Below, piece by piece: positions 1 through 64,000 of a stretch of DNA of 64,000 nt. Positions within the stretch are counted from its first letter, which is position 1; the number at the start of each line of letters is the position of its first letter. The stretch comes from Bacteroidota bacterium (GTDB lineage: Bacteria; Bacteroidota; Bacteroidia; AKYH767-A; OLB10): positions 371,701 through 435,700 of the forward strand of contig JADJOH010000002.1 in assembly GCA_016713925.1 (NCBI GenBank), written 5' to 3'. The position numbers and the translations under genes are program-made. The notes under the pieces are model-generated. The model made no database searches. It had not been told where the DNA came from and saw only the letters and a list, made by a program, of their open reading frames with translations.

Positions 1-1
1 C

Positions 2-526
2 TTTTTTCTTGGTGCGGGGATAGGCCTCTCCGTTAGAGGAGGTGCTGTTATCGATGGTACAGAAGTGCTCGCCCTGTATCTCAGTAAAAAATTAGGCACT
101 ACAGTCGGAGATATCATCACCCTTTTGAACATCGTCATTTTCTCTGTTGCTGCTTACCTCCTATCTGTAGAAACCGCGATGTATTCCATGATCACTTATT
201 TATCAGCTTCCAAAAGTGTGGATTTCATTATTGAAGGTATTGAAGAATATACCGGTTTGACCATCATAAGTCCCCATAGCGAGGAAATCCGGAAAATGAT
301 CATTCAGAAAATGGGACGGGGGGTAACGATTTACAAAGGGAAACGTGGTTTTGGTAGTCATGGACACCGGGAAGACATGGATATCATTTATACAGTCATC
401 ACTCGTCTTGAAATCAGTAAACTGAATGCAGAAATCACCATCATTGATCCCAATGCTTTTGTGATCATGAACAGCATTAAGGATACGAAGGGTGGCATGG
501 TTAAAAAGAGACCACTCTCCCATTAA
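2..526 (+). CDS. YitT family membrane protein (DUF161/DUF2179), 5'-truncated by window edge
   Basis: Reading frame is open from position 2. Translation GAGIGLSVRGGAVIDGTEVLALYLSKKLGTTVGDIITL plus a C-terminal DUF2179-like region is typical of YitT/YpjC proteins. Confidence 0.6.
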   Translation, partial: FFLGAGIGLSVRGGAVIDGTEVLALYLSKKLGTTVGDIITLLNIVIFSVAAYLLSVETAMYSMITYLSASKSVDFIIEGIEEYTGLTIISPHSEEIRKMIIQKMGRGVTIYKGKRGFGSHGHREDMDIIYTVITRLEISKLNAEITIIDPNAFVIMNSIKDTKGGMVKKRPLSH

Positions 527-560
527 AGATGTAAAAGATTTTACATGAAGAATACCTGAC

Positions 561-3500
561 TTATTTTGCTCTTACAAATCGCAGCGTTTGCTGATCTTTC
601 ATAGCATCTGTTAAAACGAGGGTATAAATTCCGGGAGATAAATTTTGGATAGATAGAGTTGATCCATCAACAGAAAGCACACCCTGCCATATCTGTTTAC
701 CGGTAAAGTCATAAATCACCCCCTGCATATCCTCTTCTAAACCGGTAAAATAGACCTGATCTTTCACCGGATTTGGCCATAGACTTACGACATTCTTCAG
801 CTTATCATTAAAATTAACGGCTATCCACCCTGTTAGTTCCTCGGCACCATTGATGTCTACCTGTCTGAGCCGGTAATAATTTTCACCTGCAAATGGATTT
901 TCATCAATAAAATTATAGGAAGAAGTAGAGGAGGAAGTACCTACACCGGTTACACTACCCAATTGTTGCACCTCGACAAAGTCACGCGTACGCTCCACTA
1001 CAAAATGGCTGTTATCCTTTTCTTCGGCTGTTGCCCATTCGAGGCGTACATTAGTACCGGATTTTTTACCGTCAAAAAACAACCACGCAACAGGAAGAGC
1101 CGCATTCAGACTTGCAAGCGCCCAATGGGTTTGACCACCTGCGGCAGGAACTGACACCTGATAAGCAAGAGCATTTTGCCCGGGTAAGGCAGCCATCCAG
1201 GTATTGGTGGGTGAATTATAAGCATGTGCTCTGATTAATCCCGCTGAATTATAAGGGATGCCGGGTAATTCCGTTGAAATATAATTAAACGTCAGGTTCA
1301 ACACCGGATTGGAGCCGGTATTTGCCATGCGCCAGAAACGATCAACAGTAGCCGTGCGGTTATCCGGAGTCAGACCTATATGACTGGTTAAATTGTTAAC
1401 ACCCGGAGGCCATGGGAGATTATTAGCAGGAGTACGATAGGTAGAGAAAGATACAATTCCCGCATTTCCACCCGTCATCTGATACGTTAAAGGAATGTAC
1501 TGAGTAGACGAATAACCCCAGGGAAGTAAATAGGTTCCGGTGGTTGAATTAATGGTCCATACGATTCGCGCGGAATGATCCAATGCTTCACTACGTATGA
1601 AACCTCCGGTACGCTGCATGGCGGTCGGCGAAGGATTTTCAATATGCACATAGCGACCACCGTTAACCGGGTTACCTGACGCATCAGAGAGATTGAATTC
1701 ACCGGCTGTCATGATCAGGCGGGTGCGTATATACACCGCCGTTGTAAATGTAGGTAGATAGGTGGGTGCTACCCAGGTTCCTGCGGGGCCCACATGATTG
1801 ATTTCCAGAATCCCGTATTTATGCTGCGGCAAGGTAGCTATTCCCACATTGATACCCGTTATTCTCGCGTAGGTAGATGTATTGTACTCGACGATACTAT
1901 TTGCTCCGAGAAAAAAATTCATGTTTCCTGCATTGCTGATCGCCGCATTGGACGTTCCATCATAGAGACCTGTTGTTCGTGCCAGTCTGAACCTTGCATT
2001 ATCTGCAACTGTTAAACCGGAATAGGTAAATAAAGTATCTGATGTCAGTTGATGTGTACCGATGGATAAAATACCCCCGGCTTCAATCTTCAACATATCC
2101 TGTATGGCGGTATTATGCGAACTCATCTGGAAAGGACCGGAAGTCACATTCACTGTACATCCGGTTCTAATCGTTTGTTTGCATTGCTGGATATTATGAG
2201 CGAGATTTCTGAAATAAGTGATGGTGCCCGGATATTCAAAAATAATTTTTGCAAACGTGCTGCCGGTACCACTACCCGCCCGATACATAGAGGCAGAATT
2301 GGAAATAGTATACGATGGACCGTTGATGTAAATTCTTTGTTCAGAAGGAGAGTCTGTAATATCAAAATGAATGATTCCACCCGATTGTGTAAAGCTGCCG
2401 TTGACATGCATATCCACAAAATTATTTGAAGGAGAAGCGGTACCCCACTGATCGGGACCGTGCATGTAGTAGAGGCTACCTACAAGGTTTTGTGTGAAAC
2501 TGCCATTAATAACCAGGCTGGCATGTCCGCCTGCAGCTTTTAAAATAAGTGTTCCGCCGGATAAAAGCAGATTTCCGTTCACAGTAATATTCGTGGAATC
2601 AGATGTGTTTTCGCTGAACCATACTGTTCCACCGCTGATCGTAAATCCACCCATTACGGCAGTGACTTTATGCCCGCTACCTTCGTTTAAACCGCCGTTA
2701 AACATAGCCTTGGCAGCAGTAACTGTAAACGTTCCTCCGATGGTTATCGTCTCATCACCAAAAGCTTCGGAAGAATTAAAAACACATGTTGATAAGCCGG
2801 AGATACTGAGGTTACCACCTACCGAAAAATTTAATTTGGTAGTCACATTATTTCCACTAATGGCCGAGAGACCCAGCAACTTTATATTATCTGTGGCAAC
2901 CGTAAATGCTACAGTGGCATTCCCCAGGATATTGACCACAGCGGTTCCATTTACGTTATGCGCGTAACTGGCCATAAAAGTTCCGCGTGTGTAGGACAAT
3001 GAATTGATGTTAATAGTGGGGACACCGTTGTTGAGGAGCAGTGGCGCATTAATTCCATAGAAATTTCCGGCAGAAGTAAAGACACCATTAATCGTAATAT
3101 TTGCATTTCCGATGCCATCCATAATACCGTTAAATGTCCCACCTGCTGTTGTAGTCAAATTATTAATTGAAAATGTGAAATGATTAGTGCCATTAAATAT
3201 ACCTGTGAAAATTCCTGCTGCACCGATACTTCCATTTCCATTCACTAAGAGTGTTGCAGTCCCGGGCATGGATTTTTTCACCTGCAATTTTCCATTGACC
3301 GTTAAATTGCTTCCAATGGTGATACTGATGTTTGACGAAGAGCTATCGAGAAATGTCTGACAATTTGTACCGACTGTCAGGTAGCCATTAATGGTTCTGG
3401 TGGTACCCAGTCCCTGATTATTCCACCAGTTTACTCCGGGATTCCAGTTCAGATTCAGGTGACCAAAATTTGTACCGACACCATTGATCAGCGGAACTGC

Positions 3501-3935
3501 AATAGATGACCAGTTACTGATGGTAACGGTACTGCTTATACCAAAAATCTCAGTCCCGGCAAACAATGAACTTGAAGCTACGACTGTACTGTTCTGAATT
3601 AAAGTACCTCCATTGGCTACATTCAATGTTCCTGTCACCGTTAATGATCTGTTTGTGGTTGATCCGCCACCGTTCTGCAAAGTGCCGCCGCTGTTGATGG
3701 TCACATTCGCGATCGTTGTATTAATATTCACAGTGACCGTGGTTCCGACACAAACGATGATATTATCTCCTGCTGCCGGAAAAGAAGCCGCCATAACACC
3801 GCCACACCCTACCGTTGACCAGGTGGTGAGCGCGTTCCAGTTACCGGTGACACGGGTATAATAAGTGGCCGCTGAAGAAAAATTCAGGTTCAGCAACAAC
3901 AATACCATCAGGCTAAAGAATATATTCTTCTTCAA
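561..3935 (-). CDS. Large secreted Gly/Thr/Asn-rich beta-helix-like adhesin with T9SS C-terminal sorting domain
   Basis: 1124-aa ORF. N-terminal signal peptide MKKNIFFSLMVLLLLNLNFSSA. Repetitive G/T/N-rich body. C-terminus ...LSPGIYTLVLTDAMKDQQTLRFVRAK matches the Por secretion system CTD pattern. Confidence 0.7.
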   Translation of the reverse strand: MKKNIFFSLMVLLLLNLNFSSAATYYTRVTGNWNALTTWSTVGCGGVMAASFPAAGDNIIVCVGTTVTVNINTTIANVTINSGGTLQNGGGSTTNRSLTVTGTLNVANGGTLIQNSTVVASSSLFAGTEIFGISSTVTISNWSSIAVPLINGVGTNFGHLNLNWNPGVNWWNNQGLGTTRTINGYLTVGTNCQTFLDSSSSNISITIGSNLTVNGKLQVKKSMPGTATLLVNGNGSIGAAGIFTGIFNGTNHFTFSINNLTTTAGGTFNGIMDGIGNANITINGVFTSAGNFYGINAPLLLNNGVPTININSLSYTRGTFMASYAHNVNGTAVVNILGNATVAFTVATDNIKLLGLSAISGNNVTTKLNFSVGGNLSISGLSTCVFNSSEAFGDETITIGGTFTVTAAKAMFNGGLNEGSGHKVTAVMGGFTISGGTVWFSENTSDSTNITVNGNLLLSGGTLILKAAGGHASLVINGSFTQNLVGSLYYMHGPDQWGTASPSNNFVDMHVNGSFTQSGGIIHFDITDSPSEQRIYINGPSYTISNSASMYRAGSGTGSTFAKIIFEYPGTITYFRNLAHNIQQCKQTIRTGCTVNVTSGPFQMSSHNTAIQDMLKIEAGGILSIGTHQLTSDTLFTYSGLTVADNARFRLARTTGLYDGTSNAAISNAGNMNFFLGANSIVEYNTSTYARITGINVGIATLPQHKYGILEINHVGPAGTWVAPTYLPTFTTAVYIRTRLIMTAGEFNLSDASGNPVNGGRYVHIENPSPTAMQRTGGFIRSEALDHSARIVWTINSTTGTYLLPWGYSSTQYIPLTYQMTGGNAGIVSFSTYRTPANNLPWPPGVNNLTSHIGLTPDNRTATVDRFWRMANTGSNPVLNLTFNYISTELPGIPYNSAGLIRAHAYNSPTNTWMAALPGQNALAYQVSVPAAGGQTHWALASLNAALPVAWLFFDGKKSGTNVRLEWATAEEKDNSHFVVERTRDFVEVQQLGSVTGVGTSSSTSSYNFIDENPFAGENYYRLRQVDINGAEELTGWIAVNFNDKLKNVVSLWPNPVKDQVYFTGLEEDMQGVIYDFTGKQIWQGVLSVDGSTLSIQNLSPGIYTLVLTDAMKDQQTLRFVRAK

Positions 3936-4258
3936 TGGGAGTTACTCTCAATAAGTTATAGGCTAAAATATACTTACCGGGATCAGTTTGTTTCCGATAC
4001 TTGGTAAGAGGCTGTTTTCACAGGGTTAATCCCTGTTTGACAAGGATCGTTTCAATATTAAAAAGAATAGTGATGCAAAGCAAGAGAAATAATTTGATGT
4101 GGAAAAATAATTTATATGATTCTGTATATCAGTATTTTATAAAAATGCTAACTAACGTTACGGGATTACCAAAATGTAGGAATTACGAAATGATTTTATT
4201 TAAAAAATATTGGGTAAAGCAGTTGTATTCGGAATGGAGAAAAAGCCACGAATTCAGT

Positions 4259-5263
4259 CTACAGCACCACTCCAAAAAGCATCGCTCTCTTAAGATACAC
4301 CTTTGTTCCGGGCTCCGGTTGGTCACCAAAGTTCATCTCATTCATCCGGTACAACTTCGATAATTTAACACCGTACTGTTGCGCAATGTCGCGCATGGTT
4401 TCGCCTTCTTCACAAATATGAGTAAGCTGTTCGGCTTTATTTTTCTTCGCTTTTATAAAAACCATTTCATTTTCTCTGAGGATGTCGTTCTTGGCTGCAT
4501 CGTTGAATTCCAGCACCTGCCACAGCTCGATATTATTCTCGCGGGCGAGCTTGGTCCAGGTATCACCTTTGCGGGCATAAACAACCGGAATGCCATTCAC
4601 CGTATTTTCTGTCGATAGCGCTTCTGCTTTATTTTCAGCCGGTGAAGTTACCTTTGCATCTGAAGTTCTAACGTTTTCTATCTCCGACGGATCCTTCACT
4701 CCCGTGTTGGCAACCGGCATTTTATCCCCTTGTACATCGTATTCGTGCAGCCGATATTTTTCGATTAAGCCGATCAGCTTCGAGGCATAACCGGGATTTG
4801 TAGCATAACCTGCTTTCTTCAATCCATGTGACCAGCCTTTGTAGTCGGTGATCTCTAGTGTGAATAATGCGCTATAACGATCGCGGCTACGTAAAAAGTC
4901 AGAATGATCATCGTAGGAATGTAAAACAGATTCATATTTCCGGAAACACTCATTGGGCGCATCATCGTCTTTATGATAGGTAGGTCCCTCCCACTCTTTA
5001 TGGCATTTTATTCCGAAATGATTGTTGGCATTGGTCGCCAGCGGACTATTTCCATAATCGGATTCATACATTCCCTGCGCCAGAGTGATGCTTGCCGGAA
5101 CGCCCGTCTTCTTCATATCGGTGATGGCGGCCTCCTTAAACATATCAATATACATCTCCGGTGTTATTCTTCCGGAATCACGACGTACATTGGGTTGTGC
5201 ATTCAGGGACATGGTCCCGATCAGACATAAAATCAGAATTCTGGTCAGCATAGGTTTTCTCAC
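4259..5263 (-). CDS. Glucosaminidase (mannosyl-glycoprotein endo-beta-N-acetylglucosaminidase-like) with C-terminal LysM peptidoglycan-binding repeats
   Basis: Signal peptide. Glucosaminidase-like region (AITDMKKTGVPASITLAQGMYESDYG...NNHFGIK). Two LysM-like blocks (GDTWTKLARENNIELWQVLEFND and GETMRDIAQQYGVKLSKLYRMNE). Confidence 0.65.
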   Translation of the reverse strand: MRKPMLTRILILCLIGTMSLNAQPNVRRDSGRITPEMYIDMFKEAAITDMKKTGVPASITLAQGMYESDYGNSPLATNANNHFGIKCHKEWEGPTYHKDDDAPNECFRKYESVLHSYDDHSDFLRSRDRYSALFTLEITDYKGWSHGLKKAGYATNPGYASKLIGLIEKYRLHEYDVQGDKMPVANTGVKDPSEIENVRTSDAKVTSPAENKAEALSTENTVNGIPVVYARKGDTWTKLARENNIELWQVLEFNDAAKNDILRENEMVFIKAKKNKAEQLTHICEEGETMRDIAQQYGVKLSKLYRMNEMNFGDQPEPGTKVYLKRAMLFGVVL

Positions 5264-5330
5264 TCTGCAAAAGTAAGGACACTTCTACCCGATTATCTAC
5301 ATCCCCACTTCCACTATTAACAAAGCGCTG

Positions 5331-6215
5331 TTAATGATCTAAATATTGTCTGCCGCCGGTATGAATCACGAGCACTTCACTCTTCTCTGAAAAAAAACTC
5401 TCCTCAAACAGGGCTTTAATTCCATAAAATAATCTTCCGGTATAGATCGGCTCAATGGGTATCGCATGACGCTTATTCCACTGATTTACAAACTGTTCTA
5501 TATCAGGATGGACGACCGCATATCCCCCCATCGTAAAGCGGTTTTCCAGATAAAGGGAGCCGTCAGGCAGTTCTGAGATTCCGGGATAACTAAAAATAAA
5601 ATGCTCCTGTTTAGCCTCCAGCACCTTTAACCCTATCACTTTGCTTCTGCCCATCAACCCCAGCGCGAGACCGGTAAGTGTGGCACCGGTACCCACAGCG
5701 AGGGCGATATCGGTAAACTTTTCCGGAATACATCCGGCGATGGATTTGCAGCCTTCCACACCGGCTTCATTGGAACCTCCTTCCGGAACAATGAGCACAT
5801 CTCCGAATTCTTCGTACAAGGCACTCCATTCAGTTGGATAACGGTAACGCCTATACGAATCTCTCGAAACGAAGACCAATTTCATCCCGGCGGCACGTGC
5901 CCTGCTCAGCGTAGGATTCTGCGCAGCGCTTTCTTCCCCCCGAATAATGCCAATGACCGGAATGCCCAACTGATGACCGGCATCGGCTAATGCGGCAATA
6001 TGATTGGAAAAAGCACCGCCAAAACTTAAAATAGCGCTATAATTCCCGGAATAAAAATGCTTCAGATTCTCTTTCAGTTTAAACCATTTATTTCCTCCCG
6101 TCAGTGGATGAATCGTATCCAGTCTCAAGACAGAAATCCTTCTGCTCCCCCTCCTTGTTTCGAGATGCACTTCGTCAATGGGAATGACGGCAGGCAACAT
6201 AAAAAGTGAATGCAT
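5331..6215 (-). CDS. PLP-dependent 1-aminocyclopropane-1-carboxylate deaminase / D-cysteine desulfhydrase family protein
   Basis: 294 aa. Motifs LTGGNKWFKLKENL and SFGGAFSNHIAALA are typical of this tryptophan-synthase-beta-like PLP family. Confidence 0.65.
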   Translation of the reverse strand: MHSLFMLPAVIPIDEVHLETRRGSRRISVLRLDTIHPLTGGNKWFKLKENLKHFYSGNYSAILSFGGAFSNHIAALADAGHQLGIPVIGIIRGEESAAQNPTLSRARAAGMKLVFVSRDSYRRYRYPTEWSALYEEFGDVLIVPEGGSNEAGVEGCKSIAGCIPEKFTDIALAVGTGATLTGLALGLMGRSKVIGLKVLEAKQEHFIFSYPGISELPDGSLYLENRFTMGGYAVVHPDIEQFVNQWNKRHAIPIEPIYTGRLFYGIKALFEESFFSEKSEVLVIHTGGRQYLDH

Positions 6216-6227
6216 CAGCAGAAAAAT

Positions 6228-6821
6228 CTACCGGTGCTGAGCGATGCGGACTGATTCGCCATTGAAATGATCGGTAAACGCAGCCCATTCGGTTTGCTCC
6301 GTATAAGGCAAGAGGGTAGATTTTCCGGTTGGAGAAAAAACACGCAAGCCGACTTTACCCTCAGAAGTACATTCGAGGCGGGAGATGGCCACCAACTGCT
6401 GATCCTGCACCAGGTTCCAGGATAAATCCGAAGGTTTAAAAACAAGTTCCACCGGCTTCTTCGCTTTCCTGCCACTCACTTCTGTCACTGTAAACTTATT
6501 CATGGTAGCTTCCATCCGGTAGGTCTTGCCCCGATACTGCACCACTTGCTGCTCGTATTCCCCCTCCTTCATAGAAACCGGATTGGAGCCCGACCAGAAT
6601 TCAATGACATTCAGAATCACGGCATCCACGAAACCTGCTATCGCATACACGGGAATGATACAAAGTGCCCAAAACACAATAGAGCGCACGAACTTATCCT
6701 CTATGGAACCGTTCCACTCATACACTTTTCCTATCAGCTTGAAGGATCCATAGCAACCGGATTGCAACAACATTCCCACCAAAGAGATGCTTAATATCAA
6801 TAAACGGCTAAACTTTTTCAT
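6228..6821 (-). CDS. DUF3332-like lipoprotein
   Basis: 197 aa. Lipoprotein-like N-terminus MKKFSRLLILSISLVGMLLQSGCYGSFKLIGKVYEWN resembles DUF3332 family starts. Confidence 0.5.
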   Translation of the reverse strand: MKKFSRLLILSISLVGMLLQSGCYGSFKLIGKVYEWNGSIEDKFVRSIVFWALCIIPVYAIAGFVDAVILNVIEFWSGSNPVSMKEGEYEQQVVQYRGKTYRMEATMNKFTVTEVSGRKAKKPVELVFKPSDLSWNLVQDQQLVAISRLECTSEGKVGLRVFSPTGKSTLLPYTEQTEWAAFTDHFNGESVRIAQHR

Positions 6822-6948
6822 ATGACATAACGTTATGCCTACAAAACTAATAGAATCCGGTTACAGGATTTCAACTCATCGTTGTTAATCATCCACAAGA
6901 TTTCAACAGTTTCCTGCAATAATTATCAATAGGTTTGATTCAGCAAAA

Positions 6949-7110
6949 ATGGCATTCACCGATAAATTCGACAAAGAAGATTATTACCTGACAGCGGAAG
7001 GGTATATTGTTTTTACAGAAAAATATCATTTAAAACGCGGCTATTGCTGCCAAAGCGGATGCCGCCATTGTCCGTATAAAGTAAAACCTGAACGAAAAAA
7101 AGTAAAATAA
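6949..7110 (+). CDS. Small Cys-rich protein (DUF5522-like), 53 aa; absent from the supplied ORF track because it is under 60 aa
   Basis: ATG at 6949, TAA at 7108. Translation MAFTDKFDKEDYYLTAEGYIVFTEKYHLKRGYCCQSGCRHCPYKVKPERKKVK carries the GYCCxSGCRHCPY signature. Confidence 0.45.
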   Translation: MAFTDKFDKEDYYLTAEGYIVFTEKYHLKRGYCCQSGCRHCPYKVKPERKKVK

Positions 7111-7165
7111 TTGTTTTGTCTCTGGAAATAATTTTAGCATACTAGTTTTCTTTCTAAAGTAATTT

Positions 7166-7200
7166 GGCTTCCGGCTGCGGGCTACCGGCTGCGGGCTTCT
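7166..7200. repeat. Heptanucleotide tandem array GGCTNNN (5 units)
   Basis: ggcttcc ggctgcg ggctacc ggctgcg ggcttct, in the intergenic region upstream of hutU. Confidence 0.7.
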
Positions 7201-7429
7201 TAAATAGTAGGACATGTTTAAATACTTTTTTTACGATAAATCCTAATCTATTTCTCAGTGCCCCTAAGTGAACTCTGTGCCTACGTGGTGAAAATGATAG
7301 TTTCATTCATGACCAATATCCTTTCGGTTCTTAATTTGGATTAATAGTATATCGGGTAAATTCAACGGTAGTAAAGGCAGTAAAATCGCTTTCTTTCTAT
7401 TAAATTTGCAGGATAAATAATAACCGGAT

Positions 7430-9106
7430 ATGCAGGATACAGCACAGAAACTCGATCTCTCGAAAACGAAAACGCCTACAGGTACTTCACTCTCCTGCAA
7501 AGGATGGGTGCAGGAGGCCGCTTTACGCATGTTGCACAACAATCTGGATCCGGATGTGGCGGAGCGTCCCGAAGACCTGATCGTTTATGGTGGTCGTGGA
7601 AAAGCAGCGCGTAATGTAGAAGCCTTTCACCTGATTGTAAAAGCACTGAAGGACCTGAACGATGACGAAACCCTGCTCGTTCAAAGCGGGAAACCCGTCG
7701 CCATCCTTCCCACCCATAAAGATGCGCCGAGAGTGATCATCAGCAATTCACAGCTGGTACCGAAATGGGCTACCTGGGAAGTGTTTGATGAACTCGAGAA
7801 AAAGGGATTGATGATGTACGGTCAGATGACTGCCGGCTCATGGATTTATATCGGCTCACAAGGTATTGTTCAGGGCACCTACGAAACCTTCAATGCGGTT
7901 GCGGATAAACATTTTGGCGGGTCATTAAAGGGTCGACTTTGTGTGACGGCCGGCTTAGGCGGAATGGGTGGAGCACAACCACTCGCGATTACCATGGCAG
8001 ATGGCGTTTGTCTGGCTGCGGAGGTGGAAGAATGGCGGGCGCAGAAGCGTGTAGAGACGCGCTACCTTGACTTCATTGAAAAAGATATTGATAAAGCCAT
8101 CGACCTTGCGCTGGAGTTTAAAGCTAAGGGCGAGAATAAATCTATTGGCGTGATTTGTACGGCGATTAAACTTTTGCAACGGTTGAAAGAGCGAAATATC
8201 ATTCCGGACGTGCTTACCGACCAAACATCCGCACACGACCCGCTCGTTGGTTATTTGCCCGAAGGACTTTCCGTTGAAGAAGGCAATGTACTGCGGGAGA
8301 CAAATCCGGACCGCTATATTGAAATGGCCTATGATTCGATGGCCGAGCATGTGTTGCTGATGCTGGAATTACAAAAGAAAGGCGCCATCACCTTCGACTA
8401 TGGCAATAACCTCCGTGGACGTGCACTGGAACGCGGGGTAGAAAATGCATTCGATTTCCCGGAATTTGTTCCCGCCTATATTCGTCCGCTGTTTTGTGAG
8501 GGGAAAGGACCTTTCCGCTGGGCGGCATTGAGTGGGGATCCGGAAGACATCAAAGTAACGGATGAGGCTATCCTAAAATTATTTCCGGAGGATACCGGCT
8601 TACATCGCTGGATAAAAATGGCACAGGAGCGCATCGCCTTCCAGGGATTGCCTGCCCGTATCTGCTGGATCGGACAAGGTGATCGTGAAAAGGCCGGACA
8701 ACTCTTCAATGAACTGGTACGCACCGGCAAAGTAAAAGCACCTATTGTTATCGGCAGGGATCATCTCGATACCGGATCGGTGGCTAGCCCTAACCGTGAG
8801 ACAGAAGCGATGCTGGACGGATCCGATGCCGTAGCGGATTGGCCCATATTGAATGCATTGATCAATACTGCCGGCGGAGCTTCCTGGGTAAGTCTGCATC
8901 ACGGCGGTGGCGTGGGTATGGGTTATTCCATTCATTCGGGAATGGTCATCGTTGCCGACGGAACGGAAGATGCAGCACGACGCCTGAAAAGAGTATTGCA
9001 CAATGATCCCGCGATGGGTGTTATCCGACATATGGATGCCGGTTATGATATCGCTACGGATACCGCACGCAAGCATCGCCTCGATATTCGGGAACGATTG
9101 AAGTAG
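7430..9106 (+). CDS. hutU: Urocanate hydratase
   Basis: 558 aa, the usual urocanase length, with strong similarity to urocanase throughout. A TAAATTTG (TAnnTTTG-type) box lies about 25 nt upstream. Confidence 0.85.
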
Positions 9107-9133
9107 TGGGGCGCTCTCTGCGTTCGCCGGGGG

Positions 9134-9265
9134 GATCGTCTCGTCATTACTCAACTCGTCTTCGACGATTTGAATCTGACGAGACTGGGAGGAGGGGAGG
9201 ATCGTCTCGTCATTACTCAATTCGTCTTCGACGATTTGAATCTGACGAGACTGGGAGGAGAAAAT
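9134..9265. repeat. Two tandem copies of a 66-bp element with nested inverted repeats (gtctcgtca...tgacgagac)
   Basis: The copies begin at 9134 and 9200 and are near-identical. They lie downstream of hutU and upstream of the Trx-ApbE operon. A second short duplicated motif taccttgcgtYcccCGCG follows at 9300-9345. Confidence 0.7.
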
Positions 9266-9478
9266 TCATCCCTCAATTCTGATATGAAATTCCGTGTTCC
9301 TCCTGTTTACCTTGCGTCCCCCGCGCTTACCTTGCGTTCCCCGCGGTTAAGTCACAAGTTTAATAACCAATTAGAATTTAAAAATGAATGACCAATTCTT
9401 ATTTTGATCAATTAAAATTGTACTTGATTTTCATTAAAATTCAAATTTGAAAGTATATAAACCCGTATAGACAGAAAC

Positions 9479-9880
9479 ATGAATAAATTCTATAACCTTT
9501 ACCTTTCTTTTCTCTTGATTCTTTTTAACTGCATCACTGCTTATTCACAGGAGTCGAATTCTCCGCAACTTCTTATTTTTACCGGCTCTGATTGGTGTGT
9601 CAACTGCATGTATCTGGAAAAGCATGTACTGCAGGATTCTGCATTTCTCGCTTTCACCTCCCACAACTCCCAACTCCTCATCGCCGACTTCCCTCAGCAC
9701 CGATCGCTCCCGGCAGAAGAGGAAGCACGCAACAACACATTAGCCGAACGCTATAATCGGGAAGGTGTTTTCCCGAAAATTGTTTTACTTCAGGGAAATG
9801 ATTTCAGGGTCATTGAATATCATCGTCAGGGGACTATAGAATTACTATCAGAAATAAAATCAGCGCTTCACCAACCATGA
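9479..9880 (+). CDS. Thioredoxin-fold family protein (secreted)
   Basis: Signal peptide ending ...AYSQ. CxxC motif (DWCVNC). Stop overlaps the ApbE start (ATGA). Confidence 0.6.
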   Translation: MNKFYNLYLSFLLILFNCITAYSQESNSPQLLIFTGSDWCVNCMYLEKHVLQDSAFLAFTSHNSQLLIADFPQHRSLPAEEEARNNTLAERYNREGVFPKIVLLQGNDFRVIEYHRQGTIELLSEIKSALHQP

Positions 9881-10782
9881 AAGAATTCCGGCACCATTGC
9901 AGATTGATGGGCAGTGCCTTTGAGTTCATCGTCATCGCTGCTGATGAACAGGAAGCGGATATTTTTTTTAAAGCAGGTAAAGAAGAGGTCTTCCGGATAG
10001 AAAAACTTTTGACTGAATTCAGTCCGGATTCTGAAACAGCGCGTATCAACGCTATGGAAGCGCATAAAATTTACACCATCAACGCGGAAGTCTATAGTTT
10101 ACTGGAACGTTGTAAAAAACTTTCGGAAATCTCTCAGGGCGCTTTCGACATCACTATAGGTCCATTGAAAAAGCTATATCGCTTTCAGGGTGAAGAAGGT
10201 GTATTTCCAAAGGAAGAAGAATTAAAAGCGACGCTATCCAGAACAGGTTTCCAACATATTCTGCTACTTGGCAACAACCGCATTTTTCTGGAGAAAAGAG
10301 GTATGAAAATCAGCTTTGCAGCCATTGGCAAAGGTTATGCTGCGGACCGGGTACGGAAAATATGGAAGGAGATGGAACTCACGGGAGGTGTTATCAACGC
10401 CAGCGGAGACCTCTCGGTGATGGGTACACGTGCAGATGGAAGTAACTGGCAAACCGGAATTGCTGATCCCGGGAAAGAAACCTTATTGATGAAAGTCAAT
10501 ATGCCCACGTTCTCGGTTGCGACCTCCGGCGACTATGAACAATTCTTTATGTACAAGGGAGAGAAGTACAGTCATACCCTTCATCCTAAAACCGGACTAC
10601 CGCTCAAGGGTATACGAAGTGTGAGTGTATTTAGTCCCTCGGCAGAACTCAGCGACGCATTGGCCACTGCAGTTTACGTGATGGGTCTTGAAGCAGGAAA
10701 ACATTTTATACAGCAATTACCCGGCACTTATTGCGTGATCGCCCATGAAAACAAACAGGTATACTCGAATCTTCCCTCGTAA
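9877..10782 (+). CDS. apbE: FAD:protein FMN transferase (ApbE family)
   Basis: 301 aa. N-terminal LMGSAFEF motif and overall ApbE-like sequence. Translationally coupled to the upstream thioredoxin gene. Confidence 0.7.
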   Translation: MKEFRHHCRLMGSAFEFIVIAADEQEADIFFKAGKEEVFRIEKLLTEFSPDSETARINAMEAHKIYTINAEVYSLLERCKKLSEISQGAFDITIGPLKKLYRFQGEEGVFPKEEELKATLSRTGFQHILLLGNNRIFLEKRGMKISFAAIGKGYAADRVRKIWKEMELTGGVINASGDLSVMGTRADGSNWQTGIADPGKETLLMKVNMPTFSVATSGDYEQFFMYKGEKYSHTLHPKTGLPLKGIRSVSVFSPSAELSDALATAVYVMGLEAGKHFIQQLPGTYCVIAHENKQVYSNLPS

Positions 10783-10993
10783 ATATCACCCGTTCCTCCT
10801 TGGGCTTGGGGTATTACTACTCGCGCAAGGATGTCAGGCGGTGAAACCCTATCAGCGCGCTTACTTAAACGATCGGGCCATGGAGATCAACGGAAAACCC
10901 ATCAGGGCCTTTGAAGATTATTTCGAAAGCATCCGCGAAGGCGCCACCTTTCCGGGAGGAGAAAAAACAAGCGGGGGCTGTGGTTGCAACTGA
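10745..10993 (+). CDS. DUF4266-like small lipoprotein
   Basis: 82 aa. Lipobox-like LLLAQGC. C-terminal ...GGCGCN is typical of DUF4266. Confidence 0.5.
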   Translation: MKTNRYTRIFPRKYHPFLLGLGVLLLAQGCQAVKPYQRAYLNDRAMEINGKPIRAFEDYFESIREGATFPGGEKTSGGCGCN

Positions 10994-11511
10994 GCATGAG
11001 AAAAAAAATCATCATCGCCGGATTCATTACGCTTTCCTTCGCAGGCAGGGCGCAACAGCGTGATTCGATCTTTCGTTCCAAACCCATAGACCCTACCGAA
11101 ATCAAAGCGCTCTTCTCCTCCTACTTCCAGGATGGAACACATAGCGCAGTTACGGGTGGTTCAGGCACCGAGAAACTTAATGTGCAGGCGACTACTTTTC
11201 AACTGACACATGCGATTGGGGAAAAACTCTCGTTGAACTGGAAGGCCGGCATCGACGTCATCACTTCCGCCTCCACTGATAATATTGACTATGTGCTTTC
11301 GTCTGCGTCCAGAATTGACAGAAGAGGACATGCTAACGGGACCCTTATACGAAAAGGGGAGAATGAGCAGATGATGTCAATCGGTTCCGGCATCTCCGTC
11401 GAATCGGATTATCTGGCTGTTCCCCTTCAGTTCAGCTATGCGACGAAGAAAGACAGCAGCGGCAGACAATTACGAATAAATGTCGACGCTTCCTTTGATG
11501 ATCTTCGCTGA
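10984..11511 (+). CDS. DUF3570 family protein, N-terminal part, ending at an in-frame TGA
   Basis: Signal peptide. Same reading frame as the 11518-12228 ORF. Combined length of about 413 aa matches DUF3570. Confidence 0.5.
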   Translation: MQLSMRKKIIIAGFITLSFAGRAQQRDSIFRSKPIDPTEIKALFSSYFQDGTHSAVTGGSGTEKLNVQATTFQLTHAIGEKLSLNWKAGIDVITSASTDNIDYVLSSASRIDRRGHANGTLIRKGENEQMMSIGSGISVESDYLAVPLQFSYATKKDSSGRQLRINVDASFDDLR

Positions 11512-11517
11512 GGACGA

Positions 11518-12228
11518 TTGAATCCGGATTATTACAGAGCGGTACGATTAGTTTATCCTGCCGGGTTGCGCTACAAAGAATGGTCGACTGAATACAAACG
11601 CCAATCGTATAATCTTCAGGCCGCTTATTCCTTCATCATAAATAGACGCATGCAGATGAATGTAATGCCCATGCTGAACTATCAACGTGGATTACTCAGT
11701 ACGCCTTTTCATCGGGTATACTTCAACGACGGCGACCTTCGTGTAGAAAAATTACCGAAGGAACGGTGGAAATTCGGCATGAGCTTTCTCAACACCTGGT
11801 TTGCAGGCAAGAAAAGTATTCTGCGAAGTGAGTTCGGATTTTACTCCGATAATTTTGGTATCCAGGCCCTCTCTTTTGAAGAAGAACTCAGCTATAAGTT
11901 CACCAACCGTTTCTACGCCGGACCATTCCTCCGCCTCTACACACAAAGTGCATCGCATTATTTCAACACCATATCAGCTCATCTTCCCAACGCTGAATTC
12001 TACACCTCCGACTACGACCTTTCCGCATTCAATGCCATCAAAGCCGGAATGGAATTTTACTTCCTACCCCTTCAAAAAAAACAACGCAACTACTTCACAA
12101 AAGGCATCGGTCTGCGCCTGGCATGGTATCAACGTTCCGATGGCCTAACAGCCGTGATGGGAACATTGCTCTTTGACATCAACCAACGTGGGAGGCAAAA
12201 AAATTATCTTACACCAAAATACAATTGA
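11518..12228 (+). CDS. DUF3570 family protein, C-terminal part, in frame with the preceding ORF
   Basis: Track ORF starts at TTG. It continues the frame of 10984-11511 after a single TGA at 11509-11511. Confidence 0.45.
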   Translation: MNPDYYRAVRLVYPAGLRYKEWSTEYKRQSYNLQAAYSFIINRRMQMNVMPMLNYQRGLLSTPFHRVYFNDGDLRVEKLPKERWKFGMSFLNTWFAGKKSILRSEFGFYSDNFGIQALSFEEELSYKFTNRFYAGPFLRLYTQSASHYFNTISAHLPNAEFYTSDYDLSAFNAIKAGMEFYFLPLQKKQRNYFTKGIGLRLAWYQRSDGLTAVMGTLLFDINQRGRQKNYLTPKYN

Positions 12229-12394
12229 TGAATTATTGAATTAATGATCTCCCTGCCGGGAGACAAGATTGATGAATGTTTTGAAAGAATATAGGAAATA
12301 ATTTTTAATAAAAAATCCTCCGTGCCCCTTCGTGTCCTTAGTGCCTTAGTGGTTAAAAAGGAAAATTCCTTGGAAGACGTCAATCTCCATGCAC

Positions 12395-13924
12395 TTACAA
12401 TTTGATAGTTTTTGACGAAACACTTTCCGAATCAGTAATAAGATTGACCAGATAAACCCCATTCGCCACCGCATTCATCGGTATCTCTCCCGTCACATAC
12501 CCTCCTGCAATCACCTCCATTTTTTTCTCAAACACCAACCTCCCTTCCATATCAAACAACCGCAAACTTCCCGTTCTTCCTTTAAGTTTGGAGGCGTTGA
12601 CGTGAATCATATTCCACTCACTATTATACCAGGCTTGAAAAAACACCTCCTGCTCCGGTACATTATCATCCACCCCAACACTCAGCGTATCACAAGGACT
12701 CCCTACCCATGCACCGAGTTCATAATCGGGATTGTTGGGGAGGCCGTAATAGGAGCGGCCAGTTCCTAAATTAAAACTGAAGGGTTGAAAGTCACAGGCT
12801 GCTCCTAAGGAATCCGGATGATTAATTACACTTAAATTATTATTTATGGTAGTATAAGCGGTACTTGTATCAGGATATGGCCATGAATAATTTTCATCAA
12901 AAGCAGCTATATAAATCTTACCATCCGGTGCCAATTTCATTTGCCAGGGAGCTTGTGGAGCAACCATACTATCAATGATAACTTTGCTTTGAGAAATATT
13001 GGAAGAAAGTAAATCATACTGCACTAAATAGTATGTGTCGATTAACTGATCCAGATCCAGTATGTATAATTTAGAATCGTCACCTGAAAAGGCACACGTT
13101 GGATAAAGATGGATATAAGGTTGGCCGGGTGGTTCTTGTTCAACTGGTATTGTTGCTGTAATCATTCCGGTACACCTGTCAAAATCATATAACTCAACTA
13201 ATCCACGTCCGCTGATATTTGCAAATTTTGTTCCATCACTTGAAAAAACAAGCTGTCCAATATTCGTTGTATGATTGTTTCCGATATTTTGTACTGATGG
13301 TCCGGATATCCCCGTAGGAGAAATCAAATAAATCCGGAATTCATTGTTAGGAGTTTGTGCATTAGGTGCAACCCATTGCTGAGTAATCAACCACCAATCA
13401 CGACCATTACCATGTTTTACAGCCATTAATGCATCAAATGCAGGAAAAGTGTTAAGCACTATATTTTTCTGAATTACAAGCCCTGAATCATTATTAGCTT
13501 TATAGTTTACTTTCGAATAATATAGTCCATAACTTTCTACTGAAGTTACACCTGCCGTAAGTAAATAGATGTTTGAATCATTCCCCGGATCAGGAACAAA
13601 TAAACTCGCATGATACCATAGACCACCTTTAATTCTAATTGAATCACCTATTCGCTTACCATATTTGTTCCATATAAAACAATCAAGTGGTGCCGAATTA
13701 TTAATTAATCCAGCACTCATTAATAGTCCATTTTGATTACCAATGGATGAGCTGCCATTTCGATAGTAATATGGACCATTTCCAACTGCTGGAGCCGCAG
13801 TATTACTCCAATCTATATAAGCACTGTCTCCAAACACCCAGTAGTTGTTATTGAACTGAGCAACCACCTTCCCACACCCTACAACCGCAGTCATCAACAA
13901 CAAAGCGCAAAAGAATTTTTTCAT
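12395..13924 (-). CDS. Secreted protein with T9SS C-terminal sorting domain
   Basis: Likely start MKKFFCALLLMTAVVGCG (the track ORF extends to 13969). C-terminus ...NGVYLVNLITDSESVSSKTIKL is CTD-like. Confidence 0.6.
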   Translation of the reverse strand: MKKFFCALLLMTAVVGCGKVVAQFNNNYWVFGDSAYIDWSNTAAPAVGNGPYYYRNGSSSIGNQNGLLMSAGLINNSAPLDCFIWNKYGKRIGDSIRIKGGLWYHASLFVPDPGNDSNIYLLTAGVTSVESYGLYYSKVNYKANNDSGLVIQKNIVLNTFPAFDALMAVKHGNGRDWWLITQQWVAPNAQTPNNEFRIYLISPTGISGPSVQNIGNNHTTNIGQLVFSSDGTKFANISGRGLVELYDFDRCTGMITATIPVEQEPPGQPYIHLYPTCAFSGDDSKLYILDLDQLIDTYYLVQYDLLSSNISQSKVIIDSMVAPQAPWQMKLAPDGKIYIAAFDENYSWPYPDTSTAYTTINNNLSVINHPDSLGAACDFQPFSFNLGTGRSYYGLPNNPDYELGAWVGSPCDTLSVGVDDNVPEQEVFFQAWYNSEWNMIHVNASKLKGRTGSLRLFDMEGRLVFEKKMEVIAGGYVTGEIPMNAVANGVYLVNLITDSESVSSKTIKL

Positions 13925-14103
13925 CACAATAAAATTACGGAAAAAATTTGTAAAAAACATAGCGCTCAATAAAATTCTGGTGGGCCGCAGATTTGTTAAG
14001 ATTATTATGATTTGTTAGGAGAACTCGCCGCGCACGCCGCTTTCCCGATACTTCAGGACGTTGCCTTCCCATCGCTTAAACTAAGGTCACTTTTAGGAAG
14101 ATG

Positions 14104-16476
14104 TTACAATTTCACCAGTCGTTCGGTCACTTCAAGTTGTCCGGTAAGAACACGCACCAGATAGACACCTTTGGGGTGTTTGCTGAGATCAATGGAAATT
14201 CCTTTTCCTGCAGAGAGGACTTCCACCGAAGTATAGATCACTCTTCCCATTGCATCAAGCACAGTGATGTTCGCCCTTTCGCCATTGAGCACATCGGTAG
14301 AGATAGCAAAAACACCCTCCGAAGGATTCGGGGTAATCTTGACAAGTCCGCTTTGATAGAGAATATTGATACCGGTCACTGTAACACAACCGTTGAAAAT
14401 GCTTTTCAGGGTTTCTTCGTAATCGGCATTCACGGCCGCGTTGATGGAAGCTACACAAACGGTTGTACTTGTCAATGTACTGAAATACACTCTGACAAAG
14501 GGCATTGCTGTAAGTTGTTTGCCCAATGAAACTTCAGCAGTGTCCAGCAAAGCAATGCGTCCGGTAGCGGCATTCCATTCTATCAACGGATAAAAACCAC
14601 CCACAAGCGAAACCACAGAATCAATCACTACACCACTCATCGTAAAATCGAGGGCGAGTAAGCGGCAATCGGGATTGAGCATATTTAAATCAATATAGTT
14701 CAACGTTTGATTGACCATTCCGATTCCTAAATGCACTGTATCGTTGGTGTTGACAATGTTAAACGGAAACTCACAATGCCGATGCGTATTTTGCGTAGCT
14801 CCCGGGTGAACATGTGAACCATTTGTTTCACGAATACATCCGCTCACAAGAGCCGCATCCGTAACCGTGAGTGCATTATCTCCATTCACATCATTGCAAG
14901 GCATGACAGCATTAAGTGCAGTGATATCTACGAGGTACTGGTCGACATCAATATCATTTCTTAATGTATCCACATTCAAATCACCACTAATACGACTGCC
15001 GTTACAATTCCCCATACAATCGTTGATGGCTAATCCAAATGTATCTCCGGCACAATCAATGATCGGCTGACAATTGGGGAGGACAGTGAACGAGGGTACA
15101 TTCGCTGTATCGCGAGTGATATTGATACAAACAGCGGCTACGTTATTATCAAATCGTTGCTCCTGTCTGCCGAGTTTATCCGGATCCTGATCCCAGTTAA
15201 CACGAACAACCAATGTATAACGTCCGGCAGGAATATTAGTAACGTCCAGCCATTGACAGGCCAGTCCGGCGCCATAGATATCTGCACAGCCTGCTGAGAT
15301 ACCCATATTGCTGCAACCGTATTTCGCCGTTCCTCCGAAGCACTGGAGATCAAGTACACAAAATCCATTTTTAAATCCTGCCTGCAGTGGCACTCCCAAA
15401 CTATCGTAAATATTATACATCGCATAGCCGGCATAATGCCAGTGGCCGTGACATTGATCAAAAACAAACTGTGAATTACCGGTAGCAGGAGCACCAATAT
15501 AATAATCAGCATCACCGATATTGGCGATACGCGTACTGAAGTTAATTACATTTCTGGCACCATAACCCGACAAACACCCTTCGCCAATCAGGCAAGCATC
15601 GTTACCGTTTACAATACCCATATTGAGCGATGACAGCAATGTATTCCCATCCACAATAAGATCAGGTCCTGAATTACAATTCGGATCCCCGGGATAAATA
15701 CAACTACCATTGCTCACTGTAGCCAAAGGATTATAGTTACAAGCCGCAGGATCCAGACAACCTACGATTGGTCCGGCAAAAGCGATCTGCCATTGGATGC
15801 TATCCGTAATGCAAGATGTATCACCTCCTACCCGAACATAATATGTTTGTCCGCTTTGCAAACCGGCAGGAATGAAGGCCTGTATGCCACAAGTGCTGTC
15901 GTTGTAAAAGAGTGTACCGGCCATGTCGTTGTTCCAAATGAGTCCGGCGCAATGATCATAGATCCACAACCGGGTATCACAACTATTGGAAGGAAAGCAA
16001 GTAGAAATATTATAGGTTCCGGTTGAATCCGGTGTAAAACTATGCCAGGTACTTGCACCGTATGCCGTGTAGAGAGTATCTTCATACACGGTGAATGCAC
16101 TCCCGCAATGTGTGCCGGGAGGACAATTGAGATAACTGTACTCGTTATATGTAAATTGACCGCCGGCTGCCTGAATAACACTATTCACCGCCACTGCATA
16201 GAAGCCATTTCCAAAACTACAGCACATCCCATCTCCATAAGTATCCCGGATTTCAAAAATCAGACAAATTCCCTGAGGGACGCAGAGTGTATCTCCTACT
16301 GCACCACCTGCAGCCAGAATGGTCCCGGATAAATCCTTTAAACTCCAACTGGTTTCCCCGGGAAATTGATCCGGTTGTATGGTCACTATGACCTCACTGA
16401 ATCCGGAAGGGCATTGTGCATGGAGAGTTATTGGCTTTAAGAATAAAACCAAGGCAAGCAATAAGAGATGTTTCAT
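14104..16476 (-). CDS. T9SS-secreted lysyl-oxidase-like copper amine oxidase domain protein with Cys-rich N-terminal region and dockerin-like Ca-binding repeats
   Basis: Signal peptide MKHLLLLALVLFLKPITLHAQ. LOX catalytic-domain signatures: FDQCHGHWHY (His-rich Cu site), AGFKNGFCVLD (candidate LTQ Lys), GCADIYGAGLACQWLDVTNIPAGRYTLVVRVN (candidate LTQ Tyr) and RFDNNV. DVNGDNALTVTDAAL is dockerin-like. CTD KGVYLVRVLTGQLEVTERLVKL. Confidence 0.6.
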   Translation of the reverse strand: MKHLLLLALVLFLKPITLHAQCPSGFSEVIVTIQPDQFPGETSWSLKDLSGTILAAGGAVGDTLCVPQGICLIFEIRDTYGDGMCCSFGNGFYAVAVNSVIQAAGGQFTYNEYSYLNCPPGTHCGSAFTVYEDTLYTAYGASTWHSFTPDSTGTYNISTCFPSNSCDTRLWIYDHCAGLIWNNDMAGTLFYNDSTCGIQAFIPAGLQSGQTYYVRVGGDTSCITDSIQWQIAFAGPIVGCLDPAACNYNPLATVSNGSCIYPGDPNCNSGPDLIVDGNTLLSSLNMGIVNGNDACLIGEGCLSGYGARNVINFSTRIANIGDADYYIGAPATGNSQFVFDQCHGHWHYAGYAMYNIYDSLGVPLQAGFKNGFCVLDLQCFGGTAKYGCSNMGISAGCADIYGAGLACQWLDVTNIPAGRYTLVVRVNWDQDPDKLGRQEQRFDNNVAAVCINITRDTANVPSFTVLPNCQPIIDCAGDTFGLAINDCMGNCNGSRISGDLNVDTLRNDIDVDQYLVDITALNAVMPCNDVNGDNALTVTDAALVSGCIRETNGSHVHPGATQNTHRHCEFPFNIVNTNDTVHLGIGMVNQTLNYIDLNMLNPDCRLLALDFTMSGVVIDSVVSLVGGFYPLIEWNAATGRIALLDTAEVSLGKQLTAMPFVRVYFSTLTSTTVCVASINAAVNADYEETLKSIFNGCVTVTGINILYQSGLVKITPNPSEGVFAISTDVLNGERANITVLDAMGRVIYTSVEVLSAGKGISIDLSKHPKGVYLVRVLTGQLEVTERLVKL

Positions 16477-16710
16477 TGGATCAACGCGTTTTGAGACTCT
16501 AAAGGTAGATAAAAAAACTGAAGTACTTTAAAAAAATTAAAAATGATAGTTATCAAGATGATCGACTTGAATCGCCGGTCCATTTCAACACAGCTTTCAA
16601 AACACCGGATCTGACGGAGTAGTAGTCAGAAGGCTGTTGTTAAGAATAAACAGGCACAATATTTTGAATCTCATGAGCTTCTGACAGTTGTCAACTATTC
16701 AGGGACGAGG

Positions 16711-16740
16711 GAAGATTTGCCTGTGTAATTACACTATTTT
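16711..16740 (+). promoter_or_regulatory. Putative Bacteroidetes sigma-A type promoter for the helicase gene (-33 TTTG / -7 TAnnTTTG)
   Basis: TTTG at about 16711 and TATTTTTG at about 16733, spaced about 18 nt apart, ending 7 nt before the ATG at 16747. Confidence 0.25.
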
Positions 16741-16746
16741 TGTTGT

Positions 16747-19164
16747 ATGAATAATTACCTCGACCTTCTCAACGAAGTACAGCGTGAAGCGGTGATGCAA
16801 ACAGATGGACCGGTGATGATCATCGCAGGCGCCGGCTCAGGAAAAACGAGGGTCCTCACTTTCCGCATTGCCTATCTCATCGAAAAAGGCAACGACCCCT
16901 TTAACATATTGGCACTGACTTTTACCAACAAGGCTGCGCGTGAAATGAAAGAGCGTATTTCCAAAGTAGTGGGGAATGAAGCCCGGAACTTATGGATGGG
17001 AACTTTCCACTCTGTATTTGCAAGAATATTGCGTAGCGAAGCCGATAAAATCAACTACCCTTCCAACTTCACCATCTATGATTCCGACGATAGCAAAAGT
17101 CTGATCAGGGATATTTTGAAAGAGCAAAACCTGGACGATAAAACGTACAAGCCTTCAGCAGTATTGAACAGAATTTCCTCTGCAAAAAACAACCTCTTCA
17201 ACTGGCAGGAATACCAGCAAAACAGTGAACTTACAGGAGATGATCAGTCGAGCGGAAAACCAAAGATGGGATTACTCTTTGAATTGTACAGCAAACGTTG
17301 CTTCAAAGCCGGAGCAATGGATTTTGATGATATCCTGTACAATACCTGGAAATTATTTCAGGAACATCCCGATGTACTGTATAAATATCAGACGAAGTTC
17401 AAGTACGTGATGGTAGATGAGTTTCAGGATACCAACTTCGCACAATACATCATCGTGAAAAAATTATCTGCCATGCATCAGAATATTTGTGTAGTGGGAG
17501 ATGATGCACAGAGTATTTATGCCTTTCGCGGTGCCAACATCCAGAATATCCTCAACTTTGAACGTGACTTTCCCGAGATAAAAACATACAAGCTGGAGCA
17601 GAATTACCGCAGCACCAAGACCATAGTTCAGGCGGCCAATTCTGTGATCACCTTCAACAAGAATCAACTTAAAAAAGAAGTCTGGACCGACAATCACCAC
17701 GGTGAAAAAATAAAACTCCTGAAAGCACTCAGTGATAATGAAGAAGGAAATCAGGTAGCCTTAAGCATCTTTGAAGAGAAGATGAACAAACATTACCGCC
17801 ATAAAGATTTCGCTATTCTTTATCGCACCAATGCGCAGAGTCGTTCGATGGAAGAAGCTTTGCGACGAAGAAATATTCCGTATAGGGTATTTGGAGGCGT
17901 TTCCTTCTACAACAGGAAGGAAATTAAAGATCTTCTGGCTTATTTCCGCATGGCGATCAATCCTCTGGACGAAGAAGCGATGAAACGCATCATCAATTAT
18001 CCGGCGAGAGGAATCGGAAAAACCACCATCGACAGAATTGTTGTGCACGCGGCGCAGGAGAATGTTTCGGTGTGGAATGTGCTCGAAAATATTCATGAAT
18101 TCAAAGCCGGTATCAACGGAGGTATCCGTGATAAGGTAGCTGAGTTTGCCGTGATGGTCAGAAGCTGGCAGGTGATGTTGCCCAATCACAGTGCCTATGA
18201 GCTGGCGAGTCATATCGCCTCTGCTTCCGGATTGCTCACCGAACTATACAATGACAGGACCCCGGAAGGTGTCAGTCATTATGAAAACGTCCAAGAACTA
18301 TTGAACGGTATCAAGGAGTTCAGTGAGCATGGAAAAATTCCACTGGAGTCCCCTTCTGCAGAACAGGATCTAAACGCCTTGCGTACTCTTGACCTTTACC
18401 TTCAGGACATCGCCCTCTTAACCGATGCCGACAATGACAAAGACGGTGATGACGATAAAGTTTCACTCATGACCATCCATAGTTCAAAAGGACTGGAGTT
18501 TAAAAATGTATACATCGTCGGACTCGAAGAAAATTTATTTCCCTCACAACTCAGTGTCAATTCACGAACTGATCTCGAAGAAGAACGACGATTGTTTTAT
18601 GTAGCCATCACCAGAGCAGAGATAAAGCTGACATTATCAATGGCGGCTACCCGTTACCGTTGGGGCAACCTGATCATGTGTGAACCCAGCCGGTTTTTAG
18701 AAGAAGTCGATAGTGAATGCATAGAAATGCCGGTACAACGCGGTGAGGCCTTATTTGATCAGGAAGATGAGCGGGGAGGATGGGGTAACTATGGAGGCGG
18801 AGGAGGCGGAGGAAATCGCAGTTTTCAGCGAAATGCGAAACCTTACCGCGGAAATTCACCGAAGTCCGGATCAAGTGCTGCAAAGAGTACCGTTAAACCC
18901 TCACCTGTGACCAACAGCAGCCCGGTACCACAAGGATTCAAAAAAATCAATGTGGCACAACCGGCTCCTCCGGTCAGTGATTTTATTGCGGATGATCCTT
19001 CAAAAATTACGACGGGCGTATTTGTCGAACATCAGCGTTTCGGGCGCGGACAAGTCATCAGCATTGAGGGCCGATCACCGGACCATAAAGCTACTATCCT
19101 TTTTGATGGTCAAGGACAAAAGCAACTGCTTCTGAAATTTGCGAAGCTTAGAGTGGTAGAGTAA
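16747..19164 (+). CDS. ATP-dependent DNA helicase, UvrD/PcrA/Rep family, with Gly-rich C-terminal extension
   Basis: 805 aa. Walker A AGAGSGKTRVLTFRIAYL, UvrD-helicase motifs throughout, and a C-terminal GGWGNYGGGGGGGN stretch. Confidence 0.85.
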   Translation: MNNYLDLLNEVQREAVMQTDGPVMIIAGAGSGKTRVLTFRIAYLIEKGNDPFNILALTFTNKAAREMKERISKVVGNEARNLWMGTFHSVFARILRSEADKINYPSNFTIYDSDDSKSLIRDILKEQNLDDKTYKPSAVLNRISSAKNNLFNWQEYQQNSELTGDDQSSGKPKMGLLFELYSKRCFKAGAMDFDDILYNTWKLFQEHPDVLYKYQTKFKYVMVDEFQDTNFAQYIIVKKLSAMHQNICVVGDDAQSIYAFRGANIQNILNFERDFPEIKTYKLEQNYRSTKTIVQAANSVITFNKNQLKKEVWTDNHHGEKIKLLKALSDNEEGNQVALSIFEEKMNKHYRHKDFAILYRTNAQSRSMEEALRRRNIPYRVFGGVSFYNRKEIKDLLAYFRMAINPLDEEAMKRIINYPARGIGKTTIDRIVVHAAQENVSVWNVLENIHEFKAGINGGIRDKVAEFAVMVRSWQVMLPNHSAYELASHIASASGLLTELYNDRTPEGVSHYENVQELLNGIKEFSEHGKIPLESPSAEQDLNALRTLDLYLQDIALLTDADNDKDGDDDKVSLMTIHSSKGLEFKNVYIVGLEENLFPSQLSVNSRTDLEEERRLFYVAITRAEIKLTLSMAATRYRWGNLIMCEPSRFLEEVDSECIEMPVQRGEALFDQEDERGGWGNYGGGGGGGNRSFQRNAKPYRGNSPKSGSSAAKSTVKPSPVTNSSPVPQGFKKINVAQPAPPVSDFIADDPSKITTGVFVEHQRFGRGQVISIEGRSPDHKATILFDGQGQKQLLLKFAKLRVVE

Positions 19165-19167
19165 ATT

Positions 19168-19202
19168 CGCTTCCGGCTTCCGGCTTCCAGCTGCCGGCTG
19201 TG
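19168..19202. repeat. Heptanucleotide tandem array GGCTNNN
   Basis: cgcttcc ggcttcc ggcttcc agctgcc ggctgtg, immediately after the helicase stop. Confidence 0.7.
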
Positions 19203-19431
19203 ATCGCGAACCGCAATAAGTTTGAAAAATAGTTGCCTAATGTACATTGTTGCTGTGTTCCTGAATTAATTTGAGATACCATAACAAAAGTCTTTCCTTT
19301 AAAATTATCACCTGCGCTTCTGAAACAGAGCAGGCAACTCTGAGCTGATCTTGCTGATTTCTACTAGTGGATGATTGCATATGAGAATATGGTTCGCAAG
19401 GTTTAACTACACTCTTATGCTAAAACAAATG

Positions 19432-19522
19432 AGCCGGTAGCTGGCAGCCGGAAGCCGGAAGCAAAGAGCTGGAAGCCGGTAGCTGGCAGCCGGAAGCAGA
19501 GAAATGCTAGCCGGAAGCAAAA
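19432..19522. repeat. Heptanucleotide tandem array AGCNNNN (13 units), inverted relative to the 19168 array
   Basis: agccggt agctggc agccgga agccgga agcaaag agctgga agccggt agctggc agccgga ... Confidence 0.7.
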
Positions 19523-19629
19523 TGTTGTATCGGAATTATAATTAATAGATGAACATAAATTTCACTAAAATGATAATCCAATAATCCTTAACTTTGGCAG
19601 TAAATAATACAGTACTTTCCTATAAATAC

Positions 19630-20262
19630 ATGCAATACAACACCTCCAGAAAATCGCTGATCATTTCAGAATATGGGCGCTCCATACAGGAAATGGTAGA
19701 ATTCACCGTTCAGCTTGAAGACCGTGACGAGCGCACCAAAGCCGCAAAGACCATTGTAAATGCTATGGCCATTCTCAACCCGCAGTTACGCGAATTTGTC
19801 GATTATAAACATAAACTTTGGGATCATCTCTATATCATCTCCGACTTCAAACTGGATTGCGATTCCCCTTTTCCGATGCCCGACAAAGACCTCACCCATG
19901 TGAAGCCATCTCCCATGCCCTACCCTCAGAAAAACATTAAACTGAGACATTATGGCAGTACGATCGAGCTTATGATCAAGGAAGCGTTAAAGATGGAAGA
20001 TACTCCGGAACGTCAGCAGGTGGTGGAAGCCATTGCCAATTTTATGAAGATGAGTTACCTCACCTGGAACCGCGACTCGGTGGATGATGATGTCATCAGA
20101 GAACAATTGAAGGAATTTTCAGGAGGAGTATTAGAGATTCGTGATGATATGAAACTCACGAACAAATTCATCGATCTGAAAGAAGCAGACAGAAGAAATC
20201 AACGAAATAAAAATCTCAGAAAACAACGTACCCCTACCAATGGATACAGCCGTGGCAAATAA
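19630..20262 (+). CDS. DUF4290 domain protein
   Basis: Likely start MQYNTSRKSLIISEYGRSIQEMV (the track ORF begins 12 codons earlier). DUF4290 is characteristically upstream of murA in Bacteroidota. Confidence 0.6.
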   Translation: MQYNTSRKSLIISEYGRSIQEMVEFTVQLEDRDERTKAAKTIVNAMAILNPQLREFVDYKHKLWDHLYIISDFKLDCDSPFPMPDKDLTHVKPSPMPYPQKNIKLRHYGSTIELMIKEALKMEDTPERQQVVEAIANFMKMSYLTWNRDSVDDDVIREQLKEFSGGVLEIRDDMKLTNKFIDLKEADRRNQRNKNLRKQRTPTNGYSRGK

Positions 20263-20281
20263 ACCCGCCGAAACTTCGAAT

Positions 20282-21592
20282 ATGACAGGTGGCAGTTTTG
20301 AAATCACCGGTGGCTGCAAACTGAATGGTACTATTGAACCTCAGGGAGCCAAGAATGAAGCCTTGCAAATACTTTGTGCAGTTTTGCTTACTGAAGAAGA
20401 ATGCATCATAGAAAATGTTCCGGAGATACGGGATGTCATCAAGCTGATTGAATTGCTCGGAAAAATGGGCGTACAGACCCAACGCTTAAAGCCCAATACG
20501 TTCTCCTTTACGGCTAAAAACATTGATCTCAGTTATCTCGAGACAAAAGAATTTGCCAAATTGGGAGCTGCTTTAAGAGGGTCTATCATGATTATTGGTC
20601 CCTTGCTTGCCCGCTATGGGAAAGCCGCGATTCCAAAGCCGGGTGGAGATAAAATCGGACGCAGACGGTTAGATACCCATTTTATCGGTTTCCAAAATCT
20701 GGGTGCAAAATTTGATTTCGACAGCAATGATAATTTTTACCGGGTAGATGCGCAGCACCTGAAAGGAACGTATATGCTCCTCGACGAAGCTTCGGTTACA
20801 GGAACAGCGAATATCGTGATGGCCGCAGTGATGGCTGAAGGCACGACCACGATTTACAATGCCGCTTGCGAACCGTATTTGCAACAGCTCTGCAAAATGC
20901 TGAATCAAATGGGAGCTAAAATCACAGGTATTGGCTCCAACTTGCTGGTGATTGAAGGGGTGAAATCATTAAAAGGAACGAAACACCGCATCCTGCCGGA
21001 TATGATAGAAGTCGGTTCTTTTATCGGTCTGGCTGCCATGACGCAGAGTGAGTTGACCATTAAAAATGTAGGATTACAACATCTCGGCATTATTCCTTCT
21101 ACTTTTCAACGGCTGGGAATAAAGATGGAATTCAGAGGGGACGATATTTATATTCCGGCTCAGGAGATGTATGAGATCGATACCTTTATTGACGGATCTA
21201 TACTCACGATTGCCGATCAGATATGGCCCGGTTTCACACCGGACTTACTCAGTGTGATCCTCGTTACTGCTACTCAGGCTAAAGGAACTATTCTTGTCCA
21301 CCAGAAAATGTTTGAAAGCAGGTTGTTCTTTGTCGATAAACTTATCGATATGGGAGCACAGATCATCCTCTGTGATCCGCATCGTGCAACCGTTATCGGT
21401 CTTGCCCGTAAACACCCCTTGAAAGGCATTCAAATGACCTCACCCGATATTCGTGCAGGAGTAGCCCTCCTGATCGCCGCCATGAGTGCAAAAGGCAAAA
21501 GCGTGATCCATAATATCGAACAAATTGATCGCGGCTATGAAAGAATTGACGAACGTTTGAACGCGTTAGGAGCTCAGATAAAAAGAGTTTAA
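20282..21592 (+). CDS. murA: UDP-N-acetylglucosamine 1-carboxyvinyltransferase
   Basis: MTGGSFEITGGCKLNGTIEPQGAKNEALQILCAVLL... is MurA throughout. An alternative upstream start at 20240 overlaps the DUF4290 gene. Confidence 0.85.
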   Translation: MTGGSFEITGGCKLNGTIEPQGAKNEALQILCAVLLTEEECIIENVPEIRDVIKLIELLGKMGVQTQRLKPNTFSFTAKNIDLSYLETKEFAKLGAALRGSIMIIGPLLARYGKAAIPKPGGDKIGRRRLDTHFIGFQNLGAKFDFDSNDNFYRVDAQHLKGTYMLLDEASVTGTANIVMAAVMAEGTTTIYNAACEPYLQQLCKMLNQMGAKITGIGSNLLVIEGVKSLKGTKHRILPDMIEVGSFIGLAAMTQSELTIKNVGLQHLGIIPSTFQRLGIKMEFRGDDIYIPAQEMYEIDTFIDGSILTIADQIWPGFTPDLLSVILVTATQAKGTILVHQKMFESRLFFVDKLIDMGAQIILCDPHRATVIGLARKHPLKGIQMTSPDIRAGVALLIAAMSAKGKSVIHNIEQIDRGYERIDERLNALGAQIKRV

Positions 21593-21600
21593 TGTTCAAA

Positions 21601-21782
21601 GTTTAAGGTTTAAGGTTTAAGGTTTAAAGTTTAAGGTTTAAAGTTTAAAGTTTCAATAATTAAGTTGAAAGATTTGAAGATTAAAGTTAAAGGTTGAAAT
21701 AGCCAGAAGCCAGAAGCTAGAAGTCGGTAGCCGGGAGCCAGGAGCCGAGCCCGTAGCCGGGAGCCGGAAGCCGGAAGCCAAG
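21601..21782. repeat. Composite heptanucleotide tandem array: (GTTTAAG)x8, degrading through TTGAAAG-like units into (GAAGCCA / AGCCGGA)x12 with 7-nt phase largely kept
   Basis: Read directly from the sequence. The array begins 9 nt after the murA stop. Confidence 0.75.
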
Positions 21783-21885
21783 TTAGCTCTGGAGAAGTAA
21801 ATTATATTAAACACTATAATAAATCGGAATTGGTACTATTTTTGCCAAAGTCCCGCGTCTTAAAAGAAAAACATCTTAAAATCAT

Positions 21886-22470
21886 ATGAAAAAAATCGCT
21901 ATTCTGCTGGGGTTCAGTGGCTTCTTAGCTCTCGCAGCTGTCTCGTTAACTTCTTTTACAAAGAGTCCTCAGAACAATACCGGGACTGCAATCGGCAACA
22001 AGGCTATTGACTTAGCTTATACTAGTCCTGAAGGTAAATCAATCGCCCTCAGTTCTTTAAAAGGCAAAATGGTATTGCTCGACTTCTGGGCAAGCTGGTG
22101 CGGACCCTGCCGAATGGAAAATCCCCACGTAGTGGCGGCCTATCAAAAATTCAAGGATCAGAAATTTAAAAACGGAAAAGGCTTTACGATCTATAGCGTG
22201 AGTCTGGACCAAAACAAAGAAGCATGGATCAAAGCCATTGCAAAGGATAAACTCGAATGGCCCTACCATGTGAGTGATTTGGGCGGATGGCAGTCGAAGC
22301 CGGCAGCGACTTATGGCGTAAATTCCATCCCTGCCAATTACCTGATTGACGGAAACGGCGTCATTGTAGCACGCGGTTTAAGAGGTGCAAACCTTGAATC
22401 TACACTGGAATCTTATCTGGCTAAAGGTGGAAGCAGCACCGGTTCAGACAAGGCCAACGAAACAAAATAA
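21886..22470 (+). CDS. TlpA-like thiol-disulfide oxidoreductase (redoxin/AhpC-TSA family lipoprotein)
   Basis: Signal peptide and WASWCGPCRMENPH motif. Confidence 0.7.
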   Translation: MKKIAILLGFSGFLALAAVSLTSFTKSPQNNTGTAIGNKAIDLAYTSPEGKSIALSSLKGKMVLLDFWASWCGPCRMENPHVVAAYQKFKDQKFKNGKGFTIYSVSLDQNKEAWIKAIAKDKLEWPYHVSDLGGWQSKPAATYGVNSIPANYLIDGNGVIVARGLRGANLESTLESYLAKGGSSTGSDKANETK

Positions 22471-22649
22471 AATAATCCGGGAATAAACTCCCTCCCATCC
22501 AACTAAGACAAAAGAGCTTCCTTTGGGAGGCTTTTTTGTTTTATGACCATTACTTCTGCCAATTTGTCTACTATTGCCCAATGGCAGTATTTTTGTGTCG
22601 GGCAAAAAAATACATGAAACTAAGAAACCCATTTAGCAATAGAAAAGTG

Positions 22650-23204
22650 ATGAGCCAGGAATCAGATAAGCAGAGTGAATTTCAGGATAACCCAATTGCA
22701 GAAGAAATCCAACGTTCTTCCGAAGCAGAGGCCTCCGAGCAAAAGCCATTGGAAGAGGATCCGATCGGTAAACTTGAAAAAGAAATCAGTGAACTAAAAG
22801 ACAATCATCTCCGGTTATATGCTGAGTTCGAAAATTATAAACGAAGAAACATCAAGGAAAGGGCGGAGTTAATCAAGTCGGCGGGATCAGATATCATTTC
22901 CTCTTTGCTGCCTACACTGGATGATTTTGAAAGAGCTTTAAAAGCAATGGGTGAAAATGCAGATCCTTCTACCCGGGAAGGCATCGTCTTGATTCATCAA
23001 AAACTTTTGAATACAATGGAACAAAAAGGATTGAAACCCATGGACTCCATTGGTCATGAATTTGATGTTGAATTGCATGAAGCCATCACAAAAATACCGG
23101 TTGAAGATGCTGCCATGAAAGGGAAAATTGTTGATGAAGTAGAAAAAGGATACTGGCTCAACGAAAAAGTTATACGCTATGCAAAAGTTGTTGTAGGCAG
23201 TTAA
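22650..23204 (+). CDS. grpE: Nucleotide exchange factor GrpE
   Basis: [13 protein letters not shown] and ...VIRYAKVVV GrpE signatures. Probable start MSQESDKQ at 22650 (the track ORF extends to 22536). Confidence 0.8.
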
Positions 23205-23215
23205 GAGAACATTAC

Positions 23216-24379
23216 ATGTCAAAAAGAGATTACTACGAAGTACTAGGAGTTGCGAAAGGCGCATCAGAAGCAGAGATAAAAAAAGCCTACCGACAAATGG
23301 CGCTGAAATTTCACCCCGATAAAAATCCGGGTGATAAAGCGGCCGAAGATAAATTCAAAGAAGCTGCAGAGGCCTATGAGGTCCTGAGCAACCCTGAAAA
23401 GAAAAGCAGGTACGATCAGTTTGGCCACAATGGCGTTGGCGGTGCTGCAGGATTTGGTGGCGGACAGAGCATGAACATGGAGGATATTTTCAGCCAGTTC
23501 GGTGATATTTTTGGAGGAGGAAATCCATTTGAAAGTTTCTTTGGCGGAGGCGGCGGAGGAGGTCGAGGCGGAAGAAGAACTGTTAACAGAGGAACGAATC
23601 TTCGCATAAAAGTTAAGCTCACCCTTGAAGAAATTGCTAAAGGGACTGAGAAAAAAATAAAGGTCAACAAACAAATCAGCTGCCAGACCTGTGGTGGTTC
23701 CGGAGCACAGGCCGGAACAGGTGCTTTTTCTACCTGCAATACGTGTAAAGGGAGCGGTCAAATCCGTCGTGTGACGAATAGCTTCCTTGGACAAATGCAA
23801 ACGATCACTACTTGTCCAACCTGTAACGGAGAAGGCCAAACGATCACCAATAAATGCAAGGCGTGTACCGGTTCCGGCTTGCAGCAAGGGGAGGAAATTA
23901 TCAGCATCAACATTCCACCCGGAGTAGCGGAAGGCATGCAACTCACCGTGAGCGGCAAAGGAAATGCAGCAGAACGTGGTGGCATTCCCGGTGACTTGTT
24001 GATTGTGGTGGAAGAGATACCACATCCTCAATTGCAACGAGACGGCGACCATCTCATCTTTGACCTCTACATCAGTTTTGCTGATGCTGCTTTGGGTGTT
24101 GCTATAGAAGTACCAACGCTGGAAGGAAAAGCAAAAATTAAAATCGAGCCGGGTACTCAAGGCGGAAAAGTTCTTCGTCTGAAAGGCAAGGGTGTTCCTG
24201 CACTGAATTCCTATACAAGAGGAGATTTACTCGTCAACATCAATGTTTGGACACCTCAGCAACTCAGCACGGAAGAAAAGAAAACGATGGAAAAACTTCG
24301 TGAATCAGAGAACTTCAAACCCAAGCCGGGAAAGGGAGATAAGAGTTTTTTCGAGCGGATGAAAGAATATTTTAATTGA
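23216..24379 (+). CDS. dnaJ: Molecular chaperone DnaJ
   Basis: J domain (YYEVLGV...HPDKNP), Gly-rich linker, four CxxCxGxG zinc-finger repeats and a C-terminal domain. Confidence 0.9.
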
Positions 24380-24441
24380 AGTTTAAGGTATACCTTATAG
24401 CTATAGACTCTCACATTCCTCGAACACCAGCCCTGTAGGGG

Positions 24442-25023
24442 CTAGCTAATGTCGCTTCTAAACTTATTTGCCAATCGCGTATACACCGCTGTATCGTGAA
24501 AGGTGCCATTGGCAAAATAATTTTCCCGGAAATAGGCTTCACGAATGAAATTATTGCGCTCCAGTAATTTGATGGAGGGGAGGTTCGACGGGTCTACATT
24601 CGCTTCTAATGAATGCAGTCCTAACGTTTCAAAGCCATATTTAATGACTTCGTTAAATGCTTCCTGCATGTATCCTTTTCCCTGATACTGCGGATGTAAT
24701 ACATACCCCAATTCACCGCGGTAATGTTCCTTTATAAATCGCCAGATGCCCAGATTCCCGATCATCCTTTCCGGAGCGTCCTTCAATGCCATCACCCAGG
24801 TGATTCCTTCATTGCTGATCAGTAAACTTTCAACGAGCTGTATGAATTCCTCTGCCTGTTTTATTTCAGTGGCGAGAGGGCGCAATGAATACTTGTTGAC
24901 TTCAGGATTTGAACGAAGAAAAAAAACTTCTTCTGCATCTTCAACTTTCATCCTCCGTAATAGCAGGCGAGGTGTTTCCATTACCGGAAAAGGAAGAAGT
25001 TGCGGCTCAAATAGCATTTGCAT
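24442..25023 (-). CDS. GNAT family N-acetyltransferase (RimJ/RimL-like)
   Basis: 193 aa with a GNAT acetyl-CoA binding fold pattern (LHPQYQGKGYMQEAF). Confidence 0.6.
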   Translation of the reverse strand: MQMLFEPQLLPFPVMETPRLLLRRMKVEDAEEVFFLRSNPEVNKYSLRPLATEIKQAEEFIQLVESLLISNEGITWVMALKDAPERMIGNLGIWRFIKEHYRGELGYVLHPQYQGKGYMQEAFNEVIKYGFETLGLHSLEANVDPSNLPSIKLLERNNFIREAYFRENYFANGTFHDTAVYTRLANKFRSDIS

Positions 25024-25130
25024 TTATATGAAGGAGGAGAAGATGTACAGGATCACAAAACTAATGGTTTGTTGCGGTAATCTTCGATGGATAGTCGCAA
25101 AGTTATAAAAATGATGGAGATGCAAAGATT

Positions 25131-25215
25131 TGATGATTTGAAAATTGTGATGATTTGAAAATTGTGATGATTTGATCGCGAAGTCTTGCGTTGTGATGAT
25201 TTGAATGCGAAGTGA
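25131..25215. repeat. Tandem 17-nt repeat tgatgatttgaaaattg (about 2 copies plus degenerate copies with core GATGATTTGA)
   Basis: Seen between the two GNAT genes. The core motif recurs near 26100-26150 and 29470-29490. Confidence 0.6.
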
Positions 25216-25259
25216 TGAGGGCTTCCGACGTTTTAAATTTATTACATCTTATTCATATA

Positions 25260-26060
25260 TCATCCCAACTGCCCTCCTATCCTGTTGTACATGGCTGTCG
25301 GATCCCAATCCATTTTTTTTCCGATGTACATTCGGGTTGAAATGCGAAAGGGCCGGAGTCCGGCGGCTTCCATAAAATTTAGTGCCGCTTTATTACTTTG
25401 AGGTATAACAGCATTTCGTTTGGTGGATGTACGAAGATTCATGAGTGCTGATCCTGCTGTAGCATTGAGGGCGAAGATTAATCCTTCTCCCAGTGATGGC
25501 AAATAGTAACCAGTCAGCACATCTCCCTCATAAAAAACGGAAGCCTCTGTCATATAGTTTAACAACATGGTGCTTCTGTCCTCACCGGACAAGGCTTTAT
25601 CCAGTCGCGAAATCTCCTCTATATCTTTCGACTCGTAATTGCGGATGCGGTGATCTGCCAACTCCGGACGATAAACCGGGACGACATCAAAATGATCGTA
25701 TATGCTATCCGTTATAAAACCAATTTTTTTATACAAGGGATAGCCCATGGGTGTGGCGATGAGGTTGATCGTGGGTCGCAGCGTCATGTCGACGGAATCA
25801 ATTAAATACCGCGTCATCTTTTCTCCTATCCCTTGCCGTTGGTAATCAGGATGTGTTATGATGCAGGCCAGCCACGCAGATTCCGGGAACAGAATAGTTG
25901 CTCCCACAGCAGCGATGGTCTTGTTTACAATGAGTTTAAATGTAAAACAACCTGCATTTTCGAGCAGCAAACGGAACCTCGGTATCAGGTCACCCCAACC
26001 TTCGGGCTCGAGTGGTTTCAGCTGCTGAAGGTCGCCTTCAGTGAAGTTTTCGAATTTCAT
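25260..26060 (-). CDS. GNAT family N-acetyltransferase
   Basis: 266 aa with HPDYQRQGIGEKM acetyl-CoA binding motif. Confidence 0.55.
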   Translation of the reverse strand: MKFENFTEGDLQQLKPLEPEGWGDLIPRFRLLLENAGCFTFKLIVNKTIAAVGATILFPESAWLACIITHPDYQRQGIGEKMTRYLIDSVDMTLRPTINLIATPMGYPLYKKIGFITDSIYDHFDVVPVYRPELADHRIRNYESKDIEEISRLDKALSGEDRSTMLLNYMTEASVFYEGDVLTGYYLPSLGEGLIFALNATAGSALMNLRTSTKRNAVIPQSNKAALNFMEAAGLRPFRISTRMYIGKKMDWDPTAMYNRIGGQLG

Positions 26061-26200
26061 TGAAGATCCGAATATCGTGAATTAATTTTTACATGATGAT
26101 CATTTGAACACTGATTTGACGGATTATTCGGATTTACGCAGATTTGATGGAGGGTGAATGTGATTGCTTGTGGTTGTCAGGATTGAAATTATAACTACCT

Positions 26201-26710
26201 TTGAAAGACCAATACTCCTTTATGCAAAAACTCACCCTCGACAGTCATTTTGAAAAATACGAATCATTTGAAGAGTTAACAGCACAAGATCGTTTGCTTG
26301 TAGAGGAAGCGAAGAAGGCGGCCGATGATGCCTATGCGCCTTATTCCCGATTTCATGTGGGTGCTGCTGTGATGCTGGAAAATGGGGTAATTGTGCGGGG
26401 GAGTAATCAGGAAAATGCAGCCTATCCTTCCGGACTCTGCGCTGAGCGTGTAGCCTTGTTTGCTGCAGGAGCACAACATCCCGGAAATAAAATCATCGCC
26501 ATCGCCATTACCGCCTATCCCGAAGGAAAAAAGCTTCCTGTCGTTCCAATTAGCCCTTGTGGAGATTGCCGGCAGGTAATGGCCGAATATGAATTGCGTT
26601 ATGCACATAAAATCCGGCTGATCATGGAGGGGGGCAAAGGAACATATATCGTTTCCGATTGTGTGGCTCAGTTGCTGCCGTTTTTGTTCAGCGGAGATGT
26701 CCTCAAATAG
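26201..26710 (+). CDS. cdd: Cytidine deaminase
   Basis: Zinc ligand motifs CAERVALF and PCGDCRQ. Confidence 0.8.
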   Translation: MKDQYSFMQKLTLDSHFEKYESFEELTAQDRLLVEEAKKAADDAYAPYSRFHVGAAVMLENGVIVRGSNQENAAYPSGLCAERVALFAAGAQHPGNKIIAIAITAYPEGKKLPVVPISPCGDCRQVMAEYELRYAHKIRLIMEGGKGTYIVSDCVAQLLPFLFSGDVLK

Positions 26711-26950
26711 AAAATCCGTGTCCATCCGAATTATCTGCCTGATATCCGATCTGTTTTTTAGATCAAAATTGTAAGGAACGCGGCTGACACGGATTGAAAT
26801 GATTTGCACGGATGGTTCTCGGAACATCCTTTGATCTACTTAACTATTACTTTATCAATTATTTAAAATTTTATTGTGGGAAGGGATTTATTTGCTTTAC
26901 CGTGAACGACTACATCAATTTATACACCCTCTTTCCTTATTTTTGCCCAT

Positions 26951-27967
26951 ATGGAAACAGCCACCAAGACGAAAAAGACTAAACCTAAATACAGCGCTGA
27001 GCAATACCTGAAGTGGTATGAGGACATGCAATTGATGCGGCGGTTTGAAGAGAGGGCCGGTCAATTGTACGGCATGCAAAAGATCAAGGGTTTTTGCCAT
27101 TTATACATCGGCCAGGAAGCCGTTGTGGCAGGAGCCATGAGTGTATTGAAACCGGAAGACGCGATGATTACTGCTTATCGTGATCATGCACATGCATTGG
27201 GAAAAGGGATCAGCGCCCGCGAAGTGATGGCGGAACTATTTGGAAAAATCACAGGCTGCTCAAAAGGCAAGGGTGGTTCTATGCATATGTTCTCTAAAGA
27301 GAAACGCTTCTTTGGCGGTCACGGCATTGTGGGTGCACAGATTCCACTGGGAGCGGGCATTGCCTTTGCCGAAAAATACAACAAGACCGGAAATCTATGT
27401 GTCTGCTATTTCGGAGATGGCGCGGTTCGTCAGGGTGCATTACATGAAGCTTTCAACATGGCGATGCTATGGGAATTGCCTGTCATATTCATTGTGGAGA
27501 ACAATGCTTATGCCATGGGAACTTCTGTTGAACGTACTTCTAATGTTCATGATTTACATAAAATTGGTTTAGCGTACGATATGCCCAGCTATTCCGTAGA
27601 TGGGATGAGTGTAGAAGCAGTACACGAGGCGATGGAGATGGCGGCGAACCATGCCCGCACCAAGGGACCCATTTATTTAGAAATTAAAACGTATCGCTTC
27701 CGTGGACATTCCATGAGCGACCCGGCAAAATACCGTACCAAGGAAGAAGTAGAAAGTTACAAAGCACAGGATCCGGTAGAAATTGTAAAGCAGATTTTGA
27801 TTGCGAATAAAATGTCGACAGAGGAGGAAATTGAAAAGATCAATGAGCGTATCAACGAAGTGGTGGAAGACAGTGTCCGGTTTGCGGAGGAGTCTCCTTA
27901 TCCGGATGTGAGTGAGTTGTTTAAAGATGTTTATACGCAAGGAGATTATCCTTATATTACAGATTAA
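26951..27967 (+). CDS. pdhA: Pyruvate dehydrogenase (acetyl-transferring) E1 component, alpha subunit
   Basis: 338 aa. ThDP-binding region GGSMHMF...YFGDGAVRQGALHEAFNMA. Confidence 0.85.
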   Translation: METATKTKKTKPKYSAEQYLKWYEDMQLMRRFEERAGQLYGMQKIKGFCHLYIGQEAVVAGAMSVLKPEDAMITAYRDHAHALGKGISAREVMAELFGKITGCSKGKGGSMHMFSKEKRFFGGHGIVGAQIPLGAGIAFAEKYNKTGNLCVCYFGDGAVRQGALHEAFNMAMLWELPVIFIVENNAYAMGTSVERTSNVHDLHKIGLAYDMPSYSVDGMSVEAVHEAMEMAANHARTKGPIYLEIKTYRFRGHSMSDPAKYRTKEEVESYKAQDPVEIVKQILIANKMSTEEEIEKINERINEVVEDSVRFAEESPYPDVSELFKDVYTQGDYPYITD

Positions 27968-28086
27968 CGGAATTAAAATTATTTTAACAAGGGCGCTAGT
28001 CGGATATATTGAATATATGTAGAGAACAACATATATATTTATCGCCTCTTGTTACTTCATAAAAACCGAACTACATAAAAAAATAT

Positions 28087-29409
28087 ATGGCAGAGATAGT
28101 CAGGATGCCCAAGATGTCAGATACCATGACGGAAGGCGTAGTAGTGAAATGGCATAAGAAAGTAGGAGACACTATAAAAAACGGTGACCTGGTTGCAGAA
28201 ATTGAGACCGACAAAGCCACGATGGAATTTGAATCGTATCAGGCGGGCACTTTACTTTATATTGGCATTGAAGAAGGGAAAGCTGCACCGGTTGACAGCA
28301 TCTTAGCCATTTTAGGAAAAGCCGGTGAGGATTATAAAGAATTACTTGCAAAGGAAGAAGCTGCCACTGCCAGTGCAAAATCTGTGGTTGCACCGGAAGC
28401 GAAGAAAGCTCCGGTTGAAAAAGCCGAACCTGCTGTTGTTGCCTCTGCGGGAGCGGTTCCTTCCTCTGCTCCTGTTACCCCTCCTGCCCCATCGATCGCT
28501 GCACCAAAAGTGAAGGAGATGATGAGCACCATGAATGGCGATCAACGTTTGAAGGTTTCTCCGCTGGCCAAACGGTTGGCGAATGAAAAAGGCATTGATC
28601 TCGGCATGCTGAAAGGTTCCGGCGAACACGGAAGAATAGTGAAACGTGATATCGACTGGTTTAAGCCGGGCACTTTCGTATCCTCGTCGCCGTTAGCTAC
28701 CAATGCGGTCACTAAAGAGAGTTTTGAAGAGGTGACTGTTTCCCAAATGCGTAAAACCATTGCCCGTCGCCTGAGTGAAAGTAAATTTTCAGCACCTCAT
28801 TTCTACCTCACCATGGATATCGACATGGACGAAGTGGTTCGGGCCCGAGAGAGCGTGAATCAGGTCACAGAAGTCAAGATTTCATTCAATGATTTCGTTG
28901 TGAAAGCAGCGGCATCCGCACTGCGTCAGCATCCTGCCGTAAATGCGTCGTGGTTAGGCGATCGTATCCGGTATAATCATCATATCAATATTGGTATCGC
29001 AGTGGCGGTAGATGAAGGATTGCTGGTTCCTGTAGTTCGTTTCGCCGACAGCAAGACCTTGAGTCAAATTGCTGTTGAAGTGAAGGAGTATGCTAAAAAA
29101 GCCAAGGAGAAAAAATTGCAGCCGCAAGATTGGGAAGGAAATACGTTTACCATTTCTAATCTCGGCATGTTTAATATCGAAGAATTTACTGCGATTATTA
29201 ATCCACCGGATGCCTGTATTTTAGCAGTAGGAGCGATTAAGCAAATTCCAGTTGTGAAAAACGGAACTATTCAACCGGGCAATGTGATGAAGGTAACATT
29301 GAGCTGTGATCACCGTGCTGTTGACGGAGTAGTTGGATCGAAATTTCTGAATACGTTTAAGGCGCTGTTGGAAAATCCGGTGGTACTGCTTGGGCAAGGA
29401 AATATTTAA
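28087..29409 (+). CDS. Dihydrolipoamide acyltransferase E2 component (pyruvate dehydrogenase complex)
   Basis: Lipoyl domain (AEIETDKATMEFES), Ala/Pro-rich linker, peripheral subunit-binding domain, catalytic domain with DHRAVDG. Confidence 0.85.
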   Translation: MAEIVRMPKMSDTMTEGVVVKWHKKVGDTIKNGDLVAEIETDKATMEFESYQAGTLLYIGIEEGKAAPVDSILAILGKAGEDYKELLAKEEAATASAKSVVAPEAKKAPVEKAEPAVVASAGAVPSSAPVTPPAPSIAAPKVKEMMSTMNGDQRLKVSPLAKRLANEKGIDLGMLKGSGEHGRIVKRDIDWFKPGTFVSSSPLATNAVTKESFEEVTVSQMRKTIARRLSESKFSAPHFYLTMDIDMDEVVRARESVNQVTEVKISFNDFVVKAAASALRQHPAVNASWLGDRIRYNHHINIGIAVAVDEGLLVPVVRFADSKTLSQIAVEVKEYAKKAKEKKLQPQDWEGNTFTISNLGMFNIEEFTAIINPPDACILAVGAIKQIPVVKNGTIQPGNVMKVTLSCDHRAVDGVVGSKFLNTFKALLENPVVLLGQGNI

Positions 29410-29687
29410 TTGAATTATGAATTTTTTTTGATGAAGGTTGAATTAAAATATTTCGAATGGTTATCGAATGATGGAATTAGATGATTTGAAAAGACCTGAG
29501 TGCCGGAGTATTTGATATTTTGAATAGTACAGCATCTTGGTCTAGCTTATAACTAACACGTACACTATTCTGTACGTCGATTCCCGGTACTTAGAATCAA
29601 ATTGAACACATCGTTATTCGCTGAAGTCTTACCTTAATTACTAAGGCCCCCTGTTCCATAAGCACACTCCAATAATTCAACACTCCA

Positions 29688-29720
29688 ATTCTGAATTCTG
29701 AATTCTGAATTCTGAATTCA
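29688..29720. repeat. Heptanucleotide tandem repeat (ATTCTGA)x4.7
   Basis: The repeat overlaps the stop codon of the acyl-CoA ligase gene. Confidence 0.7.
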
Positions 29721-31490
29721 ATCGGCGTATATTTTATCTACCAATGCTTTATTCGCTTCCAGAATTACTTTTCGCTTTAAGCTGAGCTTCGGCGTCATCT
29801 CTCCTCTGTCAATACTCCATTCCCTGGGGAGGAGTTCTATTTTTTTAATGGTTTCATAGGAACCTAAACCTTCATTCACCGCATTCACTTCCTTCATGAT
29901 TCTGTTTTTGACACGTTCGATTTTTATGAGTTCCTCGTTGGTAGCCGGTATTGGTATTTGTTTCCTTTCGCACCATTCTTTCACAAAAGCGAAACCCGGA
30001 ACAATCAACGCTGCAGCGAACCGCTGATGCTCGCCTATCACCATCACTTGTTCAATGAAGCGCGACTCCTTCAGTTTGTTTTCGATGATTTGAGGAACGA
30101 TGTACTTTCCTCCTGAAGTTTTGAAAATCTCCTTCTTACGGTCGGTGATTTTGAGATAGACTCCATCTACCATCTCGCCGATATCACCGGTATGCAGCCA
30201 GCCCTCTTCGTCGATCATCTCTGCGGTGAGGTCAGGGCGTTTGTAATAACCCAACATCACGTTCGGACCTTTGCAAAGAATTTCTCCATCTTCGGCAATG
30301 CGCACCGTTACCTTTTCTATTGTTTTTCCAACCGTACCGAATTTCAATCCTCCCGGCTTTAGTGTATTTACTGCAATAACAGGACTGGTTTCTGTGAGAC
30401 CATATCCCTCCAAAATAGGAATATCCGCTGCCCAGAAAATTCTCGCAAGGCGGGGCTGAAGGGCTGCACCACCGGAAATGGCGGCCTTGACTTTCCCTCC
30501 CAATGCTTCCTGCCACTTGCTGAAAATCAGCTTTCGCGCGATCTTCAATTGCCATTCATAAAAAGCACCATTGGCGGAATTGATTTCATACTTTAATCCC
30601 AGATCTACCGCCCAGAAAAACAACTTTTTCTTGATTCCGGTGAGGTCGGCACCTTTTGCAATGATCCGGTCATAGACTTTCTCAAAGAGACGCGGAACAC
30701 ATCCAAAAATTTCCGGCTGTACTTCTTTCAGATTATCGGCTACTTTTTCAATACTCTCTGCATAATAAATTCCGACACCCAGATACATATAGAGATAGCT
30801 CAATACTCTTTCATACACGTGATTCAGGGGGAGGAAACTCAGTGCCCTGCTATTGCTGTCAACAGGGGCCAGCGTTTGTGCTGCCAGCAACTGACTGATA
30901 ATGTTATCATGCGACAACATGACTCCTTTCGGAAAGCCGGTGGTTCCACTCGTATATAATAAAGTGGCGAGGTCATTGGCGCCAATGGTATCGCAAATAC
31001 TCTTGACTTTTTCAGGAGCAGGATGGGCTTTACCCAATGCAACAATTTCTGTCCAATGCGGTTTTCCGGGAATGGTGTCGAAACAATACATCGCCTTAAT
31101 TCCAGGCATCGACTGAACTACCGGTGCTATCTTTTCCCAAAGTTCTGCACTTGATACAAAGACATATTTCACTTCGGCATCATTGAGAATAAACCGAAGA
31201 TCATCCGTGGAAACCGTTGGATAAACCGGCACATGAATACCACCGGCCATCATGAGACCCAAATCAATGAAATTCCATTCGGGTCGGTTATTACTCAGGG
31301 TAGCCACTTTATCTCCCTTTTGCAAGCCCATCTCTAGAAAACCATAGCTCACCAACTCCGTTTGAAGCAGCAACTCAGCAGCGGAGACCGGCAGCCATTG
31401 GCCGTTTACCTTAGCAGCGAGTGCATCCTTTTTATCAGGATATAATTCACGATAGCGGTTTAATAAATCGAAGAGACGGGTCACTGACAT
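29718..31490 (-). CDS. Long-chain fatty acid--CoA ligase (AMP-dependent synthetase/ligase)
   Basis: 590 aa. AMP-binding motif LLYTSGTTGFPKGVMLSHDNI. Confidence 0.8.
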   Translation of the reverse strand: MSVTRLFDLLNRYRELYPDKKDALAAKVNGQWLPVSAAELLLQTELVSYGFLEMGLQKGDKVATLSNNRPEWNFIDLGLMMAGGIHVPVYPTVSTDDLRFILNDAEVKYVFVSSAELWEKIAPVVQSMPGIKAMYCFDTIPGKPHWTEIVALGKAHPAPEKVKSICDTIGANDLATLLYTSGTTGFPKGVMLSHDNIISQLLAAQTLAPVDSNSRALSFLPLNHVYERVLSYLYMYLGVGIYYAESIEKVADNLKEVQPEIFGCVPRLFEKVYDRIIAKGADLTGIKKKLFFWAVDLGLKYEINSANGAFYEWQLKIARKLIFSKWQEALGGKVKAAISGGAALQPRLARIFWAADIPILEGYGLTETSPVIAVNTLKPGGLKFGTVGKTIEKVTVRIAEDGEILCKGPNVMLGYYKRPDLTAEMIDEEGWLHTGDIGEMVDGVYLKITDRKKEIFKTSGGKYIVPQIIENKLKESRFIEQVMVIGEHQRFAAALIVPGFAFVKEWCERKQIPIPATNEELIKIERVKNRIMKEVNAVNEGLGSYETIKKIELLPREWSIDRGEMTPKLSLKRKVILEANKALVDKIYAD

Positions 31491-31570
31491 AATCCGAAAT
31501 GTTTTAGCTTTAGGTCAAATATACATCTGGTTCGTGAAATAGCGAAACAGCGTAGAAATAATTATAAATT

Positions 31571-32602
31571 ATGTCATTTAATACTTCATTTACCGACATG
31601 TTTCAATTGCGCATTCCGGTCATCATGGCGCCTATGTTCCTGGTTTCGAACGAGGCCATGATGAAGAGCGCGATGCAATGTGGAATTATGGGCACCTTCC
31701 CTACGCTCAACTATAGAAAAGAGAATGAACTGAGTGCATTGCTTAAAACCTTAAATCTTTTTAAAAAGGAACACAATGCTCCGGGAAATTATGGTGTGAA
31801 CCTTATTGTTCAGCAAACAAATCCGTTATACAAAGATCACCTTGAAATTTGTGTAAAGGAAAAGGTGCCCTTCTACATTACCAGTCTGGGAAATCCAAAA
31901 GAGGTAATTCAAAGAGCACATGAATATGGAGGGAAAGTGTTTTGCGATGTCACCAATGCGGAACATGCCGAAAAATGTGCGTCGTTGCAGTGTGATGGAT
32001 TTATTGCGGTGAGTCAGGGAGCGGGCGGGCATGCCGGACCTTATCCACAGTCGGTGCTGCTACCTTTTCTCCGTGAAAATTATCCGCATATTCCGGTCGT
32101 TGCGGCGGGAGGTATTGCCACAGGAGCAGGAATTCTATCTGTCTTGGCTCTTGGAGCTGCGGGTGCCAGCATCGGAACCCGATTTATTGCCTCCAATGAA
32201 GCGGCGGTCAGTGAAGCGTATAAAAATGCGATTGTGGATTCGGGAATGGATGATATCATGATGACGGAACGCATCTCCGGAACACCCTGCGCCATTATCA
32301 GCACACCCTACGCAAAAAAAATTGGCCCGAAACAAAACTGGTTCGAACGGTGGATGAGCAATAATCCAACAACAAAAAAATACTTCAAGATGCTGGTACA
32401 ATACAAAGGCATGGGCAAATTTGAAAAAGCGGTTAAGCCCGGAAATTACGACAACCTTTGGGCAGCAGGACAGAGCGTAGAATTGATTCACGACATCATT
32501 CCCTGTGAAAACATCATTCAACGCCTGGAAGCAGAGTTGGAAGAAGCGATGTTTCATTTAATGCAACAACATATCGCTCCGGTTCAAGCGGACAATAAAT
32601 GA
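31571..32602 (+). CDS. Nitronate monooxygenase / NAD(P)H-dependent flavin oxidoreductase (FabK-like, NPD family)
   Basis: RIPVIMAPMFLVSN...VAAGGIATGAGILSVLALGAAGASIGTRF. Confidence 0.75.
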   Translation: MSFNTSFTDMFQLRIPVIMAPMFLVSNEAMMKSAMQCGIMGTFPTLNYRKENELSALLKTLNLFKKEHNAPGNYGVNLIVQQTNPLYKDHLEICVKEKVPFYITSLGNPKEVIQRAHEYGGKVFCDVTNAEHAEKCASLQCDGFIAVSQGAGGHAGPYPQSVLLPFLRENYPHIPVVAAGGIATGAGILSVLALGAAGASIGTRFIASNEAAVSEAYKNAIVDSGMDDIMMTERISGTPCAIISTPYAKKIGPKQNWFERWMSNNPTTKKYFKMLVQYKGMGKFEKAVKPGNYDNLWAAGQSVELIHDIIPCENIIQRLEAELEEAMFHLMQQHIAPVQADNK

Positions 32603-32798
32603 ATGAAACCCCAAGTAAACAGTCATGATATGTCAGCAAGGAATTGACCCACTCCGGAACAACCCTATTTAAAAAATCATTCCATGTCATATCACTTCAA
32701 GTACTCCTGATTCATACTCACGAAATATAGATGTGGAACATTTCAACCTAAATGGCGTAAAAAGTCCAAGTCTTACTGAATAAATAATAAATCCACCG

Positions 32799-33302
32799 AT
32801 GAATCTAAACAGCTTACTGGAAAAGGCGAAAACGTCGGGGTTTTACAAATGGTTATTTAACATCGTACTTTGGAGGACCATTCCCTTTAATCAGCCGCAT
32901 CGATTAAAAGTGGAGCAGGTAAAGGAAGACACATTACTCATCTCCATTCCTTTCATTCGCAAAAACAAAAACCATATTAATGGAGTTCATGCTTGTGCTT
33001 TGGCTACGCTTTGTGAATACATCAGCGGACTGAGTCTGGCGCGCGCGCTTCCACCGGAGCAATACCGGCTAATTCTGAAATCCATACAGATGGAATACCT
33101 GTACCAGGGCAAGATGAAAGTAAATGCTGAATTTGGAATTGATCAATCGGAGTTAGCTGCCATTAAAGCTGCATTGGTCACTGAAGATTCCATAGTAAAA
33201 ACTTATGCTGTTCAGGTATTCGACACCAACCAACATCCTATTTGCACCGGCTCCATTACCTGGCAGATAAAGCCTTGGGGGAAGGTAAAGGTTCAGGCTT
33301 AA
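32799..33302 (+). CDS. DUF4442-like hotdog-fold protein
   Basis: 167 aa with a thioesterase-like (hotdog) pattern. Confidence 0.4.
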   Translation: MNLNSLLEKAKTSGFYKWLFNIVLWRTIPFNQPHRLKVEQVKEDTLLISIPFIRKNKNHINGVHACALATLCEYISGLSLARALPPEQYRLILKSIQMEYLYQGKMKVNAEFGIDQSELAAIKAALVTEDSIVKTYAVQVFDTNQHPICTGSITWQIKPWGKVKVQA

Positions 33303-33322
33303 TGAAGGTTCCTATGGGTATT

Positions 33323-33820
33323 TTATTTTTTTGTTTTACTTTTTGATGCTTTTGCACCCGATGAATTCATTGACAGGAGTCTTTCATCAAAAAAATAATC
33401 TCCAATCAAAGCTAATTTCACAACCCCAAAATCAGGATGTTCCGTGTTAATTAAAAAATTAAATTCCTTGGTAATAATTGAAGAAGGGACTTTCAAAACC
33501 AATGATTTCCTTTTATTATACCAATCTGTTCCAATAGCTTTTAATTCAGGATAGGCGGAAACTTCTCTCCAATATGATGGCAAATGGCCGATCTTCACTT
33601 CTGTTATAAAATCCGGATTATCCGGAATAAAAATCACCATCACTTTATAAACAACTTTAGGGTGAATACTTTGAAACCTTATAACCTTCTCCAGTGTGCC
33701 TAAAGCTCTTGACGAGGCAGTGTAAATAACAAATTCATTATCATCATTCCACCGCCCTGCTATTCCGGATGCAATTAAATCCGACGCATACTTTTCCTCT
33801 GCAATTCTAAAAAGCTCCAT
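33323..33820 (-). CDS. RES domain toxin (NAD+-targeting toxin family of type II TA systems)
   Basis: GRWNDDNEFVIYTASSRALGTLEKVIRF matches the RES-domain core (Arg...Tyr/Thr-Ala-x-Ser...Glu). 165 aa. Sits 2 nt downstream of the antitoxin gene. Confidence 0.65.
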   Translation of the reverse strand: MELFRIAEEKYASDLIASGIAGRWNDDNEFVIYTASSRALGTLEKVIRFQSIHPKVVYKVMVIFIPDNPDFITEVKIGHLPSYWREVSAYPELKAIGTDWYNKRKSLVLKVPSSIITKEFNFLINTEHPDFGVVKLALIGDYFFDERLLSMNSSGAKASKSKTKK

Positions 33821-33822
33821 CG

Positions 33823-34257
33823 TTAAGCATTATCACCGTATTGCATACCCGTTAATTGGTTATCGATGAATTTAATTCCCGCTACGGTATCTATAAAATA
33901 TATAGGAGGCTTATTGTCAAAATAATAATTGTTCTCGTTCAGCCATTCAATAAATAAATCCTTTTCACCAAAAACTTCTTCTCCATGCTTGTAAAGTGAA
34001 AGAATTTTTATCCAATGTTCCTTTGCCAATTTTGTTTTAAGCATTGCACCCACTAAGGTATAATTTCTTAACGTTCGGATACTAATTTTTAATAAATCTG
34101 AAATATATTGGTCATTAAATTTTGTAATTCTTTTTATAAAGGCAATTGACTGTTTGTCCAATAACTCAGAGGAAATAAGTTTTAATATTTTATCTTCATT
34201 TAAGGGACTATTCGGTATTTCCTTAAGGAGAATTTTTTCTGCTGTTGCTGTTGTCAT
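33823..34257 (-). CDS. Xre-like / DUF2384 antitoxin (MbcA/ParS-type) paired with the RES toxin
   Basis: C-terminal DLFIEWLNENNYYFDNKPPIYFIDTVAGIKFIDNQLTGMQYG resembles the DUF2384 toxin-binding domain. Probable start MTTATAEK at 34257 (the track ORF extends to 34368). Confidence 0.55.
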   Translation of the reverse strand: MTTATAEKILLKEIPNSPLNEDKILKLISSELLDKQSIAFIKRITKFNDQYISDLLKISIRTLRNYTLVGAMLKTKLAKEHWIKILSLYKHGEEVFGEKDLFIEWLNENNYYFDNKPPIYFIDTVAGIKFIDNQLTGMQYGDNA

Positions 34258-34573
34258 ATTCTTAATTCTTAGTAAATATAAGGACAAAAGGCAATTTTGC
34301 AAAAATAAAAGGTAGATTTTACATTTATGTAATACATTACATTGTTTATCAATACTATAAAAAACCATAATTCTAACACTTCAACTTCTTAATTAATAGG
34401 TTTATCTACATAGTTAGCGCATAATATCAGGTTAGGAAGTTAAATCAATTTAATCTGAATTTTACTAAAATTACCAGGAATTATACCTGCACCCGACTTC
34501 CTTCATCAAAACTTTAAAGAACAATAGTTGTGATCGCCCATAGCTTTCTTAACTTTGTAGAAACCGTTAATCT

Positions 34574-35017
34574 ATGAAAAAAATATTTAGTGCCCTCCTT
34601 CTGGTGATCTTATTCAACACCACCCCTACTTTCGGACAAGATCAAAAAATAGCAGCCACTACTGAAGACGAATATGTAATGGGTTCGGTAGGTTATAAAA
34701 TGCTGATGCAAATGAAAGTGGAATTAAAGGGAGGTTATAAAGTAAAAGATCTCAAAGATTACGAGTATGGAGAACGCAAAGCCTCTTTCAAAGGACTTTA
34801 TCGACCATCAGAACAACAACCCTGTGCCATCATAATGGTATATACCAAATTGCGCGGCGCTCCTGAATATTATTGTATCCCTACGTTGGATGCACCGGAG
34901 TCGTTATGGGATCGCTTTCGTGTTAGTCTGGCGGGTGAGACGGACAACAAACAAGAGCAACTGCAATTTTTCAGTTTTGCTTTTGCGAAGGCGATGATGT
35001 TTCATATGGCTAAATGA
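34574..35017 (+). CDS. Hypothetical secreted protein
   Basis: Signal peptide ...TPTFGQ. Stop overlaps the next gene's start (ATGA). Confidence 0.5.
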   Translation: MKKIFSALLLVILFNTTPTFGQDQKIAATTEDEYVMGSVGYKMLMQMKVELKGGYKVKDLKDYEYGERKASFKGLYRPSEQQPCAIIMVYTKLRGAPEYYCIPTLDAPESLWDRFRVSLAGETDNKQEQLQFFSFAFAKAMMFHMAK

Positions 35018-35634
35018 CAAAAACAATCACGTTATTGTTTCTCCTGTTAACGTTTCCGGCTTATACTCAATCGAGGATTTCTGCTTTCTTTAAGTTAAGC
35101 GGACCTGAAAAATGCTGGACGCTGACACATCTGTTTAAAGCCGGAAGAGCACATCGTATTACCGCTTATGTGAGAAATGAAACGACCATTCTCTATCGCA
35201 AACAGGAACTCGACACCTTTCCTCATGGAGGAAAATTAGATGCCTTCCGTCATGCTTTCTGGATGGCTTGTCTGGGGACTACCATCGGAGAAAAAGCATC
35301 CCGTAAACTCGGCAAGGCGCATGAAAAAGGGAATTACAAAGCCTTTAAAAGAGGGAAAACAGAAGATGGATATCTGCAAGATGCCACCGCTGTAGAGATG
35401 GATCTTTTTAATAATGAAGAAGGATTGCGCATTGCAAGAGAAAACAAAGAAGTGGCGTTTTCCGAACTGCAACAGAAAACAATCGCAGCCATCCATGAAG
35501 GAAAAATGAAAATTATGAAAAGAGATGCTCAGGGAAGGTTGACAGACTGTAACGGAAAAGTAACACCTTTGGTAGAACGAAAAAAAACAGATTGGAAAAT
35601 GCCTTACTGCCTCCTGCCAAGTCATATACACTAG
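35014..35634 (+). CDS. Hypothetical secreted protein with HGGKLDAFRHAFWMACLG motif
   Basis: Signal peptide ...AYTQ. 206 aa. Translationally coupled to the upstream ORF. Confidence 0.5.
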   Translation: MTKTITLLFLLLTFPAYTQSRISAFFKLSGPEKCWTLTHLFKAGRAHRITAYVRNETTILYRKQELDTFPHGGKLDAFRHAFWMACLGTTIGEKASRKLGKAHEKGNYKAFKRGKTEDGYLQDATAVEMDLFNNEEGLRIARENKEVAFSELQQKTIAAIHEGKMKIMKRDAQGRLTDCNGKVTPLVERKKTDWKMPYCLLPSHIH

Positions 35635-35702
35635 TGCTGACTATTCAATTCGCTCGTTAACTATAAAAATAAAATATTTAATTTAGTACAGTTATTTATG
35701 CC

Positions 35703-36896
35703 ATGAAAAAGACCTCTCTTATACTTCTATTCACCCTCTATTTCACAAGTTCTGTTACCGCACAGGAAAAGGAAGGGATCAATTTCCGCGCCATCACATT
35801 TGATCAGGCGATTCAACAAGCGAAAGCTGAGAAGAAACCCATCTTCCTGCATGCCTTTGCCTCCTGGTGTCACTTTTGTGAATTCATGGTAGATAGTGTT
35901 TATAAAGATCAGGAGGTGGCGGCGTACTATAACAAAAACTATGTCTGCATTAAAATGGATATGGAAAAAGAGGGAAGGGAGTTCAATAAAAAAATTAAAA
36001 TTAAAAACTATCCCACACATGTTTTCTTCGACTATAACAATACAGTGATGATGCATCGCTCGGCGGGGAAGAAAAACATTGCTGAGTTTCTTCAGTTAGG
36101 AAAAGATGCACTGGACACCACCAAACAACTGCGTACGTTTGAAAGAAAATACTTCGACAAAAAAGCCAATATCGAAGAGATCACGACCTATATGAAGATG
36201 CTCGAAAAAGCGGGATTGGATAATCAGGTAACGATCAACGCTTATCTCAGCGGGTTGAGTGATAAGGAGATGTTGAAACATGAGAACTGGAGAATCATGT
36301 ACGATCTCTTCAAAGAAGTGGAAACGACCTCTTTTCAAAAAGTCATGTATTTACGGGAAGAGTACGCTAAAATTTACACTGCTTACAGTATTGATAATAA
36401 AATCATCTCACTTTACAATTCTGCTTTAATGAATCGTGTTCAGAAATTAGATACTTCCGGCTACAACACGATGGTAGAGAAACTCCGCAAATCGGAATTA
36501 GATCTCTCTGAAAAAATCATTGCTTATGCTTCATTGAACCGACATAAGATGAGATCCGATTGGAAAAACTATCAACTCGAAGCCGTGCCCTTCATTGAAA
36601 AATATTGCATGGAAGATTACCGACGGTTAAATGAAGTCGCGTATAATTTTTATGAACGGATAACGGATAAAGAATTATTGGCGAAAGCAGAAACCTGGGC
36701 AGTAAAAGCAGTTTCCCTGCAAGATAATATCCGTAACAACCATACGCTTTCAGGCATCTATTTCAAACTCGGAAAAAAAGAGCCTGCCCTGACCGCCTGC
36801 AAACATACCATTGACCTCGCAAAAAAAGCCAATGTGGATTATAAACAGTCCAGTTTACTGTTGGAGAAGATTGAGGAGATGAAGAGTGTGGAATGA
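35703..36896 (+). CDS. Secreted thioredoxin-fold protein with C-terminal alpha-helical domain
   Basis: Signal peptide. FASWCHFCEFM CxxC motif inside a thioredoxin-like N-terminal domain. Confidence 0.55.
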   Translation: MKKTSLILLFTLYFTSSVTAQEKEGINFRAITFDQAIQQAKAEKKPIFLHAFASWCHFCEFMVDSVYKDQEVAAYYNKNYVCIKMDMEKEGREFNKKIKIKNYPTHVFFDYNNTVMMHRSAGKKNIAEFLQLGKDALDTTKQLRTFERKYFDKKANIEEITTYMKMLEKAGLDNQVTINAYLSGLSDKEMLKHENWRIMYDLFKEVETTSFQKVMYLREEYAKIYTAYSIDNKIISLYNSALMNRVQKLDTSGYNTMVEKLRKSELDLSEKIIAYASLNRHKMRSDWKNYQLEAVPFIEKYCMEDYRRLNEVAYNFYERITDKELLAKAETWAVKAVSLQDNIRNNHTLSGIYFKLGKKEPALTACKHTIDLAKKANVDYKQSSLLLEKIEEMKSVE

Positions 36897-36985
36897 AATT
36901 TTTCCAAGAATAGCACATATGATTAATTTCAAGGTTCTTTATACACGAGACTCCTAATGTAATTATTTTAACAAAACAATTAAAA

Positions 36986-37693
36986 GTGTTACGAAAAACC
37001 TTCTTCATCTTATTATTTGCTTTGAATATTAAATGCAGTGGGCAAAATACATTAAATAATGATATTTCAATTTCCGGTATTATACCTTCCAATGATCAAA
37101 TACAATTTCCGGTCAATAATGCAAATGGAAGATTAATATATTACTTATTTTCAATAAACTATTGTAACTTTTGGAAAATTTATGATAGAATTGAACTTGG
37201 CCCCCTATTATCCATAACAACCGGAATAACCAAAGTTGAATTTAATAGTGATGTTCGTAATGGTGATCGTTTATCAAGTCTAAATTATAAAGCATTGGGA
37301 ATTGGTTTGAGATCACGATGTTTACTAAATAAAAAAGATGCTAATAAGAAATTCTTTTTGAATCTGGATTTTCAAAGACAAATAGTCAGAGCCTATTCCA
37401 TTACATTTTCTTCTCGAACAAATTTTCCAAACACAGACTACTTTGAAAATACGGTTTCAACATATATAAAGCCAAATTCTATAAAGAATCACTTTGCGAC
37501 TTCCTGCACTTATCAAACTGATAAAAAGAAATGGGGATATGAATTCTCCATTGGAATAATCTATGTTACCCCGGAAATATATTCATATGATTTAGGCAGC
37601 AATTATTCCATAAATGGATTAAGTAGTACCGGTAAAAAGAAAATCGAGAAAAACGGGATTCTTATAACAAGCGGATTTGGAATTCTTTTTTAG
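36986..37693 (+). CDS. Hypothetical outer-membrane beta-barrel-like protein
   Basis: Signal peptide. C-terminal ...GFGILF aromatic terminus. Very AT-rich coding sequence (about 30% GC). Confidence 0.45.
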   Translation: MLRKTFFILLFALNIKCSGQNTLNNDISISGIIPSNDQIQFPVNNANGRLIYYLFSINYCNFWKIYDRIELGPLLSITTGITKVEFNSDVRNGDRLSSLNYKALGIGLRSRCLLNKKDANKKFFLNLDFQRQIVRAYSITFSSRTNFPNTDYFENTVSTYIKPNSIKNHFATSCTYQTDKKKWGYEFSIGIIYVTPEIYSYDLGSNYSINGLSSTGKKKIEKNGILITSGFGILF

Positions 37694-37824
37694 ACCAATG
37701 TACGTTGTCCTATCATAAAATTGGAGTTCCACAAATATTTACAAAAGAGAAGTTTATACGAGTAAATTCAAACCTTTCTACCCATCTCCTTCAAAGCTTA
37801 TGTACTTAAAACATCTAAACTTAT

Positions 37825-38229
37825 TTATTGCTTTACTACCTCTGCAAACGCAATCACATGTCCATCCGGATCTGAAAAATAGACAACACGATGGCCCCAG
37901 TCGCGGAGGGCAGCGGGACTTACTAATTTTGCTTTGGCGGTGAGAGCGAGCGCACATGCAGCATTAATATCATCTACGAGCCAGTAGATTTCACATCGGG
38001 GTATTCCTGTTGCGGTTTCAGGATGTGGTAAATTTGGATGGATGATTTTGGCTATTCCATCATTGGGCATTAATCCTAATTTACATGTATCAGATAAAAT
38101 GAACTCCGTCATGCCAGGCACATGGAGGGATGGTTGACGGGAGAGGATGATGGAATAAAACTCAGTACTCAGATCCTGATCCCTGACGTAAAGTATTATT
38201 TCCGTTTGTATCAATGATTGTACTTGCAT
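37825..38229 (-). CDS. VOC family protein (glyoxalase/bleomycin resistance fold)
   Basis: 134 aa with a VOC-like pattern (ILYVRDQDLSTEFY...VYFSDPDGHVIAF). Confidence 0.55.
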   Translation of the reverse strand: MQVQSLIQTEIILYVRDQDLSTEFYSIILSRQPSLHVPGMTEFILSDTCKLGLMPNDGIAKIIHPNLPHPETATGIPRCEIYWLVDDINAACALALTAKAKLVSPAALRDWGHRVVYFSDPDGHVIAFAEVVKQ

Positions 38230-38361
38230 TCATGGGTGAAATTATCAGTTAACAGCATTCAGCCGGTTAAGTTAATGATTTTCTATGTTAACCACAATAA
38301 GAGCAGGTATAAAGGAAATTAGAGTGAATTTATTTCTTTCCGGAGCAATAAAGATTCTAAA

Positions 38362-38410
38362 CTTAAACGCAGCGTTCGCGGCGGGTTCGCAGCGTTCGCA
38401 GCGTTTAAAC
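38362..38410. repeat. GC-rich direct-repeat element (RGCGKTTCGC x3) closed by the 8-bp inverted repeat ttaaacgc/gcgtttaa
   Basis: The element lies between two same-strand genes. Confidence 0.5.
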
Positions 38411-38529
38411 AGAAGATTTAATTATCAGAAAATTCTTTAATTCAAAACTAAGATTATTTATAATTGACAATTAAGGTTTAATTCTATCGAACTAGCTATT
38501 TGTTCAGCTGATTTATAAAGAAGAAAAAA

Positions 38530-40161
38530 TCAAAAAACCTTTACACCACCACTATAAGTATTCAGCACTTTTATTTTGAACAACTCGTTTTCAGGAGCGG
38601 TCATCAGGTCTTTCTCCAGCACTACAAAATCAGCCCATTTCCCCGGTTCCAGACTTCCCCTCTCCTCCTCTTCAAAGGAAGCATAGGCTGCCCAGATTGT
38701 CATGGCACGAAGGGCTTCCGTGCGGGAAATGGCTTGATCCTTTTGGAATCCATTTTCAGGAAATAATTTCTGATCCTTACGGGACACGGCTGCATAAAAT
38801 CCATAGAGCGGATTGATGCCCTCCACCGGAAAATCGGAACCGGCTGCGATCAATCCTCTTTGATTTAGTAATTCCTTATAGGCATATGAAGACTTCAATC
38901 TCTCCGGCCCCACTCTGGTGCCTGCCCAGTACATATCAGAAGTAGCATGAGTAGGTTGTACGGAAGGTATGATGGAATAATCATGAAAGAGGTGGAAGTC
39001 GGAAGGATGCATCACCTGTGCATGCTCGATGCGCCAGCGAAAATCATTTTTTCCCTTTAGCACATCACTATATATTTTCAACAACAACCGATTGGCCGAA
39101 TCACCAATGCAATGGGTGTTCAGCTGAAAGCCTAAATCAGCGGCTACGCGCGCAGCTTGTTTCAGGGAATCAACGCTACTCAGCAGGAATCCATGATGTC
39201 CGGGCATATCCATATAAGGATGCAGCAGACAAGCGCCTCTGGAACCCAATGCACCATCGGCATATAATTTAAAAGAACAAACCTGCAATCGCTCCGATTT
39301 ATATCTCCCGCTACTCCTATAATGCGCTACATTACCGGGGCTATAACTCACCATTGCATTCATCCGCATCTGCATGACACCGGCTTTTTGCAAGCTATCG
39401 ATAAGCTGAATCGTTGAGACATCCAATCCGGCATCCACCACTGAAGTTAATCCTACTTCGAAACAATTCTTCTGAGCCGACAACAAGGCTTCGATTAACG
39501 CTTCTCTACCGGGCTCAGGAATTTTTAGCTTTACTAAATCAACAGCGTTATCAATGAGTAAACCGGTGAGCTTACCACCCTTCTTTATCAATTCTCCGCC
39601 CTCTACTTTTGTATCTTCTGTCACCCCACAAATTGCCAGGGCCTTTGAATTCACCAGTGCAGCATGCCCATCTATACGCATGAGAAACACCGGAACATCC
39701 GGAAACAAAGAGTCTAATTTTGCATTATCCGGAAACTCTTTTACTTCCCAGTCATTCTGGTCCCATCCTCTGCCGAAAATCCATCCCATAAATTTAATAT
39801 CCTTCTTCAGGACCAGCGTATCAAGGATGGCTTCAAATGAATTCGTGCCTATCAACCAAATCTTTTTAAGATCGACGCCATAGCCATAAAAATGACAATG
39901 CGCATCGTAAAAACCGGGATAGACTGATTTTCCTCCCAGGTCAACCTCCGTTGCAGCATTCATCTTACGCAGATCAACAGCAGACCCGACTGCAAGAATT
40001 TTTCCGTCCTTTACGGCGAACGCATCTGCAATAGCAAAGGAGCTGTCTACGGTATATACCTTTGCATTATAGTAAACAGTATCTGCTGCATACTCTGTTT
40101 TGCAGGAAAGAAGAGTAGCTACAAATAAAGAAACAAGGAGTATTAAACTATTTTTTTTCAT
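38530..40161 (-). CDS. Amidohydrolase family protein (metal-dependent TIM-barrel hydrolase, YtcJ-like), lipoprotein
   Basis: VYPGFYDAHCHFYGYG metal-binding HxH motif. 543 aa. Lipoprotein signal LLSCK. Confidence 0.7.
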   Translation of the reverse strand: MKKNSLILLVSLFVATLLSCKTEYAADTVYYNAKVYTVDSSFAIADAFAVKDGKILAVGSAVDLRKMNAATEVDLGGKSVYPGFYDAHCHFYGYGVDLKKIWLIGTNSFEAILDTLVLKKDIKFMGWIFGRGWDQNDWEVKEFPDNAKLDSLFPDVPVFLMRIDGHAALVNSKALAICGVTEDTKVEGGELIKKGGKLTGLLIDNAVDLVKLKIPEPGREALIEALLSAQKNCFEVGLTSVVDAGLDVSTIQLIDSLQKAGVMQMRMNAMVSYSPGNVAHYRSSGRYKSERLQVCSFKLYADGALGSRGACLLHPYMDMPGHHGFLLSSVDSLKQAARVAADLGFQLNTHCIGDSANRLLLKIYSDVLKGKNDFRWRIEHAQVMHPSDFHLFHDYSIIPSVQPTHATSDMYWAGTRVGPERLKSSYAYKELLNQRGLIAAGSDFPVEGINPLYGFYAAVSRKDQKLFPENGFQKDQAISRTEALRAMTIWAAYASFEEEERGSLEPGKWADFVVLEKDLMTAPENELFKIKVLNTYSGGVKVF

Positions 40162-40910
40162 GATCGATGAATAAATACGGAGCTAGCTTGAGCCAATGGA
40201 GTAACAACAATATCATTCAACACCACATGCGGCGGACGACTGGCGGCAAACCAAACGATCTCCGCAATATCTTCTGCTTGCAAGGGATCAAAACCCTGAT
40301 ACACTGATTTTGCTTTCGCGGAATCTCCTTTAAAGCGTACGAGTGAAAATTCCGTTTCGGCAGCACCCGGATTCACAGCAGTTACTTTAATTTTATGCGG
40401 TAGCAGATCAATGCGCATGGATTTTGTAATGGCATCCACAGCGAACTTCGTCCCGCAATACACATTGCCATTCGGATAAGCATCTTTTCCGGCTGTACTA
40501 CCGATATTAATCACATGCCCTTTCTGACGCGCCACCATCCAGGGAAGCACGGTTCTGCTCACATACAGCAATCCTTTTACATTGGTGTCAATCATCACTT
40601 CCCAATCTGCTATCTCACCCTCATGAATAGCCGACATTCCGGATGCGAGTCCTGCATTATTCACGAGCACATCAATCTCCTTCCAGAAATGCGGTACCGA
40701 TTCCAGCTCCTCTTTCACTGCCTCATGATTCCGCACATCGAAACAGAGTGAAAACACTTTCACATCATAGGTATCCTTGATAATATGCTCGAGCTCTTCC
40801 AGCTTCCCTTTACGACGGCCGGTAATTATCAGATCACTGCCATGCTCGGCAAATTTCAAAGCTATGGCACGACCAAATCCTGAAGTAGCGCCGGTTATCA
40901 GAGTTATCAT
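40158..40910 (-). CDS. SDR family NAD(P)-dependent oxidoreductase (YdfG-like)
   Basis: TGATSGFGRAIA Rossmann motif and YCGTKFAV catalytic YxxxK. Start overlaps the upstream gene's stop. Confidence 0.75.
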   Translation of the reverse strand: MITLITGATSGFGRAIALKFAEHGSDLIITGRRKGKLEELEHIIKDTYDVKVFSLCFDVRNHEAVKEELESVPHFWKEIDVLVNNAGLASGMSAIHEGEIADWEVMIDTNVKGLLYVSRTVLPWMVARQKGHVINIGSTAGKDAYPNGNVYCGTKFAVDAITKSMRIDLLPHKIKVTAVNPGAAETEFSLVRFKGDSAKAKSVYQGFDPLQAEDIAEIVWFAASRPPHVVLNDIVVTPLAQASSVFIHRS

Positions 40911-41047
40911 AGTAATGAATTCTAAAGTATAAAGTTGATTAATGATTAAATACAGTTTTGCAAATATCGGAAATTAATAAAACGAAACTTCCATACATCT
41001 ACACCAGAACGCATGACGAAAAACGAATCGAAATTGACCACTTCATC

Positions 41048-42769
41048 TCAGAATATCCTCTCCGGCTTGATCGTCTTACTCAGCTTACTATGACTATAGC
41101 CGAAACTGAAATAGAGCACTAAACCGATGACCAGCCATATCGAAAATCCGATCCATTGGTGTACATGTATTTGCGCCATCAGATAAAGGCAAGTCAGGAT
41201 TCCGGCCACAGGGATGAGCGATAGTTTTCGGGTAAAGCTGTAAAAAGAAAGTATAGCAAAGATGAGGAAGAAGATAAAATTCGGAACAGATTCTAAATTT
41301 TTTATCGGATTCACATGTTCCTGCACCCATTGCTGTTGAAAAAAGCCCAGCCAAATCATCACGGAGAGATAAATTCCAGGCATGATAAACTGACCGCTGA
41401 AATAAGGCACACGAAACTTCCTCGGCAAATCCTGATGTTTATGCAGCATGAGCACACCGCCACATACCAGCATAAAAGCGAACAAGGTTCCAATTGAACA
41501 AAGATCCACTACCGTTGCCATATCAATAAAAAATATCGGGATTCCTACGAGTAGTCCGGTAACGATGGTGGCGAAAGAAGGTGTCCCGAAGCGGGGATGG
41601 ATCGCAGAAAACTTCTTCGGCAACAAACCATCGCGGCTCATGCTCATCCAGATTCGCGGCTGACCTAACTGAAAGACCAGCATCACACTTGCCATAGCGA
41701 AGACTGCACTCACAGCAATCACACCACTCATCCACTGGAGTCCTCGGCGACCGAAGACAAAGGCCAGCGGATCATCTACACGCAACTCCTTGTAATTTAC
41801 CATACCTGTAAGCACCAATGAAATCAAAATATACAAAACCGTACAAATGATAATCGCATAAAACATTCCTCTGGGCAGATCGCGTTGCGGATTATGACAT
41901 TCTTCGGCGGTAGTGGAAATGGCATCGAAGCCGATATAAGCGAAAAACACTCCGGATACACCGGCCAACACTCCTGCCCATCCCTCGGGAAGAAAGGGCG
42001 ACCAATTTTCTGCTTCTACATAAAACACACCCACAAGGATCACCATCACCACTACTATCAGCTTCACCGCCACCATCGCATTGCTGGCATTCCTCGACTC
42101 CTTCATACCACGATACACCAGCCAGGTAATTATTATATTGATCACCAGCGCAGGGATATCGAGAATAACTTTTAAACTGCCTATAGCCGGTGCCGTTATC
42201 CATGCTCTATATCCTTCTGAAAGCATCACCGCCGGATCTGCTCCCGGAATTTGCGCTGCTGAAAAGGCACGCTTGGCAGAAAAATAATCGATACCCGACC
42301 AGGCAGGAAGGATGATCCCCTCCGGAAATCCAAGAGCGGGTAATTTAATATGCGCAAGCAAGGTAGAGAAATAGCCCGACCAGGAGATGGCCACTACAAT
42401 ATTTCCAATGGCATATTCCATGATCAGGGCCCAGCCGATAATCCAGGCGAAAAGTTCACCGAAGGCGACATAAGAATAGGTATACGCCGACCCACTCACC
42501 GGAACGAGGCTGGCAAACTCCGCGTAACAGAAGGCAGCGAAACCACAAGCGATCGCAGTAAAGAGGAATAAAAACACCACACCCGGACCACCATCTGCAC
42601 TTGCACTACCGATAGTGCTAAAGATACCCGCACCGATGATGGCCGCAATCCCAAGAGCAGTCAGGTCCCGAACACCAAGGTGCTTTCGGAGTAAACTCTG
42701 ATCTCCGGAATTATCCAACTCCACTTGCCTAAGGATATCCGCTATACTTTTCTTTCGAAAAAGATTCAT
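41048..42769 (-). CDS. APC family amino acid permease
   Basis: About 12 TM segments. N-terminal region LGVRDLTALGIAAIIGAGIFSTIG. Probable start MNLFRKK at 42769 (the track ORF extends to 42871). Confidence 0.75.
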   Translation of the reverse strand: MNLFRKKSIADILRQVELDNSGDQSLLRKHLGVRDLTALGIAAIIGAGIFSTIGSASADGGPGVVFLFLFTAIACGFAAFCYAEFASLVPVSGSAYTYSYVAFGELFAWIIGWALIMEYAIGNIVVAISWSGYFSTLLAHIKLPALGFPEGIILPAWSGIDYFSAKRAFSAAQIPGADPAVMLSEGYRAWITAPAIGSLKVILDIPALVINIIITWLVYRGMKESRNASNAMVAVKLIVVVMVILVGVFYVEAENWSPFLPEGWAGVLAGVSGVFFAYIGFDAISTTAEECHNPQRDLPRGMFYAIIICTVLYILISLVLTGMVNYKELRVDDPLAFVFGRRGLQWMSGVIAVSAVFAMASVMLVFQLGQPRIWMSMSRDGLLPKKFSAIHPRFGTPSFATIVTGLLVGIPIFFIDMATVVDLCSIGTLFAFMLVCGGVLMLHKHQDLPRKFRVPYFSGQFIMPGIYLSVMIWLGFFQQQWVQEHVNPIKNLESVPNFIFFLIFAILSFYSFTRKLSLIPVAGILTCLYLMAQIHVHQWIGFSIWLVIGLVLYFSFGYSHSKLSKTIKPERIF

Positions 42770-42806
42770 AGTCTCTTCGTATTTTATGCAAAGGAAACAG
42801 AAAAAC

Positions 42807-43658
42807 TCAATTTCCCTCTTTTTTCGAAATATTACTTTTAGAAGAGAAGTAGTGCCAGGAATAAAATGCAAGGATCAGGAGCAGTAAACCGGGCATTCTG
42901 AAACGGATCAGACTACCGATAACCGGTGTGGTGAAGCCGCAGACCACCAAAATTATTATTCCGGCAATTGCTGCCAGGACTACTTCTGCGGAAGGCATCT
43001 CCCTCTTCCTCCATGCGAAATATAGGGCGAGAAAAAATATCAGTGGGAAGATAAGGTTCTCCAGAAACAAAGGGAAATGGTACCACTTTGCCAACTGCCA
43101 GGGCCAGGGTTGAAACAATGCAAATGAAAAAGCATCGGGAATATGCAGTAAAAAACTCGTGATAGTAGGTGCAAAAGAAACGGGATGCACCAGACTACCG
43201 GCATGCATAAACACCGCGAACCTCCACATATTTAATTGCTGACCAAACAGCAATGCCGGGACATCTAACCATGAAAAAAAAGTGCCTCCAACGAGTACAA
43301 ATACAAGCGTAAGGAAGTAAGACATCGAAATCGTCAGCAAGGGTTTCTTCATTTCACGTTTCAACATCCAGATAAAAAATCCCGGCAGGAATACGAGTAA
43401 CCAGAAAGATTTAATCAATACAAAACATCCGGTAAAAAAAAGCAGACTTATCAGATAAACCGGTTTACGCTTATAGTTCCACAATTGAAAATAGCGCAAC
43501 GTCATTCCCATCGCAAACAATAACAAAGGTTCTTTCAAAATCGCCGAACTCCAGATAAACACATTAGGAAGAAAAAAAACAAGGAAGGCGGATTTCGGTA
43601 TTAGCGGTTCATTTCCTCGAGTGGAGAAAATAAATTGCAACAGCGCACCCATTCCCAT
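42807..43658 (-). CDS. Polytopic membrane protein, C-terminal portion of a paralog of the 44089-45405 gene
   Basis: Aligns to residues about 180-438 of the neighbouring 438-aa protein (LPNVFIWSSAILKEPLLLFAMG versus LPSMMLWTSGMIKEAFLVFALG). Confidence 0.45.
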   Translation of the reverse strand: MGMGALLQFIFSTRGNEPLIPKSAFLVFFLPNVFIWSSAILKEPLLLFAMGMTLRYFQLWNYKRKPVYLISLLFFTGCFVLIKSFWLLVFLPGFFIWMLKREMKKPLLTISMSYFLTLVFVLVGGTFFSWLDVPALLFGQQLNMWRFAVFMHAGSLVHPVSFAPTITSFLLHIPDAFSFALFQPWPWQLAKWYHFPLFLENLIFPLIFFLALYFAWRKREMPSAEVVLAAIAGIIILVVCGFTTPVIGSLIRFRMPGLLLLILAFYSWHYFSSKSNISKKEGN

Positions 43659-43681
43659 GATAGATAAAACATTTGACCAGA

Positions 43682-44083
43682 TCAGGTGTACCCATTCATT
43701 TGTACCGGAAAAATACTCAGCAAGGCATGAAATCTAACAACCGTTCTGGCGTCATTAAAGAGGAAGCCATAACCGTTATCGGGCCAAATGGTCAGATTAT
43801 TAATAAACAGTTGTGTGGATTCATTCTCCATTCCCATCATCATTTTAAAAAAAAGCATTGGATTTTCAAGAAATAAATTATAAAATGCAACCGTGTCGGC
43901 CATATATCCCTGCATATCTCCACCCTGATAGGTGCTCATATAATAATTTGCAATAAAAAATCCTCCTGCTACTTTTAATAAAAGCAGGCATGGCAAATAC
44001 CAACCGGGTACTCCCTTAATTTTCAGAAATGAAGTCCTGTAAAATAGAATGCTCAGCACAAGAATATGTAGAAAAACTATCAT
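43682..44083 (-). CDS. Polytopic membrane protein, N-terminal portion of the same paralog (different frame from 42807-43658)
   Basis: Aligns to residues about 1-160 of the 438-aa neighbour (FNDARTVVRFHALLSIF versus FNDSRTMIRLNAFLRLF). Confidence 0.45.
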   Translation of the reverse strand: MIVFLHILVLSILFYRTSFLKIKGVPGWYLPCLLLLKVAGGFFIANYYMSTYQGGDMQGYMADTVAFYNLFLENPMLFFKMMMGMENESTQLFINNLTIWPDNGYGFLFNDARTVVRFHALLSIFPVQMNGYT

Positions 44084-44088
44084 AATCT

Positions 44089-45405
44089 TTACTGTATCTT
44101 CCCATTAAACCATCCCAGAAAAGAACCACTCATCCACTTTTTATACGATAAAATTGTAAACGGAAAAATTATAAACGGAAGTCCGGGCACTTTATATCTA
44201 ACCAACGCCCCAATAATAGGTGTGACCAGGCCGGAGAGCATAAAAATCGAAACGCCGAACAGGAATGATGAAATAACAAATGTTGACATATTCTTTATCA
44301 ACACCCCCTTCATATTTATTAGCATGAACACCATCAACAACAAAATGAAAATATTCTCTGCCACCGAAAACCACATCAGGAAATTATTCGCATGCCGGGG
44401 CATAGGTAATAATAATGTCCTGCCGAAAGCACCCGGTGCTTCTGAAATCAGACTCCACCACTCCGGTTGAATCCTATTGACTTCCACCACACTTTTCGCT
44501 TGTTCTGTTTCAGCAACAAAATAAAATTCTGCCTGCTTTTGGGATACGAGGACAGGGATTGATTTCCCTGTGATAAAGGGAGCAGCAATAGAAAGTATCG
44601 TAAAATAAATCAAATAGATACCACCACTGATCAACACCGGAGGAAGGGGTTTGTATTTTGAAATTATCCAACTGAGTAGAAGCGGAATAATCAGAAAAAA
44701 AACATAAGCCTTTACTGTGATCAGAATAAGGATAGACAACACTATACTCACCCATCTGCGTAGCGAAGTACTTTTATCGGAAATAAGCCGGGAAATCTGA
44801 TACAACAATGTTCCCAAAGCAAAAACCAGAAATGCTTCCTTGATCATACCTGAAGTCCATAACATCATAGATGGCAATAAAAAGACAATCACTATCAATA
44901 AAAATGCCCTGCCTTTTATCGTGTCGTTCATTACTCTGAAAATTCCTGTCAGACCTATTGTCGCCAAAAAACACATCACTATGGCATGCGGGAAATAGGT
45001 ACCCATGGAGAACAGACGCAAAAATGCATTCAGGCGAATCATGGTCCGGCTATCATTAAAAACAAGGTCCGTATTGTACCAGTTTCGCATGGTATCGTAA
45101 TAGACCTGTAAATCGGCGGCATCACCATCAATTCCGGTCAGCATCCGGAAAAAATCATAAGGCCTGTTGAGAAATGTATCATAAATGACAGCAGAATCGT
45201 CATAATAGCGAAATATATCGGCATAGGCCCGGTCCGTATAAAACTGAGTATAAATAATATACAAGGCAAAAGCGGCAATCACTTTAATTATAAACATCAG
45301 CTGGAACACCTTTGCGGACACTTCCGGCAGCATGAATATTTTCCATTTGCCAATCAAGTAAATAGCTAAAAATATGTAGCCGAATGTGAGGAAGACTTCA
45401 AGCAT
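44089..45405 (-). CDS. Polytopic membrane protein of unknown function (intact paralog)
   Basis: 438 aa with multiple hydrophobic segments. Confidence 0.55.
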   Translation of the reverse strand: MLEVFLTFGYIFLAIYLIGKWKIFMLPEVSAKVFQLMFIIKVIAAFALYIIYTQFYTDRAYADIFRYYDDSAVIYDTFLNRPYDFFRMLTGIDGDAADLQVYYDTMRNWYNTDLVFNDSRTMIRLNAFLRLFSMGTYFPHAIVMCFLATIGLTGIFRVMNDTIKGRAFLLIVIVFLLPSMMLWTSGMIKEAFLVFALGTLLYQISRLISDKSTSLRRWVSIVLSILILITVKAYVFFLIIPLLLSWIISKYKPLPPVLISGGIYLIYFTILSIAAPFITGKSIPVLVSQKQAEFYFVAETEQAKSVVEVNRIQPEWWSLISEAPGAFGRTLLLPMPRHANNFLMWFSVAENIFILLLMVFMLINMKGVLIKNMSTFVISSFLFGVSIFMLSGLVTPIIGALVRYKVPGLPFIIFPFTILSYKKWMSGSFLGWFNGKIQ

Positions 45406-45530
45406 CGCCTCAAATATAAAATATTACGGGCATAGAGGAAGAAGAACTATTTTTGCAGAGGATAGAAATTCACCTTGCTGATGCTCCCTCCTCCAACATC
45501 AACACTATAACATACAAAAACACATAGACA

Positions 45531-47765
45531 ATGTCTTTCGCTACAGAAGAACTAACGACGGTTGAAACTGCTAAAAAACTGGGTTTGTTACCCGAAGAAT
45601 TTGAAAAGATCAAAGAATTTCTAGGCCGGGTTCCCAATTTTACCGAATTAAGTATTTATTCCGTGATGTGGTCGGAGCATTGTTCGTATAAAAACTCCAT
45701 CACCTGGTTAAAAACGCTGCCAAAGAAAGGTCCGCATTTGCTGGCTGAAGCCGGGGAAGAAAACGCGGGACTGGTATCGATTGGTGATGGTCTGGCCTGT
45801 GCATTCAAAATCGAATCACATAATCATCCCTCCGCCATCGAACCCTATCAGGGAGCTGCCACAGGTGTTGGTGGTATCAACCGCGATATTTTTACGATGG
45901 GTGCTCGACCGATCGCTCAATTAAATTCCTTGCGCTTTGGAAATCCGGAGCTGGCAAAAACGCAATGGCTGATGCGTGGTGTGGTGAAAGGCATTGGTGA
46001 TTATGGAAATGCTTTTGGTGTGCCTACTGTTGGAGGAGAAGTTTTCTTTGATGAATCCTTCAACGTGAATATTTTAGTCAATGCCATGTCGGTGGGCATT
46101 GTAAAGGCGGGTGAAACGGTCTCTGCCATTTCACAAGGTGTGGGCAATCCTGTTTATATTGTCGGATCTTCTACAGGCAAGGACGGTATCCATGGTGCCA
46201 CCTTTGCATCGGGCGATTTGCATGCTGATTCCCATGAGGATTTACCTTCTGTACAAGTAGGAGATCCGTTTATGGAGAAATTATTACTGGAAGCCACTCT
46301 TGAAATCATCAAGACCGGTGCAGTTGTAGGCATGCAGGATATGGGTGCTGCCGGAATTATTTGTTCTACGAGTGAGATGTCCGCGAAAGGAAAGCATGGT
46401 ATGAATGTCTGGCTGGATAAAGTTCCTACCCGACAGCCGAACATGAAAGGATGGGAGATTTTACTCAGTGAGTCTCAGGAGAGAATGCTGGTGATCGTTC
46501 AAAAGGGACGTGAGGCGGAAGTGGAGAAAATTTTTGAGAAATGGGATTTGAACTGCACACAAATCGGCGAGGTCATTGCAGGAGAGCGATTGCATTTCTT
46601 TATGCATGGAGAACAGCTGGCTGATGTCCCGGCAGATTCGCTCGTTCTGGGTGGTGGAGCTCCTATTTACAAGCGGGAATTCAAAGAGCCGGCCTACATC
46701 GCCCAAAACAAAGCCTTCGACATCAACAAAGTTCCTGTACCTTCGGATATGCGGCCCGTTATGAACCATCTGGTCAGACATCCGAACATTGCTTCGAAAC
46801 GCTGGATATATACACAGTATGATTCGATGGTAGGCACCATCAATATGAGCACCAACAAACCCAGTGATGCCGCTATTGTAGATGTTCGCGGGACGAAAAA
46901 AGCATTGGCGCTCGTTGTAGATTGCAATTCCCGTTATGTACATAGTGATCCGGAGACGGGCTGTGCCATTGCTGTAGCTGAAGCTGCGCGAAACATTGTT
47001 TGTTCCGGCGGAGAGCCCTCGGCAGTTACCAATTGTTTGAACTTCGGAAACCCTTATAATCCGGAAGTGTACTGGCAGTTTGTGCAGGCCATCAAAGGGA
47101 TGTCGTCCGCATGTACCCGCTTTGAAACACCGGTGACAGGAGGAAATGTCAGTTTTTACAATCAATCGAAAAATGAGCAGGGAGAAGTTCCGGTATTCCC
47201 CACACCCACGATAGGAATGGTGGGCATATTGCCGCAGAAGAATCATCAGATTACGTTGGATTTTAAAAAGGAAGGCGATGTACTCCTCCTGCTGGGTGCT
47301 TCACAGGATGATATTGCCTCTTCAGAATATTTATATTCCTATTGTAAGATAAAAAATAGTCCGGCTCCCTACTTCAACCTCGAAGAAGAATTTTTAGTAC
47401 AGGATCTCGTGAAAACCCTCATCAAAAACAATCTCATTGAAAGTGCGCATGATGTTTCGGATGGAGGATTATTCATTTGTTTACTGGAATCAGGAATGCC
47501 ACGCGGTCTCGGATTTCGCATTGACACCGACGAGGAGTATCGCAAGGACGCCTATCTTTTCGGAGAGGCGCAGGGCAGAATTGTTGTGAGTGTCAGTCCC
47601 GAAAAACTCGACGCCTTTGTTGAACTGGTCGCTGCTTCTGATATCGATTTCACCAATCTGGGCGAAGTAGGAGGAAATGCCATTGTAATTGACGAGGAAG
47701 AATATGGAAGTGTACATACTTTTAAGGAGAAGTATGATCATGCGATTGGGGATATGATGTCATAG
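45531..47765 (+). CDS. purL: Phosphoribosylformylglycinamidine synthase subunit PurL
   Basis: 744 aa. SEHCSYKNS and AIR-synthase-related domains. Confidence 0.9.
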   Translation: MSFATEELTTVETAKKLGLLPEEFEKIKEFLGRVPNFTELSIYSVMWSEHCSYKNSITWLKTLPKKGPHLLAEAGEENAGLVSIGDGLACAFKIESHNHPSAIEPYQGAATGVGGINRDIFTMGARPIAQLNSLRFGNPELAKTQWLMRGVVKGIGDYGNAFGVPTVGGEVFFDESFNVNILVNAMSVGIVKAGETVSAISQGVGNPVYIVGSSTGKDGIHGATFASGDLHADSHEDLPSVQVGDPFMEKLLLEATLEIIKTGAVVGMQDMGAAGIICSTSEMSAKGKHGMNVWLDKVPTRQPNMKGWEILLSESQERMLVIVQKGREAEVEKIFEKWDLNCTQIGEVIAGERLHFFMHGEQLADVPADSLVLGGGAPIYKREFKEPAYIAQNKAFDINKVPVPSDMRPVMNHLVRHPNIASKRWIYTQYDSMVGTINMSTNKPSDAAIVDVRGTKKALALVVDCNSRYVHSDPETGCAIAVAEAARNIVCSGGEPSAVTNCLNFGNPYNPEVYWQFVQAIKGMSSACTRFETPVTGGNVSFYNQSKNEQGEVPVFPTPTIGMVGILPQKNHQITLDFKKEGDVLLLLGASQDDIASSEYLYSYCKIKNSPAPYFNLEEEFLVQDLVKTLIKNNLIESAHDVSDGGLFICLLESGMPRGLGFRIDTDEEYRKDAYLFGEAQGRIVVSVSPEKLDAFVELVAASDIDFTNLGEVGGNAIVIDEEEYGSVHTFKEKYDHAIGDMMS

Positions 47766-47888
47766 GCTACCGGCTTCCGGCTTCCGGCTACCGGCTGCGG
47801 GCTTCTGGCTGCTGGCTACTTGCTTTTGACCACTTACTTATATGAAAGCTTCAGGCTGCGGGCTGCGGGCTACAGGTGTCGGGCTATA
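47765..47888. repeat. Heptanucleotide tandem arrays GGCTNNN (8 units at 47765-47820, 5 units at 47854-47888)
   Basis: The array begins inside the purL stop codon: ggctacc ggcttcc ggcttcc ggctacc ggctgcg ggcttct ggctgct ggctact. Confidence 0.75.
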
Positions 47889-47987
47889 GAAGGAGTGTAT
47901 TGGCTGAGGGATGGGGGCAGAGGGCTTTTACTACTCATAGCGATAAGGTTACTTTGACTGGAATTATAGGTACAATTTGGTTACACT

Positions 47988-48542
47988 ATGAAAATTTCAA
48001 TTAATATTAAAAGAGTAATTCTAACAACTTTGGCTTGTTTCATGGCAGCTATACTTCCGCTTATTTTTTCTGCATCAGAATTGATTTATACTTTATCTGT
48101 GCCTCTCTTTTATTCAATAGCAATACCATTGACCAACTTAGACAGGGTAATTACCAAAAGAAAGTCCCAAGCTTTTGTACTTAGTATCTTGTTGACAATA
48201 ATTCTGTTTTTTTCATCTGTTTCATTGGGACTTTTACTTGGTCAGAGTTTTTTGGGAACTTATTCTATTCATGTTGTTTGTTTAATTTCCGGACTTTTGA
48301 CATTACTTATAAACAGTATTTTTATCCGAATTGATAATATACTACTAGGATTATTAATAACAGGATTTTTTGCTCTCCCTGTACCCTTTTTGACAATATT
48401 TTTGAAAGGACATAAAATATTTGACATAGATCTATTTGGCGACCCGGTAACTTTTTTTATAGTTTGGCCAACGATAATGGGTCTGGCTATTTCAATAAGT
48501 ATATGGACAAAGACAACCATTACTAAAGCAATCATCGAATAA
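47988..48542 (+). CDS. Hypothetical polytopic membrane protein (AT-rich, about 31% GC)
   Basis: 184 aa with 5-6 hydrophobic segments. Composition is atypical for the window. Confidence 0.45.
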   Translation: MKISINIKRVILTTLACFMAAILPLIFSASELIYTLSVPLFYSIAIPLTNLDRVITKRKSQAFVLSILLTIILFFSSVSLGLLLGQSFLGTYSIHVVCLISGLLTLLINSIFIRIDNILLGLLITGFFALPVPFLTIFLKGHKIFDIDLFGDPVTFFIVWPTIMGLAISISIWTKTTITKAIIE

Positions 48543-48709
48543 TTTAAGGAAGAACACTTACCAATAGTGGAATCAATTCTTGTGAGGAAAATAAGTTTAA
48601 TATCTTTAAAAAATATTTTAAACTCATTAGAGCAAAGGCCTGAATCGAGTGATTCGATGAATTAAACGTTGGCTTCTAATAAGTCAATCTAAAGAGATAA
48701 TGAAGCGAA

Positions 48710-49351
48710 ATGACAAAAACTCTTTACATATTTAGCGGACTGGGGGCTGATGAAAGAGTCTTTCAACGACTTGACTTTTCCGGCTTTTCGACAACTTACA
48801 TCAAATGGATTGTTCCGCAAGACAATGAAACTATTGAGCACTATGCAACACGACTACTTGACCAAATTACAACTATAAAACCGACTTTAATCGGACTTTC
48901 ATTCGGTGGACTAATAGCTATTGAAATTGCAAAACAAATTGAAACTGAAAAAGTAGTTTTAATCGCTTCTGTAAAGACTAAAAAAGAAATTCCCCTTTAC
49001 TATCGTTTGGCCGGACAACTTGGACTTCATAAACTTATTCCAACAGCCTTTTTAAAAAGCTCAACCTTTCTTACAAATTGGTTCTTTGGCACAGGTTCAA
49101 AGTTTGAAAAGCAACTTTTAAAACAAATTCTTATGGACACCAATCCAGTTTATTTGAAGTGGGCTATTGAAAAGGTGGTAAAATGGAGAAATCAAAAAGA
49201 GACCATAAACATCTTTCATATACACGGGACAGCCGACAGAATTCTACCATTAAAAAATGTAAAATGCAACGCGATAATCAAGGATGGTGGTCACTTTATG
49301 ACCTTAAATAAGGCCGATGAAATCAACAATATTTTAAGACAGCAGATATGA
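48710..49351 (+). CDS. Alpha/beta hydrolase fold protein
   Basis: GLSFGG nucleophile-elbow motif. 213 aa. AT-rich. Confidence 0.55.
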   Translation: MTKTLYIFSGLGADERVFQRLDFSGFSTTYIKWIVPQDNETIEHYATRLLDQITTIKPTLIGLSFGGLIAIEIAKQIETEKVVLIASVKTKKEIPLYYRLAGQLGLHKLIPTAFLKSSTFLTNWFFGTGSKFEKQLLKQILMDTNPVYLKWAIEKVVKWRNQKETINIFHIHGTADRILPLKNVKCNAIIKDGGHFMTLNKADEINNILRQQI

Positions 49352-49439
49352 CAATGAAAATCCTACCCAATTATGACCTTTAAAACACTCATATCACATA
49401 GCAAAGCGGGTAGCTGGCAGCTGATAGCTCAAATCCAAA

Positions 49440-50040
49440 CAAAGAAATCACGAGGGGGGCCCCAAACAACCTTTTCCCCAAAAAATTGGAATTATAAAAA
49501 TTAAATTTTACCCCACCCGGGGGAAAAAAGGGCCCCAAAACCTTAACCCCAAAACCTGGCGACGGGGGGGGGAGGGGGCGGAAGGAATTACACCCAAACA
49601 AAGGGGGGGGAAAAAGCCGCCCCAAAGGCGGGGGGGGGCGCACCTAAAAATAAAAAAAGAAAAGGATTTAAAAAAAAAAAAAAGGAGAAAAAAAAAAAAA
49701 CCCACCGGAAACGCCCCAGGGGCCCTGAGCATTAAAAAAAAAAAATAAGAGGAGGAGAAAAAAGCAAACGGGGGGGGCCGGCCCCCCCCCCCCCCCCCGC
49801 GGGGGGGGGGGGGGGGGGGGGGGGGGGCCCGGGAAATTATTCCAGCGGGACTCCAAAAAAAAAAAAATAAACCCACCAAAAAACCCCAATAACGACAAAC
49901 AAAAAAAAAAAAAAAAAAAATAAAAGGGACAAATTTAAAAAAAGGGCCCGGGGGAAAAAAAGGGAAAAACCCCCCAAACGGGGGGCGCGGGGGAGCCCAA
50001 AAAAAACCCCAAAAAAAGGGGAAAAGGGGGGGGGGGGGGG
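49440..50040. other. Low-complexity homopolymer-rich tract (long A, C and G runs, G run over 25 nt), probable assembly or base-calling artifact
   Basis: Homopolymer runs of A, C and G, with T almost absent. ORFs predicted here translate to poly-P, poly-G and poly-F. Confidence 0.6.
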
Positions 50041-50145
50041 GAACGGTAAGATTTAGTTGAAAACATCGAAAGTCCATTTTGTCAATCAACACTACCCAAC
50101 ACGAGATTAAAAAACGCAACCGATAGATTATAACCCTTTGCCAGT

Positions 50146-50187
50146 TGCCCCAAGCCCGCAGCCGGAAACCGGAAGCCAAAAAGCTAC
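50146..50187. repeat. Heptanucleotide tandem array AGCCNNN (inverted relative to the 47765 array)
   Basis: agcccgc agccgga aaccgga agccaaa aagctac. Overlaps the 3' end of the 50184-50534 ORF. Confidence 0.65.
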
Positions 50188-50534
50188 AATGCCCCCACCC
50201 TCTTTTCCTTCGGACGAATAAATATATAGTAGCTCAAGACAATGATGACACCGATGGTGAAAAACACAATAGCTATTGGGCGCAAGGTATCGTTGAAGAA
50301 AAATTCTCCGATCATCCAGATGGAATTGGCACAAAGCCAGCTCACCACTGCTATGTTGTGAAAAAGTTCAGAGTTGAGGGCCCGGTGTTTCCAGGTGAGG
50401 TAGATGGCCACAGCAAGGGTGGGTAGGATCATGATTAAACCGGGAATTTTCAAATCCAGCACCCAACAGGTATCCTTGATCAGCCATAGCACGATATGAA
50501 AGTTCTCGTATTCGCGTAATTTGGTATTCATCAT
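50184..50534 (-). CDS. Small hypothetical membrane protein
   Basis: 116 aa with 3 hydrophobic segments. Confidence 0.4.
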   Translation of the reverse strand: MMNTKLREYENFHIVLWLIKDTCWVLDLKIPGLIMILPTLAVAIYLTWKHRALNSELFHNIAVVSWLCANSIWMIGEFFFNDTLRPIAIVFFTIGVIIVLSYYIFIRPKEKRVGAL

Positions 50535-50729
50535 GGGGCTAATATAATTAATATCAAAAAACGAATCAACTTTTTAGTATGCAGGAGACCTGGTTAACTG
50601 GTACCACTTTTTTCAAAAGTATTAAAACAAGGCAAACATTTGTTTGAACAAAATACGAAATTATCACTCTAAAACATAACATTTATCATACTTTGAAAAC
50701 AGGCCAAACAAATTGAATAATATTGCTAA

Positions 50730-51944
50730 ATGAATTCACTACAAAAAATTACAATTATCAGTCTATGTTGTTTTGGAATACCATCTGCAGAGGTAGCAGC
50801 GCAATGGTCCAATATGTCTTCCGGAATAACTGATGGGATCACATCTATCTGTTCTCCATCTCCGGATACGGCCTATGCTGTCAGCACTGCATTCGCTAAC
50901 GGAGGAAAAATCATAGCCACAAAAAATGGAACGAACTGGAATCAGCAATTTTCATCTCCAAAATATCTCCTGACTGTTTTTTTCCGATCTGCTAACCTTG
51001 GTTGGGCGGGTGGCGGTATCATCCCGGGGGGAATTATTTTAAAAACAACTGACGGTGGTAATAAGTGGGATACCATGACCACAAGTCTTTTCCAGATTTA
51101 CTCCATTCATTTTATTAATGATACACTGGGATGGGCCATCGGAAATGATGCCACGCAAGGTACTTGCTATATTTATCATTCCACAGATGGAGGATTGAAT
51201 TGGTCCCAACAATTTTCTGGCTTTGATTATCTTCGAAACATTCATTTTACATCTCCCCTTATCGGTTATGCCGCCGGTGATAACGGAAGAATATTTAAAA
51301 CCATCGATGGAGGTTTAAACTGGCTACTGTTAAGTACGGGTGTTGTTTTTCATTTCAGTGATGTAGAATTTGTTTCAGATTCTATCGGTTGGGCAGTTGG
51401 CTCTTACGTAACTGGAGGATGTTATCACACAACGGATGGAGGAGCTTCCTGGAACGCACAAAATCTTCCGTTCAGCACTCCGCTACGATCGGTTTCGTTT
51501 GTGTCACCGAACACCGGATGGATCTGCGGTGAAAATGGAAAAGTACTTATGACCACCAATGCCGGAACCAATTGGATCGCACAAAATGTACCGGTTACGA
51601 TTAACCTGAACAGCATTCATCTCTCTGATCCGGGCAATGGCTATGCCGCGGGAGAAACAGGGAGCATCATTAAGTATGAAAACAGCACAAGCGCTATCCA
51701 CGAAACGACATTAAATGCTTTGAAGGCTTTCCCAATTCCTACTTCCGGCGAATTGTTTATTTCAGCACCGGAAAATTTCCTGAACAATTACTTCAGCATC
51801 TCCGACTGTTCGGGAAGAATCGTATTTAAGGGCCAGCTAACGGGTAATAATAATCGTATTGATATAAGTCTTTTAGCCAACGGAATTTACTTTCTAAAAT
51901 CAGATATGCAAACAAATGCTCGTTTGAAAATCATTAAGAACTAA
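50730..51944 (+). CDS. BNR/Ycf48-like beta-propeller repeat protein with T9SS C-terminal sorting domain
   Basis: Signal peptide. Repeated TTDGGxxW / STDGGLNW / TIDGGLNW / TTDGGASW motifs. CTD ...GIYFLKSDMQTNARLKIIKN. Confidence 0.65.
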   Translation: MNSLQKITIISLCCFGIPSAEVAAQWSNMSSGITDGITSICSPSPDTAYAVSTAFANGGKIIATKNGTNWNQQFSSPKYLLTVFFRSANLGWAGGGIIPGGIILKTTDGGNKWDTMTTSLFQIYSIHFINDTLGWAIGNDATQGTCYIYHSTDGGLNWSQQFSGFDYLRNIHFTSPLIGYAAGDNGRIFKTIDGGLNWLLLSTGVVFHFSDVEFVSDSIGWAVGSYVTGGCYHTTDGGASWNAQNLPFSTPLRSVSFVSPNTGWICGENGKVLMTTNAGTNWIAQNVPVTINLNSIHLSDPGNGYAAGETGSIIKYENSTSAIHETTLNALKAFPIPTSGELFISAPENFLNNYFSISDCSGRIVFKGQLTGNNNRIDISLLANGIYFLKSDMQTNARLKIIKN

Positions 51945-52346
51945 TCTCTGTTCATTGCCAGACCTATTTTATTCTACTTGGATTATCACTCACCTATGTC
52001 GCCCTTACAGGGCTTGGTTTTGATTTATTTCACGTTCCTATAATAATGGCATCCCTACGGGATTGTTTTAGGCGAAATTCTTAAGACGGGTTCGTCACTT
52101 AAAAAATTTCGATAATGAACCTTCACACTGTAAGCAACTGGGTATCTCACGCGCGCAACCTCAACACTAAAAAACAAATCCCTCAAGACGAGCGAGGAAT
52201 TTAACCCTCAGAGATTAAAAGTGAGATCTATTAAGATATTCTTTACTCTTTTACAAACTGTGCCAAGAACACTTCTTTTCCGTGTTTAGTCTGCATCACT
52301 GAACAGCAGGAAAACCCGGTATTCACCTTTTATGTAATTTTGTTTA

Positions 52347-53024
52347 ATGATTAAAAAGGTACTTCGATTACTTACCCGGATCGTTCTGGGATTTCTTATC
52401 ATCAGCATTCTGAGTACCTTACTTTTCAGATTTATACCCGTACCGGCAACACCTCTTATGATCATTCGCTATTTTGAGATGGAAGATGGTAAAATTGATA
52501 AAGACTGGAAATCTTTGGAAGAAATATCTCCAAACCTGCCTTTAGCAGTTGTCACTGCCGAAGACCAGAAATTTGAAGAGCATTTTGGGTTCGACCTTGA
52601 TGCTATTGAGAAAGCGGTAAAGTACAATGAAAAACATAAAGGGAAGAAAGTTAAAGGGGCTTCTACAATAAGTCAGCAGACGGCGAAAAATGTTTTTCTC
52701 TGGCCCGGAAGAAGCTGGGTACGTAAAGGGCTGGAAGTCTATTTTACTTTTCTCATTGAAATTTTATGGAGCAAGGAACGCATCATGGAAATGTATTTGA
52801 ACGTGATTGAGATGGGTCCCGGTGTTTATGGAGCGGAAGCAGCTGCACAATATTATTTCGATAAACCTGCAGCCAAACTTACCAAAAGCGAATCCGCAAC
52901 GATCGCTGCCATTCTTCCCAATCCTATTCGCTGGTCGGCCAGTAAACCGACACGTTACATCATTAAAAAACGAAACTGGATTTTACGGCATATGGGAAAA
53001 ATTGAATTGAAAGAAATGCCTTAA
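52347..53024 (+). CDS. mtgA: Monofunctional biosynthetic peptidoglycan transglycosylase
   Basis: GT51 motifs EDQKFEEHFGFD and GASTISQQTAKN. N-terminal TM anchor. Confidence 0.8.
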   Translation: MIKKVLRLLTRIVLGFLIISILSTLLFRFIPVPATPLMIIRYFEMEDGKIDKDWKSLEEISPNLPLAVVTAEDQKFEEHFGFDLDAIEKAVKYNEKHKGKKVKGASTISQQTAKNVFLWPGRSWVRKGLEVYFTFLIEILWSKERIMEMYLNVIEMGPGVYGAEAAAQYYFDKPAAKLTKSESATIAAILPNPIRWSASKPTRYIIKKRNWILRHMGKIELKEMP

Positions 53025-53042
53025 TGTCTTTTTAAAACGCTG

Positions 53043-53600
53043 CTAAAATCCAACGTTAATCCCGGTACGAATTATCGGATTCTCGTAAATCTGATAATCG
53101 CTTTCAATCACATTAAACAATACCATCAGGGTTAAAGCAGAACTGCGTCCGAATTGTTGGGTATATCCACCACCCAAAAAAAGACTGCTGACATTTTTAC
53201 GAACCAATTTGGTAAAGAGCAAATCGGGGACTTCTATATTGACCATTTCATATTCAGAATACAGCAACACACTTTCGAGGACTTGATATTGTAAAAAAGT
53301 ACGTCCGCCATAGGTATGCGTTTCGTATTTGTAATTTCTATCCCGGTGATCTTTGAAATAGGTATAAGTAGGACCTAAGCCTGTCCCCAGTTTATCTGTC
53401 AAACGGTAACCAATAATCGGAGAAACGGCTATATACGTTAAGGTGCCGAAATTCAATCCGATATTTCCTCCAAAAAACAGACGGTCGCGAAGGGGCGTAC
53501 GGGGTTTTTCAGGCTGGGGCGCAACAACGGGACCGCTATCCTGAGCCGACAATTGAATGGCCATGAACAGGATACAGATGCAGATGATACTTTTTTTCAT
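53043..53600 (-). CDS. Hypothetical outer-membrane beta-barrel protein
   Basis: Signal peptide ...LSAQ. Alternating amphipathic strands. C-terminal ...GINVGF. Confidence 0.45.
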   Translation of the reverse strand: MKKSIICICILFMAIQLSAQDSGPVVAPQPEKPRTPLRDRLFFGGNIGLNFGTLTYIAVSPIIGYRLTDKLGTGLGPTYTYFKDHRDRNYKYETHTYGGRTFLQYQVLESVLLYSEYEMVNIEVPDLLFTKLVRKNVSSLFLGGGYTQQFGRSSALTLMVLFNVIESDYQIYENPIIRTGINVGF

Positions 53601-53668
53601 ATTCTTTCAAAATCAAAGGTACAACATCCAATCATTTTTTTTCCTTTGTAGCTAAGAATTTACAAAGA

Positions 53669-54376
53669 ATGGACAACCCTAAAACATATCTGATTACCGG
53701 AGCATCTTCGGGCATTGGATATGAAACGGCTTTAAAATTAGCGCATGAACCTTTTACTACAGTTATCGCTTTAGCTCGTACGACAGATAAATTGCATCAG
53801 CTGGTGCAGCAATCGGGAGGAAAAATTATCATAAAAACTTTCGATCTCGAACAGGAAGATCCGATGGTGATTGCTGATTTTCTTCATTCATCCGGCATAA
53901 AAAGTTTGAATGGAATCATCCACAATGCCGGCTTCCTGGTGAACAGGGCTTTCGGAGAAATCAGCAAGGAAGAATTGGAACAAAGCTATCGGGTCAATGT
54001 CTTTGCGCCCTTCCGGCTGACGCAAGTATTGTTGCCACTTTTAACTGCGGCTAAGGGAGCGCATATCCTTCATATCAGCTCTGTAGGAGGTGTACAGGGA
54101 AGTGTGAAATTTGCGGGCCTGAGTGCTTATTCCAGCAGCAAGGGGGCTTTATCCGTATTAACGGAATGCCTGGCCTTAGAATTAGCACCTGCTTCCATAA
54201 AAGTAAACTGCCTTGCATTAGGGGCGGTTCAAACAGAGATGTTAAACGCCGCATTTCCGGGATATGAAGCTCCGTTAAAAGCACATGAAATGGCTGATTT
54301 TGTGAGTTGGTTCTTGTTAAACGGGCATCGGTTTTTTAACGGAAAAATTCTGCCTGTCGCTTTGAGCACGCCTTAG
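53669..54376 (+). CDS. SDR family oxidoreductase
   Basis: TGASSGIGYETA Rossmann motif and YSSSKGAL catalytic motif. Confidence 0.75.
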   Translation: MDNPKTYLITGASSGIGYETALKLAHEPFTTVIALARTTDKLHQLVQQSGGKIIIKTFDLEQEDPMVIADFLHSSGIKSLNGIIHNAGFLVNRAFGEISKEELEQSYRVNVFAPFRLTQVLLPLLTAAKGAHILHISSVGGVQGSVKFAGLSAYSSSKGALSVLTECLALELAPASIKVNCLALGAVQTEMLNAAFPGYEAPLKAHEMADFVSWFLLNGHRFFNGKILPVALSTP

Positions 54377-54576
54377 TATAAATCAAATAACCAATGGATT
54401 TAGATTGACAGCGTCATAATGTTTACGGATTTTAACACGGAGGAAACAGAGGTGACACGGAGACAACTTCGCTAAAGCTTCGATGTCCAAGGGCTTCACA
54501 GAGAGCTTGCGCTTTGAATGACATTCTTTTCCGTCTGAAGCTAAGAGATCAGTATTGAATTATACCTCCAAGCGGA

Positions 54577-54924
54577 TCAATCCTCCTCTTCCTGCGCTAT
54601 ATATTTTCCATCCAGAATATCAAATATTTTATAGCCCTTCAAGGGTATCACACTTGTCGTTTGATCCAGGAGGGCGGCAACATTAAAAATAACTTCCTTT
54701 TCCTGTATTTCTTTCGCATCAAAGGTGATCAGCAAACAGGAAGATTCGACATGATACCCCCAAAATTCCACGCCCTTCAGCCGTTTGAGATGATGTTGAA
54801 CACTCTTTACAGTGGCTTCGTTCAGGTGCCTTATTCTTAAAATCAACTCATTGCCTGCATCCAGCCGCGCAGAGCAGAGCGAGAAACAGAGTAAGAGAAA
54901 CATCAACCGAATCACACGCATCAC
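54577..54924 (-). CDS. Hypothetical secreted protein
   Basis: 115 aa with an N-terminal signal peptide. Confidence 0.35.
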   Translation of the reverse strand: MMRVIRLMFLLLCFSLCSARLDAGNELILRIRHLNEATVKSVQHHLKRLKGVEFWGYHVESSCLLITFDAKEIQEKEVIFNVAALLDQTTSVIPLKGYKIFDILDGKYIAQEEED

Positions 54925-55033
54925 CCTGGAAAGTTATAGCCGATACTGCCAAAAAAAGAACATTTTTCCGAATAATCTTACAACCACAAAAGAATGGTTC
55001 CGGCGATGAAAATATCCGGCAAGAAGTGTAATT

Positions 55034-56950
55034 TTGAAACAACAGAATCAGCCTATGAAATCACACATCCGAACCGTTGAAGAATACAAAGATGCCTATG
55101 ATAGAAGCATACGAGATCCTGAAAAATTCTGGGCAGAAATTGCAGAAGAATTTCAATGGATGAAGCCCTGGGATCAAGTGCTGGAGTGGAACTTTGATAC
55201 TTTCGACGTGAAATGGTTCAAGGGCGCCCAATTGAATATCACGGTGAATTGCCTCGACCGCCATCTCGAAACAAGAGGAGATCAGATTGCTATTCAATGG
55301 GAACCTAATAATCCTGAAAAACATAATCGTCATTTGACGTATCGTCAGTTGTATGCAGAAGTTTGCAAAACAGCCAATATGCTTTTGTCAGCCGGAATTA
55401 CAAAAGGTGATCGTGTTTGTATTTATATGCCGATGGTACCTGAGGCGGCGATAGCTATGCTGGCTTGCGCGAGAATCGGTGCTGTACATTCAGTGGTGTT
55501 TGCGGGATTTTCCGCACAATCCTTATCCGATCGCATCAATGATTCCGGATGTAAAATGGTGATTACTGCAGATGGTGCATTCAGAGGAGCGAAATCGATT
55601 GGATTGAAAGAAATTGTTGATGAAGCATTGGAGACATGTCCGACGATAGAAACGGTAATCGTATTGCGACATACATTACAGGAATGTCAGTGGAAAGAAG
55701 GGCGGGATCAATGGTGGCATGAAGCTATTAAAAATTGCAGTGAAGTATGCGATCCGGTGCCGATGGATGCGGAAGACATGCTATTTATTTTATATACCTC
55801 CGGTTCAACAGGAAAACCCAAGGGCGTTGTACATACTACCGCAGGGTATATGGTCTGGACAGCATACACTTTTAAAAATGTATTTCAGTATCAGCAGGGA
55901 GACTTATACTGGTGCACGGCTGATGTGGGATGGATTACCGGACATAGTTATATTGTTTACGGTCCCTTACTGGAAGGTGCCACCACTTTAATGTTCGAAG
56001 GTATACCGACATGGCCCGATGCCGGACGTTTCTGGCAGATCATTGATAAATACAAGGTCAATATTTTTTATACCGCTCCTACTGCTCTCCGTTCGCTGAT
56101 GGCTTATGGAGATGAGTTCGTATATCCCTATTCGTTAGCCTCACTTAAAACGCTTGGTTCGGTGGGAGAGCCCATCAACGAAGAAGCATGGCAATGGTAT
56201 TATGACAATATCGGCAAAGGCAATTGTTCGGTGATCGATACATGGTGGCAAACAGAAACGGGCGGCATCCTCATCTCTCCGTTGGCGCATATTACTCCTG
56301 CAAAACCAACGTATGCTACTCTACCTTTACCCGGTGTTCAACCTGTCCTGGTTGATCATGAAGGCAAGGAATTGCAAGGGATTAATCAGGAAGGAAATCT
56401 TTGTATCAAATTTCCATGGCCCGGAATGTTGCGCACTACTTATGGAGATCATGAGCGTTGTCGACTTAACTATTTCGCGACATTTAAAAACCTTTATTTT
56501 ACCGGAGATGGAAGTCGCCGCGACCATGAAGGGAATTATCGCATCATTGGCAGAGTAGATGATGTGATGAATGTCTCCGGACATCGACTTGGTACAGCAG
56601 AAGTGGAGAATGCCATCAACGAACATCCACATGTTATTGAATCGGCAGTGGTCGGATATCCGCATGCCATCAAGGGACAGGGAATTTACGCGTATGTGAT
56701 CTGCGATCATCTTCCGGAACATGCTGATCAACGTAAGCGGGAGATTCTGGAGATAGTCAATAAAGTCATCGGACCCATCGCCAAGCCAGACAAAATTCAG
56801 TTTGTCACCGGGCTGCCGAAAACCAGATCCGGAAAAATCATGCGCAGGATACTCCGAAAAATAGCAGAGGGAGAACTGACCCATCTCGGCGACACCTCTA
56901 CCCTGCTCGACCCTGCGGTGGTGGAAAGTATTAAGGAGGGAGTGGTGTAG
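55034..56950 (+). CDS. acs: Acetyl-coenzyme A synthetase (acetate--CoA ligase)
   Basis: AMP-binding motif YTSGSTGKPKGV and overall Acs architecture. 638 aa. The start could be the in-frame ATG at 55058. Confidence 0.85.
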   Translation: MKQQNQPMKSHIRTVEEYKDAYDRSIRDPEKFWAEIAEEFQWMKPWDQVLEWNFDTFDVKWFKGAQLNITVNCLDRHLETRGDQIAIQWEPNNPEKHNRHLTYRQLYAEVCKTANMLLSAGITKGDRVCIYMPMVPEAAIAMLACARIGAVHSVVFAGFSAQSLSDRINDSGCKMVITADGAFRGAKSIGLKEIVDEALETCPTIETVIVLRHTLQECQWKEGRDQWWHEAIKNCSEVCDPVPMDAEDMLFILYTSGSTGKPKGVVHTTAGYMVWTAYTFKNVFQYQQGDLYWCTADVGWITGHSYIVYGPLLEGATTLMFEGIPTWPDAGRFWQIIDKYKVNIFYTAPTALRSLMAYGDEFVYPYSLASLKTLGSVGEPINEEAWQWYYDNIGKGNCSVIDTWWQTETGGILISPLAHITPAKPTYATLPLPGVQPVLVDHEGKELQGINQEGNLCIKFPWPGMLRTTYGDHERCRLNYFATFKNLYFTGDGSRRDHEGNYRIIGRVDDVMNVSGHRLGTAEVENAINEHPHVIESAVVGYPHAIKGQGIYAYVICDHLPEHADQRKREILEIVNKVIGPIAKPDKIQFVTGLPKTRSGKIMRRILRKIAEGELTHLGDTSTLLDPAVVESIKEGVV

Positions 56951-57056
56951 ATGCTAAGCAATTGTATTCATTCAATATTGACATTGATTGCGCTTCATGT
57001 ATATTTGATTAATTAAATGAAATATTCTTATCCGGAAAATATTAATCCTGCAAAAC

Positions 57057-57323
57057 ATGAACAAAGGAGACAAAATATTTGAACTCATTGGATGGATTCG
57101 TATCCTCATCTCTCCCTTACTTGCCGGATTCATCATTGGCGCTATCGTTTACCTGATCTATCCGGATCAAAACGGAATCATAGCTGCGGTAGCGATTAGT
57201 CTGGCAGGTTTAATTACAGGAATACTTTGGGCGAACAGCAAATTGAAAGGAAAGGGAACTATTCATTTCGTATCGCGGGTTATGGCGACTCCGGAATTGG
57301 ATAAAGATGCTGATACCAAATAA
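57057..57323 (+). CDS. Small hypothetical membrane protein
   Basis: 88 aa with two TM segments. Confidence 0.35.
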   Translation: MNKGDKIFELIGWIRILISPLLAGFIIGAIVYLIYPDQNGIIAAVAISLAGLITGILWANSKLKGKGTIHFVSRVMATPELDKDADTK

Positions 57324-57358
57324 TTTCTTCGGAGATAATAAATCATATTCTCTATTTA

Positions 57359-58411
57359 TCACTTCCTCACCAACTTCACCGGCTCCGTAGTATTATCTCC
57401 TGAAATGAGTTTCAGGAAATAAATACCGGGAGGAAGATCATTGAGGATACTCAGGTTGACCGAATTTGATCCGCGTGAAACATCCATACTCTCCCGGAAG
57501 GAAACTGTTCCCTGTACATTGTAGAGCATGAACTCGGCCACACCTTCTATATCACTGCTGAAATTAACCTGTAGTTCATTGATGAAAGGGTTGGGTCCGA
57601 CAGAAGTCATGGAAAACGATTTATCGGACTTGCCAAAATCGAGCAATACGGCTCTGAAAGTTTCATTTTCACCGTTATAGTCCGTTTGCTTTAAACGGTA
57701 ATACGAGCGACCTTCCAATGGAGATTGATCGATAAAACTATAGTCTTTTCGGGTAACGGTATTTCCGGAGCCGTTCACAGTGCCAAGAGATGTAAACTCT
57801 CCTCCATCACCACTGCGTTCAATGGTAAAATAATCATTGTTCTTTTCCGTTTGTGTAGCCCACTTTACTACGGCTGTACTTCCTTCCCTCTCAGCACTGA
57901 AACTGATTAACTCAATAGGAAGAGAATTCGCTGCACTGCTTGTTCCAAGCGCAAAAATACCGTATGGTGTTCCGGGAAGATTGGATTGCAGCGTTCCCGT
58001 AGAAACATCTCCGGAAACCGATGCATTCCCCAGGTCATTCCAACGCGAAGCAAGCACATCCCATCGCGCTACTCTTAAATCACCGATGGCAGAAATACCA
58101 CAACTGACCGGACTCTGCCAGGAAAGAGATATTCTCACATTTGAACTTCCCAGGTTGCGTTGAAATGCCCAGTACTCACAACGGCTAACATTGTAGAGTG
58201 AAGACTCCCGGTTATTCACAGGATAAATGGAATCAGGATTTGCTTTAAAGTACTCCGCGGTGTATTGCTCTGTTGATGATGAAGGCGCCGTCATTCCGAT
58301 CGGACGATACACACCATTCGCACCCACCGGAAAAGTGAAGGCTGCATTTCCGATTTTTCTCACCGGACCTTCTACATAACTGGTATTGGAAACATTTGTT
58401 ACTGTTGCCAC
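57359..58411 (-). CDS. T9SS C-terminal-domain fragment, probably the C-terminal 350 aa of the adjacent 58420-61929 adhesin (frameshift)
   Basis: No signal peptide. GTG start. CTD ...PPGIYFLKLISGDNTTEPVKLVRK. The upstream ORF ends 9 nt away in another frame, next to an A5 run. Confidence 0.5.
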   Translation of the reverse strand: MATVTNVSNTSYVEGPVRKIGNAAFTFPVGANGVYRPIGMTAPSSSTEQYTAEYFKANPDSIYPVNNRESSLYNVSRCEYWAFQRNLGSSNVRISLSWQSPVSCGISAIGDLRVARWDVLASRWNDLGNASVSGDVSTGTLQSNLPGTPYGIFALGTSSAANSLPIELISFSAEREGSTAVVKWATQTEKNNDYFTIERSGDGGEFTSLGTVNGSGNTVTRKDYSFIDQSPLEGRSYYRLKQTDYNGENETFRAVLLDFGKSDKSFSMTSVGPNPFINELQVNFSSDIEGVAEFMLYNVQGTVSFRESMDVSRGSNSVNLSILNDLPPGIYFLKLISGDNTTEPVKLVRK

Positions 58412-58419
58412 GGATGAAC

Positions 58420-61400
58420 CTAGCGTAAAAAGATTAGCGGCATTGAGTAAACAATTCCGGAAGTCAGGTTCAGAGAATGACTCACGGTAACGGGTACATT
58501 TAAACGCACATCACCACCGGGTTTATCCACTATCATGCGACGTATAACAGGAGGGAACAAGAGATGACCTCTTATTTGTTGCGTTGTGTTTCCATTCAGT
58601 GTAACAAAACCGGCACCTGAATTAGCAAAAGTAATAGCCGTAGTTGAACTGTCGGTTAAAATATCACCGCCAAATGTACAGATACTATTACTTGCAGGTG
58701 ATAAAACACCGGCACCTGTTTGAATAAAAGAGGCATTGCTGTTAAAGTCATCGGGATTAGAATTTGCCAATACGAAACTACCGGTTCCACTATTTTTAAT
58801 GATGACGTGCTGATTAAAAATATTTCCACCATTTGAAGTATTTCCTCCAGCGCCGTTCTTTTCGACACGGGCTGTTGAATTAAAAACTGCACCGTGCAAA
58901 TACACTTGAGGAAAACTGAAGTCAACCGCTCCATTAAAAGTTGAATTTAAACTTAAATACAGCGCCGCCGTTCCGCTCGTCATGGCGAGTGATTGAGGAG
59001 TATTTCCTACTTGAGTAAATCTTCTCAAATTCAACTCACCTCCCGTATAATTCCCTGCTCCGATTAATATCCTTTTCCCATCTGCCAGTTGAGAGGAACC
59101 ATTGCCACCGCCGAAACGGATGCCTGCTGAGCCTGTACTATTTAGAATCAGATCCGCGTTGAACTCGGTTACACCTCCATTGTATCCCACATGAATTAAT
59201 CCTGATCCTGCGTTGGTAAATTCAACGACATCATTAAAAACATCTCTGGTGGAATTCGCCAACAAGAGATATCCGGTTCCGGAATTCATAAAAGAAGAAG
59301 AAGCATTAAAAATATTATTCCCATTACCGGCATCGTTTGCTGCCCCGGTTTTAGTGACAGAAATTGTTCCATTAAAAGTCGCACCATTAAAACAGATACC
59401 TCCACTGTTTATGGAAACATCTCCATTCAAAACCAAAGCAGGTCCCAGATTAAGTATGGCCCCTGTCCCCAGTGTAAAGGAAAGAGGGTTGGCACCCGTC
59501 TGTGTGAAGCGGGAAAGGTTTAATGAACCGGAATTGAAGCCCGATGTTCCCACAATAAATGTTTTACCTGTGGCCAACGAAGATGTACCTGTGCTCGCAC
59601 CAAACCGTATGCTTCCGTTACTTGTAGAGGAAACTATAATATTTTCATTAAACTCTGTATTAGTGCCTCTGTGTGCTAAATAAATTATTCCACTTGAATT
59701 TGTCGTTGCTGAAAGAACTCCATTATAAATATCTCTCACTGAATTAGAAAAAACCATATAGCCCGTACCATTATTCACGATAGAAAGAGAATCGCTAAAA
59801 ACGTTATTTCCGTTTCCGGTATTATTTCCTGCCCCTGTTTTTAACAAACTCACTTTTCCACCAAATGTACCACCGTTCATACACACTCCTCCGGCTTCCA
59901 CATTTAAAGGACAAGCCATCTGAGCTGCCGGACCAATGGTTACAGTAGCATTTGGTCCGGTAGAAATAGTTTGAGGAATTGTTGCTGACATGGTTACAGC
60001 ACCTAACATCAGATCTCCGCTCACAAAACCTGCATTCCCTGCTAATATGGATTTTCCATCTGCCAAAATAGCCGTTCCATTGCCTGTGCTGATTCGAACT
60101 CCACCTCCACCACCTGAGCTGTTGAGGAAAACATTTTCGTTAAAGAGTGTATTCGTTCCCTTATGCGCCACATAAATGGTACCTGTACCATTACTGCTAA
60201 AAGTAGCCGGAGCATTAAAAATATCTCTTGTACTATTCGACATGACCATATAGCCTGTGCCATTGTTAATCACGTGTACGGAATCATTGTAGGTAGTATT
60301 GCCACTGCCATTATCATTCGAGCTTCCTGTCTTTACTGCTGTTAACTTCCCGTTGAAAGTACAACCGGATAAACACATTCCACCACTTGTTACAGTTACA
60401 TCATCTGCAAAGGAGGTAGAAGGTCCTAGTGTAAGCGTAACCGCATTACCCAAACTTAAATCAAAGTTTCCGGCCGGAAAAGCAATACCGCCCAATTGTA
60501 AACTTCCGCTTTCAAATCCCGCCCCACCTACTCTGATGGATTTACCCGCTGCCAGCATTGAAGTACCTGCAGCATTACCAAAACGAATGCTTCCTGTAGA
60601 AGTACTACTTACATTCACATGATCATTGAACTGAGTATTGACACCGTTATGTGCGACATAAAGGACTCCGGTACCAGTACTGTTAAATGTCACTTCTCCA
60701 TTGAAAATATCTCGGGTAGAATTGGAAAAAGACATGAATCCTGTTCCCTCGTTGGTTATCACGGTGGTACCATTGTAGGTATTATTCCCTGAACCGTGCG
60801 TGTTGGCAGCTCCGTTCTTAGTGATATTTACATCGCCATTAAACACAACCCCGTTCAGACTAACGCCCGGACTTACCGCTATAAAATCAGATGGAAAAGT
60901 AGTTGCAGGTCCCAATGTTAAAACAGCACTTCCGTTTAATGTAAGTGACTGATCTGAACTACCGGCTATGGACATACGTGATAATTGAAGTGTTCCGCCG
61001 GAAAACCCGGTATTGCCAATAGTTAATTGTTTATCTGCTGCCAGTATGGACGTACCATTGCTTCCTCCAATTCTAATTCCTCCCCCGGTACTGTTAAAAA
61101 TCAGATTCTCATTAAACTGTGTATTTGTTCCATTATAGGCGATGTAGAGGACTCCGGCGCCCGTGCTATTTAAAGTTAAAGGAGCATTATAAATATCGCG
61201 GGTAGAATTCGAAAAAATCAAGTACCCCGTTCCTGAATTGGTAATAAAAGTGGAATCATTGAAAGTATTATTCCCTGAAGCAACATCATTGCTTGCACCT
61301 GTTTTAGTCAACCGGGTGATCCCATTAAATGTAGTATTTCTTACAGTCACAATTCCTGAATTCACTTCAATATCCGTATGAATAGTCGGTCCGGCTGAAC

Positions 61401-61929
61401 CGCTTCCGAATACGGTGGAACTGCCATTGGTCACCATGTTGCCAGTACCGGTTGAAGTGGCAATAGTGCCACCGTTGAACGTTGCGTTTCCATTAACAAC
61501 CAGGTTTCCTCCTCTTAGTTCTAAAGTGGAAGTCGTATTCATCACAAAACTACCTGCTAATGTCAATGAAAATCCATTCATATCTAACTGTGAACCGGAA
61601 TTCATTGTTATATCTGATGTATTTACGGCATTGTCTAAAACAGGATATCTGCTCAAGGAGGAAGGGATCGTGATTTGATCATTAATTGTAGGCAATCCCG
61701 AAGGCGTCCAGTTGTTTGAGTTGGACCATAAACTATCAGAAGAGCCATTCCAGGTATAACTGATTCCGGCAACAGCGGTGGTATTGACACCCAAATTCCA
61801 ATAAATCAATCCTGCAACAAAGGCAAAAACAGAGAAAATACCTCCTGCAATCAGATAGCGTTGCACGAGTTTAGTCCTTTGTTGTTGTTTGATTTTCAAC
61901 CTTTTAACTTTAGTTTTAGCTCTTTCCAT
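58420..61929 (-). CDS. Very large repetitive Gly/Thr/Asn/Ser-rich beta-helix-like adhesin (N-terminal portion; signal anchor)
   Basis: 1169 aa. N-terminal TM/signal anchor. Six or more internal repeats of about 160 aa (e.g. GNNTFNDSTFITNSGTGYLIFSNSTRDIYNAP...). Confidence 0.6.
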   Translation of the reverse strand: MERAKTKVKRLKIKQQQRTKLVQRYLIAGGIFSVFAFVAGLIYWNLGVNTTAVAGISYTWNGSSDSLWSNSNNWTPSGLPTINDQITIPSSLSRYPVLDNAVNTSDITMNSGSQLDMNGFSLTLAGSFVMNTTSTLELRGGNLVVNGNATFNGGTIATSTGTGNMVTNGSSTVFGSGSAGPTIHTDIEVNSGIVTVRNTTFNGITRLTKTGASNDVASGNNTFNDSTFITNSGTGYLIFSNSTRDIYNAPLTLNSTGAGVLYIAYNGTNTQFNENLIFNSTGGGIRIGGSNGTSILAADKQLTIGNTGFSGGTLQLSRMSIAGSSDQSLTLNGSAVLTLGPATTFPSDFIAVSPGVSLNGVVFNGDVNITKNGAANTHGSGNNTYNGTTVITNEGTGFMSFSNSTRDIFNGEVTFNSTGTGVLYVAHNGVNTQFNDHVNVSSTSTGSIRFGNAAGTSMLAAGKSIRVGGAGFESGSLQLGGIAFPAGNFDLSLGNAVTLTLGPSTSFADDVTVTSGGMCLSGCTFNGKLTAVKTGSSNDNGSGNTTYNDSVHVINNGTGYMVMSNSTRDIFNAPATFSSNGTGTIYVAHKGTNTLFNENVFLNSSGGGGGVRISTGNGTAILADGKSILAGNAGFVSGDLMLGAVTMSATIPQTISTGPNATVTIGPAAQMACPLNVEAGGVCMNGGTFGGKVSLLKTGAGNNTGNGNNVFSDSLSIVNNGTGYMVFSNSVRDIYNGVLSATTNSSGIIYLAHRGTNTEFNENIIVSSTSNGSIRFGASTGTSSLATGKTFIVGTSGFNSGSLNLSRFTQTGANPLSFTLGTGAILNLGPALVLNGDVSINSGGICFNGATFNGTISVTKTGAANDAGNGNNIFNASSSFMNSGTGYLLLANSTRDVFNDVVEFTNAGSGLIHVGYNGGVTEFNADLILNSTGSAGIRFGGGNGSSQLADGKRILIGAGNYTGGELNLRRFTQVGNTPQSLAMTSGTAALYLSLNSTFNGAVDFSFPQVYLHGAVFNSTARVEKNGAGGNTSNGGNIFNQHVIIKNSGTGSFVLANSNPDDFNSNASFIQTGAGVLSPASNSICTFGGDILTDSSTTAITFANSGAGFVTLNGNTTQQIRGHLLFPPVIRRMIVDKPGGDVRLNVPVTVSHSLNLTSGIVYSMPLIFLR

Positions 61930-62118
61930 ACTAATTTCTGATTGTTTAAAAAATCAAAAAGTATACGATAAGGGCATGGAGATGTTTCAGTAAGTACTCA
62001 GCAATTCGCGAATCGAAGTCCACCTGACCTCAAAAAAGCGAACACATTTCTTTAGTGAAATCGTTCACAACGCAAAAAAATAAACATTTAAAATTTCCCG
62101 GATGTTATGCTGTAGAAA

Positions 62119-62754
62119 TCAAGCTGATGTTTTCACTTCAAGCAATTCATTCGCTGTACGTGTAAAATAAATCAACCAGGAAACTGTGCCTAACAGCTTC
62201 ATGGCATCTTCTAAAAATGTATCCTTCGAGATAGGCAAGGGTAAAATATCAATGATAGTGGAAAGACCGAGGAAGAAAAAAGCGAGAACAAGAGCAATAA
62301 AATCAGAATTCAATAACTGCCTTCTGAAGCGAATAAAATAAATCAGGTAGATATTCAGATAAGTCAGATAAATCATATTATCTGAAATATTAAAATAGAG
62401 TGGAAACACGAGTTCATGCAACTGGAACAAATCATCCAGGGTCATCAATAAAGTAATGATTCCGCTGAAGAGGAGAAACTGTTGTGTTTTTGCACTTACA
62501 TTTCCATCTATTCGCCATGCACCATAAAAGCAAATGGTCACTGCAGCACTCCAAATCATAATTCCGACATTGGAGAAGAAGCCGATATAAAACGGAGCAA
62601 AAAATTGAGCATTCGGGTCCTGTGTAAAAGAATCTAACGAGATATCTTTGGCAGTACTGATAAAAATCGCAAGCAGCAAGGCAAGAGTTGTCAGCAACCA
62701 TGAAATCAATAAAACCGGAGTTACCTTTCTGAACTGTGAGCTGATGCTGCGCAT
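62119..62754 (-). CDS. Hypothetical polytopic membrane protein
   Basis: 211 aa with 6 hydrophobic segments. Confidence 0.45.
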   Translation of the reverse strand: MRSISSQFRKVTPVLLISWLLTTLALLLAIFISTAKDISLDSFTQDPNAQFFAPFYIGFFSNVGIMIWSAAVTICFYGAWRIDGNVSAKTQQFLLFSGIITLLMTLDDLFQLHELVFPLYFNISDNMIYLTYLNIYLIYFIRFRRQLLNSDFIALVLAFFFLGLSTIIDILPLPISKDTFLEDAMKLLGTVSWLIYFTRTANELLEVKTSA

Positions 62755-62771
62755 ACTACTGTTTCTTTATA

Positions 62772-63377
62772 TTATTCTCCGAGAATCTGTCTCTTTTGCA
62801 AATTGAACTCATCGTCTGTCAATAATCCCTTATCACGCAGATTGCCGAGCTTTTGAATTCTATCCAACTTGTGATCGAAATTATCTTCACCATTGGAAAC
62901 TTTTCGACGATCATTGCGAGCCGGTTGTTCATCCGATTCAGCATCTCCTTTTTTTCGCATGAACATCCAGATAAGACCGATGAGCAGAAAAATACCTACA
63001 CCAATGTTAAAGATAAAAAGAATAGAATTGGTATGTGACGATTGAAGGTTATCACCTTGCGCATCTTCCAACTGTAATTTTAATTCTGCATTACCGGCTT
63101 TCAATGCTTCGATCTCTGTGTTGGCATCTGATATCTTTTCATTTTGCGAACTTAAAGCACGATAAAGCGAATCTTCTCGCGATTCCATCTCCACTATCAT
63201 CGCACCCAGACTATCAATCAAGAGTGCTCTGCGGTCGAATGCAGGAGCGATATTTTTCACAGGTACTGTCTTTATTTGTGCAGGCCTTCGAATACTATCC
63301 TGGGCCCTTACAGGTGCTGCCGAAAAAATTAACGAGCAGAAAATACATGTTAAGAGGCTATAAACAACTACTTTCAT
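62772..63377 (-). CDS. Secreted/membrane-anchored coiled-coil protein with C-terminal SHOCT domain
   Basis: Signal peptide ...PVRAQ. Coiled-coil region. TM segment. C-terminal LDRIQKLGNLRDKGLLTDDEFNLQKRQIL is SHOCT-like. Confidence 0.5.
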   Translation of the reverse strand: MKVVVYSLLTCIFCSLIFSAAPVRAQDSIRRPAQIKTVPVKNIAPAFDRRALLIDSLGAMIVEMESREDSLYRALSSQNEKISDANTEIEALKAGNAELKLQLEDAQGDNLQSSHTNSILFIFNIGVGIFLLIGLIWMFMRKKGDAESDEQPARNDRRKVSNGEDNFDHKLDRIQKLGNLRDKGLLTDDEFNLQKRQILGE

Positions 63378-63659
63378 GCTTGATAGGGATCCGGGGAATG
63401 TCATATTTAAGTTGGTTAAACTACAAAAATGTTTGGCAAAAGTAAAGAAGCTACGGAGATTTATTAAAAAATTGATCGTAATTTTGATAGAGTTTGTTAA
63501 CTATCAATGAATTCAACCGGTAATTTAATATATTTGAATCTGACAATTTGCGTTAAGCGATTGTTCCTCAGCATTTCCCCAACTATGACACCGACCAAAA
63601 CCCTAAGTTATCAACGGCATTTCACCGCCGCTTTAAGGGTACCGGCGGTTTTATTGGCC

Positions 63660-64000
63660 ATGATCGTTTTTTCATTAAAAATAAATGCCCAATCCTCCTA
63701 TTGGTACGGAAGCCTGCATTCGCACTCTGAGTACTCGGATGGAAATATGGGCAACGATCCCGACTATCACGATGTCAAATCCTGCTTTGAATATATCCAA
63801 CAAAACACTTTGAATGTAAATTACTGGGGAATCTCTGATCATAATCATAGTGGTGCCGGCATGGCTATAGCCGATTATCATAAAGGTGTATTACAGGCCG
63901 ATTCTGTGAATCAGGATAATGTGTTTACCAGTTTCTATGGAATGGAATGGGGCGTCATCAGCACCGGTGGTCATGTTATTGTTCATGGAATCGATAGTTT
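63660..64000 (+). CDS. PHP-domain-like metallohydrolase, 3'-truncated by window edge
   Basis: GSLHSHSEYSDGN (HxH...SDG PHP signature). ORF runs off the end of the window. Start uncertain. Confidence 0.4.
   Translation, partial: MIVFSLKINAQSSYWYGSLHSHSEYSDGNMGNDPDYHDVKSCFEYIQQNTLNVNYWGISDHNHSGAGMAIADYHKGVLQADSVNQDNVFTSFYGMEWGVISTGGHVIVHGIDS

Follow-up and report, generated by a model that had tools for sequence, protein, structure and literature searches.

The gene described here encodes a 790-aa secreted multi-domain protein of the lysyl oxidase (LOX) family, which, judging from its sequence, is likely to act outside the cell as a copper-dependent, LTQ-cofactor amine (lysyl) oxidase. It lies on the minus strand at nt 14104..16476 (stop codon 14104-14106) of the window, i.e., the 64,000-nt stretch of Bacteroidota DNA that was analyzed, and its completeness is supported by the ORF list and by full-length homologues; all features of the protein given below lie on the same strand. 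Its modules, from the N- to the C-terminus, are a signal peptide, two beta-sandwiches, a four-Cys knot, a LOX domain, a dockerin-like module, a cohesin-fold domain, and a type IX secretion system (T9SS) C-terminal sorting domain (CTD). The ORF exists exactly as the preliminary description had proposed it, and all motifs quoted there were located in the translation, namely FDQCHGHWHY at aa 339-348, AGFKNGFCVLDLQC at 366-379, GCADIYGAGLACQWLDVTNIPAGRYTLVVRVN at 396-427, RFDNNV at 441-446, and DVNGDNALTVTDAAL at 529-543. The gene is chromosomal. Neither LOX paralogues nor further copies of any of the modules were found elsewhere in the window, an Rfam scan of the window gave no match, and an exact-sequence look-up of the 790-aa protein returned no record. 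A scan for sigma-70 promoters and terminators was uninformative because Bacteroidota use other promoter motifs.

The LOX catalytic domain spans aa 271-465 (nt 15082..15666), starts at a 'PDL' motif, and is identified by PF01186, by alignment to human LOXL2, and by its fold. The span of nt 15120-15600 assigned earlier covers the core of the domain (aa ~293-452), whereas the whole domain extends to about aa 465. PF01186 matches the 790-aa protein with 100.3 bits (E=1.5e-28) against a cut-off of 20.4 and is matched by all 29 of 29 relatives. The similarity to human LOXL2 (5ze3) is detected with phmmer from the single protein (E=1.5e-18) and more strongly with the family profile (E=3.7e-35), at an identity of ~24%. 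The comparison of animal motifs was made with human LOXL2 strings in place of the human LOX strings quoted earlier. The copper-binding HxHxH motif, H343/H345/H347 (nt 15436..15450), aligns with H626/H628/H630 of LOXL2; the LTQ precursor lysine K369 (nt 15370..15372) aligns with K653, and the LTQ precursor tyrosine Y401 (nt 15274..15276), which acts in the precursor as the fourth ligand of the metal, aligns with Y689. All five residues are invariant in 117 of 117 sequences, and the roles of their LOXL2 counterparts have been shown by experiment (PMC5899467). The proposed LOX domain, its His triad, and its Lys/Tyr pair are thereby borne out, and fold comparison likewise finds the LOX catalytic-domain fold in the protein.

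The disulfide framework of the animal enzyme is also retained. C295/C301/C342/C373/C379/C388/C397/C407 align with C573/C579/C625/C657/C663/C673/C685/C695 of LOXL2, all eight are invariant in the family, and in LOXL2 these residues form four of the five catalytic-domain disulfides (PMC5899467). The fifth LOXL2 disulfide, C732-C746, plausibly corresponds to C450-C469, a position outside the aligned region. The equivalents of the LOXL2 calcium-site residues D549/L550/E722/N727/N728, i.e., D272/L273/E439/N444/N445, are invariant or nearly so; however, the calcium ligand D724 is not kept, its position being occupied by R441, which is variable across the family, with D443 close by.

Export signals are present at both ends of the protein. 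The Sec signal peptide (aa 1-20, MKHLLLLALVLFLKPITLHA; nt 16417..16476) is a hydrophobic helix with the family consensus '..AQC'; the structure model shows a helix at residues 2-12 and low pLDDT at 13-20. The segment ends ..LHA|QC, and Gln21 is the predicted mature N-terminus. At the other end, aa 713-790 (nt 14107..14340) form a T9SS type A sorting domain, in agreement with the preliminary description; TIGR04183 scores 41.9 bits (cut-off 23) and PF18962 42.6 bits (cut-off 27), and the Ig-like beta-sandwich matches the CTDs of solved T9SS cargo. The T9SS sorting-domain model also recognizes two further ORFs of the window, 561-3935 above the Pfam cut-off and 12395-13969 below it, and no T9SS machinery components were found among the window ORFs scanned.

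The region preceding the catalytic domain had been described as a Cys-rich N-terminal module; instead, it comprises two beta-sandwiches of the PPC/collagen-binding-domain fold followed by a four-Cys knot. The first beta-sandwich (N1, aa 21-117; nt 16126..16416) carries the motif ETSW...DxYGDGxCC and is modeled with high confidence; it belongs to no Pfam family and gave no Pfam match even at E<=10. Based on tblastn-confirmed loci and Pfam, N1 recurs in other T9SS cargo, mostly in proteases (M4, M12B, M23, M43, S8, and trypsin-like) and also in endonuclease I. When N1 alone (98 aa) was used as the query of a word-index homology search, one match was obtained, which was uninformative. The second beta-sandwich (N2, aa 118-235; nt 15772..16125) has the fold of the PPC/clostridial collagen-binding domain (CBD), with a PF04151 (PPC) score of 17.0 bits that lies under the cut-off of 25.9. 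The four-Cys knot or linker (aa 236-270; nt 15667..15771), GCxDPxACNYNPLATVSxxxCIYPGDPxC, contains C240, C246, C259, and C267, which are invariant in 117 sequences, and a second Cys-rich linker follows the catalytic domain (aa 466-497; nt 14986..15081), with C469, C475, C487, and C491 all invariant.

The second linker leads into a dockerin-like module (aa 498-552; nt 14821..14985), which is recognized from its loop spacing and from PF00404 matches in relatives and consists of two 12-residue calcium-type loops, each followed by a helix. The loops, DLNVDTLRNDID (aa 499-510) and DVNGDNALTVTD (aa 529-540), both show the canonical D-x-N-x-D...D spacing; D499, D510, D529, and D540 are invariant, positions 501/503/531/533 are occupied by N, D, or S, and the structure model predicts helices at 508-519 and 538-551. 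The dockerin-like repeats noted earlier hold at the level of the family, as seen from the loop spacing, from PF00404 matches in 7 of 29 relatives at E<=0.01 (best E=5.8e-7), and from PDB dockerins, which align in register with family profile positions 495-556 (E=0.015-1.6). The single protein, however, scores 16.8 bits, under the PF00404 cut-off of 22.9, and the module is therefore termed dockerin-like rather than a dockerin member. A His-rich spacer (aa 553-567, GSHVHPGATQNTHRH; nt 14776..14820), modeled with lower confidence, follows; its H555, H557, H565, and H567 each occur in 84-93 of 117 relatives. The spacer precedes a domain that was overlooked in the earlier list of modules, a nine-stranded jelly-roll beta-sandwich of cohesin fold (aa 568-705; nt 14362..14775), for which neither Pfam nor the PDB gave a sequence match over these residues. 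In this protein, PPC, dockerin, and cohesin are thus assigned either below the Pfam thresholds or from fold alone.

Homologues that match over the full length (100% coverage) reach identities as low as ~43%, and more than 900 protein clusters within the lineage have the whole architecture. NCBI names these clusters "lysyl oxidase family protein". The earlier characterization of bacterial LOX homologues as rare and patchy holds for bacteria overall, with 3164 of 1.84 billion representatives matching, but not for this lineage. In the 117-homologue alignment, which spans 40-96% identity, 34 of 35 cysteines are conserved at >=94%. Since the gene copy in the closest genome, L015, appears frameshifted, pN and pS were computed against the L001 orthologue (85% identity), giving a pN of 0.10 and a pS of 0.72 for the whole gene and a pN of 0.048 with saturated pS for the LOX domain. 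By these values, the gene evolves under strong constraint. The locus is kept in ~13 related Bacteroidota metagenome-assembled genomes (MAGs), where it is flanked by uvrD and, at its opposite end, by urocanase with or without ApbE/DUF3570. No conserved operon partner was found among the related genomes: the downstream 524-aa T9SS-like gene occurs only in L015 (69% identity), look-ups of P0001 and P0060 gave non-conserved neighbors only, and there is no conserved neighboring gene that points to a substrate.

The apparent frameshift in L015, which, if real, would make the gene dispensable, might suggest that the protein carries an inactive LOX domain with a purely structural or adhesive function; this is highly improbable, and we rejected it on conservation, as all copper and LTQ residues are invariant over the full identity range of the homologues, and few parts of the protein are as well conserved as the catalytic domain, whose pN is the lowest among the compared regions. 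The strong block-by-block similarity to LOX/LOXL2 could likewise be read as a recent horizontal gain from an animal or as contaminating eukaryotic DNA. The low identity to LOXL2 noted above, the fusion to modules found only in bacteria, e.g., the T9SS CTD, a gene GC of 0.45 that is similar to the 0.36-0.47 of the window, and the size and deep divergence of the family all argue against an animal source. The shared chromosomal position between uvrD and urocanase also speaks against it, and on synteny and conservation we rejected this origin, which is left with almost no probability.

From the domain identities, catalytic-residue conservation, fold, and export signals, we infer a route for cofactor formation, activity, and the choice of substrate, together with roles for the accessory modules. 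The signal peptide would direct Sec export, and the protein would fold in the periplasm around ~17 disulfide bonds, after which the T9SS would recognize the CTD and carry the protein across the outer membrane; the CTD would be cut off after transport, leaving the enzyme surface-anchored or released. Copper bound to H343/H345/H347 would drive Y401 to oxidize itself and become cross-linked to K369, yielding LTQ, and the mature enzyme would convert primary amines into aldehydes, ammonia, and hydrogen peroxide. Extracellular proteins or peptides, oxidized at their lysine side chains, would be the most plausible substrates. N1 and N2 probably keep the enzyme attached to a polymeric target, by analogy with the collagen-binding domain of clostridial collagenase, whose fold they share, and with the secreted proteases in which N1 is common. 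The dockerin-like module and the cohesin-fold domain probably serve as a pair in protein-protein docking, which may take the form of self-association or of attachment to other surface proteins. In support of activity in prokaryotes, the LOX homologue of Haloterrigena turkmenica (HTU-LOX) is an active, BAPN-sensitive amine oxidase once refolded with Cu2+ (PMC6452851).

The same enzyme could have another job, in which free small amines (lysine, cadaverine, polyamines, or cationic antibiotics) are oxidized and proteins are neither modified nor cross-linked; the benefit would be ammonia as nitrogen, H2O2 against competitors, or detoxification. HTU-LOX, the only characterized prokaryotic LOX, has relaxed specificity and takes many small amines, aminoglycosides, and polymyxin (PMC6452851), and the LOX gene has no linked gene for a collagen-like protein or any other candidate substrate. 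The conserved binding-type modules, i.e., the two PPC/CBD-fold domains and the dockerin-like/cohesin-fold pair, argue instead for a polymeric or surface-bound target, and in LOXL2 the active site lies exposed at the surface, in keeping with peptidyl lysine as a substrate (PMC5899467). Small amines are a real but less probable choice of substrate than protein-bound lysine. The N-terminal 250 residues might also be viewed as an autoinhibitory pro-region removed for activation, similar to the propeptide of animal LOX or the inhibitory stretch of HTU-LOX. Pestov et al. reported that HTU-LOX activity rises on N-terminal truncation and that an autoinhibitory sequence usually precedes LOX domains, and the PPC fold of clostridial collagenases sits in a 'pre-peptidase' region. 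Nevertheless, N1 lies mid-protein or on the C-terminal side in many unrelated T9SS enzymes, which better fits an accessory or binding module, and both N1 and N2 are modeled as well-folded, disulfide-bonded domains; a pro-region is thus unlikely. A further and rather doubtful proposal is that the family constitutes a bacterial counterpart of extracellular-matrix cross-linking, in which surface display, CBD-like polymer holding, and dockerin/cohesin assemblies would combine with allysine-based hardening or cross-linking of extracellular proteins, such as those of a floc or biofilm matrix, a sheath, or prey. Were this true, the family would provide the first example of a prokaryotic LOX equipped with dedicated machinery for substrate targeting and self-assembly.

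In animals, lysyl oxidases play central roles in connective tissue, fibrosis, and cancer, and we know of no active-state structure of these enzymes. As a genome annotation, the present protein is ordinary, being a member of a large family already annotated as lysyl oxidase. In the Bacteroidota family, the animal-type His triad, LTQ pair, and disulfide framework are all kept, as is most of the calcium site; since this full catalytic framework occurs in abundant, diverse, and naturally secreted proteins, we propose that the family could offer a tractable system in which to study how LTQ forms and could yield protein-modifying enzymes. The accessory modules, whose combined architecture was found nowhere in the literature searched, suggest testable ideas on the targets of bacterial LOX. 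Apart from the 2015 survey discussed below, the same search returned no paper on a LOX that is exported by the T9SS or comes from Bacteroidota.

Compared with animal LOX and LOXL1-4 (reference LOXL2, PDB 5ZE3), the protein has neither SRCR domains nor a LOX-type propeptide and carries PPC/CBD-fold, dockerin-like, cohesin-fold, and T9SS modules instead, in addition to the loss of D724; collagen or elastin cannot be assumed as substrates of the bacterial protein. The TPQ copper amine oxidases (PF01179) and the LodA-like CTQ lysine epsilon-oxidases perform the same chemistry with a quinone cofactor, converting an amine into an aldehyde, NH3, and H2O2. LodA-like enzymes, which are secreted bacterial antimicrobials, are unrelated to LOX in fold and cofactor. 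The TPQ enzymes are likewise unrelated in both respects (PMC5899467), and a Pfam scan of the 790-aa protein gave no match to either the TPQ copper amine oxidase or the LodA-like families. In cohesin-dockerin systems, whether cellulosomal or non-cellulosomal, the modules are comparable, but here both occur in one polypeptide of a non-cellulolytic enzyme, and the cohesin sequence signature is lacking. The collagen-binding domains of clostridial ColG (s3a/s3b) and ColH (s3), which belong to the PPC superfamily, are alike in fold, with an identity of 10-13% and a sub-threshold PPC score. PPC-fold domains are common in secreted enzymes with no link to collagen.

Prokaryotic LOX homologues, including HTU-LOX, fall into the same Pfam family. 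Grau-Bove et al. (2015) already counted Bacteroidetes among the LOX-bearing phyla and described nearly all prokaryotic LOX as simple, with a lone LOX domain with or without a signal peptide or transmembrane segment (PMC4448552). The present family differs from this description as a fixed seven-module T9SS cargo of ~800 aa. Finally, T9SS type A cargo such as gingipains, mirolase, NucA, and secreted proteases likewise combine a Sec signal peptide and a C-terminal Por_Secre_tail with modular beta-sandwich accessories; however, their catalytic module is a hydrolase, whereas that of the present protein is an oxidase.

The minus-strand ORF at window 14104-16476 (790 aa) matches the Pfam family Lysyl_oxidase (PF01186) with 100.3 bits (E=1.5e-28, aa 305-458; curated cut-off 20.4), and a PDB sequence search aligns it with human LOXL2 (5ZE3) at E=1.5e-18. 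With a profile of 29 family members, the LOXL2 match reaches E=3.7e-35 and has the 'PDL' and 'NN' motifs as its end points (LOXL2 residues 536-729). These E-values establish that the similarity to lysyl oxidases (LOX) is real, and the preliminary description, which had proposed a LOX catalytic domain in a protein exported through a type IX secretion system (T9SS), holds in both observation and interpretation. The peptide motifs it quoted are all present (aa 339-348, 366-379, 396-427, 441-446, and 529-543), and it located the domain in the right region but slightly too short, the catalytic domain extending over aa 271-465 (nt 15082-15666). The predicted export is supported by the C-terminal sorting domain (CTD), which matches PF18962 (Por_Secre_tail) with 42.6 bits at aa 716-787 and, with 41.9 bits, NCBIfam TIGR04183 (T9SS type A sorting domain; cut-off 23).

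In LOXL2, the metal ligands are H626, H628, H630, and Tyr689, Lys653 and Tyr689 form the cofactor lysine tyrosylquinone (LTQ), disulfides link 573-625, 579-695, 657-673, and 663-685, and calcium is bound by D549, L550, E722, D724, N727, and N728 (Zhang et al. 2018, PMC5899467). Using LOXL2 numbering obtained as the chain index plus 317 and checked on Cys625, pairwise alignment equates H343, H345, and H347 of the bacterial protein with the copper histidines H626, H628, and H630, K369 with the LTQ lysine K653, and Y401 with the LTQ tyrosine Y689. The cysteines C342, C373, C379, C388, C397, and C407 correspond to C625, C657, C663, C673, C685, and C695, respectively; the family-profile alignment contributes C295 and C301 (C573 and C579), and the calcium-site pair D272-L273 corresponds to D549-L550. 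Over an alignment of 117 homologues (40-96% identity), these metal, LTQ, cysteine, and calcium positions are invariant, including the His triad and Lys/Tyr pair as well as E439, N444, and N445, with L273 conserved in 116 of the 117; only the counterpart of D724 departs from this, being R441 in this protein and varying among family members. Beyond the aligned block, the invariant pair C450-C469 is a plausible equivalent of the fifth LOXL2 disulfide (732-746). Conservation of 94% or more at 34 of the 35 cysteines implies that the protein folds outside the cytoplasm with about 17 disulfides.

The full-length AlphaFold2 model, built on a 117-sequence alignment, is confident (mean pLDDT 88.6, pTM 0.60), and the module layout was drawn from combined sequence and fold evidence. 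A signal peptide (aa 1-20) is followed by the beta-sandwiches N1 (aa 21-117; window 16126-16416, minus strand) and N2 (aa 118-235; sub-threshold PPC match, E=0.012), a four-Cys knot (aa 236-270), the catalytic domain, a four-Cys linker (aa 466-497), a dockerin-like module (aa 498-552), a His-rich spacer (aa 553-567; window 14776-14820, minus strand), a cohesin-fold domain (aa 568-705), and the CTD (aa 713-790). When aa 21-270 were modelled separately (pLDDT 92.1), collagen-binding domains (tandem ColG s3a-s3b, again the top Foldseek match, E=7.6e-6) gave the best fold matches of the N-terminal modules; this model also resembles a PPC domain (TM 0.74), and the Pfam match points to N2.

The N1 module, with the motif PDxYPxETSW ... 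DxYGDGxCC, has no Pfam match at a threshold as loose as E<=10. Other T9SS cargo ORFs, from Flavobacteriales, Saprospiraceae, and Marinimicrobia (related loci L028-L054), contain copies with 34-45% identity, fused to M4, M12B, M23, M43, S8, and trypsin-like peptidases, to endonuclease I and MAM, or to Omp28/CARDB proteins, and N1 looks like an unnamed, promiscuous accessory domain. The dockerin-like repeats of the preliminary description are retained with a qualification: PF00404 scores 16.8 bits on this protein by itself, below the Pfam threshold of 22.9, but the label is kept because of two canonical 12-residue loops, DLNVDTLRNDID and DVNGDNALTVTD, with invariant D at positions 1 and 12, a predicted helix after each loop in the AlphaFold2 model, PF00404 matches in 7 of 29 relatives (best E=5.8e-7), and several PDB dockerins that align at the same profile positions (E=0.015-1.6). 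The placement of this dockerin-like module beside a cohesin-fold module suggests a putative role in self-association or docking. Between the two lies the His-rich loop GSHVHPGATQNTHRH (HxH...HxH), whose four histidines are each kept in 84-93 of 117 relatives and which is deleted in some sub-clades; it could form a second metal (copper?) site, in a region of lower model confidence.

The LOX gene is flanked on one side by urocanase, ApbE, DUF3570, and a T9SS-like 524-aa protein, and on the other by divergently transcribed uvrD/pcrA, DUF4290, and murA, neighbours called housekeeping genes. About 13 related MAGs keep this position, the gene lying between uvrD and urocanase, the latter accompanied or not by ApbE/DUF3570; identity across them is ~90-94% for urocanase but only 53-72% for LOX. 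Since the neighbours are unrelated in more distant family members, no partner gene is conserved. Comparison with the orthologue in L001 (85% identical) gives a pN of 0.10 for the whole gene and 0.048 for the catalytic domain while synonymous sites are saturated (pS 0.72), which indicates strong purifying selection. Against L015, the closest genome, the flanking housekeeping genes show 91-98% nucleotide identity, whereas the LOX gene is a mosaic (80-87% over most of its length; N1 80%, catalytic domain 81.5%, cohesin-fold domain 94%) and the adjacent downstream 524-aa gene shows 73%. This pattern over window 12395-16476 suggests recombination or allele exchange/replacement at a surface-protein locus. 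In L015, which is the MAG Skiv_18-Q3-R9-52_BATAC.354, a frameshift that follows about aa 226 divides the orthologue (6001-8369) into 226 aa in frame 0 and 658 aa in frame 2; this may be an assembly error and not a pseudogene, the contig name ('tig...') suggesting a long-read assembly.

The best-supported reading, drawn from sequence and predicted fold, is that of a putative secreted copper/LTQ amine oxidase. The protein would be exported by Sec, undergo oxidative folding, and cross the outer membrane through T9SS, after which its CTD would be removed and the enzyme anchored or released, as is established in T9SS biology. Copper would be bound at the His triad, LTQ would form autocatalytically from Y401 and K369, and primary amines would be converted to aldehydes with release of NH3 and H2O2. 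Readings as a dead enzyme or as a gene of animal origin are contradicted by the conservation and synteny data.

As to the target, the occurrence of N1 in secreted proteases and an endonuclease, together with the collagen-binding-domain folds and the dockerin-like and cohesin-fold pair, leads us to lean towards a polymeric or surface-bound one. The chief alternative is that the enzyme acts physiologically on free amines, which would serve nitrogen supply, the production of H2O2, or detoxification. HTU-LOX of Haloterrigena turkmenica, the only prokaryotic homologue to have been characterised, is active, Cu-dependent, and BAPN-sensitive after refolding, but promiscuous, accepting lysine polymers, small amines, aminoglycosides, and polymyxin as substrates. 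Less probably, aa 21-270, the region with collagen-binding-domain folds, may act as an autoinhibitory pro-region of the proposed amine oxidase.

Elsewhere in the window, the DUF3570 gene (10984-12228, plus strand) carries an in-frame TGA (11509-11511) that yields two same-frame ORFs (..FDDLR*GRLNPDYY..); the codon is TGG (Trp), with the frame uninterrupted across the junction, in five related MAGs (L004, L007, L008, L015, and L017), and the stop is a nonsense mutation or sequencing error. The 524-aa predicted T9SS cargo directly downstream of LOX (12395-13969, minus strand) has a counterpart in L015 only and no Pfam domain beyond a weak Por_Secre_tail match. For a 1124-aa predicted T9SS cargo (561-3935, minus strand), the CTD is the sole match at E<=1e-5, and the minus-strand ORFs at 58420-61929 (1169 aa) and 44089-45405 (438 aa) have no Pfam match at this level.

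The full-length protein matches >925 protein clusters at 90% identity, the best 120 of which show essentially whole-length coverage at ~40% identity and above; nearly all best matches are ~780-810 aa long and carry PF01186 and PF18962. A data set with one genome per species contains full-length relatives in MAGs that carry the labels Bacteroidia, Sphingobacteriales, Chitinophagales, Saprospirales, and Flavobacteriales, as well as in a cultured organism, Lewinella cohaerens DSM 23179; MAG Skiv_18-Q3-R9-52_BATAC.354 is the closest (92% identity). Searched with the catalytic domain alone, 1.84 billion 50%-identity representatives yield 3164 matches at E<=1e-3 (319 at E<=1e-30), in proteins of 338-2284 aa in which the domain's position varies. 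Some contain two or three matched stretches; among the representatives, P0143, P0233, P0135, P0181, P0251, and P0265 contain two or three separate LOX stretches or are proteins as long as ~2300 aa that carry the domain. It follows that shuffling has placed the LOX domain in many architectures within this Bacteroidota lineage, and the rarity proposed in the preliminary description applies overall but not here, where LOX is well established and architecturally diverse.

The protein belongs to a known, already annotated family (existing names include 'lysyl oxidase family protein [Chitinophagales bacterium]' and 'Lysyl oxidase/Secretion system C-terminal sorting domain') and is no new kind of system; the family is a reasonable experimental model that would not surprise a specialist. 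The literature searched yielded no account of a Bacteroidota LOX that is multi-domain or exported by T9SS. Bacteroidetes had already been listed among the LOX-bearing phyla, and prokaryotic LOX proteins described as nearly all single-domain (Grau-Bove et al. 2015); in contrast to these, the present family has a fixed multi-module architecture that keeps the animal-type catalytic framework, which goes beyond the published description.

What the first reader, a model, noticed from the sequence alone, without database searches (positions are those of the whole stretch)
21601..21782. Dispersed family of heptanucleotide tandem-repeat arrays (GGCTNNN / AGCCNNN, plus GTTTAAG) abutting stop codons
At least eight intergenic sites contain tandem 7-nt units with a conserved GGCT (or reverse AGCC) core. 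They are 7166-7200, 19168-19202, 19432-19522, 21601-21782, 47765-47820, 47854-47888, 49405-49432 and 50146-50187. Several begin within or immediately after a stop codon (purL, murA, the helicase, and the 50184 ORF). The 21601 array starts as eight GTTTAAG units and drifts, largely keeping 7-nt phase, into GAAGCCA/AGCCGGA units. This suggests generation by a slippage or replication process rather than conservation of a protein-binding site. Heptameric short tandemly repeated repetitive sequences (STRRs) are known from heterocystous cyanobacteria. A comparable family in a Bacteroidota genome would be unusual and could be useful for strain typing. Function, if any (terminators, RNA structure, phase variation), is unknown.
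Basis: seen in the sequence. Interest (0 to 1): 0.6.

Follow-up and report, generated by a model that had tools for sequence, protein, structure and literature searches.

The report
Hypervariable 7-base repeat arrays after genes
The spaces between genes in this uncultured Bacteroidota genome hold many short runs of a 7-base unit (mostly GGCTNCC) that differ in length and spelling in every related strain; they are real, but they belong to an already described class of slippage-prone bacterial repeats with no demonstrated function.

Summary
The window has about ten period-7 tandem arrays: eight of an RGCT-N-C-Y family, one GTTTAAR and one AATTCAG. There are none at periods 5, 6 or 8-11, and none in shuffled sequence. 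All are intergenic, and five start in or within 4 nt of a stop codon (P about 5e-6). Independent assemblies of sister strains (about 97-98% identical coding DNA) carry arrays at the same sites, but every strain differs in copy number (steps of 7 nt) and in unit spelling. Relatives with MurA identity of 96% or less lack them or carry different heptamers. The arrays have no consistent RNA structure, no Rfam match, no shared flanks and no strand rule. At three loci, the window's stop-abutting array sits where sister strains have a stable palindromic hairpin. Two array units are visibly copied from the gene's own end. The best explanation is slippage-generated heptanucleotide long simple-sequence repeats, analogous to cyanobacterial STRRs and Xanthomonas (GGGANTN)n arrays. 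This class is already described, including in a few Bacteroidetes. It is a new member of a known kind. It would be useful for strain typing, but no function is shown. It remains unexplained why one unit family recurs at eight loci.

The parts
7166..7200 (+). RGCTNCY heptamer array, 5 units (GGCTTCC GGCTGCG GGCTACC GGCTGCG GGCTTCT), in the divergent spacer between the DUF3332 gene (-) and the urocanase gene (+)
   Evidence: TRF; sequence; phased units; Pfam of flanking genes
19168..19202 (+). Array A, 5 units (cGCTTCC GGCTTCC GGCTTCC AGCTGCC GGCTGTG), starting 3-4 nt after the UvrD-helicase stop (19162-19164). It has 5 units in the window, L126 and L127, and 4 units in L121 and L125
19203..19431 (.). 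229-nt non-repetitive core bracketed by the inverted arrays A and B. Present only in the array-bearing species group; 1.4% pairwise divergence; function unknown
   Evidence: I5: 34 nt, 91% complementary, 232 nt apart; z = -3.8 with the arrays as stem
19432..19522 (-). Array B, about 13 units in AGCCGGA orientation (the reverse complement of GGCTTCC-type units), 70-160 nt upstream of the DUF4290/murA promoter-like TAACTTTG box. It is 87 or 80 nt long in different strains
21586..21656 (+). (GTTTAAR)n array, about 9-10 units, starting inside murA's last codons (GAG TTT AA). It has 57 nt of repeat in the window, 64 in L126, 3 units in L127 and 1 unit in L121/L125
21657..21700 (+). Degenerate GTTGAAA/GATTAAA-like heptamers (an old part of the GTTTAAR array). 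No substitutions among 5 strains
21701..21782 (-). Array C, about 12 units in AGCCNGR orientation including one 5-nt unit, ending about 55 nt upstream of the thioredoxin-gene promoter-like box TATTTTTG. All 5 strains differ (68-82 nt)
29687..29719 (-). (GAATTCA/AATTCAG)x4.7 array starting inside the TGA stop of the AMP-binding ligase gene (29718..31490, -). L121 has a perfect 36-nt palindrome at this place, whose outer arm is this unit. L129 has about 30 units of an unrelated heptamer in the same spacer
47765..47820 (+). RGCTNCY array, 8 units, whose first base is the G of purL's TAG stop. L130 has 3 units. L131/L132 have a hairpin followed by about 6 differently spelled units
47854..47888 (+). 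Second purL-downstream array: 3 clean units (GGCTGCG GGCTGCG GGCTACA) plus 2 degenerate ones
49405..49432 (-). Weak array, 3-4 degenerate units (AGCGGGT AGCTGGC AGCTGAT AGCT), downstream of the 213-aa hydrolase-like gene. The sequence is confirmed by L132
   Evidence: (D2)
50146..50187 (-). Array of 4-5 units, read on the minus strand as GGCTTCC GGTTTCC GGCTGCG GGCTTGG, directly downstream of the stop of the 116-aa ORF (50184..50534, -). L130 has a differently spelled array at the same place

Best explanation
These are heptanucleotide long simple-sequence repeats: hypervariable minisatellite-like arrays (VNTRs) that arise and turn over by strand slippage in 7-nt steps during replication, possibly helped by unequal exchange between units. 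They lie in intergenic DNA that selection leaves free, mainly the stretch between a stop codon and the next gene's promoter. Shown: the period is strictly 7, and length differences between strains are multiples of 7. Homogeneous parts of arrays are unstable, while degenerate parts and flanks are stable. Arrays are gained, lost or respelled within a few percent of sequence divergence. Two arrays copy their unit from the local gene end. Inferred: the preference for 7 nt reflects a property of the replication machinery (Mrazek's polymerase-contact hypothesis). The stop-codon adjacency is inherited from palindromic, terminator-like hairpins that sit on the stop codon in sister strains and that nucleate, or alternate with, the arrays. 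The arrays themselves have no conserved sequence-specific function. The recurrence of one unit family (RGCTNCY, with shared variants TCC, ACC, GCG, GCC and TCT) at eight loci is not explained by slippage alone. It implies a common seed, exchange between arrays, or a unit-specific bias.
For: Period specificity: 6 arrays at period 7 and 0 at periods 5, 6 and 8-11 in the window, and the same in relatives. In 842 kb of cross-phylum loci, the non-selected arrays number 58 at period 7 against 10, 8 and 6 at periods 6, 8 and 9, with many different units. Slippage signature: array A is 33 or 26 nt, array B 87 or 80 nt, the GTTTAAR block 57 or 64 nt, and the purL array 8 or 3 units. Arrays show 7-25% substitutions and 5-30% gap positions between strains, against 1.6-4.5% in flanking genes. 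The degenerate segment 21657-21700 shows 0%. Lineage specificity: relatives at 96% MurA identity or less have no arrays at the uvrD and murA sites, or have other heptamers there (TTGTTAG/AGTCTAA; GCCTTTT type). Local seeding: the GTTTAAR unit equals murA's GAGTTTAA end, and the GAATTCA unit equals the outer arm of the L121 palindrome that overlaps the TGA stop. Hairpin/array alternation occurs at the murA, purL and AMP-ligase stops; the hairpins fold with z = -4.4 to -9.9. There is no consistent structure (z from -5.0 to +1.6), no Rfam family, no terminator-like sites at the arrays, no shared flanks, and both orientations occur (4 plus, 4 minus). Precedent with the same properties: Xanthomonas (GGGANTN)n and Nostoc arrays (PMC4692102), heptamer arrays in Bacteroidetes (PMC4679880), and the heptanucleotide LSSR class with its slippage hypothesis.
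Against: One unit family recurs at 8 of 10 array sites in 64 kb. Positions 2-4 and 6 are conserved. The unit variants are discrete and shared across 3-5 loci, with G at position 5 tied to G at position 7 (Fisher P = 1e-4). Random local seeding would give a different unit at each site. Array A abuts the helicase stop without filling the spacer. The 229-nt core between the inverted arrays is less diverged than the neighbouring genes, which hints at constraint or recent spread. No replication or transcription data were available, so slippage is inferred from comparative patterns only. The direction of change between hairpin and array (loss of the hairpin, or its insertion into an array) is not resolved.
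Confidence: 0.7

Rival explanations
1. The RGCTNCY arrays are functional cis elements. They could be a platform on mRNA or single-stranded DNA for a protein that binds in a 7-nt register (cold-shock-domain or S1-like, as MacGregor proposed for TAACTGA repeats). Alternatively they could act as 3'-UTR, Rho-loading or terminator-substitute elements where the hairpin terminator is missing.
For: The motif is specific: one unit family at 8 loci, with positions 2-4 and 6 conserved and position 5 free. That is the same profile shape as the Xanthomonas arrays. Stop adjacency is highly non-random, and every RGCTNCY array that abuts a stop is in the pyrimidine-rich GGCUUCC sense orientation (helicase, purL, orf116). 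The window lacks the hairpins that sister strains carry at the murA and purL stops and has longer arrays there. B. subtilis CspB is reported to bind heptamer repeats with one protein per heptamer (PMC4679880).
Against: Presence, copy number and spelling are not conserved even among strains that are about 97-98% identical, and close relatives lack the arrays entirely. Three of the eight arrays are in the opposite orientation relative to transcription. There is no consistent secondary structure and no terminator-like feature. The adjacent genes are unrelated housekeeping genes. The thorough Xanthomonas study of a comparable family found no regulatory role.
Confidence: 0.15
2. The arrays are parts or remnants of a small non-autonomous mobile element. 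In the block 19168-19522, the inverted heptamer arrays would act as terminal inverted repeats around the 229-nt core. Alternatively, the arrays are spread by exchange among loci.
For: An inverted array pair (34 nt, 91% complementary) brackets a 229-nt core that is present only in the array-bearing species group and shows unusually low divergence. Unit variants are shared among loci. A different, clearly dispersed 37-nt palindromic element is polymorphic at the same post-stop positions. Paired inverted heptamer arrays are also seen in Xanthomonas.
Against: The core occurs only once in the window. The arrays share no flanks and show no target-site duplications. The other seven arrays are not paired. 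Multi-unit haplotype sharing between loci does not exceed random draws from the unit pool (P = 0.12-0.16). No transposase is adjacent.
Confidence: 0.1
3. The arrays are assembly or sequencing artefacts.
For: The window does contain one clear artefact-like region (49440-50040, homopolymer junk) close to two of the weaker arrays.
Against: Arrays occur at the same sites in independent assemblies from JGI (two contigs), NCBI (GCA_016719685.1, GCA_020054605.1, GCA_016719205.1, GCA_020051655.1) and Logan.
Confidence: 0.01

Closest known systems
Heptanucleotide long simple-sequence repeats (LSSRs) of bacteria (Mrazek, Guo and Shah 2007, as summarised in PMC4679880 and PMC4692102)
   Same: Tandem 7-nt units in arrays longer than chance. 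They are intergenic, lineage-sporadic, and the dominant long-SSR period. They are attributed to polymerase slippage. The same features were seen here.
   Different: The unit (RGCTNCY) and the host lineage (an uncultured Bacteroidota MAG group) are new. The original paper could not be read here.
Xanthomonas (GGGAATC/GGGANTN)n and Nostoc GGGGA(C/T)T arrays (Rehm et al. 2015, PMC4692102)
   Same: Many intergenic heptamer arrays per genome belong to one heterogeneous unit family, with positions 1-4 and 6 conserved. Some form inverted pairs. They lie close to ORF ends and vary extensively in length and sequence between close relatives. The associated genes are unrelated housekeeping genes. No function was found.
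   Different: Those units are G-rich and form G-quadruplexes, with a preferred copy number of four. RGCTNCY has no G-tracts and no preferred copy number in this sample.
Cyanobacterial STRR sequences (three tandemly repeated heptanucleotides reported in Calothrix PCC 7601, cited in PMC4692102; unit sequences CCCCAGT, TTGGTCA and CAACAGT from my own recollection of Mazel et al. 1990)
   Same: A few dominant heptamer units per genome, in tandem intergenic arrays dispersed over many loci, with unknown function.
   Different: The unit sequences and the phylum differ, so this is an analogue and not a member of STRR1-3.
TAACTGA direct repeats of Beggiatoaceae, Cyanobacteria and five Bacteroidetes (MacGregor 2015, PMC4679880)
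   Same: A single dominant heptamer is repeated in intergenic DNA. In Gramella and Aequorivita, long arrays are mixed with other heptamers and are absent from the closest relatives' orthologous spacers.
   Different: In 'Maribeggiatoa' those repeats sit just upstream of start codons in a fixed orientation. Here the arrays abut stop codons or lie upstream of promoters, in both orientations.

Membership tests
Heptanucleotide LSSR class (Mrazek 2007) | Tandem repeats with a unit of 5-11 nt (here 7), in arrays longer than expected by chance in that genome | tested here: met
   TRF; 5 arrays of at least 3 exact in-phase cores against 0 in 200 shuffles
Heptanucleotide LSSR class (Mrazek 2007) | Period 7 over-represented relative to neighbouring periods | tested here: met
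   Window: 6 arrays at period 7 and 0 at periods 5, 6 and 8-11. Cross-phylum loci: 58 at period 7 against 10 or fewer at any other period
Heptanucleotide LSSR class (Mrazek 2007) | Length polymorphism in whole units between related genomes (slippage behaviour) | tested here: met
   Differences of 7 nt at arrays A and B and at the GTTTAAR block; 8 against 3 units at purL
Cyanobacterial STRR1-3 | Heptamer units in tandem, dispersed at many intergenic loci of one genome | tested here: met
   About 10 arrays in 64 kb. A genome-wide count was not possible
Cyanobacterial STRR1-3 | The specific unit sequences and the host group (heterocystous cyanobacteria) | tested here: not met
   The units are RGCTNCY, GTTTAAR and AATTCAG. 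The host is an uncultured Bacteroidota MAG
Contingency (phase-variation) SSR loci | The repeat lies inside a coding region or between promoter elements, so that a change in copy number switches expression, typically of surface or antigen genes | tested here: not met
   The arrays start at or after stop codons, or lie 55-160 nt upstream of the promoter-like TAnnTTTG boxes. The neighbours are uvrD, murA, purL, a thioredoxin gene and hutU
Intrinsic terminators | A stable G+C-rich hairpin followed by a U tract | tested here: not met
   No terminator-like site at the stop-abutting arrays; the one hit near an array, a minus-strand site at 19449-19432 within array B, is no more than shuffles give (5 found against a mean of 3.1). 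Array folding z-scores range from -5.0 to +1.6. By contrast, the hairpins at the same sites in sister strains fold with z = -4.4 to -9.9
REP/BIME-type extragenic palindromes or MITEs | An imperfect palindrome or terminal inverted repeats with a conserved body, dispersed in many copies, with target-site duplications | tested here: not met
   The arrays are direct repeats with no shared flanks. The single inverted pair encloses a core found only once in the window. The separate 37-nt hairpin element may fit this class, but it is not the array
CRISPR arrays | Repeats of 23-50 nt separated by unique spacers of similar length | tested here: not met
   The units are 7 nt long and contiguous
Any Rfam RNA family | A match to a curated covariance model | tested here: not met
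   0 matches at gathering threshold over the whole window. Only a chance-level IS009 hit (17 bits against a gathering score of 117) in 19100-19650

The most novel reading that the evidence does not exclude
Heptamer arrays and stop-codon-abutting palindromic hairpins are interconvertible states of one post-stop intergenic site. The arrays would be born from, or replaced by, terminator-like palindromes through slipped-strand events. The RGCTNCY unit repertoire would be kept uniform across loci by a lineage-specific factor, such as a protein that reads single-stranded nucleic acid in a 7-nt register or a unit-specific slippage bias. If so, this lineage, with its many sequenced sister strains, would give a tractable system for asking why bacterial long SSRs are heptameric and why they cluster at gene ends.
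Probability: 0.12. Interest if true: 0.6.

Novelty: new member of a known kind. Interest (0 to 1): 0.3.

Why it matters
Practically, the arrays are ready-made multi-locus VNTR markers for resolving co-existing strains of an uncultured Bacteroidota population. No two of the compared strains share all alleles. They also flag places where short-read assemblies and gene-end annotation are fragile. Conceptually, they add a well-resolved case, with a graded series of relatives, to a problem that has stayed unsolved since the STRR and LSSR descriptions: why bacterial tandem arrays favour a 7-nt unit, why one unit dominates a genome, and why arrays sit at gene ends. The alternation between hairpin and array at three stop codons, and the two locally seeded units, are concrete leads. 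None of this changes what is known about the class.

Tried and rejected
It did not return the source genome. The apparently conserved GGCT core in those hits is a selection effect. Positions 5-7 show no general pattern, so they are generic heptamer arrays and not one family. (2) The metagenome-contig scan for murA loci failed with a tool error and the cap was consumed. (3) Exact-protein look-ups of the window's MurA and of P0003 found nothing. (4) Rfam found nothing, either at gathering threshold on the window or at E-value threshold on 19100-19650 and on the L121 insert. (5) The sigma-70 promoter and terminator scans were uninformative at the arrays; Bacteroidota promoters are not covered by that tool. 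(6) A general hairpin or terminator role was rejected because the folding z-scores are inconsistent. (7) The 229-nt core as a small gene or sRNA is unresolved: it has only 21-47 aa ORFs, no covariation is possible, and there is no family match. (8) Recent block transfer between arrays was rejected because shared multi-unit haplotypes do not exceed the null. (9) A signature of 5-methylcytosine deamination was considered. CG to TG/CA changes at the unit junction make up about half of the variation at positions 7 and 1, but this was not tested further and is not claimed. (10) Mrazek 2007 could not be read directly.

Full report
OBSERVATION. The reported arrays are in the sequence at the stated coordinates. 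Tandem Repeats Finder gives period-7 arrays at 7166-7197, 19169-19199, 19432-19518, 21586-21699, 21701-21780, 47765-47817 and 47854-47871. It also gives an unlisted perfect (AATTCTG)x4.7 at 29687-29719 (sequences). Runs of at least 3 exact in-phase GGCT/AGCC cores number 5, against none in 200 Markov shuffles. I applied one simple detector to periods 5-11. It finds 6 strong arrays at period 7 and none at any other period in the 64 kb. The sites at 49405 and 50146 are real but short and degenerate. In GGCT orientation the unit profile is R-G-C-T-N-C-Y. Positions 2-4 and 6 are nearly invariant, position 5 is free, and positions 1 and 7 vary moderately.

CONTEXT. The flanking genes are ordinary housekeeping genes: a DUF3332 gene and urocanase, a UvrD-type helicase, DUF4290, MurA, a thioredoxin-family protein, PurL, and two small conserved ORFs. 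All arrays are intergenic. Five of the ten start inside or within 4 nt of a stop codon: helicase, murA, purL, the 116-aa ORF and the AMP-ligase gene. If each array were placed uniformly within its own spacer, the probability of five or more doing so is about 4.5e-6. The other arrays lie 55-160 nt upstream of conserved Bacteroidota-type TAnnTTTG boxes of the next gene; I read this from the alignments. Orientation is mixed, 4 plus and 4 minus. The RGCTNCY arrays that abut stops are all in the GGCUUCC sense. The tract 21587-21782 keeps a 7-nt register apart from three slips (+1, +1, -2), but the unit changes abruptly at 21700/21701.

SOURCE AND RELATIVES. MurA homologs identify an uncultured Bacteroidota MAG lineage with a graded series of relatives. 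I fetched orthologous loci from independent assemblies. L121 and L125 come from JGI 3300056831. L126 comes from GCA_020054605.1 and L127 from GCA_016719685.1. L128 (Logan) has 96% MurA identity, L122 (GCA_964534995.1) 95%, L123 and L124 93%, and L129 92%. For the purL side I fetched L130 to L132. Synteny is conserved.

The five closest strains differ by 1.6-4.5% in coding DNA. All of them carry arrays at the same three sites around uvrD, DUF4290 and murA, but no two agree. Array A is 33 or 26 nt, array B is 87 or 80 nt, the GTTTAAR block runs from 1 to about 10 units, and array C is 68-82 nt with different unit spellings. Pairwise substitutions in the arrays are 7-25%, with 5-30% gap positions. 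The short array A is the exception, with only about 2% substitutions but 12% gap positions. The degenerate, non-repetitive stretch 21657-21700 has no substitutions. The purL array has 8 units in the window and 3 in L130, and is spelled differently after a hairpin in L131 and L132.

Relatives at 96% MurA identity or less have no arrays at the uvrD and murA sites. The exception is L123/L124, which carry different heptamers (TTGTTAG, AGTCTAA) directly after the murA stop. L129 has about 30 units of a GCCTTTT-type heptamer in the spacer where the window has AATTCAG. So the period and the permissive sites persist, while the units and the arrays themselves do not.

ORIGIN OF UNITS AND THE STOP-CODON ASSOCIATION. 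Two arrays copy local sequence. GTTTAAR repeats murA's terminal GAG TTT AA. GAATTCA repeats the outer arm of a perfect 36-nt palindrome that, in L121, begins with the ligase gene's TGA stop. At three loci the window's stop-abutting array corresponds to a stable hairpin abutting the stop in sister strains:
- murA: a hairpin in L121, L125 and L127 (z = -4.4 to -5.6).
- purL: a hairpin in L131 and L132 (z = -4.5).
- The ligase gene: a palindrome in L121 (z = -9.9).

The murA and purL hairpins are the same roughly 37-nt palindromic element in opposite orientations, with a compensatory C-G to T-A change. This element is absent from the window. I infer that the arrays' position at stop codons is inherited from post-stop palindromes, which are terminators or REP-like elements. 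Palindromes and arrays replace one another through slipped-strand events or insertion. The direction of that change is not resolved.

WHAT IT IS NOT. There is no Rfam family and no terminator-like feature at the arrays. Folding is inconsistent, with z from -5.0 to +1.6. The arrays share no flanks and show no target-site duplications. They are not an assembly artefact, because independent assemblies agree. The one structured feature is the inverted pair of arrays A and B: 34 nt, 91% complementary, 232 nt apart, with z = -3.8 for the whole block. This pair brackets a 229-nt core that is restricted to this species group and is less diverged (1.4%) than the neighbouring genes. The core has no convincing ORF, no family match and no usable covariation, so it remains unexplained.

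WIDER DISTRIBUTION. The hits were in Acidobacteriota, Gemmatimonadota, Actinomycetota, Planctomycetota, Pseudomonadota and at least nine Bacteroidota genomes or MAGs, and all were true period-7 arrays. Positions 5-7 show no common pattern there, so these are generic heptamer arrays and not one family. In those loci the additional, non-selected arrays are overwhelmingly period 7 (58, against 10 or fewer at any other period), with many different units per locus. In the lower-GC loci, 28 of 34 arrays are intergenic. Eight have an ORF stop within 7 nt and none has a start that close (ORF calling was crude).

COMPARISON WITH WHAT IS KNOWN. Heptanucleotide repeats were reported as the most abundant long-SSR class in most bacterial genomes. 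A proposed cause is that about 7 nt is the length of DNA contacting the polymerase, which would favour slippage (Mrazek 2007, as summarised in PMC4679880, and PMC4692102). The Xanthomonas (GGGANTN)n family is the closest parallel. It has about 186 arrays per genome, positions 1-4 and 6 conserved, occasional inverted pairs, proximity to ORF ends, extensive variation between close relatives, unrelated neighbouring genes, and no function found. Heptamer arrays, including mixed-heptamer intergenic arrays absent from sister species, were described in five Bacteroidetes (PMC4679880). Cyanobacterial STRRs are the classical analogue. The present family meets the defining features of the LSSR class. 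It is analogous to STRRs but not a member of them, because the units and the phylum differ. It fails the tests for contingency loci, terminators, REP/MITE elements and CRISPR arrays.

MECHANISM AND CONFIDENCE. The most likely explanation (0.7) is slippage-generated, selectively tolerated heptanucleotide VNTRs that are nucleated at gene ends. Slippage alone does not explain why one unit family with discrete shared variants recurs at eight loci. TCC and ACC occur in 5 loci each, GCG in 4, and the link between G at position 5 and G at position 7 has Fisher P = 1e-4. Multi-unit haplotypes are not shared beyond chance. The rival explanations are:
- a functional protein-binding or 3'-UTR element (0.15);
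- a mobile or dispersed element (0.1);
- an assembly artefact (0.01).

VERDICT. This is a real, well-replicated feature. It is a new member of a known kind, and interest is 0.3.

Noticed in passing
window 49440-50040: About 600 nt of homopolymer-rich, low-complexity sequence (poly-G 27, poly-C 17, poly-A 29). In L130 the same spacer is 157 nt instead of 832 nt. L132 matches the window up to about 49440 and then continues into a gene pair encoding a 76-aa protein and a PemK-type toxin. This is probably an assembly or consensus artefact at a strain-variable site. The 223-aa ORF listed at 49508-50179 (-) is spurious.
   Followed up: partly
L121 11365-11394 (-), L125 11365-11394 (-), L127 11323-11352 (-); L131 9829-9858 (+), L132 512-541 (+); absent from the window: A dispersed palindromic element of about 37 nt, CATGAAG[C/T]AGAATCGCGAAAAGCGATAC[G/A]CTTCATG, sits directly on the murA stop in three strains. 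In inverted orientation it sits on the purL stop in two others, where its CATGA supplies the TGA. A compensatory C-G to T-A change separates the two loci. Its presence is polymorphic between strains, and it may be REP-like, MITE-like or a terminator. In L121 and L125 it is followed by two further hairpins (105-nt insert, z = -5.6).
   Followed up: partly
window 19203-19431: A 229-nt unique core lies between the inverted heptamer arrays. It is present only in the array-bearing species group and is less diverged (1.4%) than the neighbouring genes. It has no ORF longer than 47 aa and no Rfam match. It could be an sRNA, a small gene or a recently acquired insert.
   Followed up: partly
L121 19360-19410 (minus strand); window 29687-29719: In L121 a perfect 36-nt palindrome, TGAATTCAGTCCCGATAG|CTATCGGGACTGAATTCA, starts with the TGA stop of the AMP-binding ligase gene. 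In the window and L127 its interior is missing and its outer arm GAATTCA is repeated in tandem 4-5 times. This is a direct example of a palindrome and a heptamer array occupying the same site in different strains.
   Followed up: yes
window 9129-9260: Two tandem copies (97% identical) of a 66-nt unit with internal inverted repeats (GATCGTCTCGTC ... GACGAGAC) begin about 20 nt after the urocanase stop. A 20-nt x2.2 repeat follows at 9307-9349. This is another repetitive element placed just after a stop codon.
   Followed up: no
window 25127-25176; L121 15067-15130: A 17-nt tandem repeat (TGATGATTTGAAAATTG) has 2.6 copies in the window and 3.5 in L121, so it is also copy-number variable between strains.
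   Followed up: no
window 60116-61279: Three diverged copies (61-71% identity) of a unit spaced 486 nt apart (a 192-nt matched stretch) lie inside the 1169-aa ORF at 58420-61929 (-). This suggests a protein with 162-residue internal repeats.
   Followed up: no
L098, L037, L105, L095 (cross-phylum loci): Some genomes carry many different heptamer units within 8 kb. L037 has seven extra arrays with seven different units. L098 has AAGGCAG, TCTGCCT, TTATCAA and GGCTAAT arrays of up to 35 units. L095 has 57 units of GGCTGAC. These are extreme heptamer-rich genomes worth a census.
   Followed up: no

Follow-up and report, generated by a model that had tools for sequence, protein, structure and literature searches.

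A RES-Xre toxin-antitoxin pair as a variable insert in an otherwise syntenic slot of a Bacteroidota chromosome

The RES-Xre family of toxin-antitoxin (TA) modules is represented by six solved complexes. Those that bear most closely on the locus described here are ParT/ParS of Sphingobium sp. YBL2 (6D0H), VPA0770/VPA0769 of V. parahaemolyticus (8GUG) and the RES/Xre pair of P. putida (6GW6, 9R35); MbcT/MbcA of M. tuberculosis (6FKG) and NatT/NatR of P. aeruginosa (8QNL) are more distant. PMC7758455 reports, as does the title of the PDB entry, that ParT ADP-ribosylates Prs. For RES-Pp, glycohydrolase activity is a prediction only (PMC12204516), and the activity of VPA0770 is disputed between NAD+ depletion (PMC12204516) and a predicted ADP-ribosyltransferase function (PMC12457610). 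The antitoxins ParS and MbcA neutralise their toxins by inserting the C-terminus into the active site (PMC7758455; PMC6436930). Residues R27, R47 and Y58 of MbcT are essential for toxicity, the respective alanine mutants being non-toxic (PMC6436930), and the active-site list of NatT comprises R23, R82, Y93, S184 and N193 (PMC11535050). Finally, the P. putida Xre-RES represses its own promoter at an imperfect inverted repeat (PMC12204516). Our literature search found no experiment on the protein described below, or on any Bacteroidota member of the RES-Xre family.

The gene pair lies on the minus strand of a 64,000-nucleotide stretch of DNA from a Bacteroidota bacterium; this whole stretch, referred to as the window, is ordinary Bacteroidota chromosome, with genes for T9SS cargo proteins, UvrD, PurL and Acs. 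The Xre-type antitoxin gene (33823..34257, minus strand) precedes the RES-domain toxin gene (33323..33820, minus strand; 165 aa, ATG to TAA); the antitoxin stop codon TAA (33825-33823) is followed by the dinucleotide 'cg' and then by the toxin ATG, which leaves a gap of 2 nt. An initial sequence-only reading of this locus had described two adjacent minus-strand genes 2 nt apart, and both open reading frames and the gap were recovered when they were re-read from the sequence. The extent of the upstream gene in that reading, 33823-34257, also stood; its protein length of 145 aa did not, since the 145 codons include the stop and the product has 144 aa. A longer antitoxin reading frame from 34368 (181 aa) was considered and rejected: the antitoxin homologues are 143-144 aa long and begin M-x-T-A-T-A-E-K, and the conserved promoter described below falls within the extension; the antitoxin start is therefore placed at 34257.

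Both proteins gave matches to curated family models that were, by profile score, far above chance level. The toxin passed Pfam RES (PF08808; COG5654) at 47.9 bits, where the gathering score is 23.2 (E 1.9e-12, residues 3-135), and NCBIfam NF049844 Res_ParT_toxin over its full length with 123 bits against a cut-off of 110 (E 7.9e-36). The antitoxin passed Pfam Xre_MbcA_ParS_C (PF09722; COG5642) with 36.4 bits against 24.5 (5.4e-9) at residues 92-141, covering model positions 2-51 of 51. The two Pfam searches had been proposed as a check by the sequence-only reading, and their outcome bears out its assignment of a 165-aa RES-domain protein downstream and of a DUF2384-like C-terminus upstream; the core motif that it had noted, GRWN...VIYTASSRALGTLEKV, was located at toxin residues 22-46. 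In an alignment of 17 family members, 29-78% identical to the window protein, toxin residues R5, R23, W24, Y33, E44, S113, N121 and H128 are invariant, and the conserved Arg, Glu and Ser on which the sequence-only reading had relied are present among them as R23, E44 and S113. These three residues form the R-E-S triad of the toxin, for which the MbcT counterparts R47, E69 and S126 are assigned by motif and spacing only. The wider correspondence of R5, R23, Y33, E44 and S113 to MbcT R27, R47, Y58, E69 and S126 was likewise drawn by motif, without a direct alignment; S113 and N121 are in keeping with the active-site residues listed for NatT, again by motif mapping with no direct NatT alignment, and the correspondence to ParT was taken from a HMMER alignment. 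The predicted active-site residues are R5, R23 (within A-G-R-W), Y33, E44 (L-E-K-V), S113 (V-P-S) and N121.

The AlphaFold2 model of the toxin (pLDDT 90.1, pTM 0.83) was matched by Foldseek to ParT with a TM score of 0.80-0.83 and an rmsd of 2.2 Å; further fold matches followed in the order VPA0770, RES-Pp, MbcT (TM 0.65) and NatT (0.50), with diphtheria toxin and PARP matching weakly. The model predicts an ADP-ribosyltransferase-like fold. The toxin ends in a Lys-rich tail (residues 150-165, SMNSSGAKASKSKTKK; 33326..33373, minus strand) that is found in the close subclade only and is predicted to be disordered, with pLDDT values of 56 and 50 over the final two blocks of 10 residues; at the nucleotide level, similarity to homologous cassettes ends at 33380, near the codons of this tail.

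The antitoxin remained below the cut-off of the more specific NCBIfam model NF049845 Xre_ParS_antitoxin, with 68.2 bits against 90 (E 5.8e-19, residues 35-142); on these scores it is a homologous member, more divergent than those of the model, that is not filed under the Xre_ParS_antitoxin subfamily name. Its layout comprises a putative N-terminal helical HTH region at approximately residues 38-75, with T62 and Y66 invariant, and a C-terminal toxin-binding domain at approximately residues 79-144; the protein ends in a conserved G-D-N-A, and across 36 sequences the C-terminus keeps a constant length and a G-D-x-x ending. No Pfam HTH family passed for the N-terminus (MerR, 0.072); the antitoxin family profile spans the HTH region of 8GUG_B (positions 30-141, 3e-12) and matches the Xre-type regulators 3OP9 and 3MLF weakly. 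A structure model built on a shallow alignment of 14 sequences reached a pLDDT of 84.5, with short helices at 38-75; its top 13 Foldseek matches were antitoxins of RES toxins, and the two-domain Xre antitoxins were found at TM scores of 0.5-0.6. By profile and predicted model, its only matches appear to be the partner antitoxins of RES toxins with solved structures.

Both proteins were also compared with the solved systems. ParT/ParS (6D0H) was found at 1.2e-16 with the single toxin sequence and 1.8e-34 with the toxin profile; its antitoxin match was weak (7.6e-5, antitoxin profile) and covered no more than 48 residues at the C-terminus of the crystallised fragment. VPA0770/VPA0769 (8GUG) followed at 3.5e-10 with the single toxin sequence, 9.7e-32 with the toxin profile and 3e-12 with the antitoxin profile, the last covering both domains (positions 30-141). 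The P. putida pair (6GW6, 9R35) was found at 3.6e-9 and 8e-10 with the single toxin sequence, at ~1e-26 with the toxin profile and at 6.5e-9 with the antitoxin profile. Neither NatT (8QNL) nor MbcT (6FKG) was found with the single toxin sequence or the toxin profile, and the antitoxin profile matched NatR at 1.5e-8 and MbcA at 0.13. The nearest solved structures are RES toxins bound to Xre-type antitoxins, and the sequence-only reading of the pair as a RES/Xre TA module is upheld.

The association of the two genes extends well beyond this genome. Toxin homologues were examined at 85 loci, 80 of them from GTDB species representatives and five from metagenome contigs; most belong to Bacteroidota (Hymenobacter, Ferruginibacter, Cytophagales, Saprospiraceae), with some Ignavibacteria and Balneolaceae. 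The antitoxin had a tblastn match at 82 of the 85 loci, and at 80 of them an upstream open reading frame ended between -4 and +26 nt from the toxin start, 2 nt being the commonest gap. The flanking genes vary among the cassette loci; in L003-L005, the cassettes adjoin an MNT/HepT pair. The locus has the layout of a type II TA module, a small, co-oriented and tightly spaced pair with the antitoxin upstream, and the pairing is kept across genomes. Among the window, L001 and L003, the toxin gave dN/dS values of 0.08-0.16 and the antitoxin values of 0.06-0.10; with a range of 0.06-0.16, both genes are maintained under purifying selection. In the close subclade the antitoxin has diverged less than the toxin, with 72-90% vs. 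68-78% identity and dN of 0.07-0.13 vs. 0.15-0.21.

The cassette occupies a variable slot (33303..34573) between a conserved DUF4442 gene and a conserved gene for a 147-aa protein; relatives carry a Cupin_8/JmjC gene at this position. Such a gene, also on the minus strand, fills the slot in L091, L088 and L086, the last of which is the closest relative, with 87% nucleotide identity to the window up to 33289; in L089 the slot holds decayed Cupin_8/JmjC fragments only, and no cupin remnant was detected by tblastn in the window (E above 1). In L089 and L091, the DUF4442 gene, which flanks the slot on the left in the window, is followed by homologues of the gene at 34574-35017 and of the DUF6973 gene, and L091 continues with the thioredoxin-like gene. 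Because the order is the same in L089 and L091, the genes to the right of the TA pair are ancestral neighbours and were not acquired; what varies at this otherwise syntenic position is the inserted TA cassette.

This arrangement alters one part of the sequence-only reading, which had placed the pair at the left edge of an AT-rich, probably acquired segment. The region 33001-38000 is indeed AT-richer than the window (GC 0.33-0.40 vs. 0.43); per gene, the only outliers within it from the mean of 0.428 are the TA genes (0.347 and 0.297) and the open reading frame at 36986-37693 (0.298). The GC content of the genes at 34574-36896 is 0.39-0.42. The per-gene composition and the synteny of 34574-36896 together rule out an acquired AT-rich island with the pair at its left edge. 

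The minimal unit shared with other genomes, consisting of promoter/operator, xre and res (33380..34323, minus strand), has 75-77% nucleotide similarity to L001-L006 in blastn. Terminal repeats or target-site duplications were not found around the cassette, where only short AT-rich matches of chance quality occur; no integrase or transposase domain was present among the scanned open reading frames at 29718-40910, and no tRNA or Rfam element within the window. Toxin relatives with up to 51% identity reside on megaplasmids of Spirosoma and Pontibacter, and 1,603 plasmid records in all contain a toxin match. A role as an anti-phage defence system was considered and found no support: PADLOC matched the antitoxin at noise level only and the toxin not at all, and relatives of the toxin are absent from the phage records.

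Upstream of the antitoxin gene, a candidate -7 box, TATATTTA (34273..34280, minus strand), lies 16-23 nt before the ATG and is invariant in the aligned upstream regions of the window, L001, L002 and L003; a candidate -33 element TTTG (34300..34303, minus strand), as read from the sequence, lies 19 nt upstream of the -7 box. We take the two elements to fit the Bacteroidota sigma-A consensus, -33 TTTG / -7 TAnnTTTG; over 77 family loci, the motif TAnnTTT[GA] peaks ~25 nt upstream of the antitoxin start. A scan with the sigma-70 consensus, the wrong promoter type for Bacteroidota, returned 9 sites vs. 6.7 expected and was set aside. Between the -33 and -7 elements lies a candidate operator, the imperfect palindrome GCAAaaTTGC (34291..34300), which is weak with its 4-nt arms; at the same position, the relatives L001, L003, L021, L017 and L035 have palindromes of the TGGAAAT(A/T)TTTCCA type. 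Of 77 distinct upstream regions, 31 have palindromes with arms of at least 6 nt; 200 shuffles gave 15.9 on average and never more than 24. Many of the palindromes are centred ~40 nt upstream of the antitoxin start. By analogy with the P. putida Xre-RES, the family palindromes agree with an inverted repeat within the promoter at which the operon would be repressed. In the 150 nt upstream of the antitoxin in the window, the best palindrome, ATGTAATgtATTACAT (arm 7, 34327-34342), was equalled in 504 of 2000 shuffles and is not above chance; it also lies outside the conserved cassette and was rejected as the operator.

The best overall explanation of these results, to which we assign a probability of roughly 0.85, is that the locus is an intact, horizontally acquired TA cassette of the type II RES-Xre family. 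What is observed is the layout of the genes, the family membership of their products with the active-site residues conserved, the recurrent pairing, purifying selection on both genes and the status of the cassette as an insert; toxicity, neutralisation, autoregulation and the reaction catalysed are properties that we infer. A single transcript, with the antitoxin ahead of the toxin, probably covers both genes and starts from the Bacteroidota-type promoter ~20-45 nt upstream of 34257. The 165-aa toxin, with its predicted ADP-ribosyltransferase-like fold, would take NAD+ as substrate; the antitoxin would bind it via the C-terminal Xre/MbcA/ParS domain, and the conserved C-terminus would block the NAD+ pocket. 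Neutralisation by direct binding is suggested by homology to 6D0H, 8GUG, 6GW6 and 6FKG and by the conserved antitoxin C-terminus. The N-terminal HTH region probably represses the operon at the promoter-overlapping palindrome, and free toxin would arrest growth when the antitoxin runs short.

For the reaction of the toxin, ParT-like mono-ADP-ribosylation of a protein target such as Prs is slightly favoured over degradation of NAD+, at about even odds, because ParT is the nearest solved relative by every measure: it exceeds the next toxin relative with 64 vs. 43 bits for the single sequence and 122 vs. 113 bits for the profile, and superposes with an rmsd of 2.2 vs. 3.0 Å. At only 30% identity to ParT, and with VPA0770 and RES-Pp close behind, the exact NAD+-using reaction is not readable from the sequence. 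The strongest competing explanation keeps the same TA module and makes the toxin an NAD+-degrading enzyme, either a glycohydrolase, the activity proposed for RES-Pp and RES-Pl, or a phosphorylase resembling MbcT and NatT, that would arrest growth through loss of the NAD+ pool and not through modification of a protein; we consider this a serious contender with somewhat less than an even chance. Cellular NAD+ is lowered by most of the RES toxins characterised so far, namely RES-Pl, MbcT, SlvT, PA14_51010/NatT and VPA0770 (PMC12204516), and likewise by GndR (PMC12457610). The NAD+-binding residues are kept in the toxin throughout the 17-member alignment, RES-Pp and VPA0770 are also strong toxin matches (1e-26 to 1e-31), and the product name given to the identical protein by PGAP, 'RES family NAD+ phosphorylase', points in the same direction; yet the nearest solved relative, ParT, is an ADP-ribosyltransferase, and MbcT and NatT, whose phosphorylase activity has been demonstrated in vitro, stand furthest from this toxin among the solved relatives, with no sequence match at E below 1 and with TM scores of 0.65 and 0.50 and 8-15% identity against the toxin model. 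The NatT flap is also absent from this toxin (165 vs. 250 aa). PRPP, which is made by Prs, is required for NAD+ synthesis; since Prs-made PRPP feeds NAD+ synthesis, a fall of NAD+ in vivo does not discriminate between the two reactions.

A different possibility is a non-canonical pair like GndRX of Legionella or NatRT of P. aeruginosa, in which the toxin is harmless alone and becomes active only in the complex or under specific stress. Such behaviour is documented for core-genome RES-Xre pairs, NatT and GndR not being toxic alone (PMC12457610; PMC11535050), and the greater conservation of the antitoxin in the close subclade is unusual for a simple addiction pair. GndRX and NatRT, however, are of the long, NatT-like class with a flap at the N-terminus, unlike this toxin, which has no flap; RES toxins without the flap are toxic alone (PMC11535050). 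The cassette is also not part of a core genome: it is missing from the slot of the closest relatives and is found in unrelated contexts elsewhere, as is typical of mobile, canonical TA modules, and we regard the non-canonical alternative as improbable. Chromosomal TA cassettes often decay, and the operator palindrome of the window is weaker than those of its relatives, but a decaying or inactive remnant that is functionless today is very improbable for a pair that has kept both reading frames at full length and every conserved catalytic and C-terminal residue, and in which dN/dS values of 0.06-0.16 indicate purifying selection on both genes.

The exact toxin is already present in NCBI under the PGAP name cited above, and the pair is an ordinary, intact, uncharacterised member of a well-described TA family that automatic annotation had already recognised; what is added here is the recognition of the pair itself as the insert, and the limit to reading its NAD+-using reaction from sequence. 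The name 'NAD+ phosphorylase' claims more than the evidence supports, since it is taken from the most distant relatives MbcT and NatT whereas the nearest relative, ParT, is a protein ADP-ribosyltransferase; it should better be read as "NAD+-utilising RES toxin". The Bacteroidota clade would widen the tested range of the RES-Xre family, with little import beyond correct annotation, and the locus provides a clean case of a ~1-kb TA cassette standing in place of a housekeeping-type gene with synteny otherwise kept.

The close subclade combines a Lys-rich disordered toxin tail, an antitoxin more conserved than its toxin, and a candidate operator of the GGAAA..TTTCC type inside the -33/-7 promoter. 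That this Bacteroidota subclade might differ materially from the proteobacterial and actinobacterial models, with a distinctive tail, target or slot exchange, is a speculative reading to which we give little credence. If it were true, Prs might not be the target that the subclade toxin ADP-ribosylates, or the basic tail might serve in regulated proteolysis or in localisation, and the clean replacement of the Cupin_8 gene without a nearby recombinase might mean slot-specific exchange rather than plain homologous recombination.

Compared with the solved systems, the pair is closest to ParST on the toxin side, with 30-31% identity to ParT of Sphingobium sp. YBL2. The two toxins have in common a short (~160 aa), flap-less RES fold and the core G-R-W...Y...S-S-R-A-L-x-x-L-E, and in both pairs the antitoxin has a DUF2384 domain at its C-terminus and is encoded upstream of the toxin in the operon; in contrast to ParST from Alphaproteobacteria, the present pair belongs to Bacteroidota, and its toxin adds the Lys-rich disordered tail. 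On the antitoxin side, VPA0769 of V. parahaemolyticus is the best match over both domains, and VPA0770 is the second-best match for the toxin (TM 0.73-0.77); this pair has 19-25% identity to the Vibrio system, for which 4:2 and 8:4 assemblies have been described. The P. putida Xre-RES combines a two-domain antitoxin with a short RES toxin as seen here, at 17-26% identity, and its autoregulation provides the model for the promoter-overlapping palindrome of this family; the locus described here differs in its Bacteroidota-type -33/-7 candidate promoter and in its operator sequence. MbcT/MbcA of M. tuberculosis and NatT/NatR of P. aeruginosa stand further away, and the absence of a match at E below 1 and of the NatT flap in the 165-aa toxin places this toxin outside the MbcT/NatT subgroup; all belong to the RES superfamily and share the R-E-S and Arg/Tyr motifs of the NAD+ site, and the C-terminal plug of the antitoxins MbcA and NatR would have its likeness in the C-terminus of the antitoxin described here (PMC6436930, PMC11535050).

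The slot at 33303-34573, which in the window holds the minus-strand RES-Xre toxin-antitoxin pair, is occupied in the closest relatives by a minus-strand Cupin_8/JmjC gene of 298 aa; among the relatives' loci with a left-flank DUF4442 gene, it was located on the minus strand in L086 (1030-1278), L088 (4140-4622) and L091 (405-1301), and was reduced to decayed fragments in L089 (1128-1548). No Cupin_8/JmjC remnant was found in the window. To the right of the cassette, the gene at 34574-35017 overlaps the DUF6973 gene (35014-35634) by 4 nt; its product of 147 aa has no Pfam match and an N-terminus that resembles a signal peptide. In L089 and L091 the two genes are kept together, adjoining the DUF4442 gene, as a conserved, functionally uncharacterized gene pair.

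ORFs at 36986-37693 (GC 0.298), 47988-48542 (GC 0.308) and 48710-49351 (GC 0.354) are strongly AT-rich and share the outlying composition of the toxin-antitoxin genes, with GC3 values of 0.24-0.31, and may be further acquired genes; the first two had no match in Pfam. Elsewhere in the window, a 790-aa protein (14104-16476) carries both a lysyl-oxidase domain (1.5e-28) and a T9SS C-terminal sorting domain, Por_Secre_tail also occurs in the ORFs at 561-3935 and 12395-13969, and the 1169-aa ORF at 58420-61929 had no Pfam match at E <=0.001.

Within the close subclade formed with the homologous cassettes of L001 and L003, sequence conservation is higher for the antitoxin than for the toxin (identity 72-90% vs. 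68-78%; dN 0.07-0.13 vs. 0.15-0.21); in more distant comparisons this order is reversed, with 45-49% identity for the toxin and 24-39% for the antitoxin. In L003 (2926-3553), from another Bacteroidota MAG, and also in L004 and L005, the Xre-RES cassette has as neighbors a gene for an MNT protein (Polbeta/NTP_transf_2) and one that is HepT-like, with a called length of only 39 aa. This neighborhood looks like a small toxin-antitoxin cluster with one toxin apparently truncated.

Upstream of the antitoxin gene, the exact 10-mer AAAGGCAATT (34287-34296) covers the right-hand half of the imperfect palindrome at 34291-34300 that is the candidate operator; its second copy, 149 nt downstream within the antitoxin ORF (34138-34147), may serve as a secondary binding site or have arisen by chance.

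Among characterized RES toxins, accounts of VPA0770 (8GUG) differ: it is described as NAD+-depleting (PMC12204516) and as a predicted ADP-ribosyltransferase (PMC12457610). PGAP assigns the name "RES family NAD+ phosphorylase" to short RES toxins whose nearest characterized relative is the transferase ParT.

What the first reader, a model, noticed from the sequence alone, without database searches (positions are those of the whole stretch)
49440..50040. About 600-bp tract made of long A/C/G homopolymer runs, probably an artifact, inside a compositionally odd segment
The sequence here is a succession of homopolymer runs of A, C and G, with T almost absent. It includes a G run of more than 25 nt immediately after a C run of about 18 nt. 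It reads like a smeared or stuttered base-call, not natural DNA. Every ORF predicted through it encodes poly-Pro/Gly/Phe nonsense. It lies between two inverted heptamer arrays (49405 and 50146), a repeat context in which assemblers commonly fail. A genuine extreme G/C-tract locus is possible (polyG/polyC tracts can act as phase-variation switches or form G-quadruplexes) but is much less likely.
Basis: seen in the sequence. Interest (0 to 1): 0.5.

Follow-up and report, generated by a model that had tools for sequence, protein, structure and literature searches.

The report
Garbled consensus hiding a toxin-antitoxin cassette
The 600-base stretch of long A, C and G runs is not real DNA: it is a garbled consensus in a long-read metagenome-assembled genome, and it overwrites an ordinary MazF/PemK-type toxin-antitoxin gene pair that two independent assemblies of the same species show intact at this spot.

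Summary
Window 49435-50050 has a mean homopolymer run length of 2.99, against 1.42 +/- 0.05 elsewhere. It is 6.9% T, against 27% elsewhere. It holds every run of 9 nt or more in the 64 kb, including C17 and G27.

It is an artefact. Two independent short-read assemblies of the same species (L001, L127) share the window's flanks base for base. Between those flanks they carry a 76-aa antitoxin gene and a 111-aa PemK/MazF toxin gene (Pfam E = 4.8e-27).

The window's tract aligns to that cassette almost in register (score 362, against 72 +/- 30 for controls). The bases are smeared: isolated bases take the identity of a neighbour and T is nearly erased.

Six proteins around the tract (window 45.5-53.0 kb) equal GenBank MBK7886056-61 on a 1.37-Mb MAG contig. 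By accession and naming style this contig belongs to a nanopore, CANU, Racon, medaka, Illumina-Racon data set that kept unpolished stretches.

The cassette is strain-variable: at least nine related loci lack it. The most likely cause is a miscalled consensus over a poorly supported allele, too wrong for short reads to map and repair.

The heptamer arrays beside the tract are real and occur across the window. They are not the cause. Interest is low; the value is a data-quality correction.

The parts
49435..50050 (.). Garbled consensus tract (artefact). It is a smeared, T-depleted copy of a toxin-antitoxin cassette with its promoter region, 33 nt shorter than the true sequence.
   Evidence: The global alignment to the L001 cassette scores 362, against 72 +/- 30 (max 126) for 60 control segments. 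Identity is 100% up to 49434, about 0.4-0.67 per 50-nt bin inside the tract, and 100% again from 50051.
49534..49763 (+). Position where the 76-aa antitoxin gene should be. It is unreadable in the window.
   Evidence: Coordinates were mapped from L001 5395-5165 through the alignment. The ORF is intact and identical in L001 and L127. It has no Pfam or NCBIfam family. tblastn finds nothing left of it in the window.
49753..50056 (+). Position where the 111-aa PemK/MazF toxin gene should be. It overlaps the antitoxin gene by 11 nt. Only the last 6 nt, including the TAG stop at 50054-50056, are read correctly.
   Evidence: Coordinates were mapped from L001 5175-4840. The L001 protein matches Pfam PF02452 PemK_toxin with E = 4.8e-27 over 1-109 of 109 profile positions. 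It also gives weak NCBIfam MazF/ChpB hits. A PemK gene is likewise called in L127.
49352..49434 (.). Correctly read left flank of the cassette-bearing allele, including the heptamer array at 49405-49435.
   Evidence: It is 100% identical to L001. It differs from the cassette-less alleles L024, L126, L128-L131 and L133-L135.
50051..50183 (.). Correctly read right flank of the cassette-bearing allele, including the heptamer array at 50146-50180, up to the stop codon of the 116-aa gene.
   Evidence: It is 98-100% identical to L001 per 50-nt bin. L127 is 99.6% identical over 50051-50560.
48710..49351 (+). Upstream neighbour: a 213-aa alpha/beta-hydrolase-like protein, identical to GenBank MBK7886058.1.
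50184..50534 (-). Downstream neighbour: a 116-aa membrane protein, identical to GenBank MBK7886059.1 (locus tag IPJ86_01755). Its accession follows the hydrolase's directly, so no CDS is annotated in the tract.

Best explanation
The tract is a consensus or base-calling artefact laid over a real type II toxin-antitoxin cassette: a promoter, a 76-aa antitoxin gene and a 111-aa PemK/MazF toxin gene.

Shown:
1. The true sequence is known from two independent conspecific assemblies.
2. The window's tract is an almost in-register, low-pass-filtered and T-depleted copy of that sequence.
3. The cassette is strain-variable.
4. Six window proteins around the tract equal six consecutive GenBank proteins of a 1.37-Mb MAG contig, with no CDS annotated in the tract.

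Inferred:
- The MAG comes from the published activated-sludge pipeline. That pipeline ran R9.4.1 nanopore reads with Guppy flip-flop, then CANU with corMinCoverage=0, Racon, medaka twice, and Racon with Illumina reads using --include-unpolished.
- At this strain-variable locus the cassette-bearing allele had weak or conflicting long-read support. Either one poor read segment formed the backbone, or the pile-up was dominated by reads from cassette-less strains that span the site as a deletion.
- The per-column caller then effectively averaged weak evidence over neighbouring columns. It emitted runs of the locally commonest base.
- The result is about 45% wrong, so 150-nt Illumina reads could no longer align to it. 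They were clipped exactly at the edges, and the unpolished stretch was kept.

The exact step at which the smear arose (base-caller, CANU consensus or medaka) is not determined.
For: True sequence:
- L001 (GCA_020054605.1) and L127 (GCA_020051655.1) carry 915 nt between the hydrolase stop and the end of the 116-aa gene. They are 99.3% identical to each other, with two intact overlapping ORFs.
- The toxin matches PF02452 with E = 4.8e-27.
- The window has 882 nt at the same place. Its flanks are 100% identical to L001 up to 49434 and from 50051.

Derivation of the tract from the cassette:
- The alignment score is 362, against 72 +/- 30 (max 126) for controls.
- 66% of mismatches equal an adjacent reference base (control 44%), and 90% equal a base within +/-2 (control 65%).
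- The smear is symmetric: 56 mismatches copy the previous base only and 63 the next base only.
- Isolated bases are lost far more often than bases in runs. For G, 38/66 singles survive against 35/36 in runs.
- Only 37 of 172 T are kept.
- A Gaussian smoothing model with a weak T channel raises identity from 55% to 66%. In controls it goes from 41% to 50%.

Strain variability: L024, L126, L128-L131 and L133-L135 are 93-97% identical in the flanks and lack the cassette.

Source:
- Window proteins equal MBK7886056-61 on one 1,374,855-bp contig. Locus tags run IPJ86_01745 and IPJ86_01755 either side of the hydrolase.
- Sibling MAGs carry names such as Skiv_18-Q3-R9-52_BATAC.354 tig00016690-10-1084610. 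That style matches the MAG names in PMC8012365, whose methods give the pipeline.

Sharp edges: with match +2 and mismatch -8 (the minimap2 short-read preset, from my own knowledge), the score of a true read extending past 49434 never becomes positive.

Uniqueness: no comparable tract exists elsewhere in the window or in about 650 kb of fetched loci.
Against: - No raw reads or intermediate assemblies were available, so neither the coverage argument nor the step at which the smear arose has been tested.
- The contig is 1.37 Mb long and the allele-specific flanks are perfect. That argues for decent coverage of a cassette-bearing strain and sits uneasily with a simple low-coverage story.
- The T-specific loss looks most like a weak channel in a four-channel read-out, which does not exist in a nanopore pipeline. 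I have no tested explanation for it (note).
- I found no paper that documents this exact failure mode.
- The link between the window's MAG and the published pipeline rests on accession and naming style, not on a record title for this contig.
Confidence: 0.93

Rival explanations
1. The tract is the untrimmed low-quality tail of a Sanger (capillary) read, or another four-channel read, used to bridge a gap. Peaks broaden and the caller keeps emitting bases at regular spacing. The locally dominant dye is then called repeatedly, and a weak T dye drops out.
For: The error pattern fits this picture best. The smear is in register and symmetric towards neighbours, and it widens from left to right. T is selectively lost. 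A smoothing model with weak T improves the fit. Late-read peak broadening, with the caller continuing to read, is described in PMC10643650.
Against: The window's proteins belong to a MAG whose accession and naming style point to a nanopore plus HiSeq X pipeline with no Sanger step. Illumina reads there are 150 nt, far shorter than 616 nt. Degradation is not monotonic: bad and less-bad blocks alternate, and the last 15 nt improve.
Confidence: 0.03
2. The tract is genuine DNA: a decayed or hypermutated remnant of the cassette whose real poly-G and poly-C tracts could act as phase-variation switches or form G-quadruplexes.
For: The tract sits at a strain-variable locus, and long G/C tracts do exist in some bacteria. 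Nothing here directly shows read-level support or its absence.
Against: - Identity is 100% over more than 130 nt on each side and then falls abruptly to about 55%. Neutral decay would not give that.
- Substitutions copy neighbouring bases and erase T. No known mutational process does this.
- The intact relatives have no G or C run of 4 or more anywhere in the cassette, and their longest run of any base is 7. So there is no ancestral tract to vary in length.
- Changes are not restricted to one base, and there is no second (template) copy of the cassette in the window, so this is not diversity-generating-retroelement-like.
- All 10 of the window's runs of 9 nt or more occur in this one 616-nt stretch.
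Confidence: 0.02
3. Nanopore base-calling failed systematically here because the cassette DNA carries a dense modification of T, or of A on the complementary strand. All long reads are then garbled and short reads cannot rescue them.
For: The loss is T-specific; the first four errors are all isolated T. The long contig and perfect allele-specific flanks suggest that coverage was not simply low.
Against: No known bacterial system modifies a single 600-nt chromosomal segment and leaves the T-containing flanks untouched. A, C and G are also miscalled, at 28-37%. Modified-base errors in nanopore data do not normally create 20-27-nt homopolymers (own knowledge). There is no direct evidence for this reading.
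Confidence: 0.02

Closest known systems
Unpolished or mis-polished low-support regions in long-read metagenome-assembled genomes (population-chimeric MAGs)
   Same: The tract is a localised loss of consensus accuracy at a strain-variable site. It was retained because unpolished sequence is kept. It disagrees with independent assemblies and destroys the ORFs. [quoted passage not shown]
   Different: Residual nanopore errors are usually scattered indels that cause frameshifts. L024's hydrolase, split into 148-aa and 72-aa pieces, is an example. Here a contiguous 616-nt block is about 45% wrong, with a neighbour-smearing, T-erasing pattern. I could not find this pattern described.
Type II toxin-antitoxin modules of the MazEF / PemIK (Kid-Kis, ChpB) family
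   Same: The true sequence at this locus, seen in L001 and L127, is a small antitoxin gene overlapping a downstream 111-aa PemK/MazF-fold toxin gene by 11 nt. It is strain-variable in presence, as is typical of such cassettes.
   Different: The antitoxin matches no Pfam or NCBIfam family. The ribbon-helix-helix appearance of its N-terminus is my reading only. In the window itself nothing of either protein is recoverable.
Low-quality tails of capillary (Sanger) reads
   Same: Both give a growing low-pass smear of the true sequence while roughly keeping register (PMC10643650).
   Different: There is no Sanger step in the presumed pipeline, and the degradation is not monotonic.
Phase-variable poly-G/poly-C contingency tracts and G-quadruplex motifs
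   Same: The deposited sequence contains long G and C runs.
   Different: The intact relatives have no such runs at the corresponding positions. There are many runs of three different bases packed into one block, not one tract in a promoter or the 5' part of an ORF.

Membership tests
Assembly / consensus artefact | Independent assemblies of the same species agree with each other and disagree with the tract, while the flanks are identical | tested here: met
   L001 and L127 are 99.3% identical over 915 nt. The window is 100% identical to L001 up to 49434 and from 50051, and about 55% identical in between.
Assembly / consensus artefact | Composition and run structure lie outside the range of the rest of the genome | tested here: met
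   Mean run length is 2.99, against 1.42 +/- 0.05 (max 1.58). The T fraction is 0.069, against a minimum of 0.184 elsewhere. All runs of 9 nt or more lie here.
Assembly / consensus artefact | Coding capacity is destroyed where relatives have intact genes | tested here: met
   Two intact ORFs exist in L001 and L127. tblastn of both proteins finds nothing in the tract. GenBank annotates no CDS there, since the flanking accessions MBK7886058 and MBK7886059 are consecutive.
Assembly / consensus artefact | Raw reads do not support the deposited bases | not testable with these tools
   No read data were accessible.
MazEF/PemIK type II toxin-antitoxin (the underlying true sequence) | Toxin with the PemK/MazF fold | tested here: met
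   L001:4840-5175(-) matches PF02452 with E = 4.8e-27 and 94.8 bits (cut-off 23.1), covering the full profile. This holds for L001 and L127. The window's own bases fail the test.
MazEF/PemIK type II toxin-antitoxin (the underlying true sequence) | Small antitoxin gene immediately upstream, co-oriented and overlapping or abutting the toxin gene | tested here: met
   A 76-aa ORF overlaps the toxin ORF by 11 nt in L001 (5395-5165 and 5175-4840) and in L127 (2231-2461 and 2451-2786).
MazEF/PemIK type II toxin-antitoxin (the underlying true sequence) | Antitoxin belongs to a recognised antitoxin or DNA-binding family | tested here: inconclusive
   There is no Pfam hit at E <= 0.01. The only NCBIfam hits are spurious and far below their cut-offs.
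MazEF/PemIK type II toxin-antitoxin (the underlying true sequence) | Toxin is an endoribonuclease that the antitoxin neutralises | not testable with these tools
   This needs an experiment.
Phase-variable homopolymer (contingency) locus | A tract present in relatives at the same position that varies only in length | tested here: not met
   The cassette in L001 and L127 has no G or C run of 4 or more, and its longest run of any base is 7. Cassette-less relatives have no such tract either.
Diversity-generating retroelement target | Adenine-specific substitutions relative to a nearby template repeat | tested here: not met
   All four bases are substituted. There is no second copy of the cassette in the 64 kb.

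The most novel reading that the evidence does not exclude
The garbling is not a one-off glitch but a systematic nanopore read-out failure. It would be caused by a real, locally dense modification of thymine (or of adenine on the other strand) across this toxin-antitoxin cassette. That would be a domain-restricted DNA hypermodification in a bacterial chromosome. The T-specific loss, together with the apparently good support of the immediately adjacent allele-specific flanks, does not exclude this reading.
Probability: 0.02. Interest if true: 0.75.

Novelty: not a real feature. Interest (0 to 1): 0.08.

Why it matters
Biologically the locus is ordinary. A MazF/PemK-type toxin-antitoxin cassette sits between a hydrolase gene and a small membrane-protein gene in some strains of an activated-sludge Bacteroidota species and not in others.

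The practical value is quality control:
- A public MAG carries a 616-nt block of invented sequence, and the two genes that belong there are not annotated.
- Such blocks can mislead ORF callers, repeat or G-quadruplex scans, and models trained on public genomes.
- They are easy to flag. A mean homopolymer run length above about 2 in a 100-600-nt window occurred nowhere else in this window, apart from one natural AGTTTAA heptamer-repeat array at about 21.6 kb that just reaches 2.0 at the 100-nt scale, and nowhere else in about 650 kb of related loci.
- They are easy to repair from short-read assemblies.

If the cause is a recurrent failure of a neural polisher at strain-variable indels, other MAGs built with the same pipeline may hold more of them.

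Tried and rejected
- Sanger read tail. This was my first mechanistic idea, because the pattern looks like a four-channel low-pass smear with a weak T channel. I demoted it once the window's proteins turned out to be MBK7886056-61 of a long-read MAG whose presumed pipeline has no Sanger step.
- Illumina phasing or two-colour poly-G. Rejected because reads are 150 nt while the tract is 616 nt, and because the substitution matrix does not follow channel cross-talk.
- 454 or Ion Torrent flow smear. Rejected because there is no flow-order periodicity and register is kept.
- Heptamer arrays as the cause. Rejected because they occur across the window, are identical in L001 and L127, and short-read assemblies cross them.
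- Exact-pattern scans for the junctions found nothing in JGI metagenome contigs or viral contigs.
- A protein-guided scan of metagenome contigs returned only relatives of 64% identity or less.
- The look-up of encoding contigs has no record for the window's own contig, so the deposited contig could not be read directly.
- Rfam at gathering thresholds gave no hit in the window.
- The literature searches for this failure mode gave nothing specific. The search on unclonable toxin genes became moot once Sanger cloning was excluded.

Full report
**1. Observation**

Reading 49000-50600 shows normal sequence up to about 49434. Then comes a stretch made almost entirely of A, C and G runs, and normal sequence resumes near 50050.

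- Every homopolymer of 9 nt or more in the 64-kb window lies at 49564-50041. These runs include C17 at 49782-49798, G27 at 49801-49827, A20 at 49901-49920 and G16 at 50026-50041. The longest run elsewhere is 8 nt.
- Mean run length is 2.99 in the tract. Other 613-nt windows give 1.42 (sd 0.052, max 1.58).
- T makes up 6.9% of the tract. Elsewhere the mean is 26.9% and the minimum 18.4%.
- At 100-nt resolution, the only other place that reaches a mean run length of 2.0 is a natural AGTTTAA heptamer-repeat array near 21.6 kb.
- The ORFs through the tract (223, 84 and 76 aa on the minus strand) are Pro/Gly/Phe strings. They match no protein family.

The exact limits are 49435-50050.

**2. What should be there**

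The tract lies between two convergent genes. One is a 213-aa alpha/beta-hydrolase-like protein (48710-49351, + strand). The other is a 116-aa membrane protein (50184-50534, minus strand).

An exact-protein look-up of the 116-aa protein returned L001, an 8.8-kb contig of the metagenome assembly GCA_020054605.1 with the same gene order. Between the same two genes L001 carries a 76-aa ORF that overlaps a 111-aa ORF by 11 nt. The 111-aa protein matches Pfam PemK_toxin over the full profile with E = 4.8e-27, and it gives weaker NCBIfam MazF/ChpB matches.

A second independent assembly, L127 (GCA_020051655.1), has a hydrolase that differs from the window's by one residue. It has the same two genes. 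L001 and L127 are 99.3% identical over the 915 nt from the hydrolase stop to the end of the 116-aa gene. The window has 882 nt at that place.

**3. The tract is a degraded copy of that cassette**

The window and L001 are 100% identical from 49300 to 49434 and again from 50051 onwards. Identity in between is 0.41-0.67 per 50-nt bin.

For the first 120 nt or so an ungapped comparison stays in register. Over the whole tract there are only a few internal indels, plus a loss of about 25 nt under the terminal G16 run.

- The global alignment score of the tract against the true cassette is 362. Sixty other segments of the window give 72 +/- 30, with a maximum of 126.
- The errors have structure. 66% of mismatched bases equal the reference base immediately before or after them (control 44%). 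90% equal a base within two positions (control 65%).
- The effect is symmetric: 56 mismatches copy the previous base only and 63 the next base only.
- Bases inside runs survive and isolated ones do not. For G, 35/36 survive in runs of 2 or more, against 38/66 for singles.
- T is almost erased: 37 of 172 are kept, against 63-72% of A, C and G.
- A toy model that smooths the true sequence with a Gaussian kernel widening from left to right and down-weights T raises identity from 55% to 66%. It reproduces the C-run followed by the G-run. The same transformation of unrelated segments gives 50%.

No protein-level similarity to either cassette protein is left in the window, and there is no second copy of the cassette in the 64 kb.

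Mapped through the alignment, the antitoxin gene belongs at 49534-49763 and the toxin gene at 49753-50056. The toxin's TAG stop (50054-50056) is the first correctly read part.

**4. The cassette is strain-variable**

Relatives that are 93-97% identical in the flanks have only about 140-175 nt between the two flanking genes, and no toxin-antitoxin genes. These are L024, L126, L128-L131 and L133-L135. Their intergenic sequence is partly homologous to the outer parts of the window's intergenic region and diverges near the left heptamer array. None of these loci contains a junk tract.

**5. Where the window comes from**

The window's PurL, 184-aa protein, hydrolase, 116-aa protein, T9SS-domain protein and MtgA are identical to GenBank MBK7886056.1 through MBK7886061.1. 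All are labelled 'MAG... [Bacteroidetes bacterium]' and all sit on a 1,374,855-bp contig.

The locus tags are IPJ86_01745 for the 184-aa protein and IPJ86_01755 for the 116-aa protein. The hydrolase and 116-aa accessions are consecutive. So the depositors' annotation has no CDS in the tract.

Sibling MAGs of the same protein clusters have record titles such as 'Skiv_18-Q3-R9-52_BATAC.354 tig00016690-10-1084610'. That naming matches the MAG names in Singleton et al. 2021 (PMC8012365). The methods of that paper are:

1. R9.4.1 PromethION reads base-called with Guppy 2.2.3 flip-flop.
2. CANU 1.8 with corMinCoverage=0 and corOutCoverage=all.
3. Racon with --include-unpolished.
4. Two rounds of medaka 0.6.5.
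5. Racon with 2x150 HiSeq X reads, again with --include-unpolished.

That the window's MAG belongs to this data set is an inference from accession and naming style. I could not read its record title.

**6. Most likely mechanism (inferred)**

The contig's backbone took the cassette-bearing allele at a site where the population is heterogeneous. Support for that allele in the long reads was weak or conflicting. There are two ways this could have happened:

- A single poor read segment was kept uncorrected, which corMinCoverage=0 allows.
- The pile-up was dominated by cassette-less reads that span the site as a deletion. A recurrent per-column caller would then integrate weak evidence over neighbouring columns and emit the locally commonest base.

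The second route would explain three features: the smear stays in register, it behaves like a low-pass filter, and it is confined to the allele-specific segment.

Once the stretch was about 45% wrong, 150-nt reads could not align to it. With match +2 and mismatch -8 (the minimap2 short-read preset, from my own knowledge), the extension score of a true read past 49434 never becomes positive. That would explain the razor-sharp transition from perfect to garbled sequence. The --include-unpolished option then kept the stretch.

Three things do not fit neatly:

- The contig is long and the allele-specific flanks are perfect, which suggests reasonable coverage.
- The T-specific loss has no tested explanation in a nanopore pipeline (note).
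- I found no published description of this exact failure.

The verdict 'artefact' is therefore firm. The step at which it arose is not settled.

**7. Rivals**

- A Sanger or other four-channel read tail fits the error pattern best. It conflicts with the presumed data source and with the non-monotonic degradation.
- Genuine DNA (a decayed cassette, phase-variable tracts or G-quadruplexes) is contradicted in three ways. The flanks are perfect. The substitution pattern copies neighbouring bases. The intact relatives have no G or C run of 4 or more in the cassette.
- A diversity-generating-retroelement-like process is excluded because all four bases change and no template copy exists.
- A real local DNA modification that garbles all nanopore reads is not excluded, but it has no positive support beyond the T bias.

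**8. The heptamer arrays**

The arrays next to the tract belong to a window-wide family with AGCNNNN periodicity (AGCCGGA-like units). They sit in intergenic DNA at 7166-7197, 19169-19199, 19432-19518, 21701-21780, 47765-47871, 49405-49435 and 50146-50180. The pattern search gives 28 matches against 0.15 expected.

They are identical in L001 and L127, so they are real. Both arrays beside the tract read as AGCNNNN on the + strand. They are a separate curiosity and not the cause of the artefact.

**9. Verdict**

The tract is not a biological feature. It is a localised consensus failure in a public long-read MAG that conceals an ordinary, strain-variable MazF/PemK-type toxin-antitoxin cassette. 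Interest is low. The useful outputs are the corrected reading of the locus, a simple way to flag such blocks, and a concrete test plan to find the pipeline step responsible.

Noticed in passing
window 7166-7197, 19169-19199, 19432-19518, 21701-21780, 47765-47871, 49405-49435, 50146-50180: There is a family of intergenic heptamer arrays with AGCNNNN periodicity (units such as AGCCGGA / GGCTTCC), often starting right after a stop codon (for example at the purL stop, 47765). The pattern gives 28 matches against 0.15 expected. Arrays are also present in relatives (L001, L127, L024, L128). Their function is unknown. They are reminiscent of short tandemly repeated heptamers in cyanobacteria (own knowledge).
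   Followed up: partly
window 21586-21692 and 29687-29719: Other heptamer arrays have different units. AGTTTAA occurs about 15 times directly upstream of the AGCCAGA-type array at 21701-21780. A perfect AATTCTG array has 4.7 copies.
   Followed up: no
window 9129-9260: A 66-nt unit is repeated twice at 97% identity, followed by a 20-nt x2.2 repeat at 9307-9349, in an intergenic stretch.
   Followed up: no
L001 about 7104-8561 (equivalent to window about 47827, inside the heptamer array after purL): L001 carries an insertion of about 1.46 kb that encodes HTH_Tnp_1 and rve (IS3-type transposase) proteins. It sits exactly within the heptamer-array region that follows purL, and it is absent from the window.
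   Followed up: no
L024 3001-3638 (JADKIC010000016.1): The hydrolase gene of this sibling nanopore MAG appears to be frameshifted. It gave 88% identity in the best segment with a weak E-value, and the protein cluster holds 148-aa and 72-aa fragments from a contig of about 109 kb. This is the usual kind of residual long-read error, in contrast to the block artefact studied here.
   Followed up: partly
L002 (Logan SRR11088462 contig), end corresponds to window 50106: An independent short-read contig that is 98.8% identical to the window stops about 55 nt to the right of the cassette. This is consistent with strain variation breaking assemblies at this locus.
   Followed up: no
window 50184-50534 (-) and 47988-48542 (+): Both small membrane proteins next to the tract (116 aa and 184 aa) have no Pfam family. 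The 116-aa protein has relatives at 50-64% identity in many metagenomes.
   Followed up: no
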